From NCBI GenBank assembly GCA_030704615.1, contig CM060732.1, forward strand, positions 52,328,001-52,392,000: DNA of 64,000 nucleotides, given 5' to 3'. The position numbers and the translations under genes are program-made. This DNA is from Takakia lepidozioides. Its lineage: Eukaryota > Plantae > Bryophyta. Shown here piece after piece: positions 1 to 64,000 of the stretch (within the stretch, counting starts at the first letter, position 1; each line of letters opens with the position of its first letter). A model generated the notes under the pieces. It did not search any database, was not told where the DNA came from, and saw only the letters and a list, made by a program, of their open reading frames with translations.

Positions 1-206
1 CTGGCTATTCAATCTGCCGTATGTTATGAGGCCTCCCGCCAGTTGACCGCAAGTCAGGGCCTTGGGCACGCCTATGCTTATGCGCTCAAGAGAGCATTGC
101 AGCACGCTGTAGACGGGGGTTGCTGACTGTTTTCATCCACAACGTGCACTGTACAAGGCTATTTCAAGCAGCAAACTTGTCAGCTTTTCTCCCCGACAAG
201 ATTGCA

Positions 207-766
207 CTAGGCTGATAGTGAGAAGCCCAGCTCCAGCCGGCCTCTCAAATGAGCACTAGTTACGAGAATGTGATACGCAGCACGCGTGACAATCCCCATT
301 CCTGCCTTCGTGGTCTGCTCGGTTACGCTCTGATCTGCCGTGTCTTTAGAATAATCTGGGACTCGGCTCACTGTATTCTGCCCATTTTCCTTGGCTTCAT
401 TTCCCTTCCTCGCCACAACGTCCGTAGCTTCTCCCGCTTTGCCATCAGCAGCTCCTGCCGCCTCAGCAGCCTTCCGCTTTGTAGCACCCAAAAACGATCC
501 GGCATTATCTTTGGCTTTCCTGCCCTGATTTTAGACAGCACCAGCAGTTTCGGAAACCTTGTCCTCGACACCTCCCAAAAACTCGCCAGCTTTCTGCTTT
601 ATTCCATTCCAGATTCCGCCAGCTCTATTCCCATATCCCTTGCTTCATTTCCTGTGGCATCGGCAGTACGAGACGCTTTATCTTGAACGGATCCAGCTAC
701 ATCTTTCACTGCATCCTTGGCTTCATCAGCTTTGACTGCTGCTCCATCAGTAGTCCCTCCTGCTCT
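207..766 (-). pseudogene. LEA-like (late embryogenesis abundant, A/K/D/E/T-rich repeat) gene, 3' part, disrupted
   Basis: ORFs 599-820 and 207-491 give hydrophilic repeats (KADEAKDAVKDVAGSVQDKASRTADA; KAAEAAGAADGKAGEATD); in-frame stops near 599 and 530; continues on the far side of the LINE. Confidence 0.65.
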
Positions 767-1112
767 AATATACTTACCCTTCCCAACTTTCTCCCTGTCC
801 TCTAGGAAGCCTATTGACATTGGGTGGACTTGAAACGGGAGTACATTAATGTCTCTGTGACTAAATGCCGGCCTTGTGACCTCGTGTTCTTGTTTGTTTT
901 GACCTGAAGCGCTTTGCTTCAGGTAAGGTAGTGCATTGGATTTAGTTGGAAAGCTTGGGGCCTTTCCCTCTTTAGAATATGCCTACACGGGCCATTCCCT
1001 GCAACTCCCTGGAGTGTGATCTCTGAATGGTAACAAGCGGACTCCTACCGCTTGGGGGCAGCCCCTCCGCCCAAATTGGGCAGTCGTATGCTCTGTCTAG
1101 CATACTCGGCAC

Positions 1113-2096
1113 TTGGGCTCGGGTTGGGTCCTGTGCTTAAACTTATGGCCTGCGAAAACAATCAAAAATTTAGCTCCTATCAACATCAACACTCCTCAGG
1201 GTGATCCCTGGGAATTGGTTACTTATGCCAAATCTAGGGCTTCATGTGTAGTTTTTGGGGTGAATCCCAGGATGGACGATGTGTCCTTTAAAACTACATG
1301 CTCTAGCTTAGGCTTGGATTTCATGGCTAATGGTACCATCTCGAGACTTGATAACAGGGGTACGTTGAAGGTTGCAATGACCAAAAGTGCTTCTAATAGA
1401 GTCCCGCATCAATTCAATCTCAAAGAAGTTCGTCCCTTGACTGGCTGGAGAGCGGTCTTAGACATTGGTGATTCAATGGGGCACTCTAGGAAGACAACCA
1501 AGGGCAACAACTTCAACTTGAGAGTTTCTAATCCGTTTGATGCTCTGGATGAGGTTGAATCCAAACAGCCAGAAGGACAAGATGCCCCTAAGTGTACGAA
1601 ACCTGAACGTCCTGAATCTGAAGGATTTGGTACTCTGAATGGTTTACCAATCCTCAAGGTTTACACAAGACGAACAAATTCTATACACGGGGTAATTGTC
1701 CCCAAGCCGTCAGATGGACAATCTGTCCCTAAGTGTGCAGAGCCTGAACGTCGTGTAACTGAAGGATTTGGTACTCTAAATGGTTTACCAATCCTCAAAG
1801 TCTACACAAGACGAGCAAAATCTATACACGGGGTAATTGTCCCCAAGCAGTCTGACGGACAATCTGCCCCTATGTGTGCGGAGCCTGTGCGTCGTGTAAC
1901 TGAAAGATTTGGTACCCTGAATGGTTTACCAATTCTCAAAGTTTACACAAGACGAGCAAAATCTACACATGGGGTAACTGTCCCCCTTTGCAGAACGGTT
2001 GGCCGTCCAGGAGCAATCACAAGCTACCTAGACGACAAACAATTCACACGCAAAGGGCTGGCTTGCGGCTGGCCACTTTCAACTTCTCAGGGTTGA
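1113..2096 (+). CDS. LINE ORF1-like protein with three 47-aa repeats
   Basis: 327-aa ORF upstream of and overlapping the endonuclease frame; VSNPFDAL motif common in LINE ORF1 linkers; true start uncertain. Confidence 0.55.
   Translation: MGSGWVLCLNLWPAKTIKNLAPININTPQGDPWELVTYAKSRASCVVFGVNPRMDDVSFKTTCSSLGLDFMANGTISRLDNRGTLKVAMTKSASNRVPHQFNLKEVRPLTGWRAVLDIGDSMGHSRKTTKGNNFNLRVSNPFDALDEVESKQPEGQDAPKCTKPERPESEGFGTLNGLPILKVYTRRTNSIHGVIVPKPSDGQSVPKCAEPERRVTEGFGTLNGLPILKVYTRRAKSIHGVIVPKQSDGQSAPMCAEPVRRVTERFGTLNGLPILKVYTRRAKSTHGVTVPLCRTVGRPGAITSYLDDKQFTRKGLACGWPLSTSQG
1561..1985 (+). repeat. 141-bp tandem repeat x3 within LINE ORF1
   Basis: GTACTCT/GTACCCT anchors at 1630, 1771, 1912 (period 141); peptide GFGTLNGLPILKVYTRR repeated three times. 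Confidence 0.95.
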
Positions 2097-5000
2097 CCAA
2101 CCAAAGGAAACAACTTGAAGTGGGACAAGTTCTTCGGACTAATGATATTCATATCTGTGCTGGGCAAGAAACATGGGAAACGTCGGATAACCTGGTTGGA
2201 GATGTCATTGGTTATAAATGGGCAGGTAAGATGTGTACTCTCAAGGCAGCCTCTGCCAAACGCGGTCAAAAAGGGGTCGGATTCTTTGTCCGTGATTTCT
2301 TGTTTGACAATTGTGAAATTATCAACAAGGGTTTGAGGTACGAGCATAGTATCTGGCTAAAACTGAATTTGAAGGGCGGCATGAGTACAAAGGACCTCTT
2401 TGTTGGTTGTGTTTACATGCCCACAGAGGGGACCCTTAGTGCTGACGCAGACAAGGCCTTCGAAGATGTAAAGCTGGACTGTGCTTCGTTCCTTGCCAAA
2501 GGTCAGGTGGTACTATTGGGGGACTTCAATGCCCGGGTGGGCAAAGGGATCCATCAGGACGATATCATTGGACCTTTTGGTGAGGACGAGCTGAATTCTA
2601 ATGGCAGACGGTTAATTAACTGTCTAGAAGAGCTTCAGCTTTTGACCTTGAATAACAGGACAAGAGGTGACCAAGTGCAGTGGACTCGTGAGAAATCCCA
2701 AACTGGGGAACGTTCCATTGTGGACTATATCATAATGGACAAAATTTTGTTCCCCCAGTGTGCCAATGTGTTGATCGACAGAACTGATATTGGTACCTCT
2801 GACCACTTCCTGGTTTGGACTGAGATCAAAAGGTGTTTTCCCACCACCAAGAGATCTGTGAAACGTTCGATTCGGAAGTGGCGCATAGAAAAATTCCACA
2901 ATGAGGAGGTCAAGGCTGAGTACGTCCAGGCCTTGCAAGAGGCTCTCCCTCATTTTGTCCAATCGCTCCAAGAACTTCAGTCACGCTCTGTTAACGCAAG
3001 AAATGAAGTCGAAAGAGCAGTGGACTCTTGGGAGAGTTTCGTTTCCTCCGTGGCTGACAAGATCATTGGGAGGAAACTAATTGTCTGCGGTAGAGCAGTT
3101 AATTGGTGGACTAATGAGATTAAACTCAAGATAGCTGAGAGACGAGCCCTCTATAAAGAGTGCTGCAATTTGGAAACCAACAGAGAATTGTGGACGAGGT
3201 ACTACCAGCTCCGTAAAGATATCAATCAGCTTGTTAGGTCTCAAAGAAATTATACTGGGACAAGTTATACAGTGAAATAAACTCAAACCACCATGGTGGT
3301 AATGACAAGAAATTCTGGTTGGCCCTTCAACGTTTGTACAAGCCGAAAAACGGTCAGCAAGTACAAGCGCTGAAGACTACTAAAGGTGCAGTGGTGACTT
3401 CATCGGTTGACATTGTCAAAACCTTTGAAACTCACTACAGTATCCTTGGCAGAACTTCTAGGTCTAACAGTGAGGGGTCTTCTGCTGAATGGAGGGACAC
3501 AGTTGGAAAAACTGTTCCTATGATTCAAAACAGCCCTGATGAACTGGAGTATATTTCAATGGCTTATAATGCTCCCATTAGTTCTTCTGAGATTGTGGAA
3601 GCAATTGAACATTTAAATGGATATAAAGCTGGTGGACCTGATGGTATTGTCAACGAGCTTATCAAGCACGGTGGCGATCCCATGATAGAGGCCCTAGTTC
3701 TCCTCTTTAACCTTATCTGGAAGACTGAAATGATCCCCTTTCGCTGGCGACAGGGGGTCATTGTCAATCTATACAAGAAGGGTGACAGAGAAGAACCGGG
3801 GAACTACCGTGGCATCACGCTCCTCAATGCTGTTGGCAAGACATTCTGCAGAGTTATAAGTACTCGTCTCGAGGTTGATCTGGAGTCTAGAGGTTGTTTC
3901 CACGAAGGCCAAGCTGGCTTTCGGCGAAACAGGGGCTGTGTGGATCATATCTTCACTCTAAGCCAGATTATCCAGGGAAGGAAAAAAGAAGGGAAACCCA
4001 CTTATGTCTTTTTCCTGGATGTCAAAAAGGCTTATGACACAGTGTGGAGAGATGGCCTATGGTTCCGCCTCTGGTCTTGTGGGATCAAGGGAAAGATGTG
4101 GAGAGTTGTCCACAACTTGTATGCTCACACCAAAAGCTGTGTCACTGTTAACGGACAGAAGTCCAACTTCTTTGACATAGACCAAGGTGTAGCTCAAGGA
4201 TGTACTCTCTCCCCTCTGCTCTTCAATGTTTTCATCAATCAACTCCTCGAGGATGTGGAAAGTGAGGGATTTGGGTTAAGGGTGGGTGATACCACCATAC
4301 CAGCCCTTATGTTTGCGGATGACTTCGCAGGCATAGGGGAGACTCCAACCAATCTCCAGGAGTTGATTGATTGCGCGAAGAGATACTTTGATCTTTGGGG
4401 GCTAGAGGCTAATGTCAGCAAATGTGCAGTGGTAGCATTCAACGACAGAGGAGAGGGAGGAAGTGATCTTAAGTGGCAGTGGGGTAGCCAAGAGATCCCG
4501 GTCCTCCCTTCCTACACTTACCTGGGCGTTGAGTTCTCCTCCAATTGTAATTGGGATGCACATATCCGGAAAGTTGTTCAAACTGGCAAGGGCAAAGCTC
4601 TGGGGCTCACTAAATTTTTCCACTGCAGAGGGGTCAACTCTGAGGTTAAGAAAACCATGCTTTGTCGCGTTATTAGACCTGCCTTGGAGTACGGATCTGC
4701 TATATGGGTTGATAACTCCAACCAGGCTAAGTCTCTGAATCCATTCAAGTGGGGGTGCTTAAGGAGTGTATGTCAGCATGCTCCAAAACAGCCAATGTGG
4801 CTGTTCGGGGTGAGTTTGGCATTCCGTCCTTAAGCTCCCGACGAGAGGAATTCAAGGTCAGATGGTGGGGTCAGCTGCAACATATGCCCAACACCAGATA
4901 TCCTAAGTTAATCGACTCTATATCTTGGAAACAGGACCGCCCTGTCAAACAGGCTAAGTCCTGGCAGAAGAGAGTAGAAGAGATCCTCAAGGACCTGGAC

Positions 5001-5654
5001 CTGGATCCGCAAGTCTTGACCCTGCTGGATAAATCTGACTTAGAGGCTGTAGTGTCCTCAGCCATGTCTGTTGCCATGAGATTGTCTGATGAAAATGAAG
5101 TTAGGCAGAAAACTTCCCTGAACTTGTTTCCAGTCTGTGACATGGGGGAGGACATCTTGGATGACCTCAAGGGTCTACCCACTCTCGGCACTAGACTGAA
5201 ATTTAAACTCAGGGCAGGAAGCCTACCTTTGAACAGCAAACAGAAGCAGAGAGGAAAGGGAGAGTGCAATTGCCCGTTGTGTGGGCAATCTGAAGACAGT
5301 ATTCATTTTCTGATACACTGTCCGGGGTTCTCTCACCAAAGAGACGCTCTCTTCAAATCTATTAAGGGAATTGTGCCTGTACCCCTGTTTACCAACTTTG
5401 AAAGTCTCGAGGCTGAGCCAAAAGCCCAGGCCCTCCTGAGGCCTAGTTTTTGGGCAAATCACACACAGCAGATTGATGCTTGTGTGAAGGGATTTCTAGA
5501 GGATATCTGGAAAACCCGGATTAATTCTATATATGGAGGTAAGTCTTACTACCAACATCAGCCCCTGACAGAGGTAGGTTCTGTCCCTTTTGTTCCCGCT
5601 CAAACTGGGCGCGGGGTCAATGGCCACAAGGCTACGGCAAACAACGTCTTATGA
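1988..5654 (+). pseudogene. LINE ORF2 (APE endonuclease - reverse transcriptase - Zn finger) broken by frameshifts near 3245-3320 and 4740
   Basis: ORFs 1988-3280, 3319-4833 and 4749-5654 carry consecutive APE, RT and CCHC-like domains. Confidence 0.9.
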
Positions 5655-5659
5655 GTACA

Positions 5660-5905
5660 ATCTTTGGCAGAATCAGCAGTTCCAGATGCTTTATCTTGAA
5701 CATTTCCCAGAAACTCACTACCTTGCTCCTCAAATGAATCCTTAACATCCTTTTTCACTCCCTCCGCTCTGTTCTGAGCACCATCTTTAGCCATTTCTGC
5801 ATTGTCCTGGGCAGTATCAGCAGTGCCGGAGGCCTTCTCCTGTGTAGCATCCCACGTAGATCCCGCAGTCTCCTTAGCAACTCCTTTGTACAAGTAGCTG
5901 ACCCA
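5660..5905 (-). pseudogene. LEA-like gene, 5' part
   Basis: ORF 5600-5893: AKETAGSTWDATQEKASGTADTAQDNAEMAKD...QDKASGTADSAKD, same repeat type as 207-766. Confidence 0.65.
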
Positions 5906-6221
5906 TTTGTCAGGTCAAATTCTGGCAATTTTTCGCCAGAAAAGAAACCGCCGCTCTCCAGTCAGAACAATCTCTGCAAGCACTGAATTGTTCTCAATCT
6001 CCTTTGTTCAACTTTTAGGATCCCCCATATCTTACGCAGCTTTCCTCGTGCTACTTGTCCAGGCAATCTGTCAAGAACTCCTTTGTAACAAAATTTCACT
6101 GGAACTGCTTCATAATCATACTTGGTGATCATTACCATGAGCAGCTCACATTATGAATACTTACGACAATTTGTCCCACATGCTTTAAGCTGCAAGTTCT
6201 CTTTCATACATCTTCCCTGTT

Positions 6222-6746
6222 TCACCTGTAATCATCACAAAAACAAACCAATTTTTTAAGTGGTGAAAGCAGTGCACATCCTAAAGAACAGCTGCTTGCT
6301 TGCAATCTTTGAGACGAACTTGGTGGCAGTGGTAATTACCAAACACTCGCATATTCTGGATGCCGCAGATAGGTGTTCCGGGGGACGTGCTGATGCACAC
6401 AAAAGCAATGGCCAGCTTCTCACTGTTGTGGGACAGAGAACTTCCTCTTACTCTTCAAATCATACAATACAAAGACCGTGTCAGGCAAGTAGCTGGCCTG
6501 CTTCACCTGACCAGACTGTCTCTTCAATCCATAGGCATTCCCTCAATTTGTGGGATGTAATTTCTCTTCAAGATCAAATGAACGCACCTGGTTGTTCATC
6601 TCGATGCAGCAGCACCAGGCTGGCTCTTTGCTCACACCTCTATCCTCCATCATTTTTCTCACCATTGCTTCATCGTCCCACCTGCCAGCCTCATTATAGA
6701 TGTAGTAACATATACGCTGCAGGATCTTGTGGATCCCATTTCATTT
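6222..6746 (-). pseudogene. PPR E/E+/DYW domain relic (RNA-editing factor pseudogene)
   Basis: Manual minus-strand translation across frameshifts: AGRWDDEAMVRKMMEDRGVSKEP..CIEMNNQVRSF..YLPDTVFVLYD..HNSEKLAIAF..STSPGTPI..NMRV..ATKFVSKI..FHH..CDDYR*; HxE and CxxC degenerate. Confidence 0.8.
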
Positions 6747-8751
6747 CAAGTATGGGTGCTAAGCATCAAAACCCTTTGCGTAGTCTGCCGTAGGAAGGCA
6801 GGGCCAATAAAACAAAAATGAAAATCAGGTAGCGACAAAACAGGAACGCGAGCATTGGAGCCGTGACCCGCGATTCGTACGCGAAGAGAAGCGAGAGGCG
6901 CGCTTGTGTTGTGGTGCTGCCCTCTGCATCTGCGCTCTGCCATGTCGCGATCCGTCTTGTTCCTCGCTCGGCTTGCTGGAAGATCTCAAGTCCTCGCTCG
7001 CTGTAGTTCCTCGAGTATCTCGTCTCTGGATCCACTATGTCATCCAGTACCAGCCGCTGCGACATGGGTTTCTGGGATCGTTAGGAATTGTCCATCCCCA
7101 TTGCAAGTGTGGGGAACTTGGATTCCTGCGCGTGGAATGAGAGACGAGCACACTGCAAAGTGGATGCAGGTACACCATCGAAGAAACTATTTCTTCTCCT
7201 TTTAGACCTCTTCTTTTGTTTGTGTTGGAGTGTTGGTGTGGTTGCTCTGAAAGAGCCCGTGCTATTACACCTCGGGTGCTTCTTCCCCATCCAGCGGAAG
7301 CACTCATAACCTTGACACTAGGGCATTGTGGAGAGGAATCTCAGGCCATCATCTGGATGTACCCATTGCCCTTTAATGTAGACGTTGTATAGGACAGAGC
7401 CCTTGTTGACATATTCCTGCGCACTACTGACCTCCTCGAACTGCTCATGTGGTCTTCGATCACCGGGAAGAAGCACAGCTTAAAACGCTCACTCCCAGCC
7501 TACAGCAATCGGTTGAGTGGGGGATTGTCTGTTACATTAAGGGTTGCATCAAGATCATATTAGGAAATATAGAGGTGATTTCAGCAGTACTGCTGAACCC
7601 GTTCCCCTTTAAATGGACACATTGTTTGTATCTGTGCAATGTCAGGAACGTTTTTGAGGAAATTACTGCAGAATGTAATCTCTCCTCATATGTGCCACAT
7701 GTGGCTGTGATTGCATTGCCAATGACACCAAAGACAACACAGTATTAACCATAGGCAGAATAAGGAGAGGATACCTGGTTCTATGGACACTTGAAGTTTT
7801 TCCTTAGTAGTCAAGGCCTTGTGAAGCTGATGTACTTTTCCAGGTTATTTTCTGTGTGTACAATTATCTGGGACTATGGTCATGGTATGGGGACTACAGA
7901 GCTCTGACAGAAAGTCACCAATGGAGCTGATTAGTGAAGTACCCCCCATCGAGGTTGATGCTGGCGTTGCTGCATGTGAAGGAGGTTTTAAATCTCTTCC
8001 TTGACTATTTGGCTTTTTGTTTTATCTGTTTGTAAAAAATGATGTCTTGACTCCAGGAGAGTGCACATGCCCTCTCCCTCTCATTTGTTGTCCAATCTGG
8101 GTAGGTAGCAAAAGTTTATTGAATGCATTATCTCTGAGGACTGAGTTTACTTTGCACTTCCCATAAGCATCACCGACCGGCCGGGGGTCCAGCTTGCCTA
8201 AACCCTCCGTAATGTCTTTCCTGTGTGGCAGGAAGGGATCCGGCATTGGGTCACCCGGTGGAGTACATATCTCTTGATGACGTAGGCCCATCAGTTTGCA
8301 AGTATTGTGGTCTCAGATATGTGCAAAGGCATGGTCACCATGGTGGCCACCACTAACAAACAAGGGAAGGACATTTGATTCTCACCGGAGGTCTTTGCAT
8401 TCCCAGTCGAACCCGTGAACGATCGATTTTGGAATTAGTTGTCAAGAAAGTTCTGCCAAAAAATTCTCAGATGTTAGTGCAACTAACGTGGATCTCTGTT
8501 ATTTAAGCAGAGCTTTTCTAGGATGCTGCAGCCTAGATAATCATGCTTGCAGCTGACAGTACATTGTACTGCTGTTCTATGGTGTCAGAGAAGGCATCTC
8601 TGAGAAAACTACTCTGCTTGCAGTTGTACGCTGGTAGTTACGATAATCCTGCTCTCTAAGTCTTCTTTCATGACAGCTAAGGAGTCTATTCTTGTAATTA
8701 AAAAGTTTATTTGCAACAAAGTTTGAAAACAGTGGTTACAGAAGCAGTGAC
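6747..8751. repeat. Dispersed ~2 kb direct repeat, copy 1 (degenerate gene-like content, family unknown)
   Basis: Colinear with 16625-18545 from CAAGTATGGGTGCTAAGCATCAAAACCC to AGTGGTTAC(A/G)GAAGCAGTGAC. Confidence 0.9.
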
Positions 8752-9280
8752 CGAAGTATAGGCAACACATAGTACGGTATCAGTAGTATGCCCTTTTGGG
8801 AAATTTTGTAATTGAGTACAATCAGCGTCACTCATGAATGTGCTCATGTCAGTCCAAAATAAATTGCTACTCTCTGACGAAGTCTAAGCAGGGAGGTTGC
8901 GAATGGTAATCCCTTAATCTCTGCCTGTTTTGATAGCGTGCTTATTTCACCTTCTTTAACATTCCTAGTGAACATCTTGATTTATTGGCTTTTATAAAAA
9001 CTGTGGAAGTCTGGTTCTGTGCCAATGCAAGATCTTGCAGGTCACGTTGCACTTATTTGCAGTGCCAATAGGAGAACTCGCAGCCAACTAGCCATCTCAG
9101 CCTAACTCCCTCTATCTGTTCACTGTGTACCTTTTTTATACAAGCTTTGAAGGCTGAAACTGCTTGACACCTAAGGCTTGGAAAGAAAGTTAGCAGCATC
9201 CTCTCAGCTCTATTTGTTACAGCAGTTAGCGCCACTACCAGTATGTTTTGGATGTTAGGCACCCAGTCAGGCTAGAAACC

Positions 9281-12200
9281 CTAAGGTTTCGCAGGAGCTG
9301 AGGTGTCTTCACTATTTTTATCTGCTCGGACATAGACTGTGTGTGACACAGGTTTCATGGCACCCTTCTCATCTGTTTTGGTAGTTGCTCCAGCTGGTGT
9401 TGCATTCTTGTAGAATGCGTACAAGGCCAACTGTACAACACCCGATAACGCTCCAAGGCCATTTGGAATCTGCGAAGTCTCAGTAAGCCACAAATTAGGA
9501 TTTGGGTAATTTTCTAAGCTAACCCCTGCTTCTTCCCTGTTTCCTTCCATAATGGTCATTAAGTTTATGGCCCCTACAAGGTTGTGGCATGTCTTCCCCA
9601 CTCTTCTTAGGAGAGGTTGACAGCTGCAGCAAGATTGGCTTACAGAGTTCAGCAAGACTGTCTATTTTGAAAGTTTTATAGCATAAATGCCCCACTGGTC
9701 CCCTCTCTCCACTTGTTCTTCAAGGGAAGGGGCTGTACTCCATGAAAAGCCCTCCCTCTCAACCTCTCCACTGGTTTTTCAAGGAAAGTGGCTGTACTTC
9801 ATCTTGAAAAGCCCGCCCCCCCCCTCAACACTCTCAAGCACTTCCAAAACATGATCTAGGTAGGGACAAAGAACTTAAATGGGAAACTAGTTGACACGCA
9901 CCGCAATAAAAATGTCAATGCCACCCACAAATGCGTAACCAAACCACACAGTGCCGTTGATAAAGTTGCACAAAGAAAGCAAGAATGGCATGTATTCCAC
10001 ACTCCTTGTTCGAATCATCAGGCCCTGTAGTGAGAGAGGGAGGGAGTGCTGACAGTGAGTCTCTGATCAAACTTAGCCGGGATTTTGAGAGGGAGTTTAC
10101 ATTCCCCACACAGCACTCCTGGTATCAGCAATCTGCAAACTCGCATCTTACACTCAGTGACTGGGACAGCCCCTGGCGAACATTTTGTTTTATACATCAT
10201 CTGTCAGTGTTGTCATCCTTGGGATTTTGATTCAGATGGTTGGGATAGTAGTGTCACCTGGGTGTCAGATGCTTAAAGCATTAAAGAACTTGAACCATTA
10301 AGATGTCATCTGCAACCAAAGTAAGTGGAGGTTTCTTCTTACAAATCCAGTAACATCTCCGTTATAGATATGAAAAAGGAATCCAATTTCATAACAAACA
10401 TGTTTCGGAACACCAATGAAGCAAACATGATGGTCCGTCTTAATAGTGCTTGGAACATACCATAACCGTCAATGGAGAGGCGTACATGCCCACAGCAAAC
10501 ACTGCGCACAGTGTGCCAATTACCAACTTTCGGCGGGATTTGTCATGCACCAAAGTCAAGACCATCACCACTACAAATATGTATGCTACTAGCACAAGCA
10601 GCAGAACCCTCAGCACCTTCACCTGCGACAAGAACAACCAGAATTTTATCCTAACGAGGCCGAAATTGACAGACCCCAGGTGAAATTAAGCATTGAATTT
10701 GGAAGTACACATGAATGGTCAAGAGGACCTGGTCTGAATGGTCACTGTAGCTATCGACCGTTGAGTCTACAGACCAGGTTGTGGACGATCTCTGAGTACG
10801 ATAGGATGCCCTTTGACGATGCATGTCCAAGTTACATTTGTAAGAAACTGACCCCCTAACTATAGCTTCGGGTGGCCATGATGGGTCTTTCCCAAAAGAA
10901 AGGGAGATGGATAAAATCAAATTGAACAAGAATACCTTCAATTTCTTGGGGGCATAAATCAAATACAGGGACAGGTATGTGAGCTCAATAATACAGCCAG
11001 CTGCGTTGATGGTGACCACCAGTACCTGGTAGTTTACCACTGGGAGGCCATAGACCACCCATAGCATGCAATTCATAAGTGTGCAAACATAGGGGATGCC
11101 CGAATAGTCCTGCACTGACTTCTTCTTGTGAATGTTCCAGAAGGTCGGCCTGGCACCAACAATTGTTCACCAATCAACACAATTCATCATATAAGTTACT
11201 AGAGCTCTGAGGTTTCAATTACATTCTCATGAGTTCCAGCTGATGATTACCCAAGAGCCACCCACTGCATCTCAGCAATCTCTCTTACCTATTTGTATTA
11301 CGAACGGCCGCGCATGGACAATACCATAGATCTGAATTGTAGACTAAGGAACCTGGTATATGTACATTTTTGCTATATGGCATGTGGTAAAAGGCCGAGA
11401 ACCCCAGGTTGTTCCAGAAATGGAAGTGGCCGGGGGTCGGGTACACAGCCTTGCACGAGAGAGGTGGACCAGGAAGAGGGCTCTGAAAGCAAGACTGACC
11501 GACGAATTCGTTAAGAAAAGCAGACTACTCACAGAGGGGATGTGAACAAGCAAATTGCAGTGATGTTACCTGCACACATCACAATCGCAAGTTTAAAATT
11601 CATACGCCTACTCCAAAAAGGGGACAACGAAGGTGTTCAAGACTACAGCTTGCTAGAATCCTCAACATTATCCAATCAAGGATTTGTCGAATCACCAAGT
11701 CTCAGAGAAGTACAGCTTAGGTAATAGCGAGATCCAACACTGAGCATTAGTAACGATAATGTGGTAGCATCACATTCATGAACTCAACTAATCAACTTAG
11801 GACACTACAGAGCCCCGAGGGCCCTGTTGATGGACCGTAGTTTTAAATGTTCAAAGCAAATGAGCCGTGAGCTGCGTTGGACGCGCTGACATTGACACAG
11901 ACTAAGATACAAAACATGGACATAAACTCCAGAATCTGGTTAGGATAAATCTATGATTTGAATTTGTCTCAAAGTCTCCCTTTAGATACTGCATGTTACA
12001 GACCTTCGCTGTCGCACTAAAATATCTTATCATGTGCTGCGCACAGCAATTTGCACACGTTCTTAAGGAGCTGCACTAGCCGTTTTACCCTCCACTTCAA
12101 GGTTTAGTTCTTATAAGGACTTGAAACTTCAGTTGTCATAAGCACAGGTCTGGTCTACGTTTTTTTATCTGTTCAACAGTCTCCAAATAGTACCGGTTGA

Positions 12201-12662
12201 AATCTACGGGGTATGACTGCACACAAATTATTGACCCGTAATTCCTAGAGCCCAAACTCTCTTCTTACAGCCTGACCAAGGAGCATCCAGTTCATTGACT
12301 TAGGCAATGTCCGGAATGTTCAATCCAACTATCTGTACTCAATTGATATATATACAGCAAGAGCAGGAACTGATATTGAGCATTTCGCTTCAAAGTAATC
12401 GTGAAAATTCCCGTATAAGCTTGCCTGATCTTCTAGAACAAGTTCAGGTATACTCCAATCAGCAAACTTCAGTAGTTACACTACATATTGAGTTGCACGT
12501 TACTAGATCCGTATATATGGCGTACGCTCTGGGATGATTGCATAATGTTGACAGTGGATCAACTTTCCTCATTGTGACTAAATGGACTCAGCAATGATAT
12601 GGACCGGAAGGGAATTTAAAATTGTTACCCACAATCCCCAAAACCAACTTGAAATTCACCAT
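9281..12662 (-). CDS. SWEET: SWEET (MtN3/saliva) sugar transporter, 6 exons: 12662-12629, 11569-11533, 11149-10936, 10622-10461, 10024-9902, 9469-9281
   Basis: Spliced product MVNFKLVLGIVGNITAICLFTSPLPTFWNIHKKKSVQDYSGIPYVCTLMNCMLWVVYGLP...MYASPLTVMGLMIRTRSVEYMPFLLS...IPNGLGALSG; GT-AG introns, canonical 37-nt exon 2. Confidence 0.95.
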
Positions 12663-14197
12663 CGAGGGACCCTGTAACTGGCGTTGCCTTGAGGCTAGTA
12701 GTTCGGAAAAAATACGATTTCTAGATGATCAGCTAAAAAGGGACATGCAGCCCGATCAGACCCAACAATTAGCTCGGGTAGTAGATTGGCTTCCACTGGA
12801 AGCAGGGGTTCCTGCATTGCCGACACCGTTTCTTGAAGCAGATGAGCAGTAGATCTCCTACATTGCTGAGCTCTCTACACTCTCTCTTCAGACGAGTCTC
12901 ACAGACTCACAATCATTTGATGCAGAAAGGATGCAGATCAGCACTAATGTTTCTGGGAATGGAACTGTTGTATTGAAGGGATCCAAATCAGTCTCTCTCA
13001 CTCTGGCCGGCACCAAACACCACCTCTCCCCCAGTACTCCAAGAACCGTGATGGCTAGCTGCCAACAAAGGATCAGAATCTGCAAACTGGATCGCAGGGG
13101 GGTGACTAGTAGCCTGCATGGGAAGGTCGCAAGGACATAGAGAGGAAAGTGTGACATCGCAGCGACGAGGCAGAGGTCCAGGCAGCAGCGCGAAAGTGGG
13201 TGGGTGGACCATGGGCTCCACGCACCGCCAGCCTTGCCCCCGCACGGACGTCTCTCCCACCCACCCCCACATTTCCTGTCCATTCCCACCACTATTTCAT
13301 CCACATTCAACGATGAACATTGGACGAAGGTACGACACTATTACCTCCAGGCGGGATGTTCGATGTGGTCATTGTAATCATCCGGCCATGATTGAATGAA
13401 GTCTCCAAGACAAAAAGTACATCCTCTTGTATCGGAGAAATGGATGATATTTGTAAATGTTGATATTGACGGGCCGTTTGTATTCATGATGATATTGAGG
13501 AATAGCAAGACATGATGATGAGCAGCAGTGCCATCGACGTCCTGATTATTTCTCCTGCTACGATTCTGCATTGCTTGGTTGCGCTCCCGCTGGCTGTCTC
13601 CGTCGTCCTCAGCTTTGCCCGCTCTCTCTGTCTCTTTTGGGTTCACCCTCTCTGCATGTGGTTTGTTTGATGCGGGGTTTCATTTTTTTCCCTTTAAAAG
13701 TTCTCGAGGGACACTGTCCCCTCTTTGGAAAAAAAAACAACTGCATGTAATACATGCAAGCCCTGCTTTATAGGTTGTGACGCAATTCCTGATGGTTGAG
13801 TTGAGGCCGTTATGCAGCCTTCCTGTTCTTTCCAATCACTTCATGCAGAAATTGCCCCAAAAGCAGTACCTTCATTTCCTCTTTCTGTGTTCTTTACCTG
13901 CCCTCTTTACTATGAGATCCTTCATTATCTTTTTTTTTTTTTTCGGGGAGCAAGTAGCCCAGTGATTGGGTGTTTGTGCCTTGCCTGTGCATAACGTGGG
14001 TGATCCTGCCTTCAATCCTTCAACATTCGCCTTCAAACCGTCCATTGGCCCCTTGGTGGGCTGTTTGTTGAGCAGTAGGCTCTATGAATTCACTGGATGT
14101 TAAAGAACTTTATATTTATCTGTTTTTTTTCACTTCTTCTTTCATGCCCTCTTTAATATGAGATCCGTGGGCTACTCAACTGTCTGTTCCAGTGTTC

Positions 14198-14746
14198 TAG
14201 TGTTGGTCTGGTGTGTGGGTTTCGCCGGGTATCAACCACTGTTGTTCTGGTATCAGGTTCAGGACATACCAGACTGTTCCTGGTACGAAAAGTATCACAA
14301 AAAATTTATATCAGTCTGGTCTATATAATGGTGGATGTATATTTTCTAGATACTGGTATGAGTATGAGTATCATGACCACCACACCAGCTCGTACGAGAT
14401 ATCAATTCTGGTATCATTCCAAAGCCATCATCTTGAATTACAAGTTTATCACATAGCAAGTATCAAGTGAAAACAAATACTATACAAATAAAGAAGTAAA
14501 TATACATAAATACAAGTATGTAGGCATATATATACATGAATTAGTATAGTATACATACCAGGAGTAAATGAGGAAGAGGGCAGGGGAGTACTGCTATTGT
14601 GGCTGGTATGAAAAAACTGATACCAGCCTGGTCTGGTGTATGACCAAGTATTCTCCCAAATGATACCAGACTGGTCTGGTACCTGATACCAGTGCATATA
14701 CCAGTACTTTATACCAGTCCTTCACCTATATACCAGTGCAACATTG
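14198..14746. mobile_element. Degenerate MITE-like element rich in ATACCAG/CTGGTAT motifs (possibly hAT-derived)
   Basis: Many CTGGTA and TACCAG copies; imperfect termini TAGTGTTGGTCTGGT / ACCAGTGCAACATTG; no clean TSD. Confidence 0.4.
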
Positions 14747-15288
14747 GTATCAACCCGGGATGTATCTCATAACCTAACCTATTGTTCTCTATTCTCGGAA
14801 ACTTTCGCAGTACCCTACCAAAAGGTTCTTGAGTTCCATAACATGCGGCGGTTAGGGTTCTCCTTTCCCGCCCCTACAAGAGCTCGATTCGTCGCTGCAA
14901 ATCTGGTAGGGTATGATGTTGATATGCACATATAGACATTATGGATGCAGGGTTTCAAGGGTTTATGAGTGCCTCTTTTGGCAACTTCGGAGGCTTGCTT
15001 ACATCTGATTTTGAATTTGAATACTAGTACCATATCTGAGTTCATATTTCCAGGTAAGTGGCATTCAGATACCATTCTTCATATCTGGATTGAATTTTTT
15101 CTTAAACCACATATGCATACCAGATTGATACTTGAAATTCATGGGCTGCATTATTGGAAAACCTACCTGCCTTAAAAGAAGGTGGGCACTGCATACCAGG
15201 ACCCTTCTGGTATTTCCAATTCAAAATACCAAACCAACATTGTCTCTTCCATGAAGCCCAATCTCTAGCGGAAGTCTTCCATTATGAG

Positions 15289-15571
15289 CACTGTTTTTAA
15301 ATCTGGCGAAAAATCATCAGATTTCGACCTGAAAAATGGGTGGCTACTTTACGAAGAAATTACGGGAGTAACAATCAGAAAATTCGCCAGAAAATGCCAA
15401 TGGTTAAATATCAGGAGCCAGATTTTTCCTACGTGGACCTGTTAAAATGTGACGCTTGTTATATAGCCTCTTTTCTAACCCTGCCACCTCGTTATTCTCG
15501 CCACATGGGCCCTAGGTAGAATTTACATGTGGCCTTCGTGACAATTTTGGAAAAGTGAAAAGAAAACACTG
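15289..15571. mobile_element. hAT-type MITE
   Basis: Termini CACTGTTTT / AAAACACTG; perfect 8-bp TSD ATTATGAG at 15281-15288 and 15572-15579. Confidence 0.85.
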
Positions 15572-15740
15572 ATTATGAGGATCAGAAATATCAATGAGAG
15601 CAAATAAGAGGAAAATCAAGGTAAAGTTGGAGGAAATACAAGCCATTGTCTTCCTTGGGGAGAGAATCGGCCTGCAATGCCTGGTAGACGTACTCTCACA
15701 TGCATAAACCTATTCATCAAGGGATTTCATTCATTTATAG

Positions 15741-16206
15741 GAGGTTGGGTAGCGCATGCTCCCGCGAGCACGAGCGAATATTAAGGATATTCCTTAGATG
15801 CCTTTCGAATATTCTTCAAAGAAACTAAAATTGAGAAACTAAAAACTTTGCGAAACTTTTTTTAACTGCTCACATACTAGGCCCTCACAGCATCACTTAA
15901 GAAACAAGTAACACCTATACATGATAAACATGTTACCCTATAGGCGTGGGGTTTCCTCACGTTATGCGAACCGAATATCCCATAAAACCCCAAAAAAACA
16001 AAAATCATGGTTTTCAGTCTGGGTATCGGCAGTTTAAGCCCTAAAAAAATTATTTTCACACTGAGAAAATAAATCTGAAGGTACTCATATGCACCATGCC
16101 TATTAACACGTAATTCCTATGACCGCAGTTTGAAAACATTGTACCTCTATGACCGCGGGTTGTGCTCACGCCGTGCTCGTGAGCATGCTCACATGATACC
16201 AACCCC
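15741..16206. mobile_element. Mutator-type non-autonomous element
   Basis: Termini GAGGTTGGGTA / TACCAACCCC with GCATGCTC/GAGCAC subterminal motifs; perfect 9-bp TSD CATTTATAG at 15732-15740 and 16207-16215. Confidence 0.85.
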
Positions 16207-16266
16207 CATTTATAGATATGGATGAGATATTCCCATTACACCTCTCTTGATTTAGTTGGAGACTTA

Positions 16267-16617
16267 GGGCCGCTTTACACTACGGCCCAAGTTCTACCAC
16301 TCTTCGGCTGGTCTTGGGCCAACTTCAACGATCATGATCGCACAAAAATAGTCTATTTTAATACCAAACTTCTTGGGTCCAAGAGCCGAGAGTTGGGTCT
16401 CCATTCTAGGAGAGAGTTGGGTCTCCATTCTAGGAGGGTTCCTTTTTCTTGGTTTGGCCCAAGAACTTATGCCACTAGGTGCCTTGAAGGCAAATGACCT
16501 ACTTCCATTTTCTTGGGCTCCGGCCGTGGTGTAAAGCCGTTGGGCCCAATGTTCAGGCCTCCGCCCTTCAGAATGCTCCATTCTCACTTGGTCTTGGGCC
16601 TAGTGTAAGTGCGGCCC
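16267..16617. mobile_element. PIF/Harbinger (Tourist-like) MITE
   Basis: TIR GGGCCGCTTTACACTACGGCCCAAG / CTTGGGCCTAGTGTAAGTGCGGCCC; TTA TSD on both sides. Confidence 0.85.
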
Positions 16618-16624
16618 TTAGTGG

Positions 16625-18545
16625 CAAGTATGGGTGCTAAGCATCAAAACCCTTTACTTAGTTCTGATTTAGGGAAGGCAGGGCCGATAAAACATGAAAA
16701 TGAAAATCAGGTAGCGACTAGCGACAAAGCAGGCATCAAAGGATCCATGGTCGGGAACAAAGGGCATTGGACCCGTGACCCGCGATTCGCACGCCAAGAG
16801 AAGCTTGTGTTGTGGGGGTGCTCTCTGCATCTGCGCTCTGCCATGTCGCGATCCCTCTTGTTCCTCGCTCGCCTTGCTGCAACATCTCAAGTCCTCGCTC
16901 GCTGTAGTTCCTCGACTATCTCGTCTCTGGATCCACTATGTTATCCACTACCAGCCGCTGCGACATGGGTTTCTGGGATTGTCAGGAATTGTCCATCCCC
17001 GTTGCAAGTGTGGGGAAGTTGGATTCCTGCGCGTGGAATGAGTGACGAGCACACTGCAAAGTGGATGCAGGTACACCATCGAAGTATCTATTTCTTCTCC
17101 TTTTAGACCTCTTCTTTCGTTTGCCTGATGCAGTCTTCAAGCTCAGTATCTGTATGCCCGGAAAAGGCCTGACCACAATCTTTTTCGAAAGGAATTTCAG
17201 TTTCAAGCTCGAGTCTCACGCGTCTTCAGGGATGAGCTGACAGATTGTTGGAGTGGTTGCTTTGAAAGAGCCCGTGCTATTACACCTCGGGTGCTTCTTC
17301 CGCATCCAACGGAAGCACTCATAACCTTGACACTAGGGCATTGTGGAGGGGAATCTCAGGCCATCATCTGGATGTACCCGTTTACCTTTAATGTAGACGT
17401 TGTATAGGACAGAGCCCTGCGCACTATTGACCTCCTCGAACTGCTCATGGGGTCTTCGATCACCAGGAAGAAGCACAGCTTAAAACGCTCACTCCCAGCC
17501 TACAGCAATCGGTTGCATTGGGGATTGTCTGTTACATTAAGGCTTGCATCAAGATCATTAGGAAATGTAGACGTGATTTCAGCAGTACTGCTGAACCCGT
17601 TCCCCTTTTAATGGACACATTGTTTGTATCAATGTCAGGGAAGTTCTTGAGAAAATTACTGCAGAATGTAATCTCTCCTCATATGTGCCACATGTGGCTG
17701 TGATTGCATTGCCAGTGACAATACTACCAAAGACAAAAAATTGTTAACCATAGGCAGAATAAGGAGAGAAAAATTCCTGGTCTATGGACACTTGTTTTTC
17801 CTTAGTAGTCAAGGCCTTGCGAAGCTGATGTACTTTTCCAGGTTATTTTCTGTGTGGACAATCATGTGAGACTATGGTCATGGTATGGGGATGCAGAGCT
17901 CTGACAGAAAGTCACCAATGGAGCTGATTAGTGAAGTACCCCCTATTGAAGTTCATGCTCGCATTGCTGCATGTGAAGGAGGTTTTAAATCTCTTCCTTG
18001 ACTATTTGGCCTTTTGTTTTATCTGTTTGTAAAAAATGATGTCTTGACTCCAGGAGAGTGCACACGCCCTTTCCCTCTCATTTGTTGTCCAATCTGGGCA
18101 GGTAGCAAAAGTATATCGAATGCATTATCTCTGAGGACTGAGTTTGCTTTGCACTTCCCATAAGCATCACCGACCGGCCCGGGGGTGCAGCTTGCCTAAA
18201 CCCTCCGTAATGTCTTTCCTGTGTGGCAGGAAGGGATCCGGCATTGGGTCACCCGGTGGAGTACATATCTCTTGATGATGTAGGCCCATCAGTTTGTAAG
18301 TATTGTGGTCTCAGATATGTGCAAAGGCATGGTCACCATGGTGGCCACCACTAACAAACAAGGGACACCGAGGTCTTTGCATTCCCAGTCGAACCCGTGA
18401 TCGATCTATTGATTTTGGAATTAGTTGTCACGAAGGTTCTGCCAAAAAATTCTCGGATGGTTAGTGCAACTAAAGTGGATCTCTGTTCTTTAGCCAGAGC
18501 TTTTCTAGGATGTTGCAGCCTAGAAGTGGTTACGGAAGCAGTGAC
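16625..18545. repeat. Dispersed ~2 kb direct repeat, copy 2
   Basis: Colinear with 6747-8751; extra ~120 bp near 17125-17245 and lacks ~190 bp corresponding to 8538-8730. Confidence 0.9.
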
Positions 18546-19329
18546 AGGCTGCACCGAGAGACATTGACAAATGTCTTTGGAGACCACTTCCTCTTGGCCT
18601 TAATAACGGTTACACTGCTGACAAGACAATTCAAAAGAGGCTTTTTGCAAGACAAATATTTTGTCTCCTTTGCCTGGGAATTTAGCAAGAAGCATCCCAA
18701 AGTGACCTGTTGCAGGATGCAGGGGGAAAAAGGTGGGTGGGATAATATACAAAGGGGCGGGCATTGTGCACATCTTAGAGGTTTTCCCCACCAACTTTTG
18801 GGCATGCCTGACTAATAAATCTACTTTGGTCAGGTCGGGTCTTCTCCTTTACATTATATGTAGTGCCAATTCTATGGAAGGGTTGGGGTTCTATATCCTC
18901 TATGTATTGATGGTGCTACTGATTTGCAAGGGTAAACCAAGGAATGGACAATGAGGATCCTCCTTCCCTATCACTGGACAGGTCCTATCCTCATCCTGCA
19001 ACTCTCTCGCCCTAGTACACTGTCTTCTAGATACTCTATCGCCACCCACACTCCCTCTCCGGGTTACAAGTCTGGTGGGATTATACAGAGCTCCTATTGT
19101 GTAGTGGTTTTTAACAAGGCTTGTGAAGAGCTCGAGATCAAAAAGGTTGGAATGATCCAATTTTGCTGCTACAATATTTCCCATCAAGTATCCTTAGAAG
19201 ATGTGCTTGCAGAGCTGAAGTCTTTCACTTACTAAGTTCGCTTCTTTAGAATCACTACCGTTCCATGCATGTTGTCCGTGTCACTGGCAACTGGTGCCCA
19301 TCCGAGTTGAAGCGGGCCAACAGATGCTG

Positions 19330-22141
19330 CTACACCATCTCCCCCAGACTTTCAGTAGGTGAAGTGTTATTGCTTATCCACGACTGCTGCACAGAAGTGG
19401 GTGAAGGTGGCCATTGAAGACTGTCTGTCTTCATCAGAGGTCTCGAATCGTCGAAGGAGTGCTTGTCATCCTGTATTTTAATGGGTTGTCCATAACCAAA
19501 GACCTTGATGCGTTTCAGTTCCTCCAAAACTTCTGTCATCGTGGGTCTGTCTTCTTTCTCCGAAGCAAGACATCTAAATGCAAGCTCCGCTACTTGGTTC
19601 ACCATGTCCTTTACTATCGGTTTGCATCCAACCTCTAGGTGCGGGTCGACGATGTCATCCAAAGCTCCAGCTTGTATCTTTGCTACTGCCAGAGAAGCCA
19701 AATTAATCTCCCTCTTCTCTCTTGCCATGTCCACCGCTATTTTCGCTGTAAGAAGTTCCATGAGAACTACTCCAAAGCTGTAAACATCGCTCTTATCTGA
19801 GAGATGATAGCTCTGATGATAGTCCGGATCCAGGTAACCGGGTGTTCCTTGTGGAGCAGTAGAAATGTGTGTCATTTCTGTAGAGGGGACCAGCCTGGAG
19901 AGGCCAAAGTCTGCCACTTTGACTTTGTAGTCTTTGTCCAGAAGAATATTGGTTGTCTTCACATCTCTGTGAAAGATTGGAGGTTCAACACAGTGGAGGT
20001 ATGAGAGAGCTTCAGCTGTTTCAATAGCCACAGTCAATCGAGTTTCCCAGGTCAGGGTTCCTGCAGACTCTCCATGCAGGTGTTGTGCGAGAGAGCCGTT
20101 CGGCACAAATTCATACACCAAAAGAGCGTTGTGGTACTCCATGCAAAATCCAAGCAACTGGACTAGGTTTTCATGACGGACTTTTGAGAGCACTGTAACT
20201 TCATTGTGGAACTGGCGGAAGCCTTGATTACCCCCCTGATTGAGCTTCTTCACGGCTATCAGGAGGCCATCTTCCAGCTTTCCTTTATACACTGTTCCAA
20301 ACCCACCTCCCCCCAACTTCCGGGATTCACTGAAGTCTTTCGTAGCATGCTCTAACTCCTTGTATGAATAGAGATGTGTGCCCCCTGAATCGGTAGATCC
20401 AGTAGTCCAGATGGTTGCAAATGCATTCATGTCATACTGCTCGTTCTGACTACCAGATTTCAATTTCCACCTCCGCCACCGGCACATTGTGATAAGAGCA
20501 ACCAAGGCCACGAGCGCTACGGTACCCGCGACAACCCCTGCACCATGCCATGAAATCCATTGTGGTATTTCTCTTACAAGTAACAGCCTTCTCCACGAGA
20601 ACATTTGCGTATCCTCATGGACAGAAAGCACCTGACATAATTCCTTGAAAATAAACCTTTACCAGGCCGGTACACTCTCAAGAGTTGGACATTGAAAGAA
20701 CTTCCAATCTATGGAGATATACATCTTCAGAGTGGCTCGTTTTAAGGCGAAGCAACGTAGACCCTGATCCTTTGTGGTGATCCTCACATGTGTACTGCAT
20801 TCAGCATCATCTGGTCAACTCGGATCACTCTACCAACTCTATCTAACACTGTGACTCTGTGACATGATCCAAAACGCGGAGACACTCTCACCTGAAATTA
20901 TAGCTGTAGAATTTGAAGACTTATGATCTCGATCTGCAAAAAAGAGCCAACTACCAATTAGTTTCAGGAGAAGATTCCCGGTTCAAGAAACTGACCACAG
21001 ACTCATCCATGCTCCATTAGGGACATAATCAGCATATAACTCCTGCCAATACGAACTCAAATTATTTTCACGAGGTTGTGGCTCAGTCAAGTTCCTTTGA
21101 ACATAGTGTCAGGTCGAACAGTGCTGTATGCTATTTATTCGAGTGCATGACATCGTTTTGCACACAACATAGCTGAAGGGCTGTTGGGCATATGCCTGTT
21201 AGAATTCCTGTCAGTGTTAACTTCTTCATGCCATACAACACTGCACACACGTTGTGATTACTAAGAGTTGTTGAGTCTTGTGTCAAATGGATCGTGTCAA
21301 CTTAAAAGACATTCGAGAAGAGTATCCTATAATTTCATTTGGTCGAGGAAACTATACCTCCGCAGAATCCCTTGGGACTTGTGTTATTACCACAGTAGCA
21401 CAAGAATGAACTCTCAAGCCCTGTAGACTGATATCCACACAGACCACCACTTGTGTTGCAAGTTCGGCAAAGCGAGAGGTCCTGTGGATCCTCCCATCCA
21501 AGCTCGACGCCAGTTTTCCACTTCGAGTAAGATAAGCCGTCCTGATAATCTTGAATACCGGTGTATATCCCGCAGGACTCATTATAATAGGGATTAATAG
21601 AGTTTTCCCCCCTGGTAGGTGTATACATGCAGCAATAATCTGTGGTGTTTAATGCCGATAGGCATTGCAGCCCGTACTCCACACATGCAGTTACTTGAGC
21701 ACCTACACTGACAGACACTGAATCTAGAAGAGAGCAGGATTTTAGACCATCCACCTGTAATGGACAATCAAGTAGTAGCACAGAACTTCCATTAAAGTGA
21801 AAAGGCCCACTAGGGTTGAGATTGAAGGAAGTGCTCTTGTTGCTTGAATGGCAAGTAGACATGAAACTAGCAGAGATAACCAGGGCATTATTCAAGTAGT
21901 CGATTTGCGTCACCGTGTAGCCGTTGGCTGATGATGCTCCGGTGAATTGAAGTCCATCAGCGGTGCAGTGCACAGTGTTCTGGAACTGAGAGGCACCACA
22001 GCCATCCGCTAGTCCAAAAGGGTATTGTACCTTTATGTTTTTACACATATCAGGACACGAAGGTGATCCTGCGATCATTTTGGAAGCAATAGACAGGATC
22101 AACATTGCCATCATGACAGAAGCAGTTGCGTAGTTGCTCAT
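19330..22141 (-). CDS. WAK-like / LRK10L-type receptor-like kinase, exons 22141-21358, 20933-20892, 20537-19330
   Basis: Signal peptide, Cys-rich GUB_WAK-like (CPDMCKNIKVQYPFGLADGCG) and WAK-association-like (CRTCNTSGGLCGY..FLCYC) ectodomain, 42-nt micro-exon, TM helix, RD kinase (GGGGFG, HRDVKTTN, DFGLSR, GTPGYLDPDY). Confidence 0.92.
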
Positions 22142-24339
22142 CTTGTTTGACCGCCTATGGACGCTCCCGACGTTCCCTTTCCTCAGTTGCCAAACTCGAA
22201 GATCGAGGGAGGATATCTAGAAGAAAAGGGATCGACTACGAAACATGGGATGCACAAAGAGCATAACACTTTTACTGGACCTGAGATCAGAGAAGCTGCA
22301 AGCTACCAAACAAAACGCAGTCCAATATTGCGGGGCTGGTGTTCCTGGGCACACACGAGTATGTACGTTGTCGGGGAAGAGGAGAGTGGTGAGTCAGCTT
22401 CAGCGAGATCAGTGAGTGGATCAGGAATTGACCAAATTCCCTTGCACATCCTCTGCAGAGTCGCATGAGGCACACTCCTGGGTGTGTGTGTGTGAGAGAC
22501 AGAGAGAGAGAGTCAGTCAAATCACTGTGCCCATTATTTGACTTCCAAACAAGAAATCGGGAACGAACATGGTTGCCCCCGTAACAAAATGGCATCGGTA
22601 AACTGGCAAGCACAACACGTTGGGAGGGGCGCGCGAGGAAGGGGGCACACGAAAGGCAGCTACATCAGTAGATCTACGACTTTTTGAGAGCAACGCGCTG
22701 GTGACGTCACCCTATCATGCGCACTGCCCTTCTACACTTTTCTCACGCCTCCGTGAGCATAGCAAACTGAAACACCCACGGAGCCCGAGTGAATATCTAC
22801 GATTTTGTTGTTTGCAAAGGGAAGTTGTCGGTACTGGAGTTTGACCGAGGACGAACCGCCCGCGGGACTTGAGCGTAGGGGCGGGTGTGTGGGGACGTCC
22901 TCACCCAGTCCAGCAATTTGCAGGAAGGTAGGAGCCATCCGCAGGAAGGGGGGGGGGATGTGAAGCGGTCAAACTTGTGAATACTAGTTTCTTAGCGACC
23001 ACTTCGAAAGCATCTTTGCAATCCTATCTGCAGTCCACCTAGAAACATTATAATGATCCAGAGATTATGCGAAGTTAAGGGTTTGATATTGTCACTCTGC
23101 GAGCTCACAGACAACGTTGCCGACGTCTGTAGCTCCAGAACATCCTTCGGGTCCTCACGGAGACTGCCCGTCTATAGTTTATAAGTCTAGTACCACCAAA
23201 TCTTCAAGCATGTTTTTCTGCTTCAGCTGTTTCCAGTTCTCGACACTTTGAGAAAGGGGTGGCGCGAGCGAGACTTTCAAAGTTATTCTGAGCTCTAAAG
23301 CCGGAGGACATAACAATGATTTCAGAGAACACAGGTCTCTCTTCAGCTTTATCCGTTATTGCCCCACTGTCTCACCATCGTTCTCGACTCCAACTGAGCC
23401 AGTAGAAGAAAAAGGTGGTATACTGGGTGGGGATCCGTAACATACCTACATTATTAACTTGTTAAGAATTTTCTAGCTACAATATGCACACTCTGACTGT
23501 TCAGCTGCGCCCATCCAAGGACGCGGTCACGAAATGCACCCAGTGCTGGCACTTTCACAGGCCTTCCTGCCGGTCTCTATTCCATAATATCCTCGTCCTC
23601 CACTACTGGACTGGATTTTCAACACGTTCCCTACCCCACCCCAGCGTAGGTGGGATCCGTTAAGGCCCACCTCCATTACAGACAGCATGACACAGTGGGC
23701 CCTCCCAGACATGGGTGTTGGGCGATACAATCACCATCGAATTGCTCAAGCTCTAGACGCCACCATTCCACCAACCTGGGCCCTGCCTACCAGCTCCAGC
23801 GACAAGCCGTACGTGGTGGCACCTTTGACATGCCGCCATTAGAGATTGACTGTCTGACAGGTAGGATACCTGCAAATGTGCTGGGATTTCTTAAGATGAC
23901 TGCGGTGAAGCGATGTTGGTTAACCTTTCTAACTCCCACTGTGGACCTCTGCGACATGATCCCTCAGCCTCTCCTCTACCCCCCACTCCTCCAATGCTTG
24001 GCTCCTTGTACCTCAGTGTCCGCATACAGGATTGCACCCAAACCTTTTGTTTCTAGACCATTCATGCAATAGAGTTGAAGGGAGCCCAGCCTTACTGCTC
24101 TACTGATTTTTTCCTCTTTCTATGACACTGATCACTCTAGTACTGATGTCCCCAAGTTTATGGACCAAGAAATGAACCTTGAAAAACAATCAATTCGGAT
24201 ACCAGGGGAAATATAGTTATAGTTATACTTTTTTACAGATTGTGTTGTTTTATCATTAGTTAAAAATCTTAAGAAAAAATATTTTTCCAGATAGGCCCTC
24301 CAATGCCTGAAAGAGTTACACATATCAAAGTTTTGAAAA

Positions 24340-24901
24340 TTGTCAACTTTGTTTTTCCAACATTCACAATCAGAAAGTTGTCTTCTGCATACTGTTAGCA
24401 AAGAAAATATTGACAAAGCCTTGCAGGCAATGCACACCTTTTGTCTCACATCTGGCCTCAAGGTGAATTGGAGAAAATCTGTGGGAATCTTATCTATCTT
24501 GCAAAATGGCTATGCAAGCTTGACTTGGCTCCAAGAAAGGGAATCCCACACTATACTAGGTCACCAAATGGGCCTTAATCTGTCCCAGAACTGTACCATG
24601 AGGGCAGTCATCTCCAAGCTCAAGAGGAGGCTTGCATTCTGGTACTCAATTATGCTCTCCATCGCAGGAAGGGCCCTGGTGGCCAATCAGGTGTTAGAGG
24701 GTGCCATCGGGTTTCATGCGGCAGTCTGGGATCCAGACAAAAACCTGGTCAAAGAAATGAAGGCTCCCATTAGGAATTTCCTATGGGGGGCCACGCCAGA
24801 AGCACCCGTAAGGAGGGCTCTGGTCTCTTGGGACCAACTTTGTCAAAAAAAGAGCAAGGGGGAATTAGGAATCATTGATCTAGGCAAGCAAATTAAGGCC
24901 T
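24340..24901 (+). mobile_element. L1-type LINE ORF2 fragment (post-RT region), interrupted by the Gypsy element
   Basis: SGLKVNWRKS..LSIAGRALVANQVL..IRNFLWG..VSWDQLCQKKSKGELGIIDL is typical plant L1 ORF2. Confidence 0.75.
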
Positions 24902-24986
24902 TGTCGTGCGCATACATATCGCTACACAACTACATCGTTGTCCAAACCATACCATGCATATATGCACAATAAAGTAGTCTGCCACA
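24902..24986 (-). repeat. Putative 3' LTR (only 85 bp, TG...CA)
   Basis: Begins TGTGGC immediately after the PPT and ends GACA at the junction with the L1 fragment; no 5' LTR available to confirm. Confidence 0.45.
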
Positions 24987-25246
24987 ATCGCCCCCCTAGT
25001 TGGTGGATAGGTCCCTCTAACTCCAGATAGCTACAAGATGTAATAGCCACAGCCGTACTAAGTCCTCTATCACTGTCCCTATTGTACTCAAACTCTATAG
25101 ACCAAGAGGCCGGGTACAAGAGTAGCCCCATCATTAGTCGTCGTCTTGCAATCTGTGAACTTCAGTCAGGATCTCGTGTGTTCAAGGTCTCATAGTAGCT
25201 TGGTCTTGCGTTTCTTGTTAGCCTTCCATGGTTGTATCCACTCCCA

Positions 25247-25390
25247 CTATCCAATGCAATGTGGACATAACCAATCCCCATCCGGAACCATCTCAAGAGG
25301 TGGAGTCAAGCATCCCATATGCCAACCTCTAGAGCATCGATCACACACCAGCATGGTGGCTGCCCCTCTAGCAGACCCACACAACATGCA
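25247..25390 (-). CDS. PHD finger at the integrase C-terminus
   Basis: CMLC-x11-CDRC-x4-H-x2-C-LTPPLEMVPDGDWL-CPHC: intact C4HC3. Confidence 0.92.
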   Translation of the reverse strand, partial: CMLCGSARGAATMLVCDRCSRGWHMGCLTPPLEMVPDGDWLCPHCIG

Positions 25391-28303
25391 CCTCAAACTT
25401 GCAGATACCACTGCCAGGTTTGGGTCAATCCTGCCATCGACATTCGGAAGGTGACATGGCGCACAATTACGCACATGGTCCTTCCAAGTTATGCCATCCC
25501 GACCCTCCAAGATCAAGACGCCTGAGGGCAAAACCTCTCGAACCCTCAAAATAACATGTCATGCAGTCACATCCAAGGTCGTAGGAGCAGTCTGCTGCAG
25601 ATAGACATAATCACCAGGGTTGAATCTCCGAACCTCGGGACGATAACCCCCACCACGTATGATAGCATACCTCAACGTATCACGATGTTGTGCAATGGCA
25701 AGGTTTTCGAAAGCCATGGGCATGACTTTCTTGAACAACTCTGCACGCTGCTCACATGCACGTGCCCACACGTCCGGATCGTCAAGGTTAAGAACTGTAG
25801 CAGCTTCTCTGCGAATGGATGTAGGCAAATCCGGCTCTTGGCCAAAGAGAAGAAAGTATGGTGAAAAGGAGGCAAGTGATGCTTGTTTGCTGAACCTATA
25901 GCCCATGGCTAACCAGGGTAACTAAAGGTCCCAATCTCCTAGGTGTCCCTTCTGCAAGCCATACTTGCGCAAACCCCTCTTTACTGTCTGAACAACCCTC
26001 TCTGCCAAGCCATCGGCCTCAGGATGATCCCGAGAAGTGGTACGATGGTCTACCAAGGCCTTGTCACACAAAGCCTGAAACTCCCCCAAGAACTCTCTCC
26101 CTTGGCCCGTAAGTACCTCAGCTAGAGCACCGAATCGGCTAAGCACACAATCCAAGAATGCATACGCAGCTCCCTCACTAGCCTTATCCGGCAATGGAAC
26201 CAACTCGATCCACTTGGAGAAATGTTCCACCATCACCAACACGTACTTGTTGTGGCGCATGGTCAGTGGCAACGGCCCTACGAAGTCAAGACTCCACATG
26301 TAGCCCAATCCCATGCCGCACTAACCGTGCCCGCTGGGTTGGGTGAGGCACAATCCTCACTCGACCATCTTCCCACACTCGGAGCAGGTGTGTCCCCTCC
26401 CACTTGAACCTCTTGACTCGTTGTAGGATCCGATCCCTCTCCTTGGCAGTCACAATGGCTATCGTGTCTCCAGTGCGGAGGTAGTCCAACACAGCTGAAT
26501 CCTCATGTATATCTTTGGCGCCACCTTGCTCATTACTAGTCAACTGCGATTGACCAAACCTGGTCGATGCACAACCTGAAAATCATACTCTTGAAGGATG
26601 AGTGCCCACCGTGCAAGCTTCCCCGTAAGCTTGTATGACTCCATCAACCACTTGAGTGGTTGGTGATCCGTGACAAGGGTGAAGAGATTGCCGTATAGAT
26701 AGCACCTGAAGTGTGCCACGGCCCACACTGCAGCTAAGCATTCTCCCTCATATGAGCTATACTTAGTCTCTGCAGCGTTGTTCGAGCGGCTAGCATAAGC
26801 CACTACGAATTCTCTTCCCTCATCATCCACCTGTGTGAGCACCGCTCCAAGCCCCAGCATGCTCCAATCTATATGCAGCTGAAAAATGACGCCTCCTGAG
26901 AGGTCGTCTCAAGATGGGTGCCGAGGTCAACCTCGCCTTGAGCTCTTGGAAAGCTCGTTCTTGTACATCTTCCCACTGCCACTCCTGGTCCACCTTGGTC
27001 AGCTTGGTTAGAGCCTTTGCAATGGCACTAAATCCCTTGACAAACCGTCTATAATAGTTTGTCAACCCCATGAAATCTCGAACTCGGCTCACATCCGTGG
27101 GGCGTGGAATCTGTGCAATGGACTCTACCTTAATCTGTTGTACCCCCAATCCTTGAGGATATATCATGTGACCCAGATACTCAATCTGGTTGTGGAAAAA
27201 CTTGCACTTCCCCGGATGTAACTTCAATCCGTGCGCCCTCAAGCGCTCAAATATCACCTGAAGGTGTCTCTCATGCTCTTCCACCGTAGCACTAAAGATG
27301 ATGATGTCATCTATATAGCACCGAGCAAACTCCACCCCTGCTAGAATCCTGTCCATGACTCTCTGAAACTCTGCCGGAGCGTTCTTAAGTCCAAATGGTA
27401 AGAACCGCCACTGGTAAAGGCAATCATTCTCGTGCTCATTGATCCCCCAGAATGTCGTCTTCTGCTTATCCGCCTCCTGATCGGCAACTGGTGATATCCG
27501 GATCGTAAATCCAAAGTGCTAAAGACCTTGGCATGCCCAATGGCATCAAAGATCTCCTCTGGTGTCGGCATGACATACCTATCGGACTTGGTCTGACGAT
27601 TTACAGGCCGGTAATCACCGCACATACGTCTCTCCGTCCAATTGCCATAGACATCCTTCTTGGCTGGCATCACTGTGGTTGAAGCATACTCTCCCCAAGA
27701 TAGCTCCACCAAACCAGCCTCCCAAAGGTCCTGAGTTCTCATCTGAATCAAGGACCTCTCCATGTCACTGTATCTATAGGGTCTCCGAAAGATTGGCGTG
27801 TCAGTAGCCAATTCAATGCGAATCTCTTGACCCTTCAGTGCTCATAAGTCCTTCAAAGTGAAGGCAAAGCAGTTCCTGTAAGCCCTCAAGAACCACCGTA
27901 TACGTTGTCTCTCTCCTCCGGTAACTATAGGTCCAACATCAGGTTCCCAGTTGTCCTCCGTGACTGCAACCTTGAGTCGAGCAGGCTTAGAGGTAGAAGA
28001 CGTGTCCCGTGGTTGTTATGCTGCAACCTCTTGAGCAGTGACCACTGCCTCCTCTATCAGTGACAATGTCTCACCCTGCCCCATCATCCCATCCTTGAGG
28101 ACCTCCTCAACACGAGAAAAATCCCCAACCTGATCCATCACCGCCGCCTTGGCTGCCAACTCATTCTGAACCTCGAGCACCTCCCACGTGTGCCATGGAT
28201 GCGGGCTGCACCTCGTGGTCCTCACCTGCTTGCCCCCACTCGCTGCCTGTACCGTCTCGGTAGGCATGGAGACCATGAAGGGAAGTGTACTCCGTACTCT
28301 GCG

Positions 28304-29272
28304 CTACTCAGCCATAGCCAAGCTGATAATCCAGGTCAAGCAATTGAGATCCATTGCTTGCCCCAACACCTGACGACGTGATGCCGCAGAAAGAGATGGC
28401 ACCGCCATGGTACCAGTGGTAAAACCTATCGCCCGTTCGCGCTCGTCAGCATTGGGCTCCACTAATTGTTGCAACTGGCTATCCCACAATAGGCCAGGTC
28501 CACCATCCCGAAAAGCATGGGATCTTGGGAAGCTGAGCAGTGTAGGTAATGTTGCTTGTGGTTGACCCACCCTGTTGACCACTACCAAAGGCAAACGGTC
28601 ATCGTGTCTCACACGTTGAGACTGCCACCTTGTGTCCAAAATGCTATCCACTGTGAGGTGTGCTGGCCGTTGTACCCCATCAAATGCACGCTTGAGCAGT
28701 GCGGGTGGCATCAAGTTAGTCCACCATAGCCGTGGACGATGAGCCCGTGACCCCACTGCAGCTGCATCCAGCAACACTGCTGACCCAAGCCACGACCGGA
28801 CTTGATGCACACTGGCCATCACCCTGGCCCGAGAATCACCCTTCAGTGGCACATTCTCCAAGATGTATGCTGGAGATACAGCTTGATGAAGCTGCAAGTG
28901 GCGCAAAACCCGCACCATCTCCCAAAACAGACCCGTCCTCGAGTCTCGCAATCCATTGCCATGCCCGGCTGATGAATGCCCTTGGCAGGGCCAACCTGCC
29001 ACTACCAGATCAATGGAGCCAACCTGCTCCAAATCCTGCGCCCCCAGCAACGAAATGTCTGCTGGCAATGATTGTTGGTATCCACGAACTGCAGACACTG
29101 GCAACAAATCAGGGTACTGTTGTACCAACTAAGCAACATGGCGTAGTGAGACGCGTCGTGCAGTCTCATCCCTCTCCATATACAGGTAACGTCGAACTCG
29201 TACACCTGCCTGCAGCACTGCAGCCAATCCAGTGTTGATCCCGCCAAACAATTCCAGAAGGCATATGCCTTC
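28304..29272 (-). pseudogene. DNMT3-like C5 cytosine methyltransferase domain inside Gypsy pol (one internal TAG)
   Basis: Motif I LLELFGGI, II YMERD, IV DLVVAGWPCQG, VI YILENV, VIII AHRPRLWWTNL, IX ERERAIGF, X RRQVLGQAM; same frame as protease and RT. Confidence 0.92.
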
Positions 29273-31769
29273 ATCCGGGCACTGCCACACAAGAGGTGTG
29301 GTATCCAATGGCGACAACTGAGGTGGTCCTGGTGTAATCACCGCACTCTCCTCTTCTCCTGACGGTACGAATGCCTCTACCCAGGCTTGTTGCACCCGTC
29401 CATCAGCAGCCTGATGCAAATCCTTGCTCGTACCCCACAATGGAGTGTGAGCAACCATGGCAGGCAACTCCGCCGTACCATGCATGTTATCCTGCTCTGC
29501 TGAAGGTGGCACATCCTCTGCATGGGTATTGCCTTCCAGCAACTCTCCAGGCCAACTAATTGCAATTGTAAAGGCGGCTAGTGTTGGCATCTTGCCCCAT
29601 TGGGCAGCCGCAATACCCCCAATGAATGTCACAGGGAGCTGTGCACGACGACCATCCCCTGACTGCCATCCAGGCCTGTAGGATGCTGACTCCTCCCAAA
29701 AGTCCAGGGTGAAGCCCATGGGATATAACACTGCCCCACCAACGAGGACATCGTACGAGACCGTGTCTGTCACAATGGCCTTGGCTCGCATCACTGAGCC
29801 ATCTATAGGATGATCCGGCTGCAGTCTAATGGCCAACTCACGCCGTGTCATGCCCCGAGCCTGCTCTGATCCTCCCAGAGATGTCTGTATCTGGAAAGGA
29901 CAAGGCTCCATATCCGCCTCCATGAGGCCCAAACCTGCAATAGCAGCTCTGCCCAACATCAGTGGCTGAGCTCCTGAGTCCAACAAGACCCGCAGTGGCC
30001 GGTACTTCTTGCCTGCCGGTCCACTCAAAGAGAAAATGTCATCCTGGTTGTCTAACAAGACAACTCCAGGTGTCACCATGGCGCGCTCAAAGGCTGGCCT
30101 AGCTGGCAGCTCCGTCAACCTGGCAGCTGCAGCTTGCCATGGCAGTCTTGACCCTCAAATCCGAGGATCCCTCTACCACTACACCTTCCAGTAAACTCCG
30201 CAGAAGATGAAGTGACCTCCCCACTCTCACAGAGTGTTGCTGCTAGTCTGAACACTGTAGCCGGTCTTACCCCCGGCATTGCAATCATGGTTGCCGAGAA
30301 CAGTGGGGCTTGACACACAGAGGTGGCTGCCCCCAATAACACACCGGCTGCACTAGCCTTAGTAGCAGGTGTCAGTGATGCACGTGTAGCTCTCCCCAAT
30401 GGCATAGTAACCTCCGCCTCGGTAACAGTCAGGCGAGAACTAGGTGTCATGGATGGCGTCGACACTGTCTCCGCCAATGTGAATGACTGAGGAAGCCTCG
30501 CCTGACGGCTTGCCTCCCCACGCTGTGCATCCAATTCCACCTCTGCACCTCATGGCTCAGGAACTCGTGTTGCTCCTCGAGTCACGGCTGCAGCAGACTC
30601 CACCTGCTCTAGTGGTAGTGTTGCTCCGCACATAAATCCCATGCCTCCCATATCTCCTCCCTCAGGAGCAGGAGGTGGACCATCCCGCCTGGGAGCCGGT
30701 ACCACCTGAGCTGTAGCCATGGCAGCGAGCCTCTGCTCTAGCTACTGAAGCCGGTTGGCCATGCCTTGGTCAACACCCTGACCTCCGCATCCTTGGCCAT
30801 GTTGAGCTTGCCCTTGGCCTGCACCTCATGCCCGGCCACCTCGTCCTCTTTGGGCTGGTCCACCTCGCCTCCGGCCACCATTGTTCCCTTGGCCTGGGCG
30901 CAACTCAGGATGCAAGTCATAACACTGGGCATCTCCATGCCCATACTTGCCACAATGCCCACACTGCAACTGTGCAGGTTGTGCTTGTGCCGGCCTTTTG
31001 CCAATCTCTGGGCAATCTCTCTTGACATGGGGTCCTCCACATGTCCAACATATCACCCCTGGTTGCTGTTGGCTTGCAAAAGATGCTATTGGCCTCTGCA
31101 CCTGAGGTCCCCTGTAAGCTCCATGAAATTTGGGTTGGGAAACCTTGCCCCCCTGACCAAGTTGTTGGGCAGTCCATTATGCTTGTGGGCTGGCAACTGC
31201 GCCTCGTGCAGGCATGTCTTTGCCAAATCCAATGGTAACAACTCGCTCCTCCACCATGTTGAGCTCAATCCGCTCAGCCAGCAGAAACACATCTGCTAAT
31301 GTGGGTTGGGCTGCTTGTAACAGGGTTGCATCCTGCACCCTTCTCCTGAGCTCCTTGTTCAAAATTCCATACCAGAACTGGATTGCCTGAGCTTCAATAA
31401 CCCCTTGGGTCACACTTATCAAGCGCCTCATACGAGTGTACGCCTCTCGCAGGCTCTCACTGGGTTTGCGCTAGAAATCTTGCAAACTTTGCAGCTTCTC
31501 TGTCCGTACACCTTGGTAGTTCCTCCGCAACTCCTGGAAGAACTCCACCACCGGGTTGAATCTAGGCACATGTGTTGTAGTCGTGGCAGGAGGAGTAGTA
31601 GCACCTTTTGAACTGGTACCACCTGTAGAAGTACCGGCACTACATTGTGGTTGGCGGAAGAAATGTAGGGAATCGGACATGCAGTCTGAACACAATGATT
31701 TTTGAAATCGTCAATATTTTCATTAAGTGTTTCAGAACTGTACAACAAAAGGATCCAAATGAGACTTTG

Positions 31770-34700
31770 CTATGGTGAGGATCCGCGATCACTGTCCGAT
31801 GCATCCCCGACCTCATGCAAGGATGGTTGTCTTCCACCTGTCTCCGAACCTGCACTGCCGCTACCGCTGTTACTCTGAGAAGCCCTCCCCTCAAAAATAC
31901 CATCCTCACCAGCTGGAACTGTCCACCTGGGTGCGGAACTGTCCTCATCATCCCCCTCGCTCTCGGACGCGGATTCTATGACGAACATGCCTACTCTGCC
32001 TTTCACAATTCCATGTTTGGCCTCACGCCTCATTATAATTCTCTGCTCATTCCCGAATATCAATTGCTCAAACCGAGTAGGCCTATCCTCCCTCCTGATG
32101 GCTTCTCTGGCAGCCGTGTCTGCATAGGCTGGTAGAAAAAAGGGCTTCTGGGGACTCGCGAGAAACGATTTTCTGGCAAAGAATGGCCGATGCGATTCTG
32201 TCTCCTCCTCTGCAACAAGGTCCGATTCGGGCAAGTCTCCCAGCATTTCCTCGTCGGACGACTCTGCAAGGCTGAGTGTACGCACAAACACAGAATGAAG
32301 CACATTAGAGCATTCAAACAGGGAATCATCGGCAGGTTGCATGGTCCCTACAACCGAAACCAATACATTTACTATGGTGCAACTCACTCGAAGACAGACA
32401 TTGGAGGAAGCGGCTTCGGGCGCCCCTGCATCGTACGAATTTCTTGGACTTCCTCCTCTTCCTCTTCCTCGTCCCTTTCCACGTCCTCTTCTGCGTTTTT
32501 GGGATCCTCAGTCAGAGGCAGACGTTGTAGGCCTGCCATATTGAAATCGTACAAGGCCGTATCCCCCTCAAATGAGAACACAAATCGGTTCGACATCCTT
32601 CCAGCCCACATACAGGGACCAGCAAATTCATACGACACAACCACAGCCAAAGTCAAGAATGACTCGCTTCCTCGCGCAAGCAAACATACACAATCGGAAA
32701 CGGTGTCAATTTCGGTGCCGCAATCACTAAACGCTCTAACCTGTATTTGCAGTGACGTCGAGGACCCTGCCTTCAACATCCGTACACGTTTCCATGAGCG
32801 TCTGGATGAATGCAGGACTCCTGGTCCTGCCATACCTCCAAGGCTTGCCCGACAAATCACAAAGCATGTCCTTCTCTCCCACATGGTTGAACATGACGTT
32901 ATACTCCAGTGGATCAACTGTGGAATCAACAAGTCTGCCTGCTTGACGTAATTTGAATTTTGAATGTTCCTTCACGAAGCAAAATGCCTGAAAGATAAGA
33001 GTCTGCAAAGAAGGAAATGAGAACGTGAGAGGTGGCCTACACGTACATGGACAATTTCGGCGCAGAAATTGGCAGAGCGGAGGAGAACTGCAGCATACCT
33101 TCTGACCATCGTTGAGAAGACCCTGCGTGTTGATGCAAGTCCAGATCTTTTTCAGGATGGGTGCTGCACTTCTCCCCGTCCATACTTTGATATCATTCTC
33201 AGTGACTTCTCCATCGGTTGTTAGCACAACAACACAGCCGTCGTCGTCCAACATGTTGGCTGTGAACCCGAATGTGTGGCTCCAGTATCTTTTGTCGTAC
33301 TTGTTCCACCAGGGTAGTGAGCCCAGCCCCAGTATCTCCTGCCCATCCGGGATATCCACGAGGATCATGTCGATGGAGGCTTTCACCGCCCTACCCCCGA
33401 CTGTGCTCTTTTTGCCGTGGCTCATCGCCACAAAATACTCCATCATCTTTGTGTAGCCAGGAGTGTCCTCCATATCATTGCCAATGGCCTTCCTCTTCCC
33501 CTTCCCCTGGTGGGCCTCGATCGCCTTCCTCAATCTCGTTTTCTCCAGCCTTCTAGTCAGAGCAGTTAGGAAATTTTCATTAACACACTCCACAATTGTG
33601 GGTGTTTTGAGGACTTCCCTGCCCACAATGTGCACCGCACGGTAGGGTCTGCCAGGTGCATCCTCGTATAGTGATCTCTTCGCAGCCGAACCCCTGGAGC
33701 GCTGGCCCTTGTGAATTTTCGGACGAGGTGTGGCCCCCTGGGTGTTATCCTGCTGGAAATCGTCGTCGGAATCCTCGTCATCTGGCTGACTATGTTGCTG
33801 CTTCTTCTTCTTGGGTGTGGGGGTCTTCGTCTCTTGCCCCTGTTTGCGCGTTTTTTTCCTCTTGTCCTTGGGCTGCTCAGTTGCCTACTTCTCCATCTGC
33901 TCCTTCGCCAACGCTGCCGCCTTGGCTGACTTTCTCAGTGCTTTCTGCTTGGCTACCTCCTCTGCTTTCAGTCTTTCCGCGTCCTCTAGTTGGGGATTCG
34001 ATTGCGCCTTCATAGCCCTGGCATTCGCTTCCTTCTTCAAGTTAACCTCCGAGAGGTCAACGGTCCCACTTGGGAGATCCACATACCAGGGACAGTCTAC
34101 CAAATGCTCGGCATGCCACTCCTTCGCCATTACTTCTGTGTACATCCCTTTGAATGGCTCCGGACGGAATGAGTGCAAAGTTTATGTACCTGCAATCACG
34201 AGGCAGTTCAACAAAAATCATTCTACTGATGAATCATGCAAGAGGAAGTTCTCAATGCACAAGGTATTTCGGCACCGAAATACGCAGTGGACCGTGCCCC
34301 AATTACCCAACACTCACATCTTGCAGAGGTATATTTCGGCGCCGCAATATCCACCGCTGCTTAGCTAAATCATCAAAACTGCAAATAGGGGGATGGATTG
34401 GCAGCAAATTACCTGAACATGATACGCATTGTTGCTTTGTCAGCACCCTCCTGCTCGTCGATGTATACGCTGCGTCTTGCCTTTGCAATTTCTCTGATAA
34501 AGAGGTTTGCGAAGCGCCCTTGCCAGGACTGCACGTAGTTCTCCATTGTCTCCGGTTTCGTCCAGTCGATCTGTAACTTGAAAGTGGTGGTGTTGCAATC
34601 CAATTGCTCCTGGGCGTGGGTCAGTACCTTCAGCAGTGCAGGTTTCCAAAACATTCATGAATTTGAAATTGCAATGATGTCCAACACACAGAAGAGGAGG

Positions 34701-36660
34701 AAATTATACCTGATGCCACCAAGTCATCACATTGAGCCAGTCGTTCATTTTGTCGTCTGTTGGCTCGATGGGAAAGTGGTACAGCAGCTTCGTGTTTGTA
34801 TGGCCGTTCCAGATTCGCAGCCACCTCGTCTGTATGGCCTAACATCGGTCAGACATAAGAACTTCATTATGAGAATCGCGAGAAGACACAAAACAAGAAC
34901 AAACACATGCTTACCTTCTCCGCCGGCTCAACACAGGACACTGCGATGTGATGAAGTTTCTCCATGGATATTTCCGGTTTCATGGGTCTGGAGTAATGCA
35001 GTCCTATCTCCGCCAGGAACTCGGCACCAAGACCAGGGTCAGCGATTGTAACTTGCTTAACAAGTTTGGACCTGTACTTGGTCCGTGATTGCCTCCCCGC
35101 CTGCACAATGTGACTCTCTATCGACGCGTCCACCTTGTTGGGGGCATCCTTCTCAAAGAACTGCCTTTTGGCATAGGCCAAGTCATCCCTGATGTTCGTC
35201 TGCATTCCCATACCCAGCGGATACAGTCAAGCCACTGATCCCTGCAACAAATAGCATTAAATTGGGAAATTTGAGATGAACCTCACCGAATAGAGGATCT
35301 CCACCATGGCGTCCAGTGTTGGTCGGGTACCAGGTGCGATCCGCTTTCGCAAGGGACTTCCTATACAGCTCGGGATCGAGGGATTTTTGGAAGTCCGTCA
35401 GCGGTGTTGTTCCCACTTCTTGCACTCTGTAGAGCGTATGTGCCAGATGAGTTTCCACGAAGGCCCTCTCTGTTACCCTGCCATGGAGGGAAAAAAAAAG
35501 AACAACATGAAAATATGATACAAAAATAACCAGATTTTGGCACAGCAATCCAATTTCCAGTTCATAGAGTGCATGACAGTCAAGAACATTGTCTATTTCG
35601 GCGCTGCAATAGGCAGTACACAAGGATGTAGTTGTATACTTACAGATTTATATCCGCCATGGCACCCTTCAGCAGTCCTCTGTCCTTGACGTCCACCTTC
35701 ACGACAATGCAGTCCACCATGTAATGCCAATTGATATCTTGCAGATGCATTTCAGCAATGTACTCTGTCCAGGCAAGCATCTTGTGGTTCCCGTCCCAAA
35801 CAAAGAACATCTTCTCTTCCATGTGTGCGAATGTGGGATTAGTCTTCAGAGAGGCTTCAAACTCGGCATTTATAGTGTGTCAGTGGGGGCTCCAATTCTG
35901 AAGCTCCTCTGCAGTGGGGCCCCTTGTGACACCCTGGTCATTCTCAATGGAAACGTAGAATGATGCCGACCCCCGTCTGTACCCCTCTCTGAAGTTGTGC
36001 TTCAGTCAATCAATGTCCTCTGGTAGTGCTTGCCTTACAACTGGAAGGCTAACTATGCGACACAAAGGAACTTTGAGGTTCTCCGGATACACCATGGAGC
36101 CCAAAACGCGGCCTATGTTGCTATGAGTCTCTGCTAGCAACCTGTTTGCTGCTATGTTCATGTCTCGTGCGCTCATGAGCATACCCGCCACCAGTTTCTT
36201 ACTTCTATCACCTCTCTCACTTCCCTCACCCCTCTCACCAGCCTGTCTACTGTCCTAGAGGTTTTGCTTCTCCGCAAGCTCCAACAGGTTCTGATCGTCG
36301 TCAAGTCGCACCACGTTGTCGTCCTCTGCTTCTATCAGCTCAATGGGTCGCCCTTCTGCAGATCCGACTCCGACATCTCCAGTGGCCTCCACCGCATCCG
36401 TGTTTTCTGAAATTGCCTGCAAACCCAATATCTCCACTTCCAGTCTCCCAAGTGGTTTTACTGGCGAAGCCATGGGCTCCTTCGCTTCCTCGGCTTCCAG
36501 ACTCTAGGTGGGCTTTTCTGAGGTGATTTCTGAGGTGTTGAATGAGGAGTCGCCTGCCTCGATGTACTTCCACCTTGAGAGCGCAACACCCGGGCAGGAG
36601 TATCCAAAGTTGACTGTGTTGCCTCGCCCCCCTGCGATCCCTCCCCAGCTCCCATGTCAA
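31770..36660 (-). pseudogene. Spliced transposon cargo gene: ParB/Srx-like domain + helical region + beta-class N4C/N6A DNA-methyltransferase-like domain + acidic tail
   Basis: VPLCRI..VRQ..FYVS..FFVWDGNHKMLAW (35640-36190); IDMILVDIPDG (DIPDG at 33342-33356); LDDDGCVVV; RSPAFIQTLMETCTDVEGRVLDVTANTG, intron, PCMWAGRMSNRFVFSFE; several stops/frameshifts; exon bounds approximate. Confidence 0.72.
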
Positions 36661-37164
36661 ACAAACAGGAAAACATGACACACTGCATGCAAAAAAAAAT
36701 GTGTAAAAGGAATAGTGCGTATGGAGTGCTTCACATCCGCGAAGCACGAATCTCTCACTGGTGGACGATCTGAGTCTCCAGATAACAAGGTCTACATTTC
36801 CTACATGAGACGGAGCTTAAGTCGTGTCGTCGGCGGTTTCCCAAAATCCCGCGTCCTCCTTCTCTGCGCCGGAGTCGCCTGACCTTCCACAAACTCTATG
36901 CTATCACTATGCTGCATAAGGAGAGGAAATGCAGGAGAATGTCACTGCAGAAGGGCAAGGACCGAGAGAGCGAAGCGGTGGAACATGCAACCACTATGCA
37001 CGAGCAGATGCGTAAGCAGCCACGTCTCCTGAAGCGTTGTCACCGTCCACCACTTTCTGCCGTATGGGTGATGAAGAGATTGCGACCCCTAATACGTTCG
37101 CACGGATGAAGTCGACTGGAACACGACGCGTGCCTGTTCAAGCCACCGGTAGAAGACGCTTTAT

Positions 37165-38700
37165 CCGAATTGCGGCGCCGAAATACTATTCCATTCACCG
37201 GATGTTGTTACCGGAGCAGCCGGCATTGAATGAACTTTCCGCACATCATGAAACCCAACCGCCATGAAAATCCCCTGCCTATGACATTCAACAGTTAGGT
37301 CGGTACGTTTCATCAGCGGACGGATGAATTTCGGCGCCACAATTCATCGCTTCCCCAGTCCTCATCCGTCATAAGCAAACCTATTAGTCGGATATCGGAA
37401 CCGGAATTAATTCCGGAACAGTGGAGACGGCTGCACTTGGGCACATTTCATCCATATTTCGGCGCCAAAATTCATTAAGAATATCTCCGTCCACGCGTAG
37501 ACCAGGTGAAATCATCCATATTTCGGCGCCGAAATTCATCCAGGTCGAAGACTAAATCAGCACCATGCTACGCGTTGCCACCATCATTGCCCCTCACGGT
37601 TGTTGTCCATGCCTGTTGGACTTGCCATGTCTGGACAGTTAACTATAATTTCGGTGCCGTAATTATACTTTATGTGCGGCAACGTCCCGTGCGAAAATGA
37701 CAACTTAATGGATACTGTCAGTTTCAAATGAAAACAACGGCTAAAATGCAATTATTTTTCCCCCAACATGAAAAAATATCCCCTTTCGTCATTGGATGTG
37801 CCGATTTCTCCATTTAATGCAGAATATTCGTGTTATCTTCGTCGGAATGGGTTATTTCAAACGAATTTCGGAACATTACATCATCCAGAAGCAAGAAGTA
37901 AGTGTCGGGTTCGGACGAATTCGGCGCCGAAATTCATCCGTCGCATAGAAAATGTAATATTAGAGTTACCCATTGCGGATAGTAAGGATGAATTTCGGCG
38001 CCAAAATTCATCCATTTCAAAGAGAAATAAATGTTGGAGGGAGGGCATTGGATGAATTTCGGCGCCGAAATCCAGCGCTCAAACCCTTAAAAGAAATTGG
38101 AGGGATGACTTCGGATGAATTTCGGCGCCAAAATCCATTGCTCGCAAAGAAAAAGAAAATTAGAACGAAGGACTTCGGATGAATTTTGGCGCCGAAATTC
38201 ATCTGTCGCACACGAAGAAAAAAATGAAGGGAGGACTTCGGATGAATTTCGGCGCCGAAATCCATCCGCAGGACAACAGAATTTGGGTCGGAAAAGGAGA
38301 AGATGAATGAATTTCGGCGCCGGAATTCATCCCTACTGCCAATTCAGGATTACTGTCATTCAGATGTCGGCACCAAAATCCAGATACGTGGTGAATCATG
38401 ACTATAATCACGAACACATTCATCCGTAATTCGGCGCCGAAATTCAAACCTTATGTGCAGAAACAATTTCATTAAGAACATGTTCATCCGAATTTCGGCA
38501 CCGAAATCCATCCGTCGGGTGCTTGCTCAGTTTCATGAGGTGAACAAATTACGATTTCTATTGGCGAAATTCATCCCCTGGCTTCCAAATCTGCTACATT
38601 ACAGAGATGTTCATCCAGATTCCGGTGCCGAAATTCATGAGAAGACCTGATTTATTGTAGCCCAACTGGTGGTACATCACAATTCAGGCACCAAATATCC
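37165..38700. repeat. Phased array of palindromes GGATGAATTTCGGCGCCGAAATTCATCC between divergent genes
   Basis: GGCGCC-type cores at 37174, 37333, 37397, 37461, 37525, 37653, 37870, 37923, 37997, 38061, 38124, 38188, 38251, 38316, 38369, 38433, 38497, 38624, 38687 (some degenerate). Confidence 0.92.
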
Positions 38701-38863
38701 GATGTGAACTTGCTGTGGTCGTCCGTATTTGTAACGTACGTTACACACCTTCATCCATACGTGCACTGATCACCCATCCTGTTGGATACAGAATCCTCCA
38801 GAAAATCACTCTTCTCATTGCAGGACTTCGCTGCGGAGCGTACCGAGAGGTACCGTCTTCAAC

Positions 38864-41460
38864 ATGGACTACCGTGTTTGGGTAAACGTGTACTTCCATC
38901 CTGATTCTCTGAAAGCTAAAATACCCTGCGACCAAGGATTTGCGATTGTCACTGAGCAGTACTTGTGTGTGAAGTTCGGGCTCCACCCTGGAACGGTGTT
39001 TTTGGAAGAGGAGACGAAGGATGCTTATGGAAATTTTTCTGGAAAGTGCCGTCATTCTGCATGCAGATTTCGGAAAGGGCAAAGAGTGGCGGCTCCCAGC
39101 TTCTGAATCCATCCGGTACAATGCAATTGGTGAAATCGTGCCTAAAGAGTTCTCACGCTGGAACTTGGTTGATCCTCCTTCCACAAGAGGGTCTGGCGTG
39201 CAAGATGTGAAGTCTGCCATAAGGGATGTGGACACCTCTTCACAAGCAGAGAAGCCCAAACATGTGAAAAGGGAAATCGAGGAAAACAGGGAAACAGTCG
39301 TCCACGACTTATCCAGTGACGATGAAGACTGTATGGTCCTTCCATCGTATGTTTCGAAGTCGTCCGTCACTAGGAGTGTTCAGATGTCGGCAGACAATGA
39401 GCACACACCCTCGGACTCAACTTCCGTCCGCTCAGTAATCGACATATTGCGGAGGATGAAGACAGCGGGTTCCCGCTCCAGTGACCTTCTTAGGCTTGAT
39501 TACGACAAAACTCCAATCCATTCTGTGGAAACTTTGCCTGAAGTTGTGGATGGGAATGCTATCTACGAGTTCCCTCCAGTGCCGGCAGGCGCAGGCCCCG
39601 ACAGCATGCTGGCAGGAATGAACAGGAAACATGACGGCCACCCTTGGTATGTCACCGAAACTTCATTGTCCAACCTAGGTGATGGAGTTCGAGTGAGATA
39701 TGTATTGTGTGTTGGGCATCTTAAATGTTTCTCGAGCACATGTTACCATTACACGAGCAGAGGCACCCGGAATGAGACTGACTGGGTTGGCAATCTGTCG
39801 ACCCCATTTTGGCCTCAAGGTAGAGTTCCTGCAGGGACGTTCAAGTGTGCCCATTGCAACGCAGCCCCTACGTGTATGGCAGTGTGCAATTTTTTTTTTC
39901 TTTTGGGGGACTAGAGACAGATTAGCTAAACAAAACAGTAAGAGCTTTACCCGAAATATGTAGTCCACCATGGCGTCCATGCTCAGCCTATACGAGGTTA
40001 TGTCTGCCTTTGCCTCCAACTTGCGCAGGAGGTCGGCACTCAGCGAATTGGCAAACTCTTGCACCCCCTGCTTCCCGACGTCCTTCACTCGGAAAAGCAT
40101 ATAGGACAAGTTGGTGGCAATGAAGGCATTCTCAGTCACCCTGCAATGCCACATTCCCATCAAATAATGTCGGAGGACGGAAGCACAAGAGAGAAGCTGG
40201 GCGAGGGGACATGAAGGAGCTGTTGGAAGCTGTCTCCCATGTGTGCAGCCCCAATGTCAAGAACCACATTGTCGGCTGCAAGAAACGAATCGGAAGAGGA
40301 TCAGACATGCACTCCATCTTGGAAGTGAAGCGCACATGCGGCTACGACTTCATCCAGGGCAACTTATTTCCTGGTCAAGGCTCAGAGACGGACAGGTGCT
40401 TCATATTTAAGATGTCAACGTGCGGACCGGGGAGCGGTGTCAATTTGGTGAAGCGGATGACCAGTGGAGACCTCTCAAATTGCTAGGTCATGTTCGACCA
40501 CATCAGGCGAATTACCAACCACGATTGGGTGACAATGGGGGCACATATATACGACCCACATTGCAGAAAGTTGATGACCATTGCTATCTGCGAAATGAAA
40601 GGAGAAGACACAGATTCAGAGTTGCATATGTGGCGCGGAATTAATGAGCAAATGGCAAGAGCGAAGTTGCCCCCTCCCGATTTTAGGGGCTTCATGGCTG
40701 ACAATGCCCAGACGAACTGGGCTGCAGTGAGGAGGGTATATGGGGACGACCCAAAGACTCCAATGGAAGGTAAGGAGAGATCTTGCGGGTTCCACTTCAT
40801 GCAGAGTTTGACGCAAAACATGAAAAGGTTCGTGGCGTCACGCCACCGGCAGGATCATATCAGTATGTGCCTTGCGTGGAAAAATGCGAATTCCATCGAC
40901 TAGGCGGAGACCGAGTTTGCAACCATACGCGCCTGGTGGGTGTCTTCAAGGGCAGTGGATGTGAAAGATCAGCCAGAACTGCAAACGTGGCTTGCGTGGT
41001 GGCACTATAGATTCCGCCAGTTTGGAGACTACATGAGACAGGTAACACATTTCTGTACTTGACAATTGTTCTGTTTTGTGCTTGGACATTCTCCACAATG
41101 AGTGACATTTCTAATTTCCTTCAACAGGAGATGAGCTTGGAGGATGACACGGATATGCCGACGACGAACATGGCCGAATCGGTGCACTCTTCCTGGCGTG
41201 CTTCCTCTGCGGCACATCTCGTTGACATGTTGACAGCAACAACAGAAGATATTGTGAGGGCCATCATGCAACAATCTCGTTACTACCAGTTTCTGGGAGG
41301 AATGCAATGGGGTATCGGACCAGACAGGCAGGAGATGCTGATGAGGGCGGCGCATCGTTCGATCGATCCCAAAAAATGGACTGCTGCATTGTGGGAAACA
41401 ATAAGGTCAACGCCGTTACACAGTCGGGGGAACTGCCTGGAGGGCGATGTCCGCAGCCGG
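38864..41460 (+). pseudogene. MULE-type DDE transposase with GCM-like N-terminal Zn domain
   Basis: CVGHLKCFSSTC..CAHCNAAPTC; catalytic VMFDH, FMADNAQ, CGFH (CxxH), WWHYR, intron 41042-~41128, TTNMAESVH; premature TAG at ~40484 and ~40901. Confidence 0.82.
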
Positions 41461-41712
41461 TTTTGTGTCCCAGTGGGAAGGGTCCTACTACACATTCCAG
41501 CATTTGCATATTGCACCTTGTGCAAACAGCAATCCATACGACAAAGGACACGTCCTAGCATACTGGCAGTGAATTGCAAAAAACCTTAACAGAAGATTAT
41601 CCAAACATGTATATTCCCCATATGGCAGAGGGAAGCTACTTGATTTCTGAATCAAAATGTATGTGCCATGAGTGTTGGCGAGTCAAAACATGTCTACTCT
41701 AGCATGCATGAC

Positions 41713-42312
41713 CTATGGTCCCCTCGCCCAAGAAGAAGGAACTCGAACTGGCCTCTCAAGGACCTCCTGAGTGACCGGGTGCCGATATTTGAACAAAATG
41801 TCAGCGGTTTCTGTCGCCCGGTTGAAACTAACGAGGATGTCGTGTTTATCGATAGCGCCCCCTTTGTAGAAGGACATTTTCACAGTGGGCCCTGTGTTCC
41901 CCTCCTCCTCATCCTTATAACTGAAGAGAATGTCCCCACTTTCCGAGCCAGTCCGTCCACGCGTGAAGTTTTCACCTATGCACTCATCATACGTCCACTC
42001 GCAACAATTCCAACGATACAACAACGTTGTGCGTGATCTGTTCGGCTGCCACTCAAGAGGAAAGTCCAGGTCCATGATGCGTAGGAACCACTTGCTCCCC
42101 AGCCGGGGTCCAAGAGAATCGTGCAATCCTGGAAGAAACTCCATTGCTCTCAGCTGGACAAGTCGAGGATCGTCCCTGTAAACATCTAGGAAGACAATGA
42201 TGTCGTCTGCTTTCGGGACAATGACTCCCGTCTGGCGTCGATAGATGTGATTTGGGCACGACATGGCCTCACGACACATCAAGAACTCAGAGCAGGGAGG
42301 AGATGGGCACAA
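41713..42312 (-). CDS. Uncharacterised 199-aa ORF inside the MULE
   Basis: Open, protein-like composition, starts just inside the right repeat array; no motif recognised. Confidence 0.35.
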   Translation of the reverse strand: MCPSPPCSEFLMCREAMSCPNHIYRRQTGVIVPKADDIIVFLDVYRDDPRLVQLRAMEFLPGLHDSLGPRLGSKWFLRIMDLDFPLEWQPNRSRTTLLYRWNCCEWTYDECIGENFTRGRTGSESGDILFSYKDEEEGNTGPTVKMSFYKGGAIDKHDILVSFNRATETADILFKYRHPVTQEVLERPVRVPSSWARGP

Positions 42313-42489
42313 CAGAGAAGAGTGAAGAGCAAAATGAGAGCGAGGCCGGTGGAAGAGGGATATATCATTGTTGCACTGCCAATGTCGTATGCGGCAGAAC
42401 TTCTATTTCCTCCGACATGTGTGCTTTTATTAGACAAATCCGCACCAGTTTCAGGAGAGTTTGCAAAACTCCCTCACCGTAAGGCGGGT

Positions 42490-43030
42490 ATTTGCTCTCC
42501 GGAGCCCAATTTTGGCGCCGTTATTGGATGGAATTTGAATATATATATAAACACGTTCATCATACATCATGTAAGTGATCTTATTGATGGACTGTGGAAG
42601 CTTCAGCCGAGAATTTTGTTTCCGGAGCCCAATTTCGGCGCCGTTATTGGTTGCACTCCAGCCTTCAGCCGGGTATTTGGTTTCCGGACCCCAATTTCGG
42701 CGCCGTTATCGGCTGCACTCCGGTGGCTTCAGCCAAGTATTTGGTTTCCGGGGCCCAATTTCGGCACCGTTATTGGCTGCACTCCGGAGGCTTTCAGCCG
42801 GGTATTTGGTTGGCGGAGCCCAATTTCGGCATCGTTATTGGCTTCACTCCCGAGCCTTCAGCCGGCTATTTCTTTTCCTATGCCCAATTACGGCGCCGTT
42901 ATACCCAACCATCCTGCACTTCTGCAACAGTACTATCCACGGTTATAGGTCGCCATTGCGTTTTTGGAGTCTGCAAACCCGGATCCTAATTCCGCTTGCG
43001 TCTCTTCCTCTGGGATAATTTCGGTGTCGT
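42490..43030. repeat. ~64-bp subterminal tandem repeat containing CCCAATTTCGGCGCCGTTATT
   Basis: Cores at 42514, 42637, 42699, 42763, 42828, 42892, 43023. Confidence 0.9.
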
Positions 43031-43567
43031 TATTGCCCAGAATTCAGTTTTTCTATGACCTGGCCTGCCGGTCCATGAACCTGGGCTCCAAGTCATGAGC
43101 GGACACTGGTACTTATGAGCGGAGTGCTTCCAGCATGAGCGCGGAAATCTTCGAAAACCTTCTCTTCTTATACTACTTTTGATTATTTTATAGTTTTGGG
43201 CCCGAAAAAAATCTGCCGAAATTCGAAGTGTGTTACTTTGCGGCTCATGGGTGAGCCATGCCCGCTCATGAGCTTATGAGCTCATGGCTCATGAGCTCAT
43301 GGAATAGCAACCCCCCACCTGTGGTCGGGCAAAAAAAGTTAGGGGAGAGAGCCTCGGCCATTTGAAGTGCCATTGCTTCAGCATACACAGGAAGTACAAA
43401 AGTGGAAAGGGGGCTGTCGAAAACAGTCTCGCCACAAATGGGGGTGTCTCCTGAAGATCCATCGCTTCCTTTCCTGCAAGTCACAGCAAGAAAAACGTTA
43501 TTACTGCAAATTTGATGTCTGCGATTGAAAAGGGCACCCAAAGTGGAATGACAATTCCATTGCAGAC

Positions 43568-44850
43568 TTACTCACATAGAAAATCATTGTGGACCTTCTT
43601 ATCCTCGTGATCCTCATCATTTCGGATTTGAATCGTTTCAATTTGTGTGCCTGATGTAGACCCAAACAGAAGGGGCAAGAGCACAGTCTTGTATAGGTCA
43701 GAGTCATCCTCCATGCCAAAAAGAGATCTTCCGCCTGCCTTGCACGCATGGTAAGTTCCTCCTGCAATAGACAGGAGGACATGAACAGTTTGTAGGGGGG
43801 GGGGATTAACGAAGATGAAAATGGTGAAAGAAAACCAAATCTGAAGGGAGAAAATGAACCTGTGGAAACCGAGAGGTCGACCACCCGTGCAGAATGGTGG
43901 CTGCATGACTCCAACAATGTCTGCATGAACGTTGGGGTTTTCTTCTTTGCACCTCTCCAGGGAGTGCCATCTGGTCTTTTGAGAGTCTGACTGAGCTGCA
44001 TGAAGTTGTACAAAATGTCATCGACATGCGGCTCATACTGAAACACCTTTGGTCAGAAATCTCGAAGCTGCGGACAGAGGATGGTGTCTTTGAGGTGCGA
44101 ATCCTCCGCAGGCAGATCGCCTCGAACATCCTCGTCTGCGAAAGACAGGAGGTTAGGGTGCGAAACATAAACAACAGTGGAATTTTGTAGACTTGCACTT
44201 CAAAACGTAGGCATGCAACAAACTGATCAGTCAAGTATTTTTGATGATCGGTGCCGATCATCACAGATGAAATTGTACAGTTACGCTGTAGAATATATTG
44301 AGGCATCATACCAGCTGACCAGGACAACTCCCTTTCACAAGGTAGAGGATGTTCACACAATTCCATGTGCGCAGAATTTCAAACCCAGAGGACTTCAGGT
44401 ACGATGCCAATGCCCGACGACTATCCTTGTCACATGACTGAAAGAGTAGAAGTGTCCCTGCATCAGAAAGGAAATAGTTGCAGAACCCAAACACCCAACT
44501 CCAGTAGTTGTCATTGAATTTGTTCCAGCTTGGCGTCTTGCCCTTCGGAAGAACTTCTGACACAGCCTGGCCGTCCGGGATGTCAAGAATGACCATGTCT
44601 GCAGCAAACGTTTTCTGCACACCGCACACAAAAGAGGGACCAGTGCTCACCTGCGACAGATATGTTCAATTTGAGAACGAAGAGAAGAATGATTGCAAAG
44701 AAACAAATACCAATACTACCAATGTCACCTACTTTGGTGAAGCCAGTTTGGCAATTCGCAGAGAGAACACATATATTGGCGGCCAGCTTCAACCTTTCCT
44801 TTGTAATATCTTCCATTATTTGACCGGCCAACCTGTGATGACGACAATGC
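43568..44850 (-). pseudogene. Second N4C/N6A-methyltransferase-like gene fragment (MTase exons only)
   Basis: ADMVILDIPDG (44570-44584), WNKFNDNYWS, FLSDAGTLLLF, PWRGAKKKTPTFMQTLLESCSHHSARVVDLSVSTG, intron, GTYHACKAGGRSLFGMEDD; clearly homologous to 32.4-33.4 kb. Confidence 0.75.
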
Positions 44851-46429
44851 TACCCATATCCTAACAGCATTGCATTCGAAAAGAATTCCCAAAATCAAGA
44901 TCATGAGGGGAAATGTGAAGTTCCCTTTGGAACCTTCCACATAGAATGAAGGGTTTGACAGCGAAATAAGGACAAAAAAGGGAAGGAAGATGCAAGTTCC
45001 GATTGGGATTTCGCATCGGGCCTGTAGCTTCATGATGGTGATTGGTTATAACTGCTAATGGAAGAGATGTAGACTTGGCAGTAGATATTTAAACATTTAT
45101 ATTATAACTTACCAATCTGACACCAGATAACCTTTGTAAATCCTATCGAACTCTCCCTTCGAATTCGCATCGTCGATGCTTCCATACATGTCCATGAAGG
45201 TAACGTTCCAAATTTCTTCAAGTAGATGCAGTTCTCGCCTATGATATGATCACCATGCTATCCTGCAATCATCGCATTTGAAGACACGACATACTGTTGC
45301 ACATTCCCTCTCTGCAAACTCCACATTCCAAATGGCATCCTCTGCAGACTCTCACTTTACAGACTCAATGAAGAATGCAACTTAGTGCTCTACGGTAACT
45401 ACAAAATGCTTGAGCTATATCAAACCAATAGGAAACTAACACATGTACTAAGCTGATAGGATTTCGGCAAACATGGATGGATGAGCTCATCCAATGGATG
45501 GATCCATTCATGTGTATGTCTTCAAAATGACACGTGTACTAATAAAGTCATATAAATTGTCTTTCATGCGTACATCGTCCCATTGACAACAGTACCACAA
45601 GGACCTCACTCCTATCCTACAAAACCTATAAGTACAGAGCTGAAGGCCTAGGTTTTCGAATGCACGCTAACTGGTTCGAATGGGTGCTGCAAGTTACCCC
45701 CGGACCCTCTCCAACAATAGAGCCTCAAGATCGAGTCAAAGAATATCAAGTGCCTGCAGCTCTTCATGTTTCGCACTTCTTGATTATATCGGGGTGGAGT
45801 ACTGTGCGAAAATCATCCAGCTTCATCAGATCAATCACTACAAGAGATGAGCGTTTTTAGGACTACGGCTTTGGCGGAGTCATAAAAACTGCACTAGGTA
45901 GATGACTACAGAGCGCTGAAATGCGTTGCAGTCATAGTTTTATCACTACATGACGCCGGATATCACTACATGACTCCGGATAGTTAGGAAGCTTTGGTCA
46001 AACATTGTTGACCACAATGACAGGGATGGTTTATATGACTAGTGTGATATATTTGACTACACGTGGACGACGTTTCATGGAATGTTATGACTCCATGACT
46101 GGAGATGATTTCACAGCTCTAATTATACGACTACATCGCTACACGTGTCATTTCGAAGGCAAATACACGAATGTATTCATCCATAGCATGACATGACATG
46201 TAAACTTATGACTGTTTGACTGCAGATTGATTCATGACTCTATATATATGACTACACAAAACCAATCAAATGCCCGATAAGAGAAGAAGATTCAAAACCC
46301 CGAAAGCTGAAAAAACCACAGCAGCGTAACCAGGATGCAGCAAACACAGAGCACAAGATGACAGCATGCACAGCCCAGACCAATCGTGAACGCCGGGGAG
46401 ACAGAAAACAGCTAACTACCCGTAATGAG

Positions 46430-47230
46430 ATGAAAAAACAGTATCGCCAAGTGAGACCTCTCCACTTCCTGATGTATGCTTCTAATGTCATTTGAGGCGG
46501 GGAAACAATAGAAATATTCAAATCCTTCAAATTCTACTCGAGGACAAGGATGGCGCGCTTCTCCAGCTGCAAAAGGTACATTTTTCAATTTTGCAAATGA
46601 GGTAGTCATTACATTCATGAAGTCAACAAAGATGAAACTTCATTGAATACACACCTGACTCCAAAATGTAGCCTTGTGAAGCCAGTTGTCAAACACATTG
46701 TCACTGATTCCCTCCACCTTTGTGTCAGGCTGTATGGTGCTCTTAGGGAACTGATTCAAGTCCTTCACTGTCTGATCTGAGTTCCACATCTCCAGCCATC
46801 TAATTTTGGTTTGGGGGTCAACCATGGAGATGGCCAGCCAGTGCAATTTCTCTTGCTGCATCTCCGGGTGCACATGCTTGTCATAGTGAGATTTGATCTG
46901 CAGAAGGAACTCCTCTCCAAGGCCAGGATCTACTATTCTAAGCTGCTTAGAGAAGGCGGACATCAGTTTGGTTCTCCGGATTTCATACTCCTTCTTTATT
47001 GCTGTCTCCACACCCTTTGATGTCCTAAGTTCCTCTGTTGTAGTGCGGTAGTATTCGGATTTCCCCTTCGCAGGTGCCTCTGCCAGTTCTTGCTGCATTG
47101 ATCAAAGTAGGGATGAGTAAAAGTGAATTACAAACATGTATTCAAAAAGACAAGTGAGTACAGGCTCGGCATTACCGCATACATGTACTCCAGAAACGCC
47201 TACAATACCGAGGAATTTCCTATGGTCGCC
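46430..47230 (-). pseudogene. Middle exons of a ParB-MTase family homolog
   Basis: KQLRIVDPGLGEEFL..EKLHWLAISMVDP vs KQVTIADPGLGAEFL..EKLHHIAVSCVEP (34867-35211); TLEAYIRKWRG vs TMENYVQSWQG. Confidence 0.7.
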
Positions 47231-47407
47231 GTGGTAATGGTAATCGTGGATCCTCTCATCTCATGAGAGGAAAAGGCAGGGGTAGGGGTTGGTTCCCCTC
47301 TGGATCTTCTGGGGAGACCTCAACATCTTCCCTCCCCTCGCTGCTGGGCAGAGGCCCTTACCAAGTAGCCACTCCCCCTGTGTCTGCTAATGTAGAACCC
47401 TGAACAT

Positions 47408-48350
47408 GTGGATCTTCTTGATGCTGATGAGACTATTCACCCTATCAACATGGAAACTGTTCGCAGTCAAACCTCTGAGCTCCAATCTCGAGGAGTATTG
47501 TTTCACTTTCCTGGACGATTGAAGAACATGGACTGGGTCAGAGAATGGGTTGTGGAACATATAGGTGGGGAGGGTCAGCTGAAGCTGTTGTTCTGTCAAC
47601 CTATGGGTAGGGGATTCTTTGATGTCATGTTTGAAATCCAGGAGGCCGCGTCTAGGGCTCTTTCCTTTAACCCTCATTTTTCTAGTCACAAGTTTCATAT
47701 ATTCCCATGGTCCCAAGATTGGGGCCATAAGAATGGTGTCTTTTGTCGCCCACGTGTCATCTCTCTCTCCTACCTTCCTTGTCAGTATCTTGCTTCTCTT
47801 CCAGAAATAGGCACTTGTTTTGGGGACTACCTGGGCTGCCTGAGTGTGTTTGATCCCGAAGTCAATAATTCCATGGTGGCTGAAATGACTAGGTGGAGCA
47901 TTTTGTCCAATATCAGTAAGTGCTCCTCAAATTGTTGTTCTCATGCCAAAGTCTGCCATTGTTCCAAAGGCCATTCGCCTTCCCTCCCTGGTAGCAACCT
48001 TCATAACTGTAGCGGTCTTTAAGGAGCAGTTTTGCATGGTGTGCCACGGGTGCAATGGTGTGGGGCATTTTCTTGTTGATTGTCCTCTGTTGAAGCGCAA
48101 GTGGGAAGCCAAGGAGGCTACTGCAAAGGCTGCAGCAGTAGTCACTAACTTCAACAATCCTACTGATCCCTCAGTTCTAAGATCTCCCACTCCCTCCTTG
48201 GCTGTCATTCCTCTAGATTCTTCTCCCTTGCTTATGCTACCTACCAATTTTATGGTTGGCTCCTCTTCCTCTCCGGTCCCTCGTTCTCCAAGATCTGCAA
48301 AGCGGCAGAAAACCCCTGTCAAAACCTCTCTTCTTTTTCTTTCGCCTAGG
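47408..48350 (+). mobile_element. L1 LINE ORF1 fragment (DUF4283-like + zinc knuckle)
   Basis: MGRGFFDVMFE..RAL..FPWSQDW..LPCQY..IGTCFG; CHGCNGVGHFLVDCP. Confidence 0.7.
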
Positions 48351-48419
48351 GCAGCAGTTGAGCAGTCATATCCGCGACTGCTTGCGTGGCACCTGGAGTC
48401 CTGCTGCAAAGAGGGTTGC

Positions 48420-48860
48420 AGTCACAACTATATGACTAATATATGACTACATTGTCTGTTGAGTGCTGCCTACATGGAGAGGCTTCAGCGGGACACGTGC
48501 GCCACTGCGCAAGCGACACGTCATGCATTCGTCAGGGGATCATATGACTATATGTCTGCAAAGTGATGCCTACATGGAGAGGTGACGGATGGACCGTGCG
48601 CCACTGCAAACTTGACATGTCACGACTTCTTGCCATGATCATATGACTACATGTCTGCACAGTGATGCCTACATGGAGAGGCGCTAGCGAGACATGTGTG
48701 CTATGGCAGATTTCACACGTGGTGACTACATGACTCGCTCATATGACTACAGGGATGTCTACATGGAGAGTTGTTAGGGGGACACCTGTTGCACTTGAGA
48801 TGTGACATGTGGCACACAGACAAAATATATGACTAGCATATATGACTACGGATCTTTACA
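48420..48860. repeat. ~100-bp tandem repeat x4 (ATATGACTAC...CCTACATGGAGAG) internal to the CACTA
   Basis: TACATGGAGA anchors at 48471, 48571, 48670, 48760. Confidence 0.85.
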
Positions 48861-49361
48861 CGTGGTGAAAATATGGATAAAGAATGTCGTGTCATATACT
48901 GCCACGTGTCATCAAGATTGTTTTCCGAAATAGTTTATATTTTTAATGTTCATATTTTATTTTTTAGTTTTCATTTAATATTTTAAAAAACAGGGAGATT
49001 GCAGCCTTGGATTTTTTTTTAATGGTATTATTTAAAATGAAAGGGAATTAAATGATTTAAATTCTTCATTACATGGTGAAATTCCAACATGAAAACAGAA
49101 TGGATCCCTCTTGCATACTATCAACCACAAGGAGAATGAAAATAGTAAACTACAGGGCAATACAAGCCCTATAAATCACATTACAAAAATCCAAATGAGA
49201 CCAATGTCCCAATGGACACCTCAAAAGCCACAAGGTCAAAAAATCCATGCCTCAAAAGGCCCAGCCAAAAACAAGCAAGCCCACACATGGGCTGAATTGT
49301 TGTAGCTAGTATATTCTAGTGCTATTAGAATCAAGAACTCTGTTAAACAGTGCAATACTGA

Positions 49362-52300
49362 CTATCCCTTCCGCAGCTCCATAAGTTTCAGTAACTTTAG
49401 ACTCCAAAGTGTTGTCTGGCCAACCACCTGCCCCAACTCGGTCTGTTTCCTAACACCATTCACATATGATAGAGGGGTGTTACTGACACATGCCTCTTTG
49501 ATGTACACACAAGCATAATCAAGGGGCACAACAGGGTACCCGTAACCCACCACAGCACCTTGAAGAGCAACAATCAGCCCTACTCCACATTTCTTGCGTT
49601 TGGAGTTCACATCCAACAGCCGAACCTCGTCACCCACCCTGAACTGTGATCCCAACTCCACACAAAAAAGAACACGATGTGAAAACCCATGACATACACA
49701 CGACTAGGACACTCAACATTTGCAAGTTAAAGAGAGCCCCAAGGTTGGAAAAAATAAAACAAACAAGACAACGGCCTGGACTTACTCCATTTGCAGTCTC
49801 CAGTGGTGGTGAGACCTCTTTTGGGGGCTACTCGCCGGGTCGACACTTTGCCCCTCGTCTGTACCGGCTTGTCGACAATATCACCTTTGTTTGTCACAAG
49901 TTCTTGTGTCACAGACGAGACAACAACTAGGAAAGCAATGAACAAACAGGAATAGTGAATAGAAACAAAATCCAAGTATGAATCAAACAAAAAAAGCCAA
50001 CATGAAAAGCTGCAAAGAAAACCTAGCATTAATCAAGCAACCGAGGAGAAGCATCCAGGAAAGCAATGCAATGAATGAACCCACAAAATTGTAGCCTCTG
50101 GAGCACTGTCAGAATGTTTGTACCTTCACAGTAGCAGTGTTGTATGGTTGTTGTCCGAAAACAGGCTGAGACTCCAAAAACTTGGGAATACTGGCAGTTT
50201 TCGATGCCTTCCACAAGAAAGGCCACAACACCTCTGTTAGATACTCATCAGTTGGTGAATCTGGTTGCACCTTCCATGGCTCTGGAAAAATCCCACTGAA
50301 GGGAGGATTGTTTGCCGCCTTTCTTGGTGTGTCGTCAACAAGAACAGTGTCCTCATAAGTCCATTCTGGCCAGTCTGCCCACAGTCTAGACAAGTTCTTG
50401 AAATATAATGGCTTTGAATCAGACCCCTTACGGCATGGGAGGACTGGATCCTCGTCACAGTGAAGGGCATCCCACTGGAAAACCAGCTTAGTGTGGGCTG
50501 CAAAAATATAGTCCACCATTGGGAAGAAGTTGCGAGCTTGGCAACAAGACCACACCGCCACCTCAAAGTGTTCAAAACACTTTTGCAAAAAGTTATAACA
50601 GCGTGGTCTCAAAACTACCATCTTCTTGCCACACATCTTCCCCACAAAACCTTTGGGAAGGGATGCAGGCCCATTAGCAGAATGCAAAGATTCACATAAC
50701 AGACCATTTAAGTCCAAAATTAGTAAATGCTTCCTCGTTGGTCCAGGAAGTAAACTGACATTTGGCTTCAACATGTGAGCAGGAGAAATTAAAGCAACCT
50801 GCTTGTTTGTTTTGTCCCCGTCTGCATCTTCCTCCCCATTTAAACTCCCACATACCTGCATACCAGAATCCGGTGTGCCCGGCGGCTCTGTCACCATTGC
50901 CCCCTGGACTGCTACTGCCTTTGTACGTGGCAAGGGCTGAATTTCCACGTGTACCTCACAGCTGGCCTTCCTTGTATCCTGCTGCTGCTCGGTCAAATTC
51001 AAAAGATCATCAGTGACAGGAAGACATAAGGGCTTAGAGTGAGCACCAGTTACCGTCTGAAATTGGGATTCCAAACATTTTGATACTGTCACAGCAGACG
51101 TATCCATCGTAGATGTCACTGGTCCTGCGTCTGGTAGATTAATCCCCAATCTGGTCACAATGGCTTTCTGGTACTCAATCATACTCTGCATCTGTAATTT
51201 TAATTCTGCCATGTCACATCCTTGTGATTCCACTAGTTTGTCCAAGCCATCCATCCTGCCAACTACTGTAGAATATGCGAGACTTCCCTCCTGCCAATCC
51301 ATGAAAACTTGCCCAAGTATGAATCAAACCAAAAAAACCTAGCATGAACAACCATTGGAAAGAAAACCCAGGCCAAAAGCCATGAAAAAAACCCTAGCAA
51401 CCTATGATGTAGCAACCACTCTAGCAAACGTGGAAAACACACTTACCCGCCTGTCACTCCCAGCTGACAACCGTGACACTGAACCCTCTTGAATTTCATA
51501 TAATGTAGGAGGGCACCCTGATAGTGTTTCCTACAAATTAATCCATGCCACAAACAAACCCATGCCACAAGTCAGTAAGCAAAGTGAGGGCTGACTATAT
51601 ACACATAGCAATTCAATGAGGAACAAAATACAGAGTCGTGATGATGTCACTTACCAAGCGTGCTTCCACCATTGCCTTCCCACCACGGCCAGTCTTGGTA
51701 GGATTCAGAATTGCACCATTTGCCTTCTTCATGTTGCCCGACACTTTGTGGAACACCTCTGTCTGCCAGTAACTTACAAGCTTGTTCTATACCTCGTCAG
51801 ATACAGTAATGGGTTTCCCCTTACCACCCAACCACGCAGTGTGTGCTTCATAACGCTGGCTCTTCATTATTCTGCCAATTGTTTGTTTTAGGTGGAAGTC
51901 TTTTAACTTGTGTGGCGTATATGAAAATAGATTAGCCAGGTGATCTCTGATTTTGTATACAACTTCATCAGGTTGGTTGTTGATGGCAAGGGAACAATCT
52001 AGCTTGCGATAAGCCTGTCCTTTAAGGGCAGTGTGCCATACATTCCGGGTCTGACCATACGGGGCTCCTTTGAGGTTCGTCAAAATCACCGTGGGAGGAA
52101 GACCTGCAGCTATTCTCTCTTCCTTCACCTTGGCAGCTTCAATTTTGGCTGAGCTATTAGCCCTTCTTAAAGCATTGGTTCTATCATTCTTTGAAACGGC
52201 ACCCTCCCCTCCTTCAAAGACCTCCATGCGCTCAGGAGAATTCAAAGCAGGATCCTGCCAAGTAGGGACTGGTGGCCATGGCTGTTGGCCAGAAGACTGA

Positions 52301-53867
52301 GGACCATACTGGCCATACTGTCCATAAGCAAGAGGATATTCCGGTGGCCTGCCACCCCCATAGCTATTAGGGGGTGCAAATATGGTGGAGGAGGATACTG
52401 GCCATACTGCCCATATGGAGGAGCACCATATTGACCCTGACCATACTGAGTGCCAGACTGTGGGTATTAAGGCATACCATAATAAGGTGGGGGTACTGGT
52501 GGCACAGAACCCACAACGATGGGAGAGTTAGGGCCACCTCCTACGTTCTTGTGGGCGCCATCTCCATTGCTAGCAGCAGGGATCGTGGATGCAGTGCGCT
52601 TGAAATTCCCCAAGTACAATGTGGGTGATTACACATACATATAGGCAGCAAGCAGCAAATCCTTGAATTCAATATAACAAACTAGAAGCACATATCATTT
52701 GTAATGACAAGATTACCCAAAACTCAGTATGATCTTGGGCAGTAAATCTCCCAAATTTGATTGGCCCCAATGATGTCCTCCCAGTACATTTTTGAGCCCT
52801 CTTAGGTATGGGGTGTTCCTGAAATCCATAGCAAGAATTCAAATGGACAAACCTGATGAGTCCATGAGAAGTATCCCTCCAAGTTTTACTGATATTCTGG
52901 GTGCATAAGTAACCCAAGTATCTCTATAAGTAGCCATTGTAGCTTAGTACCAGGACGTTGGTTTCATGGGGCAAAGAATTTGAACACACCTGAAGTCTAC
53001 ATTGGCCTGACATCATGCCTTTGGCACTTCAACTTGTCTAGTGGAAATCATTTGTGATTGTGCCTTGGCTGACCCCTGCATTGTCCAACTTCCCTGTCTT
53101 GACAAACATACCCTATCTCTTCATGATCTTACCATACCCTATCTCTTCGTGATTTTACCAAAAACATACATAATTTGAATCATGGTCATTGTGAAGAACT
53201 ATAACTCACAGACGGAGAAGGTGTTCGTAGTGTAGATGATGGGCGTTTTTGTCCTGCGACATGAACATGGGCATGTTCTCCTCGGCTTGCCGTGGCATCC
53301 GCCGACGACGCACTCGCCTCGCACTGGCGTGGGAGGAGTGGATCATCCTCATCGTCCTCAGAAGAGCCCTCATGTAGAATCGTAGTCTTCATCATCTTCA
53401 GTCTGGCACTTTGCCTTGCAGGACCTTGATCCCTAGCTTTTTCCTTCGGAGCGCGTGGCTTGCAAGGGCGATTCGCTCCCGCAAGCCTGTACAAACACCT
53501 CCATGATCTCCCTCTCAAACAATCACAAACAAATGCAAGCATACATACCCTAATACTCTTAAGCCTACGCTGAACCACAGCCGCACCCTACCAGGACGTA
53601 ATGGCTGCCCACGAATGACGGCGGACATCTCCCGCCTAATGACACACCCTCCTCAAACCTAATCGTCACTCACTGCATGTTGTTTGCCTCTCTGTTTGTA
53701 CAAGTCGCAGCTACTCGCCCCCATTTGTGCAATGAAGCTTATGATCGCTGTAGGAAGGTTAGAGGATAAGGCGAATCGCAAATTTAGTGGGTGGGTATCC
53801 AAAGTCAGGAACTAAACTCACCCATCTATCGACTGCTTGAACGTTGCTTCCACCTCCTTTATGGCAG
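49362..53867 (-). pseudogene. CACTA TnpA/ORF2-like multi-exon gene with an FCP1/NIF HAD domain and C-terminal Tnp1-like domain; first ~70 nt missing
   Basis: 50109-51302: HLLILDLNGLL, LRP..FL..FEVAVWS, KNLSRLW, TVLVDDTPRK..NP; 49362-49661 resembles the En/Spm Tnp1-type domain (GLI..GYPVVP..V..PL..LGQVVG..W). Confidence 0.65.
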
Positions 53868-54354
53868 AATTTTCGAAGGATGGTAAAATTTTGCGGTCCA
53901 ACGACTTTGACAGTTAGGTTGGGGGGGGGGGGTAGGCCATGATGCGAGTTGTGTACAGGTGCATTTCCAACTAGAAACTATTTTGCATCTTGTGAGAAAT
54001 CCTTAGGCGTTGTTAGAAGGGCTCTTCACTGATAGGAAGTGAATGTCAGTGCCGACATTCACTTCCATGGTTGTGAGCTCTTATAAACAGAGATTTCATT
54101 CACATGGATTAGGGAACTTAGGGTGTGTTGGTAGTGTTCTTGAATGGAATTTTGTGAATGTCGTTGACGACCATCACATCCAAAGCTATTGTGAGCTTCT
54201 ATACCGAAAGTTTTCTTGTACGTTTTCTAGGGTGCCCAATAGTTACATGTAGTGTTGCTCTCACGAATGTCTGAATGTCGGTGCCGACGTTCACTTTGAG
54301 ATAGAGAGATTTGCTTCTGCATAGAGAGATTGATTTCCAATTTGTCTCGTGGTT

Positions 54355-54850
54355 CGCAGGTACACAAAATATGTGCTGAATGATGGAAATCACCTCAGGA
54401 GTGTCTCAGATTATCTTGACATGTGGTCGGACCCGGGAAACGATCCAACCATGTATACAACAGGGATATTGAAGGACTGGAGTCTTGCACACTTCAAGGA
54501 CTGTGGTTGGTATTTGGACTGCCCTCCTGAGCACACGACTTTTCAGGAGCAGCAAATGAAATATTTGAACAGTCATGCTGAGATGCTTGCACCTCTGGAC
54601 GCATAGCAGCACTGGCTGCCAAGGAGTCTGACGCGCAGGAAATAACCCAGAAGGGCAAGAAGGGTGGGCGCAAACCCAAAGACAAGGCTCCAGATGGCAC
54701 AGCCAAGTCACCAGCAAAGACAAAGGACAAAGACAAGTCGAAGGAGAAGGAGAAGGAGAAGGGGCAGGAGAAAGAAAAGGAGAAGGAGAAAGAGCAGGAG
54801 AGTGAGAAGGACTTCACCGCCGGAAGGTATACCCGCACAATTCAGTGCGT
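54355..54850 (+). pseudogene. Third fragment of a ParB-MTase family homolog (W/C motif + K/E-rich linker)
   Basis: MYTTGILKDWSLAHFKDCGWYLDCP vs MYTEVMAKEWHAEHLVDCPWYVDLP (33885-34178), each followed by a charged low-complexity linker. Confidence 0.6.
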
Positions 54851-55419
54851 GTTCGATGCCAGGATTGGAAAAGACGTTGAGAAGGCAACAGCCGTTATCT
54901 ATCCTCTACAGATCCCCTTCAATTTGATGTGGGAAAGCCGGCTGGCTGGAGGTCTAGTCTCACTTTCACTCATCTAATGTCAGTGTTGTATCCATTGCAA
55001 TGTGGAGATGTTTGAAACAACATTGGAGCATTTCCAGAGGATGGTCTGGATTGCCTTTCATGGCGTGTGCCGAATCCATGGCAAGAAAACATTGCAGGCA
55101 GAACCCATGGCAATGGTACCAGCACGGGTTGGTCCAAAGCCAATTGCAACAACAAATGAATAAAGGGTGCTGAAAGGAAAGCACTCCATAATTGATCATA
55201 AAATCCACTGTCCAAGCATGATATCTTAATGGGAATGCGAAGGGAGTGTTACCATCTTAAACTATCATGCATGGTCTATAACTGGAGTGCACAAATCTAG
55301 CATATCTAATCTTCATCATCCTCATCTATGTCTGGGTCACTACATGTATCACTGTCTTCATCACAGACTTGATCTTGTCCAAGGGTTGGCTGAACATCAT
55401 CACCACGTATACGGGGTGC

Positions 55420-58400
55420 TCAGAGGTACAAGGAGGCTACATGCTCTGGAGGTACCGCTCGGCTGCATGTTGGGCCATTAGTAACCAGAGTCTCATCTAG
55501 TCTTTGTGGGGCTAACAATCCTTCCACTTCCGCCACATCATCATTATCAATTGATATGTCGCAGACCACTCTACGTGCTCGGGGGCTCTTCTCCAGGACG
55601 ACTTTCCACCCCGGCTCCTTCACACAATCAGAAAAAAACACTTGATCAACCTGGCCAAGAAACACAAAAGGTTGCTCAGAAGGTGGAAGCATACGGTTAA
55701 AATTGACCAGTGTGAAGCCAACATCATCCTGCTTCATTGACATAGGTTGACGACCCACGCAACTCGCCAGTACCCACGAATACAAAAACACTATAGGCTG
55801 TGTTTGGCCATAGTCAATTTGCAAAATCTCCCTTATAAGACCCACATATCTTGTAGGTTCCTCCATGTCATTGCCTGAATTGTTGGTAATGGGCTGGTGC
55901 TGGAAAACAGATGAGACTCCACAATCAAAAGACACCATACTTGTTGTGTTCATGCCGGGGGATGTAACCCTGTAATGGTTACCATACGCTGTCGTACTCT
56001 TGAATGACAGGGCAATAAATGATGGAGGCCTTGAAAGATCCAGTAATTCCTCACGTGTTGTAGGATCAAGCCCATCTGATTGAATTGAGAGATGATCACG
56101 TACACCTTGAGGGAGCCAAACAACAAATGGAGGACAAGGATGCAAATCAGGAGAGTACTGAATTGCCGTGGGATTGCTCATGCCTTCCAGCCCTTGCTCC
56201 TCACGAAACAAGCGTCGTCTGACTTCTATCCGTGTGGACTGTGCTTCATATATCCTGTCACAATCCGAGGGTCAGCCAGGAGATTGACAGAGGTGGCGTG
56301 GGAGATATGAAAAGACGCCATATGCCAACTAATGATAAATGACTAAAACTTGGAAATCTGAATGTCAATGAAGTAGATTTCTTACCCCAACATGACTGAC
56401 AGACGGGGATGGTTCTGAATGATGTACTCATGTACAATATCACACAGGTCATTCAATTTTTGGGCTTTAGAACTTCCTTCCACAACTTCACGTTCCACAG
56501 ATTCTGCCTCATCTGCAACCCACACCCTTCGTACACTTCCATCAAATCCTGCCATATACTCTGTGCAAAAACCCAATGCTTCTTCAAATTGGTATCCTTC
56601 TGCCATGCTCCCCTCGGGCCTTGCCATGTTTCTTACGTAGCCCTTCATATCTTTCATTGCCCGCTCCATGGGGTACATCCAACGAGATGCTACGGGCCCG
56701 AATAAATACAACTCATCCACTAGGTGAACAACCAAATGTGTCATCACATCAAAAAATGATGGTGGGAACTCCTTCTCTATAAGACACAGAGTGACAACTG
56801 CTTCAGTTCTCAATTCCTCATACTCTACAGGATTCACCACTTTTGCACACAACTTCTTAAATACACGAAATACTCGCAAAATGGCCCTTCGAGGACCACT
56901 TGCCATGAGCCCACGGATAGCAAGCGGTATAATTTGTTGCATGAGCACATGATAGTCATGTGATTTCATGCCAGACAACTTCTTCTTCACCACATGCTTT
57001 TTGAAAGCTGATGCGTAGCCTGTTGGCACTTTCAAGTTTTGCACAATCTCCAGAAAGACTTGTAATTCAGCCTCAGTGAGGACATAAGGGGCAGGAGGCA
57101 TAATTAACGTATCTGCTCTGTCAGGATCACATTGTAGCCACAATTCCGGGCGCATCCCAAGTAGCTCCAAATCACGGCGAACTTTCAATGTGTCTTTCTC
57201 ACCAAAGATAGTTTTAATAATATTTTCAGCCAAGTTCTTCTCGCAATGCATTGCGTCAAACGTGTGGCGGATGAGGAGACCCTACAAAATGAACACATAA
57301 GCAATTGAGCATTTACTCATCACAATTTAAACAGAAAACGCAAAAATGTACACAGCCAATTTAAAGGCCATGAAGGAATTACCTCCCAATAAGGTAAGAC
57401 ATATAAAATTGACAATCGCTTAACTCCATGAGTTTTTGCTGGGTCTGTCCTGCTATCTGGCGTCCCTCCGTTTTCCACCCATGCAGTGCGAGATGTTGCA
57501 AGCTCCTTGATTTGTGTTCCAGTCTGCGTTTTTGGAGGAGTTCCATGCTCAGTAGCGCCATTGAACATTCTTGACCTTCTATATGGATGATTGCGGGCCA
57601 AAAATCTTCGGTGGCCTAGGAAAACAGTTTTTCCACATGTGTGTAACTGCTGTGAAGTCACCCCGGGTCCACAAGCTGGACAACCAGCATAACCTTTCGT
57701 CATTTGACCTGAGAGCAAGCCATATGCAGGGTAGTCATAGATTGACCACATCAACACTGCCCTCAGTGTGAATTCGCGTTGACCACGAGGACGGGAAACA
57801 TCATGAGCTGCAATCCCTCTCCATAGTTCCAGTAGCTCTTCCACTAGGGGCATCAAGTAAACATCTACATTGTCCGAGGTAACAGACTCCTTACCAGGAA
57901 TCAGTAGCGCTAACATGACAAAGAACTTTTTGGTCATTAACCACGGAGGCAGATTGTAATTGACCAAGAGAACGGGCCATGTGCTCCAACTTGTGGATTG
58001 AGCTCCGTAGGGATTTACACCGTCTAAGGCCAATCCAAATCGCAGAGATCGTGGCTCTGCAGCAAAATCCTCAAATGTGGTGTCAATGTGTCTCCATGCT
58101 TTGCTATCAGCTGGATGTCGAACCAACCCATCCTGGCTCTTATGTCTGTTGTGCCATGTCATGAGGTTAGCGATCGATTTACATCGGTACATACGTTTCA
58201 ACCTTGGAATGACAGGGAAGTGTCGCAATACTTTCTTGGGCACACTTCCACGACCTGGAATGTAACGGGAACTGCGGCACACTAGGCAAATGTCTACATT
58301 CTCATACTCCCCACGGAAAAGTACACAACCACGCTCACAGGCATGAATCATGGTGTACTGCAATCCCATCTTGGCAATCATGGTTTTTGCTTCATAGTGA

Positions 58401-59444
58401 GTTTTCGGCAATGAATTCTCTTTAGGCAAAAAACTCTTACGCAACAATCCCAGAAGCTCATCCACAAATGCATTGGTGCACTTGTGGGTAGTGCATGCGT
58501 TCAACAATGTCAAAGTTGCTTGCAGCCGGCTGATCGAGCACCCTTCAAAAAGTGGACATTGCGACTGTCGGAAGAGTTTATCATACTCGGGATCAATGTG
58601 CAGGTGAGCATTCTCATCAAATTCATTGTCTCCGGAATCGTCGAGGTCATCGTCATGATCGGCAAATGTGTGATCGGATCCACCATGAATGGGGTCCTCT
58701 CTGTTTGCATCTGCAAAGATAAACGCTTCCTGCAATGCACGCTGGATTTCTACCTCCAATCCACCACTCTCATTTGCGTTCTCTGTGATATTGGGCTCCC
58801 GCTGTGCCGCAGGGCCTTCGTCTTCATCATCTGAATATTCACATCCCTGCATCCCAATAATCATCTTGTGAGTGGACCAACAACGATGTGACACTTGTTC
58901 ATATTATGACATAGGAGGCATGGTGACGTTGCAGTGATGCAGTCATATTTACGTAGGTATCTTATGAATATACACCCAATCAAAACACGACATTTGTAGC
59001 CATTGAAGTCATAGTTGCAGTCACTTAGTTAGTCATATATGACTACATGACTACACACGACCAATGAAAACACGACATGTGCATTAATTAAAGTGATAAC
59101 GGAAGTGGCGTAGTCATAGTCACGTCTGTATCTTATGACTTCTTGACTACAATCACCCAACAAAATGTCGATATGTGGAGAAGAGGATCGTTGTTCAAAC
59201 TAAAATGCTGAAGGGAAAGTGACGATCGTACCGGAAGAGAACAGCGTCGGAGAAGAGGATCCCTCCCGTGTATCATGTAATGATTCCTCACTGTTTCCAA
59301 CAACAATACTTTTCCTCCATGACACTCATCGCAGTTGCATAACATTTTTGTATGCCCATTCCTTGTGGCATAAGCTTCTTCCGTTCGCCATAGACGGTCA
59401 TCTATTCTATGCCTACGCATCCGGTCGCCACCTGCACTGTACAT
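55420..59444 (-). CDS. CACTA Tnp2/TnpD transposase (transposase-associated, Transposase_21, DUF4218, DUF4216), spliced
   Basis: LCNCDECHG..VRNHYMIHG; IHACERGCVLF, LRHFPVIPRLKR, HPADSKAW, LALDGVNP, YNLPPW, DYPAYG; MHCEKN, MKSHDYH, FDVMTHL, WMYPMER, EGSMAEGY; QPFV..QVFF..WKVV. Confidence 0.9.
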
Positions 59445-59569
59445 GCTTTGAACGTCACCCCTTCCCTCTTTGCATGCTACGCACAGTGCATTGTCTCTTG
59501 TTTTGCACCAGCTGCCAATGTGCTATTTCTATATCTATAATATACTATAAGTATCGTTTCTGAGTGTCC

Positions 59570-60929
59570 ATGGTGAAGCGCAAGGTCTTCGAAGTGATAG
59601 TCCCTCTCACTGAGTACGAGAAGTTCCGAGAGCGCCGGATTGCTGCCATAAAGGAGGTGGAAGCAACGTTCAAGCAGTCGATAGATGGGTGAGTTTAGTT
59701 CCTGACTTTGGTTACCCACCCACTAAACTTGCAATTCGCCTTATCCTCTAACCTTCCTACAGTGATCATAAGCTTCACAGCACAAATGGGGGCGAGTAGC
59801 TGCGACTTGTACAAACAGAGAGGCAAACAACATGCAGTGAATGACGATTAGGTTTGAGGAGGGTGTGTCATTAGGCGGGAGATGTCCGCCGTCATTCGTG
59901 GGCAGCCATTACGTCCTGGTAGGGTGCGGCTGTGTTCAGCGTAGGCTTAAGAGTATTAGGGTATGTATGCTTGCATTTGTTTGTGATTGTTTGAGAGGGA
60001 GGTCATGGAGGTGTTTGTACAGGCTTGCGGGAGCGAATCGCCCTCGCAAGCCACGCGCTCTGAAGGAAAAAGCTAGGGATCAAGGTCCTGCAAGGCAAAG
60101 TGCCAGACTGAAGACGATGAAGACTACGATTCTGCATGAGGGCTCTTCTGAGGACGATGAGGACGATCCACTCCTCCCACGCCAGTGCGAGGCGAGTGTG
60201 TTGTCAGCGGATGCCACGGCAAGCCGAGGAGAACATGCCCATGTTCATGTCGTAGGACAAAAACGCCCATCATCTACACTACGAACACCTTCTCCGTCTG
60301 TGAGTTATAGTTCTTCACAATGACCATGATTCAGTGCATTGTATGTTTTTGGTAAAATCACGAAGAGATAGGGTATGGTAAGATCATGAAGAGATAGGGT
60401 ACGTCTGTCAAGACAGGGAAGTTGGACAATGCAGGGGTCATCACGACTCTGTATTTTGTTCCTCATTGAATTGCTATGTGTATATAGTCAGCCCTCACTT
60501 TGCTTACTGACTTGTGGCATGGGTTTGTTTGTGGCATGGATTAATTTGTAGGAAACACTATCAGGGTGCCCTCCTACATTATATGAAATTCAAGAGGGTT
60601 CAGTGTCACGGTTGTCAGCTGGGAGTGACAGGCGGGTAAGTGTGTTTTCCACGTTTGCTAGAGTGGTTGCTACATCATAGGTTGCTAGGGTTTTTTTCAT
60701 GGCTTTTGGCCTGGGTTTTCTTTCCAATGGTTGTTCATGCTAGGTTTTTTTGGTTTGATTCATACTTGGGCAAGTTTTCATGGATTGGCAGGAGAGAAGT
60801 CTCGCATATTCTACAGTAGTTGGCAGGATGGATGGCTTGGACAAACTAGTGGAATCACAAGGATGTGACATGGCAGAATTAAAATTATAGATGCAGAGTA
60901 TGATTGAGTACCAGAAAGCCATTGTGACC
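59570..60929 (+). pseudogene. Second, inverted, internally deleted and truncated copy of the TnpA-like gene 5' region
   Basis: Exon 1 from ATG 59570: MVKRKVFEVIVPLTEYEKFRERRIAAIKE..; 59643-60440 is the reverse complement of 53070-53867, and 60438-60929 of 51153-51644. Confidence 0.85.
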
Positions 60930-63299
60930 CCCGGCCTTAGCCTCGACCCCCCCCCCTCGCGGCAGCGCCACTGCCCATAGTCACCGCGCCAGGCGCCCCC
61001 CTCCCGCTCCACCCGCTGCCCCCGCGCCGGGTCCCTTGCTCCCGAAACTACTGTCTCACAATGAACTCAGTGTTACTGTACTGCATGCATCCACCATGCA
61101 TACCCCATGAATGCAAGAAATACATCCATGACATCATGACTTTGCCACTTCACTTCACTTCGCTGCCACGATTCCGGACGCTGGTTTCCATCTGCTTGTT
61201 TTTTGCAATTGCCGAGGAAGATCGAAGTTGGGTTCTCTTCAGATGCAGACGCAGACGCAGAACTGTTTTGCTTAGTGACATTGTTTGTGTCGTTTGAGTA
61301 GTTTGTTATTAAGAAGAGTGTCTACTGCTGCCTTCTTGTTACAACTCCCCTAGTTTCGTTTATCGTAGCTTCTCCCCTTCTTCTTGGGGAAATGTGTCAG
61401 GCAGTCTCAGGATTAGGTTGAGCTCAGCGACTATCTTAGGCTTAGAGTGCTATTCTTTTTTATGATGGATGTGTTGTAGCGGGGCATTTGCTTTATCTGG
61501 CCGATGAGTTCTTTGTACAGATTGCCATCCTGTGATCTCTTTCCTGTGGACCCACATGCTTACATGTTAGCTTAAACTCAGTGCAGACACGGACAGAGAG
61601 TGGTTGATTGGAAGCGTTATTGGAGGCACATAGAGGAGTGAGAAATGTTGTGGGTAGACAAGTACCGGCCGCGGACGCTTGGCAAAGTGATGGTGCATGT
61701 CGAGGAAGCCCAACATCTGAAGATCTGGTGAGAACTTTGCATCTTTGCAAAATGCTGTTTTGATCTCAAGAGGTTAACTACAGCAAGCACGTTGCGAAAT
61801 CTACATTGATAGGTTTGTCACAAGTGCGCAAGGTAACTAGAAATGCTGCCAGGCTCAAATATTATCGACTTTCCTCTATGTTCTAGAGGTGTCAAGGATA
61901 AGTAAGGACCACATAGGGCTTTGATTGCCAACCTACTGCAGCGTGTGGCATCAGACCTCGTGCATATATTGGATTGACCATATAGCGTTTCAGTTTTCAC
62001 AAAGGCTGGCCATTTGGCTATCCACACCAGCGTCGCCAGCCCTGCACCACAGTGTAGCAGATTGATATACAACTAAAGCGTGTGCAGGTTGTTTGTTTAC
62101 AATGAGATAAGACTTGATGTGTTAAGCTCACATTCGGGAGTGGGTCTTCGACAAAATATGGAGGGACGGACTGATCTTTGCTAAGAAAGTATGAAAGACA
62201 CTTTATGAAGCTGATTGGGAGTCCAAATGGCTTATGGTACAAATGCACACAGAGGTGTAGAGAAAAGATACTTCATAACGCCCACAAGGTGCCTTCAGGG
62301 CCTGCAAGACAGTTTGGGTCTCACAAGGCCTATGCCAAACAATGGGAATCTGTAGAGAGTGTGTTGAGGGAGAAAGAGATGAATGATGTTCTCTGTGTGG
62401 TCGACAGACAGCACAGGGAGATTGTCCACACTTGTTGTTTTATGGTCCCACTGGAGCAGTCAAGAAAACCCTTATTATGGCATTGCTCCAATAGATGTAT
62501 TGCATCAGTGCTGAAAAGGTCTCTCTCTCTCTCTCATCTTGGGTAGAATATTAAGTGATTCTTTCCTATGGATATCCTGAAACTGACAAGTCTATACTTG
62601 CTACAAAATTCATTCCCTGGCTAGGGCCTTGTGGGATTTATTGTGCCCATTTGCTGGTTTGAATCTAGGGTTTCAGAATCCTTACCCTGCAATTTGGTAT
62701 GATCAAGTGTTCAGCAGAATGCCTCAACGATCTTTGATCACGTGGAATATAATGTTGGCAGGATTTACCAAGCAATGGGTGTGGTAGGAATGCTTCTGAT
62801 CCCTGTCGATCAATAGCTACAGGAAACCTGCGTCAACTAGAAACAGCAGCGCAGCAGCACAGTTGATAAAACTAGGCACTGCTAATGAAGGCACCTTCTT
62901 CAACACATTTCAGCCTGTTTTCCCCTGTTATCAGACTCCCTAAATTTTCAGGTTGAATTCTGCAAGTTAGCTCGTTGGTGGATCTATGGTGGGTTTGGAG
63001 TGATTTTGACATGTTACTGCCAATATGGCAACAGGAAAGTATCGAAGAGCAGATAACAGAGACGAAGAGAAGCTCTGGAATGAATATGTTTCTGACCACA
63101 GTCAAGGGTGGAACAATCGAGGCAAAAAGGTGAATGTCTGTTGGAAGCGCAAGTCAGCATAGGAACTAGTGTGATAAGTAGGGTTGGGGTGTTTACTAGA
63201 ACAAATCTAGGCTGTCATTGTCAGCTGCTAGCAGCAAGGCAAGGATGTATGCATGATTTGTACAGAGTATGGATAGCTGAAGGAGCAGGGATAGAGTTT

Positions 63300-63530
63300 A
63301 GGTCTGGAATGAATACTTTTATGACCCTAGTGCTTGTGTTGTGCTTGTGCAAGCCTGGCAGCCCTGGACAAGGGCAAAGAGGTCCATGGTGACATCATCA
63401 AAGCCGGAATTGTACCCGGTGGGCATGTATGCCAAATGTGGCAGCATTGAGGATGCAAAGGGAGTAGTTGACAATATGGCTGAATGAGGTATAGTGTCGT
63501 GGAGGGCGATGATCGCATGATATGGAGCTG
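63300..63530 (+). pseudogene. PLS-class PPR fragment
   Basis: ACASLAALDKGKEVHGDIIKAG...MYAKCGSIEDA across deletions/frameshifts. Confidence 0.7.
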
Positions 63531-64000
63531 CATGCCTTTTGCTTGATTTTCTTATGTAAGCTTGCTGCTTTTAATGTTGGGTGCTTGTTTCTGTGTATTC
63601 CTCAAAGCAGTGTTCCAACAATGTGGTCCCGTGCCATTGTATGCATGGAGTAGCGATTTGTCTTTGTACTGAGTTGCAATGTCTGTATTTCATGTTTATG
63701 TGTGCTCTGAGTGGATGTGTAACTGATTGCCTGTATTTGGTGTACTGCTGTTTCGGTGTGTGGTTACATTTTTCCTATGGTGCTTGTGGTTGTAGAGGAA
63801 ACACGATACTGTCATACCAGTCTAGAATATGTATTACTGCATGTATGTTTTTGTAAGGATAATGGTAGGAGTTTCAGTATAATGACATACATCCTTGCTT
63901 CAAGGTTACATGTATTAGTCCCCAACTTAGTTGGATGTTTGCAGATCTTATCAGTGTAGTTCATTTCACTGCACTTAATGTACCCCACTTGTATGCCTTG

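Follow-up and report, generated by a model that had tools for sequence, protein, structure and literature searches.

How is a C5 cytosine methyltransferase that lies between the protease and the reverse transcriptase of a Gypsy retrotransposon made and used by the element, and does such an element belong to land plants? Gypsy elements with the order protease (PR), methyltransferase (DNMT) and reverse transcriptase (RT) are already known from Klebsormidium, as described in the available text of de Mendoza 2018 (PMC5890265), and in 2018, for lack of a tractable host, the function of retrotransposon DNMTs could not be decided. According to one opinion paper (PMC6338049), land plants 'such as tracheophytes' have no methylase-encoding transposons. 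The reading that we prefer, and hold to be somewhat more probable than its alternatives combined, is that the locus represents a defunct member of a streptophyte Gypsy lineage in which a DNMT3-like enzyme closes the Gag-protease frame before a conserved, likely leaky stop, would be produced in amounts like those of the capsid and likely methylates new cDNA inside the particle.

The window, here the whole stretch of 64,000 nucleotides that was analysed, contains the following features of the copy:

24902..31643, minus strand: decayed Ty3/Gypsy copy, 5'-truncated, with a precise right end
30193..31643, minus strand: remains of gag, containing two zinc knuckles of CCHC type and several stops, in a frame other than that of PR; identity to residues 109-565 of Marchantia Mp4g09160 is 46%
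29600..30100, minus strand: aspartic protease with LLDSGA; the homologous segment of locus L054 matches Asp_protease_2 weakly
28307..29290, minus strand: DNMT3-like C5 cytosine methyltransferase domain with motifs I, IV (PCQ), VI (ENV), VIII (HRxR) and X, interrupted at 29131-29129 by a stop specific to this copy
28010..28018, minus strand: family-wide in-frame stop followed by CAA CCA (stop-CAR-YYA), predicted readthrough site closing the Gag-PR-DNMT frame
26543..28015, minus strand: RT and RNase H (RH), with one stop and frameshifts; Pfam RVT_1 E 3.1e-25, RT_RNaseH E 1.8e-35
25559..26542, minus strand: integrase (IN), with the zinc-binding part partly deleted, rve core (Pfam rve) and C-terminal part
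25247..25558, minus strand: PHD finger at the integrase C-terminus; Pfam PHD E 1.9e-11
24902..25000, minus strand: polypurine tract (PPT), then repeat B, ending ...GACA, with the A-B tail of full elements missing; matched by blastn with the PPT/B region in L063, L036, L022 and others

The copy thus reads gag-PR-DNMT-RT-RH-IN-PHD, i.e. the GAG-PR-RT-RH-IN order of Ty3/Gypsy with a DDE integrase and with the DNMT inserted after PR. Its 5' repeat, primer site and first ~108 gag residues are absent, and residues 1-108 of Marchantia P0004 have no counterpart within the window. The LLDSGA segment of the window gave no Pfam match, and that of L054 scored E 2e-4 against Asp_protease_2, below the Pfam cut-off. 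Loose ends of run X1 contigs at 24902 and 31643 mark the boundaries of the copy, between which the summed contig depth in this run rises from ~60-97 in the flank bins to 3.5e5-1.1e6, a quantity that is not a copy number; nor do the 67,678 X1 contigs matching 11 kb represent a copy count. No pair of direct repeats of at least 40 nt was found around the window copy, so it lacks two full LTRs. In place of an LTR pair, relatives carry split repeats, A...B-A-B, with all four in L063, L065 and L079 and the B pair in L033, L062, L064 and L069; the window copy retains only PPT-B, and other copies in its genome continue past B. The solved structures nearest to the PHD finger include the PHDs of CHD4, PHF12, KDM5A/B, ATXR5 and PHF21A.

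A receptor-kinase exon flanks the copy, and its best named matches are from mosses (Ceratodon, 62% over 91%; Physcomitrium, 63%). The C-terminal part of the kinase taken alone matched 5 seed-plant sequences, which would suit a vascular host, but the full-length comparison favours mosses. The flank at 23000-24807 was matched without difference at a depth of ~60 in run X1, which also contains the element. The first-pass annotation had placed a DNMT-bearing Gypsy element in a land plant, and the moss-like exon, together with the occurrence of flank and element in one run, bears this out.

The same annotation had described the catalytic PCQ, ENV and RxR motifs as intact and likened AHRPRLWWTNL to AHRARYFWGNL of DNMT3. 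Both descriptions agree with our results, as AGWPCQ (IV), ENV (VI) and AHRPRLWWTNL (VIII) were all read in the window, along with ELFGG (I) and LGQAMD (X), and the motif VIII stretch aligns with that of DNMT3A. Pfam DNA_methylase matched at E 1.9e-12, with RVT_1, RT_RNaseH and rve downstream. An AlphaFold model of the domain (pLDDT 93.8) returned DNMT3A/B/C as the top rows of both Foldseek and VIA (E 5.9e-19; Z 29.6, rmsd 2.4, 271 aligned), with HhaI at Z 24.0 and the bacterial CpG methylase at Z 25.6 ranking below them. As modelled, the element DNMT folds like DNMT3 and keeps the catalytic motifs, in an order that is unrearranged, unlike DRM. At 0.51, the CpG observed/expected ratio of the element does not fall below the values for LINE, CACTA or host exons nearby (0.44-0.72) and therefore gives no footprint of self-methylation. 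CpG and CHG ratios were uninformative.

Between lineages, DNMT dN/dS was 0.09-0.13 in five pairs (0.13 for L054/L055, dS 0.25; 0.12 and 0.11 for further pairs; 0.09-0.10 for the window against L002/L063, dS >2), similar to PR (0.11-0.15). Two further, near-saturated pairs gave 0.21 and 0.28, and decayed copies within one subfamily 0.54-0.89. By these substitution ratios, set against the Ka/Ks < 0.2 applied to elements of the KnitGypsy-Dnmt3 type, the DNMT is under purifying selection between lineages.

The minus-strand frame that encodes this domain contains the ORFs 29129-30154, 28304-29128, 28016-28303 and 27341-27841, separated by single stops (TAG at 29131-29129, TAG at 28306-28304, TAA at 28018-28016 and TGA at 27844-27842). 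The ORF coordinates of the first-pass annotation, which begin at ATG/GTG codons, are slightly shorter. Its observation of four ORFs in one frame split by single stops stands, but the stops differ in kind: three of them, at which most relatives have sense codons, are damage to the window copy, and 28018-28016 is common to the family. The lesion at 29131-29129 interrupts the DNMT domain in the stretch from motif I to PCQ; RT shifts frame after ~27477, and gag likewise occupies a separate frame.

A stop follows the DNMT in all 49 loci with an anchorable junction (42 directly, 7 after allowing for frameshifts) and in 4 more loci that have no RT anchor, and at any other codon of PR, DNMT, RT, RH or IN the share of copies with a stop is at most 33% (mean ~1%). 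Locus L054 has 1369 and 1047 codons (2,416) parted solely by TAG CAG TTA. At position 28016, 523k of the 531k summed depth in run X1 reads a letter with which the codon is still a stop, and the same holds for runs X5, X7 and X9. The linker before the stop is stop-free in uninterrupted relatives, with third-position changes weakly dominant, and 22 of the 26 database proteins of the clade stop short of RT. The earlier view that PR-DNMT-RT was one polyprotein is accordingly not supported in that form: the conserved stop parts Gag-PR-DNMT from RT-RH-IN-PHD, so that the full polyprotein would be reached only via predicted readthrough. The main product is likely to be Gag-PR-DNMT, with RT/IN made through that predicted event.

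The letters behind the stop suggest how this could occur. UAG-CAR-YYA is given as the TMV readthrough consensus in the available text of PMC3159437, and by sequence the window junction, TAA CAA CCA, has the stop and CAR-YYA of a Type I (TMV-like) signal. Full CAR-YYA follows the stop in 5 of 7 lineages and CAR in 50 of 53 junctions, against a chance background of 82 in 33,266 stop triplets. The second codon after the stop may be CCA, TTA or TCA and so encodes Pro, Leu or Ser, which argues for constraint on the nucleotides. In a plant reporter, readthrough was 32% for TMV and 11% for BNYVV (PMC2754532). The Sphagnum-type loci, the largest sampled subfamily (40 of the 53 junctions), fall short of full CAR-YYA, reading CAA CCC or CAA CTC, and in them an ATG lies in frame two codons past the stop. 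No stable 3' RNA structure was found behind the stop (z -1.7 to +1.3). Judged from its sequence, the junction stop is likely leaky.

Since Marchantia, Calypogeia, Sphagnum, Closterium and Klebsormidium all have relatives, this is not a one-off insertion, and the family is abundant in bryophytes; its Marchantia polymorpha members include Mp4g09160 and Mp8g17980. The first-pass annotation would have abandoned its proposal had other copies lacked the DNMT or had the domain shown no purifying selection; relatives in several bryophytes and Klebsormidium carry the DNMT, and the between-lineage dN/dS is 0.09-0.13. The same groups appear in the RT and DNMT trees. Element and Klebsormidium fall into one PR-DNMT-RT group with SH-aLRT 97 in the RT tree (midpoint root, without DNMT-less Gypsy outgroups), and the DNMT trees, the one quoted being a quick tree, give this grouping a support of 87 or an unresolved base. 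The suggestion that the lineage persisted into embryophytes fits these congruent trees, whether by vertical descent or with some horizontal transfer; the 88% identity of Marchantia and Sphagnum-type RTs may point to the latter. A continuous Pol that includes the DNMT without a stop occurs in Klebsormidium P0049 and Closterium P0243, and Haematococcus and about 130 others have a DNMT between RH and IN, again without a stop; as these wider-group relatives do without it, bulk DNMT is not required there. Among the DNMT homologs bearing names, a minority of all homologs, none is from a tracheophyte, which is no proof of absence. A profile search that mixed DNMT with IN/PHD columns returned no host DNMT3 and mostly RH-DNMT-IN elements, and viral contigs gave only distant phage Dcm-like matches (30 loci). 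In the papers searched, we found no account of such elements in land plants, nor of a readthrough stop that follows the DNMT of a retrotransposon; figures, picture trees, Repbase/REXdb entries and subscription papers may already include bryophyte members. The three supplementary files of PMC5890265 name neither Marchantia nor Sphagnum, PMC12344493 says only 'streptophytes', and PHD, Marchantia and Klebsormidium are absent from the main text of PMC6317226.

In the reading that we prefer, most ribosomes would end translation behind the DNMT, and a smaller share would pass UAG-CAR-YYA to yield RT-RH-IN-PHD, as is established for TMV-type signals. Through its fusion to Gag, the DNMT would be co-packaged at many copies per particle and then freed by the protease, and owing to the likely leaky stop behind it would be far more plentiful than RT/IN. 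With SAM, it would methylate the cDNA before integration, probably at CG by analogy with SymbioDIRS-Dnmt3; methylation of cDNA in the particle was already proposed for DIRS-Dnmt3 (de Mendoza 2018, PMC5890265, available text). The pre-methylated copy would then resemble host chromatin or be born silent, and the integrase PHD finger would likely read histone H3 tails, influencing site choice. We are more tentative about a broader statement, to which we give rather less than an even chance: that a Gypsy clade of old standing in streptophytes, which is still plentiful in bryophytes, Marchantia among them, has remodelled its translation so that it makes and packages DNMT3 at capsid stoichiometry, rations RT/IN by TMV-type readthrough, uses the particle as a methylation chamber from which pre-methylated cDNA is delivered, and integrates through a split-repeat, PHD-guided route. 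If true, the enzyme from thousands of copies could also contribute to de novo methylation in bryophytes during lapses of silencing.

Ogre elements use splicing, and an Ogre-like intron over the stop, or re-initiation behind it, could replace readthrough as the route to RT-RH-IN-PHD. Gene models P0006, P0010, P0014, P0015, P0039 and P0064 do skip the junction and join DNMT to RT, but they cut at differing places, as if annotation software had bridged a stop; no donor/acceptor motif common to the lineages was found, and a contig of X7, which we guess to be an RNA run, spans the junction without a skip. The Sphagnum-type ATG could serve re-initiation, yet it is missing in the window, L015, L054 and L057, and we consider both routes improbable. 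A little less so, though still unlikely, is that the DNMT acts post-integration or in trans (on host chromatin, other copies or RNA) or only binds nucleic acid, particle cDNA not being its target. The element shows no CpG footprint, the Klebsormidium domain was inactive in yeast, and the available text of de Mendoza 2018 (PMC5890265) names host-level and rate-limiting roles as alternatives; moreover, about one third of the matched wider-group sequences have AGWECQ or AGFECQ, not xPCQ, at motif IV. On the other hand, the fusion to Gag points to packaging, and of 201 retro-DNMT domains the catalytic Cys, EN and HRxR were matched in 174, 170 and 176, respectively.

It is very improbable that a dead element took up, in a single event, the moss-type DNMT3 of its host or else a gene of bacterial or phage origin resembling Dcm. 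Bryophytes do retain host DNMT3 (PMC6453930), but the window DNMT is 67-72% identical to Gypsy-element DNMTs of Marchantia, Calypogeia and Sphagnum-type loci and 44-45% to that of Klebsormidium, against ~23% to human DNMT3A. The window gave no Pfam match to DUF3444, a domain present in the host DNMT3 of non-flowering streptophytes (PMC6453930), and the phage Dcm loci, only 28-48% identical across short segments, make up a clade of their own. Element-family identity and the agreement of the RT and DNMT trees effectively refute such a capture.

The family occurs in Marchantia polymorpha, where met mutants de-silence TEs according to the available text of 10.1101/363937, and cDNA self-methylation is thus directly testable. 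The conserved stop makes the accessory domain a predicted capsid-level product, a layout that we did not find described for a retroelement. Element DNMT genes can also be miscounted as host DNMT3 in bryophyte gene counts.

Among known systems, KnitGypsy-Dnmt3 of Klebsormidium nitens is described in the available text of PMC5890265 with the same Gypsy domain set, a Dnmt3-related domain between PR and RT, kept catalytic residues, purifying selection on the DNMT and DIRS-like split repeats A...B-A-B, here seen in relatives; in the RT tree Klebsormidium P0049 joins it in the PR-DNMT-RT group, and the DNMT trees agree less firmly. The present host is a land plant, identity is only 44-45% and the copy number appears far higher; DNMT and RT share one ORF in KnitGypsy-Dnmt3 and P0049, whereas here they are in the same phase with a family-wide stop between. 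The authors call the lack of activity of the KnitGypsy-Dnmt3 domain in yeast inconclusive. According to the same text, SymbioDIRS-Dnmt3 of Symbiodinium also has a Dnmt3-type domain in a retrotransposon polyprotein, with demonstrated de novo CG methylation in yeast, but is a DIRS element with a tyrosine recombinase, an independent capture and the DNMT in Pol beside RT. Among PHD-bearing Gypsy elements of green algae, Gypsy-7a_cRei of Chlamydomonas is likewise a Gypsy polyprotein with a PHD finger; a DNMT is not among the domains listed for it in the available text of PMC9940879, and its PHD lies between RH and INT rather than at the integrase end. As in MuLV gag-pol, Tca2, SIRE1 pol-env and TMV type I (PMC2194720, PMC3159437, available texts), an in-frame stop would set the ratio of upstream to downstream protein, in a context that fits the UAG-CAR-YYA signal of TMV; in the retroelements covered by the available text of PMC2194720 the stop lies where gag meets pol or where pol meets env, whereas here it follows PR and an accessory enzyme.

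A single minus-strand frame, 30154-27341, carries four internal single stops (29131, 28306, 28018 and 27844) and goes out of phase within the reverse transcriptase (RT). The first-pass annotation had described one frame broken only by single stops and read PR-DNMT-RT as one polyprotein; the frame and its stops were recovered, but the stop at 28018-28016 is kept in relatives and cannot be counted as damage. The methyltransferase motifs named there are all present in the frame, and the likeness of AHRPRLWWTNL to AHRARYFWGNL was recovered by phmmer against DNMT3A. The element and its neighbours in the window are as follows.

1101-5654, plus strand: LINE; endonuclease and RT lie in long ORFs that are almost intact, and ORF1 contains a 141-nt tandem repeat
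6902-8537 and 16803-18524: ~1.7 kb duplication (89-98% identity), copies 10 kb apart on either side of the SWEET gene
about 9280-11570, minus strand: exons of a SWEET transporter gene
19330-22216, minus strand: host WAK/LRK10L-type receptor kinase gene; best named matches of the flanking exon are mosses, so the host is likely a bryophyte, either moss or liverwort on this one gene
within 30154-27341, minus strand: LLDSGA protease (PR), C5 methyltransferase (DNMT; Pfam, E 1.9e-12) and start of RT
downstream of this frame, minus strand: RT, RNase H (RH), integrase (IN) and PHD finger (reading frames, Pfam)
upstream of PR, minus strand: gag with two CCHC-type knuckles, in a frame other than that of PR-DNMT
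31644-36000, minus strand: repeat family, intron-containing ORFs, no Pfam match; summed depth about 5e4 in public run X1; adjoins the truncated gag
37986-38521 and 42465-42914: 63-65 nt repeat arrays with a common ATTTCGGCGCCG core, one on each side of the block at 38-43 kb; they may be the subterminal repeats of a DNA transposon
43501-44378 and 46640-47101 (within 43500-47100), minus strand: ORFs resembling in appearance those of the 31644-36000 repeat
50109-60929: CACTA-type transposase region (Transposase_21, DUF4218, DUF4216) with inverted segments of 100-492 nt at 98-100%; the adjoining ORF has a NIF/HAD phosphatase domain

Public contigs were aligned to 23000-34000, where summed depth in X1 was 60 over the flank and 3.5e5-1.1e6 at ~24902-31643, with loose contig ends at both ~24902 and ~31643. 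These sums are not copy numbers; they mark 24902-31643 as a highly repeated family. The window copy lacks gag residues 1-108 (reference: Marchantia polymorpha Mp4g09160) and adjoins another repeat at ~31643, while its left end, ...GACA at 24902, lies 3' of a polypurine tract (PPT) within a LINE remnant.

When longer proteins were searched, 69 matched, among them Calypogeia fissa (71%), Sphagnum, Klebsormidium nitens (43%), Haematococcus (35%) and many models of Marchantia polymorpha (55-73%); the DNMT is therefore not a one-off insertion. Two layouts were found: PR-DNMT-RT in Klebsormidium, Closterium and bryophytes, and RH-DNMT-IN in Haematococcus and most of 141 new representatives. Identical groups were recovered by DNMT and RT trees, both of them quick and midpoint-rooted; they contained no host DNMT3 and no Gypsy outgroup lacking a DNMT, and excluded DNMT rows below 250 and RT rows below 180 residues. 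The window copy falls in a 37-row DNMT clade (SH-aLRT 99; RT counterpart 98) with Marchantia, Calypogeia, Sphagnum-type and further elements. Among the best 80 of 169 confirmed metagenome loci, a large subfamily (that of locus L002) is 87-93% identical to named Sphagnum proteins.

In a far bigger and varied set of Gypsy elements with a PHD finger (proteins P0052, P0056, P0068 and ~130 rows, including Haematococcus), a DNMT of the same clade sits between RH and IN, and the domain would therefore have been either relocated inside the polyprotein or captured twice. No description of a chlorophyte Gypsy-DNMT3 was found in the available text of de Mendoza 2018 (PMC5890265). Separately, Marchantia protein P0006 and L002 share 88% RT identity and are sisters in the RT tree, and in the DNMT tree they group away from Calypogeia, which is also a liverwort; this may reflect paralogous lineages or horizontal transfer.

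Against solved structures, phmmer ranked DNMT3A/B/C highest (E 4e-9), followed by a DRM-type entry and HhaI. The structure model of the domain (pLDDT 93.8) matched DNMT3 with a Foldseek E of 5.9e-19 (Z 29.6, rmsd 2.4, 271 residues). DUF3444, which host plant DNMT3 carries (PMC6453930), was not found in the element DNMT by the Pfam search of the window. Purifying selection, on which the first-pass annotation had made its reading depend, was evident between lineages: dN/dS (Nei-Gojobori, tblastn-aligned codons, 18 pairs in all comparisons) was 0.09-0.13 in five between-lineage pairs and 0.21 and 0.28 in two more, the remaining between-lineage pairs being saturated. These values are similar to those of the protease and higher than those of RT (0.03-0.07). 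Decayed copies within one subfamily gave 0.54-0.89, as would be expected after insertion.

The stop at 28018-28016 (TAA CAA CCA) is retained by other copies in contigs of all four public runs aligned to the window, where the 28306 stop is not present. The RT N-terminus could be anchored in 49 of the best 80 of 169 loci. The homologous stop was seen directly in 42; in the other seven, a decayed subfamily, it was present after allowing frameshifts, located via a motif picked after inspecting their translations. Four loci beyond the 49 likewise carry it. Clustering by DNA identity reduces the 42 to 37 at 99% and to six groups at 80%; one of the six (L072) is just a large-subfamily member with a frameshift. 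Independence therefore extends to about seven lineages, with the window copy and the decayed subfamily included. Elsewhere in the scanned loci, every codon position is free of stops in at least two thirds of copies.

The published TMV-type readthrough consensus is UAG-CAR-YYA (PMC3159437). Full CAR-YYA follows the stop in five of the seven lineages (CAA CCA in two, CAG TTA in one, CAA TCA in two); a second stop replaces CAR in one, and in the large Sphagnum-type subfamily the stop is followed by CAA CCC. By chance, CAR-YYA follows a stop triplet at 82/33,266 in the scanned loci. In the relative L054, gag-PR-DNMT (1369 codons) and RT-RH-IN-PHD (1047 codons) are open frames with nothing but TAG CAG TTA between them. 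Many DNMT homologs end after the DNMT, and 22 of 26 clade database proteins end before RT, some possibly cut by contig ends. Gene models joining DNMT to RT skip the junction at differing points, and across lineages no shared splice motifs, conserved ATG or stable 3' structure were found there.

A DNMT-bearing Gypsy family with a readthrough-type stop is well supported at the sequence level, and we consider the predicted readthrough, taken alone, quite likely. In the mechanism proposed, Gag-PR-DNMT would be the bulk product, RT-RH-IN-PHD output would be limited by readthrough, and packaged DNMT would methylate the cDNA prior to integration; this whole chain is somewhat favoured. Against it, the Klebsormidium Dnmt3 domain was inactive in yeast, a result its authors do not treat as conclusive (PMC5890265), no CpG footprint was seen in the element, and the readthrough motif is imperfect in the largest subfamily.

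DNMT-bearing retrotransposons of Klebsormidium and Symbiodinium have been described, with cDNA methylation proposed (de Mendoza 2018, PMC5890265). One paper states that land plants such as tracheophytes lack such elements (PMC6338049), and the available text of PMC12344493 mentions only 'streptophytes and dinoflagellates'. Neither bryophyte members nor the readthrough stop turned up in the literature searched. Klebsormidium and Closterium gene models (models only, not DNA) run continuously from DNMT into RT, whereas the clade of the window copy has the stop, which therefore seems to have arisen within that clade. End repeats, sought in 46 loci of at least 6 kb (mostly truncated or repeat-free), follow a split A...PPT-B-A-B layout in L063, L065 and L079; the B pair is present in four more loci, and the B/A junction of L063 is a palindrome, TGACA-GC-TGTCA. 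The window copy ends in PPT-B only, probably through B-B recombination. The layout of the relatives is that given for the Klebsormidium nitens element KnitGypsy-Dnmt3 (de Mendoza 2018, PMC5890265).
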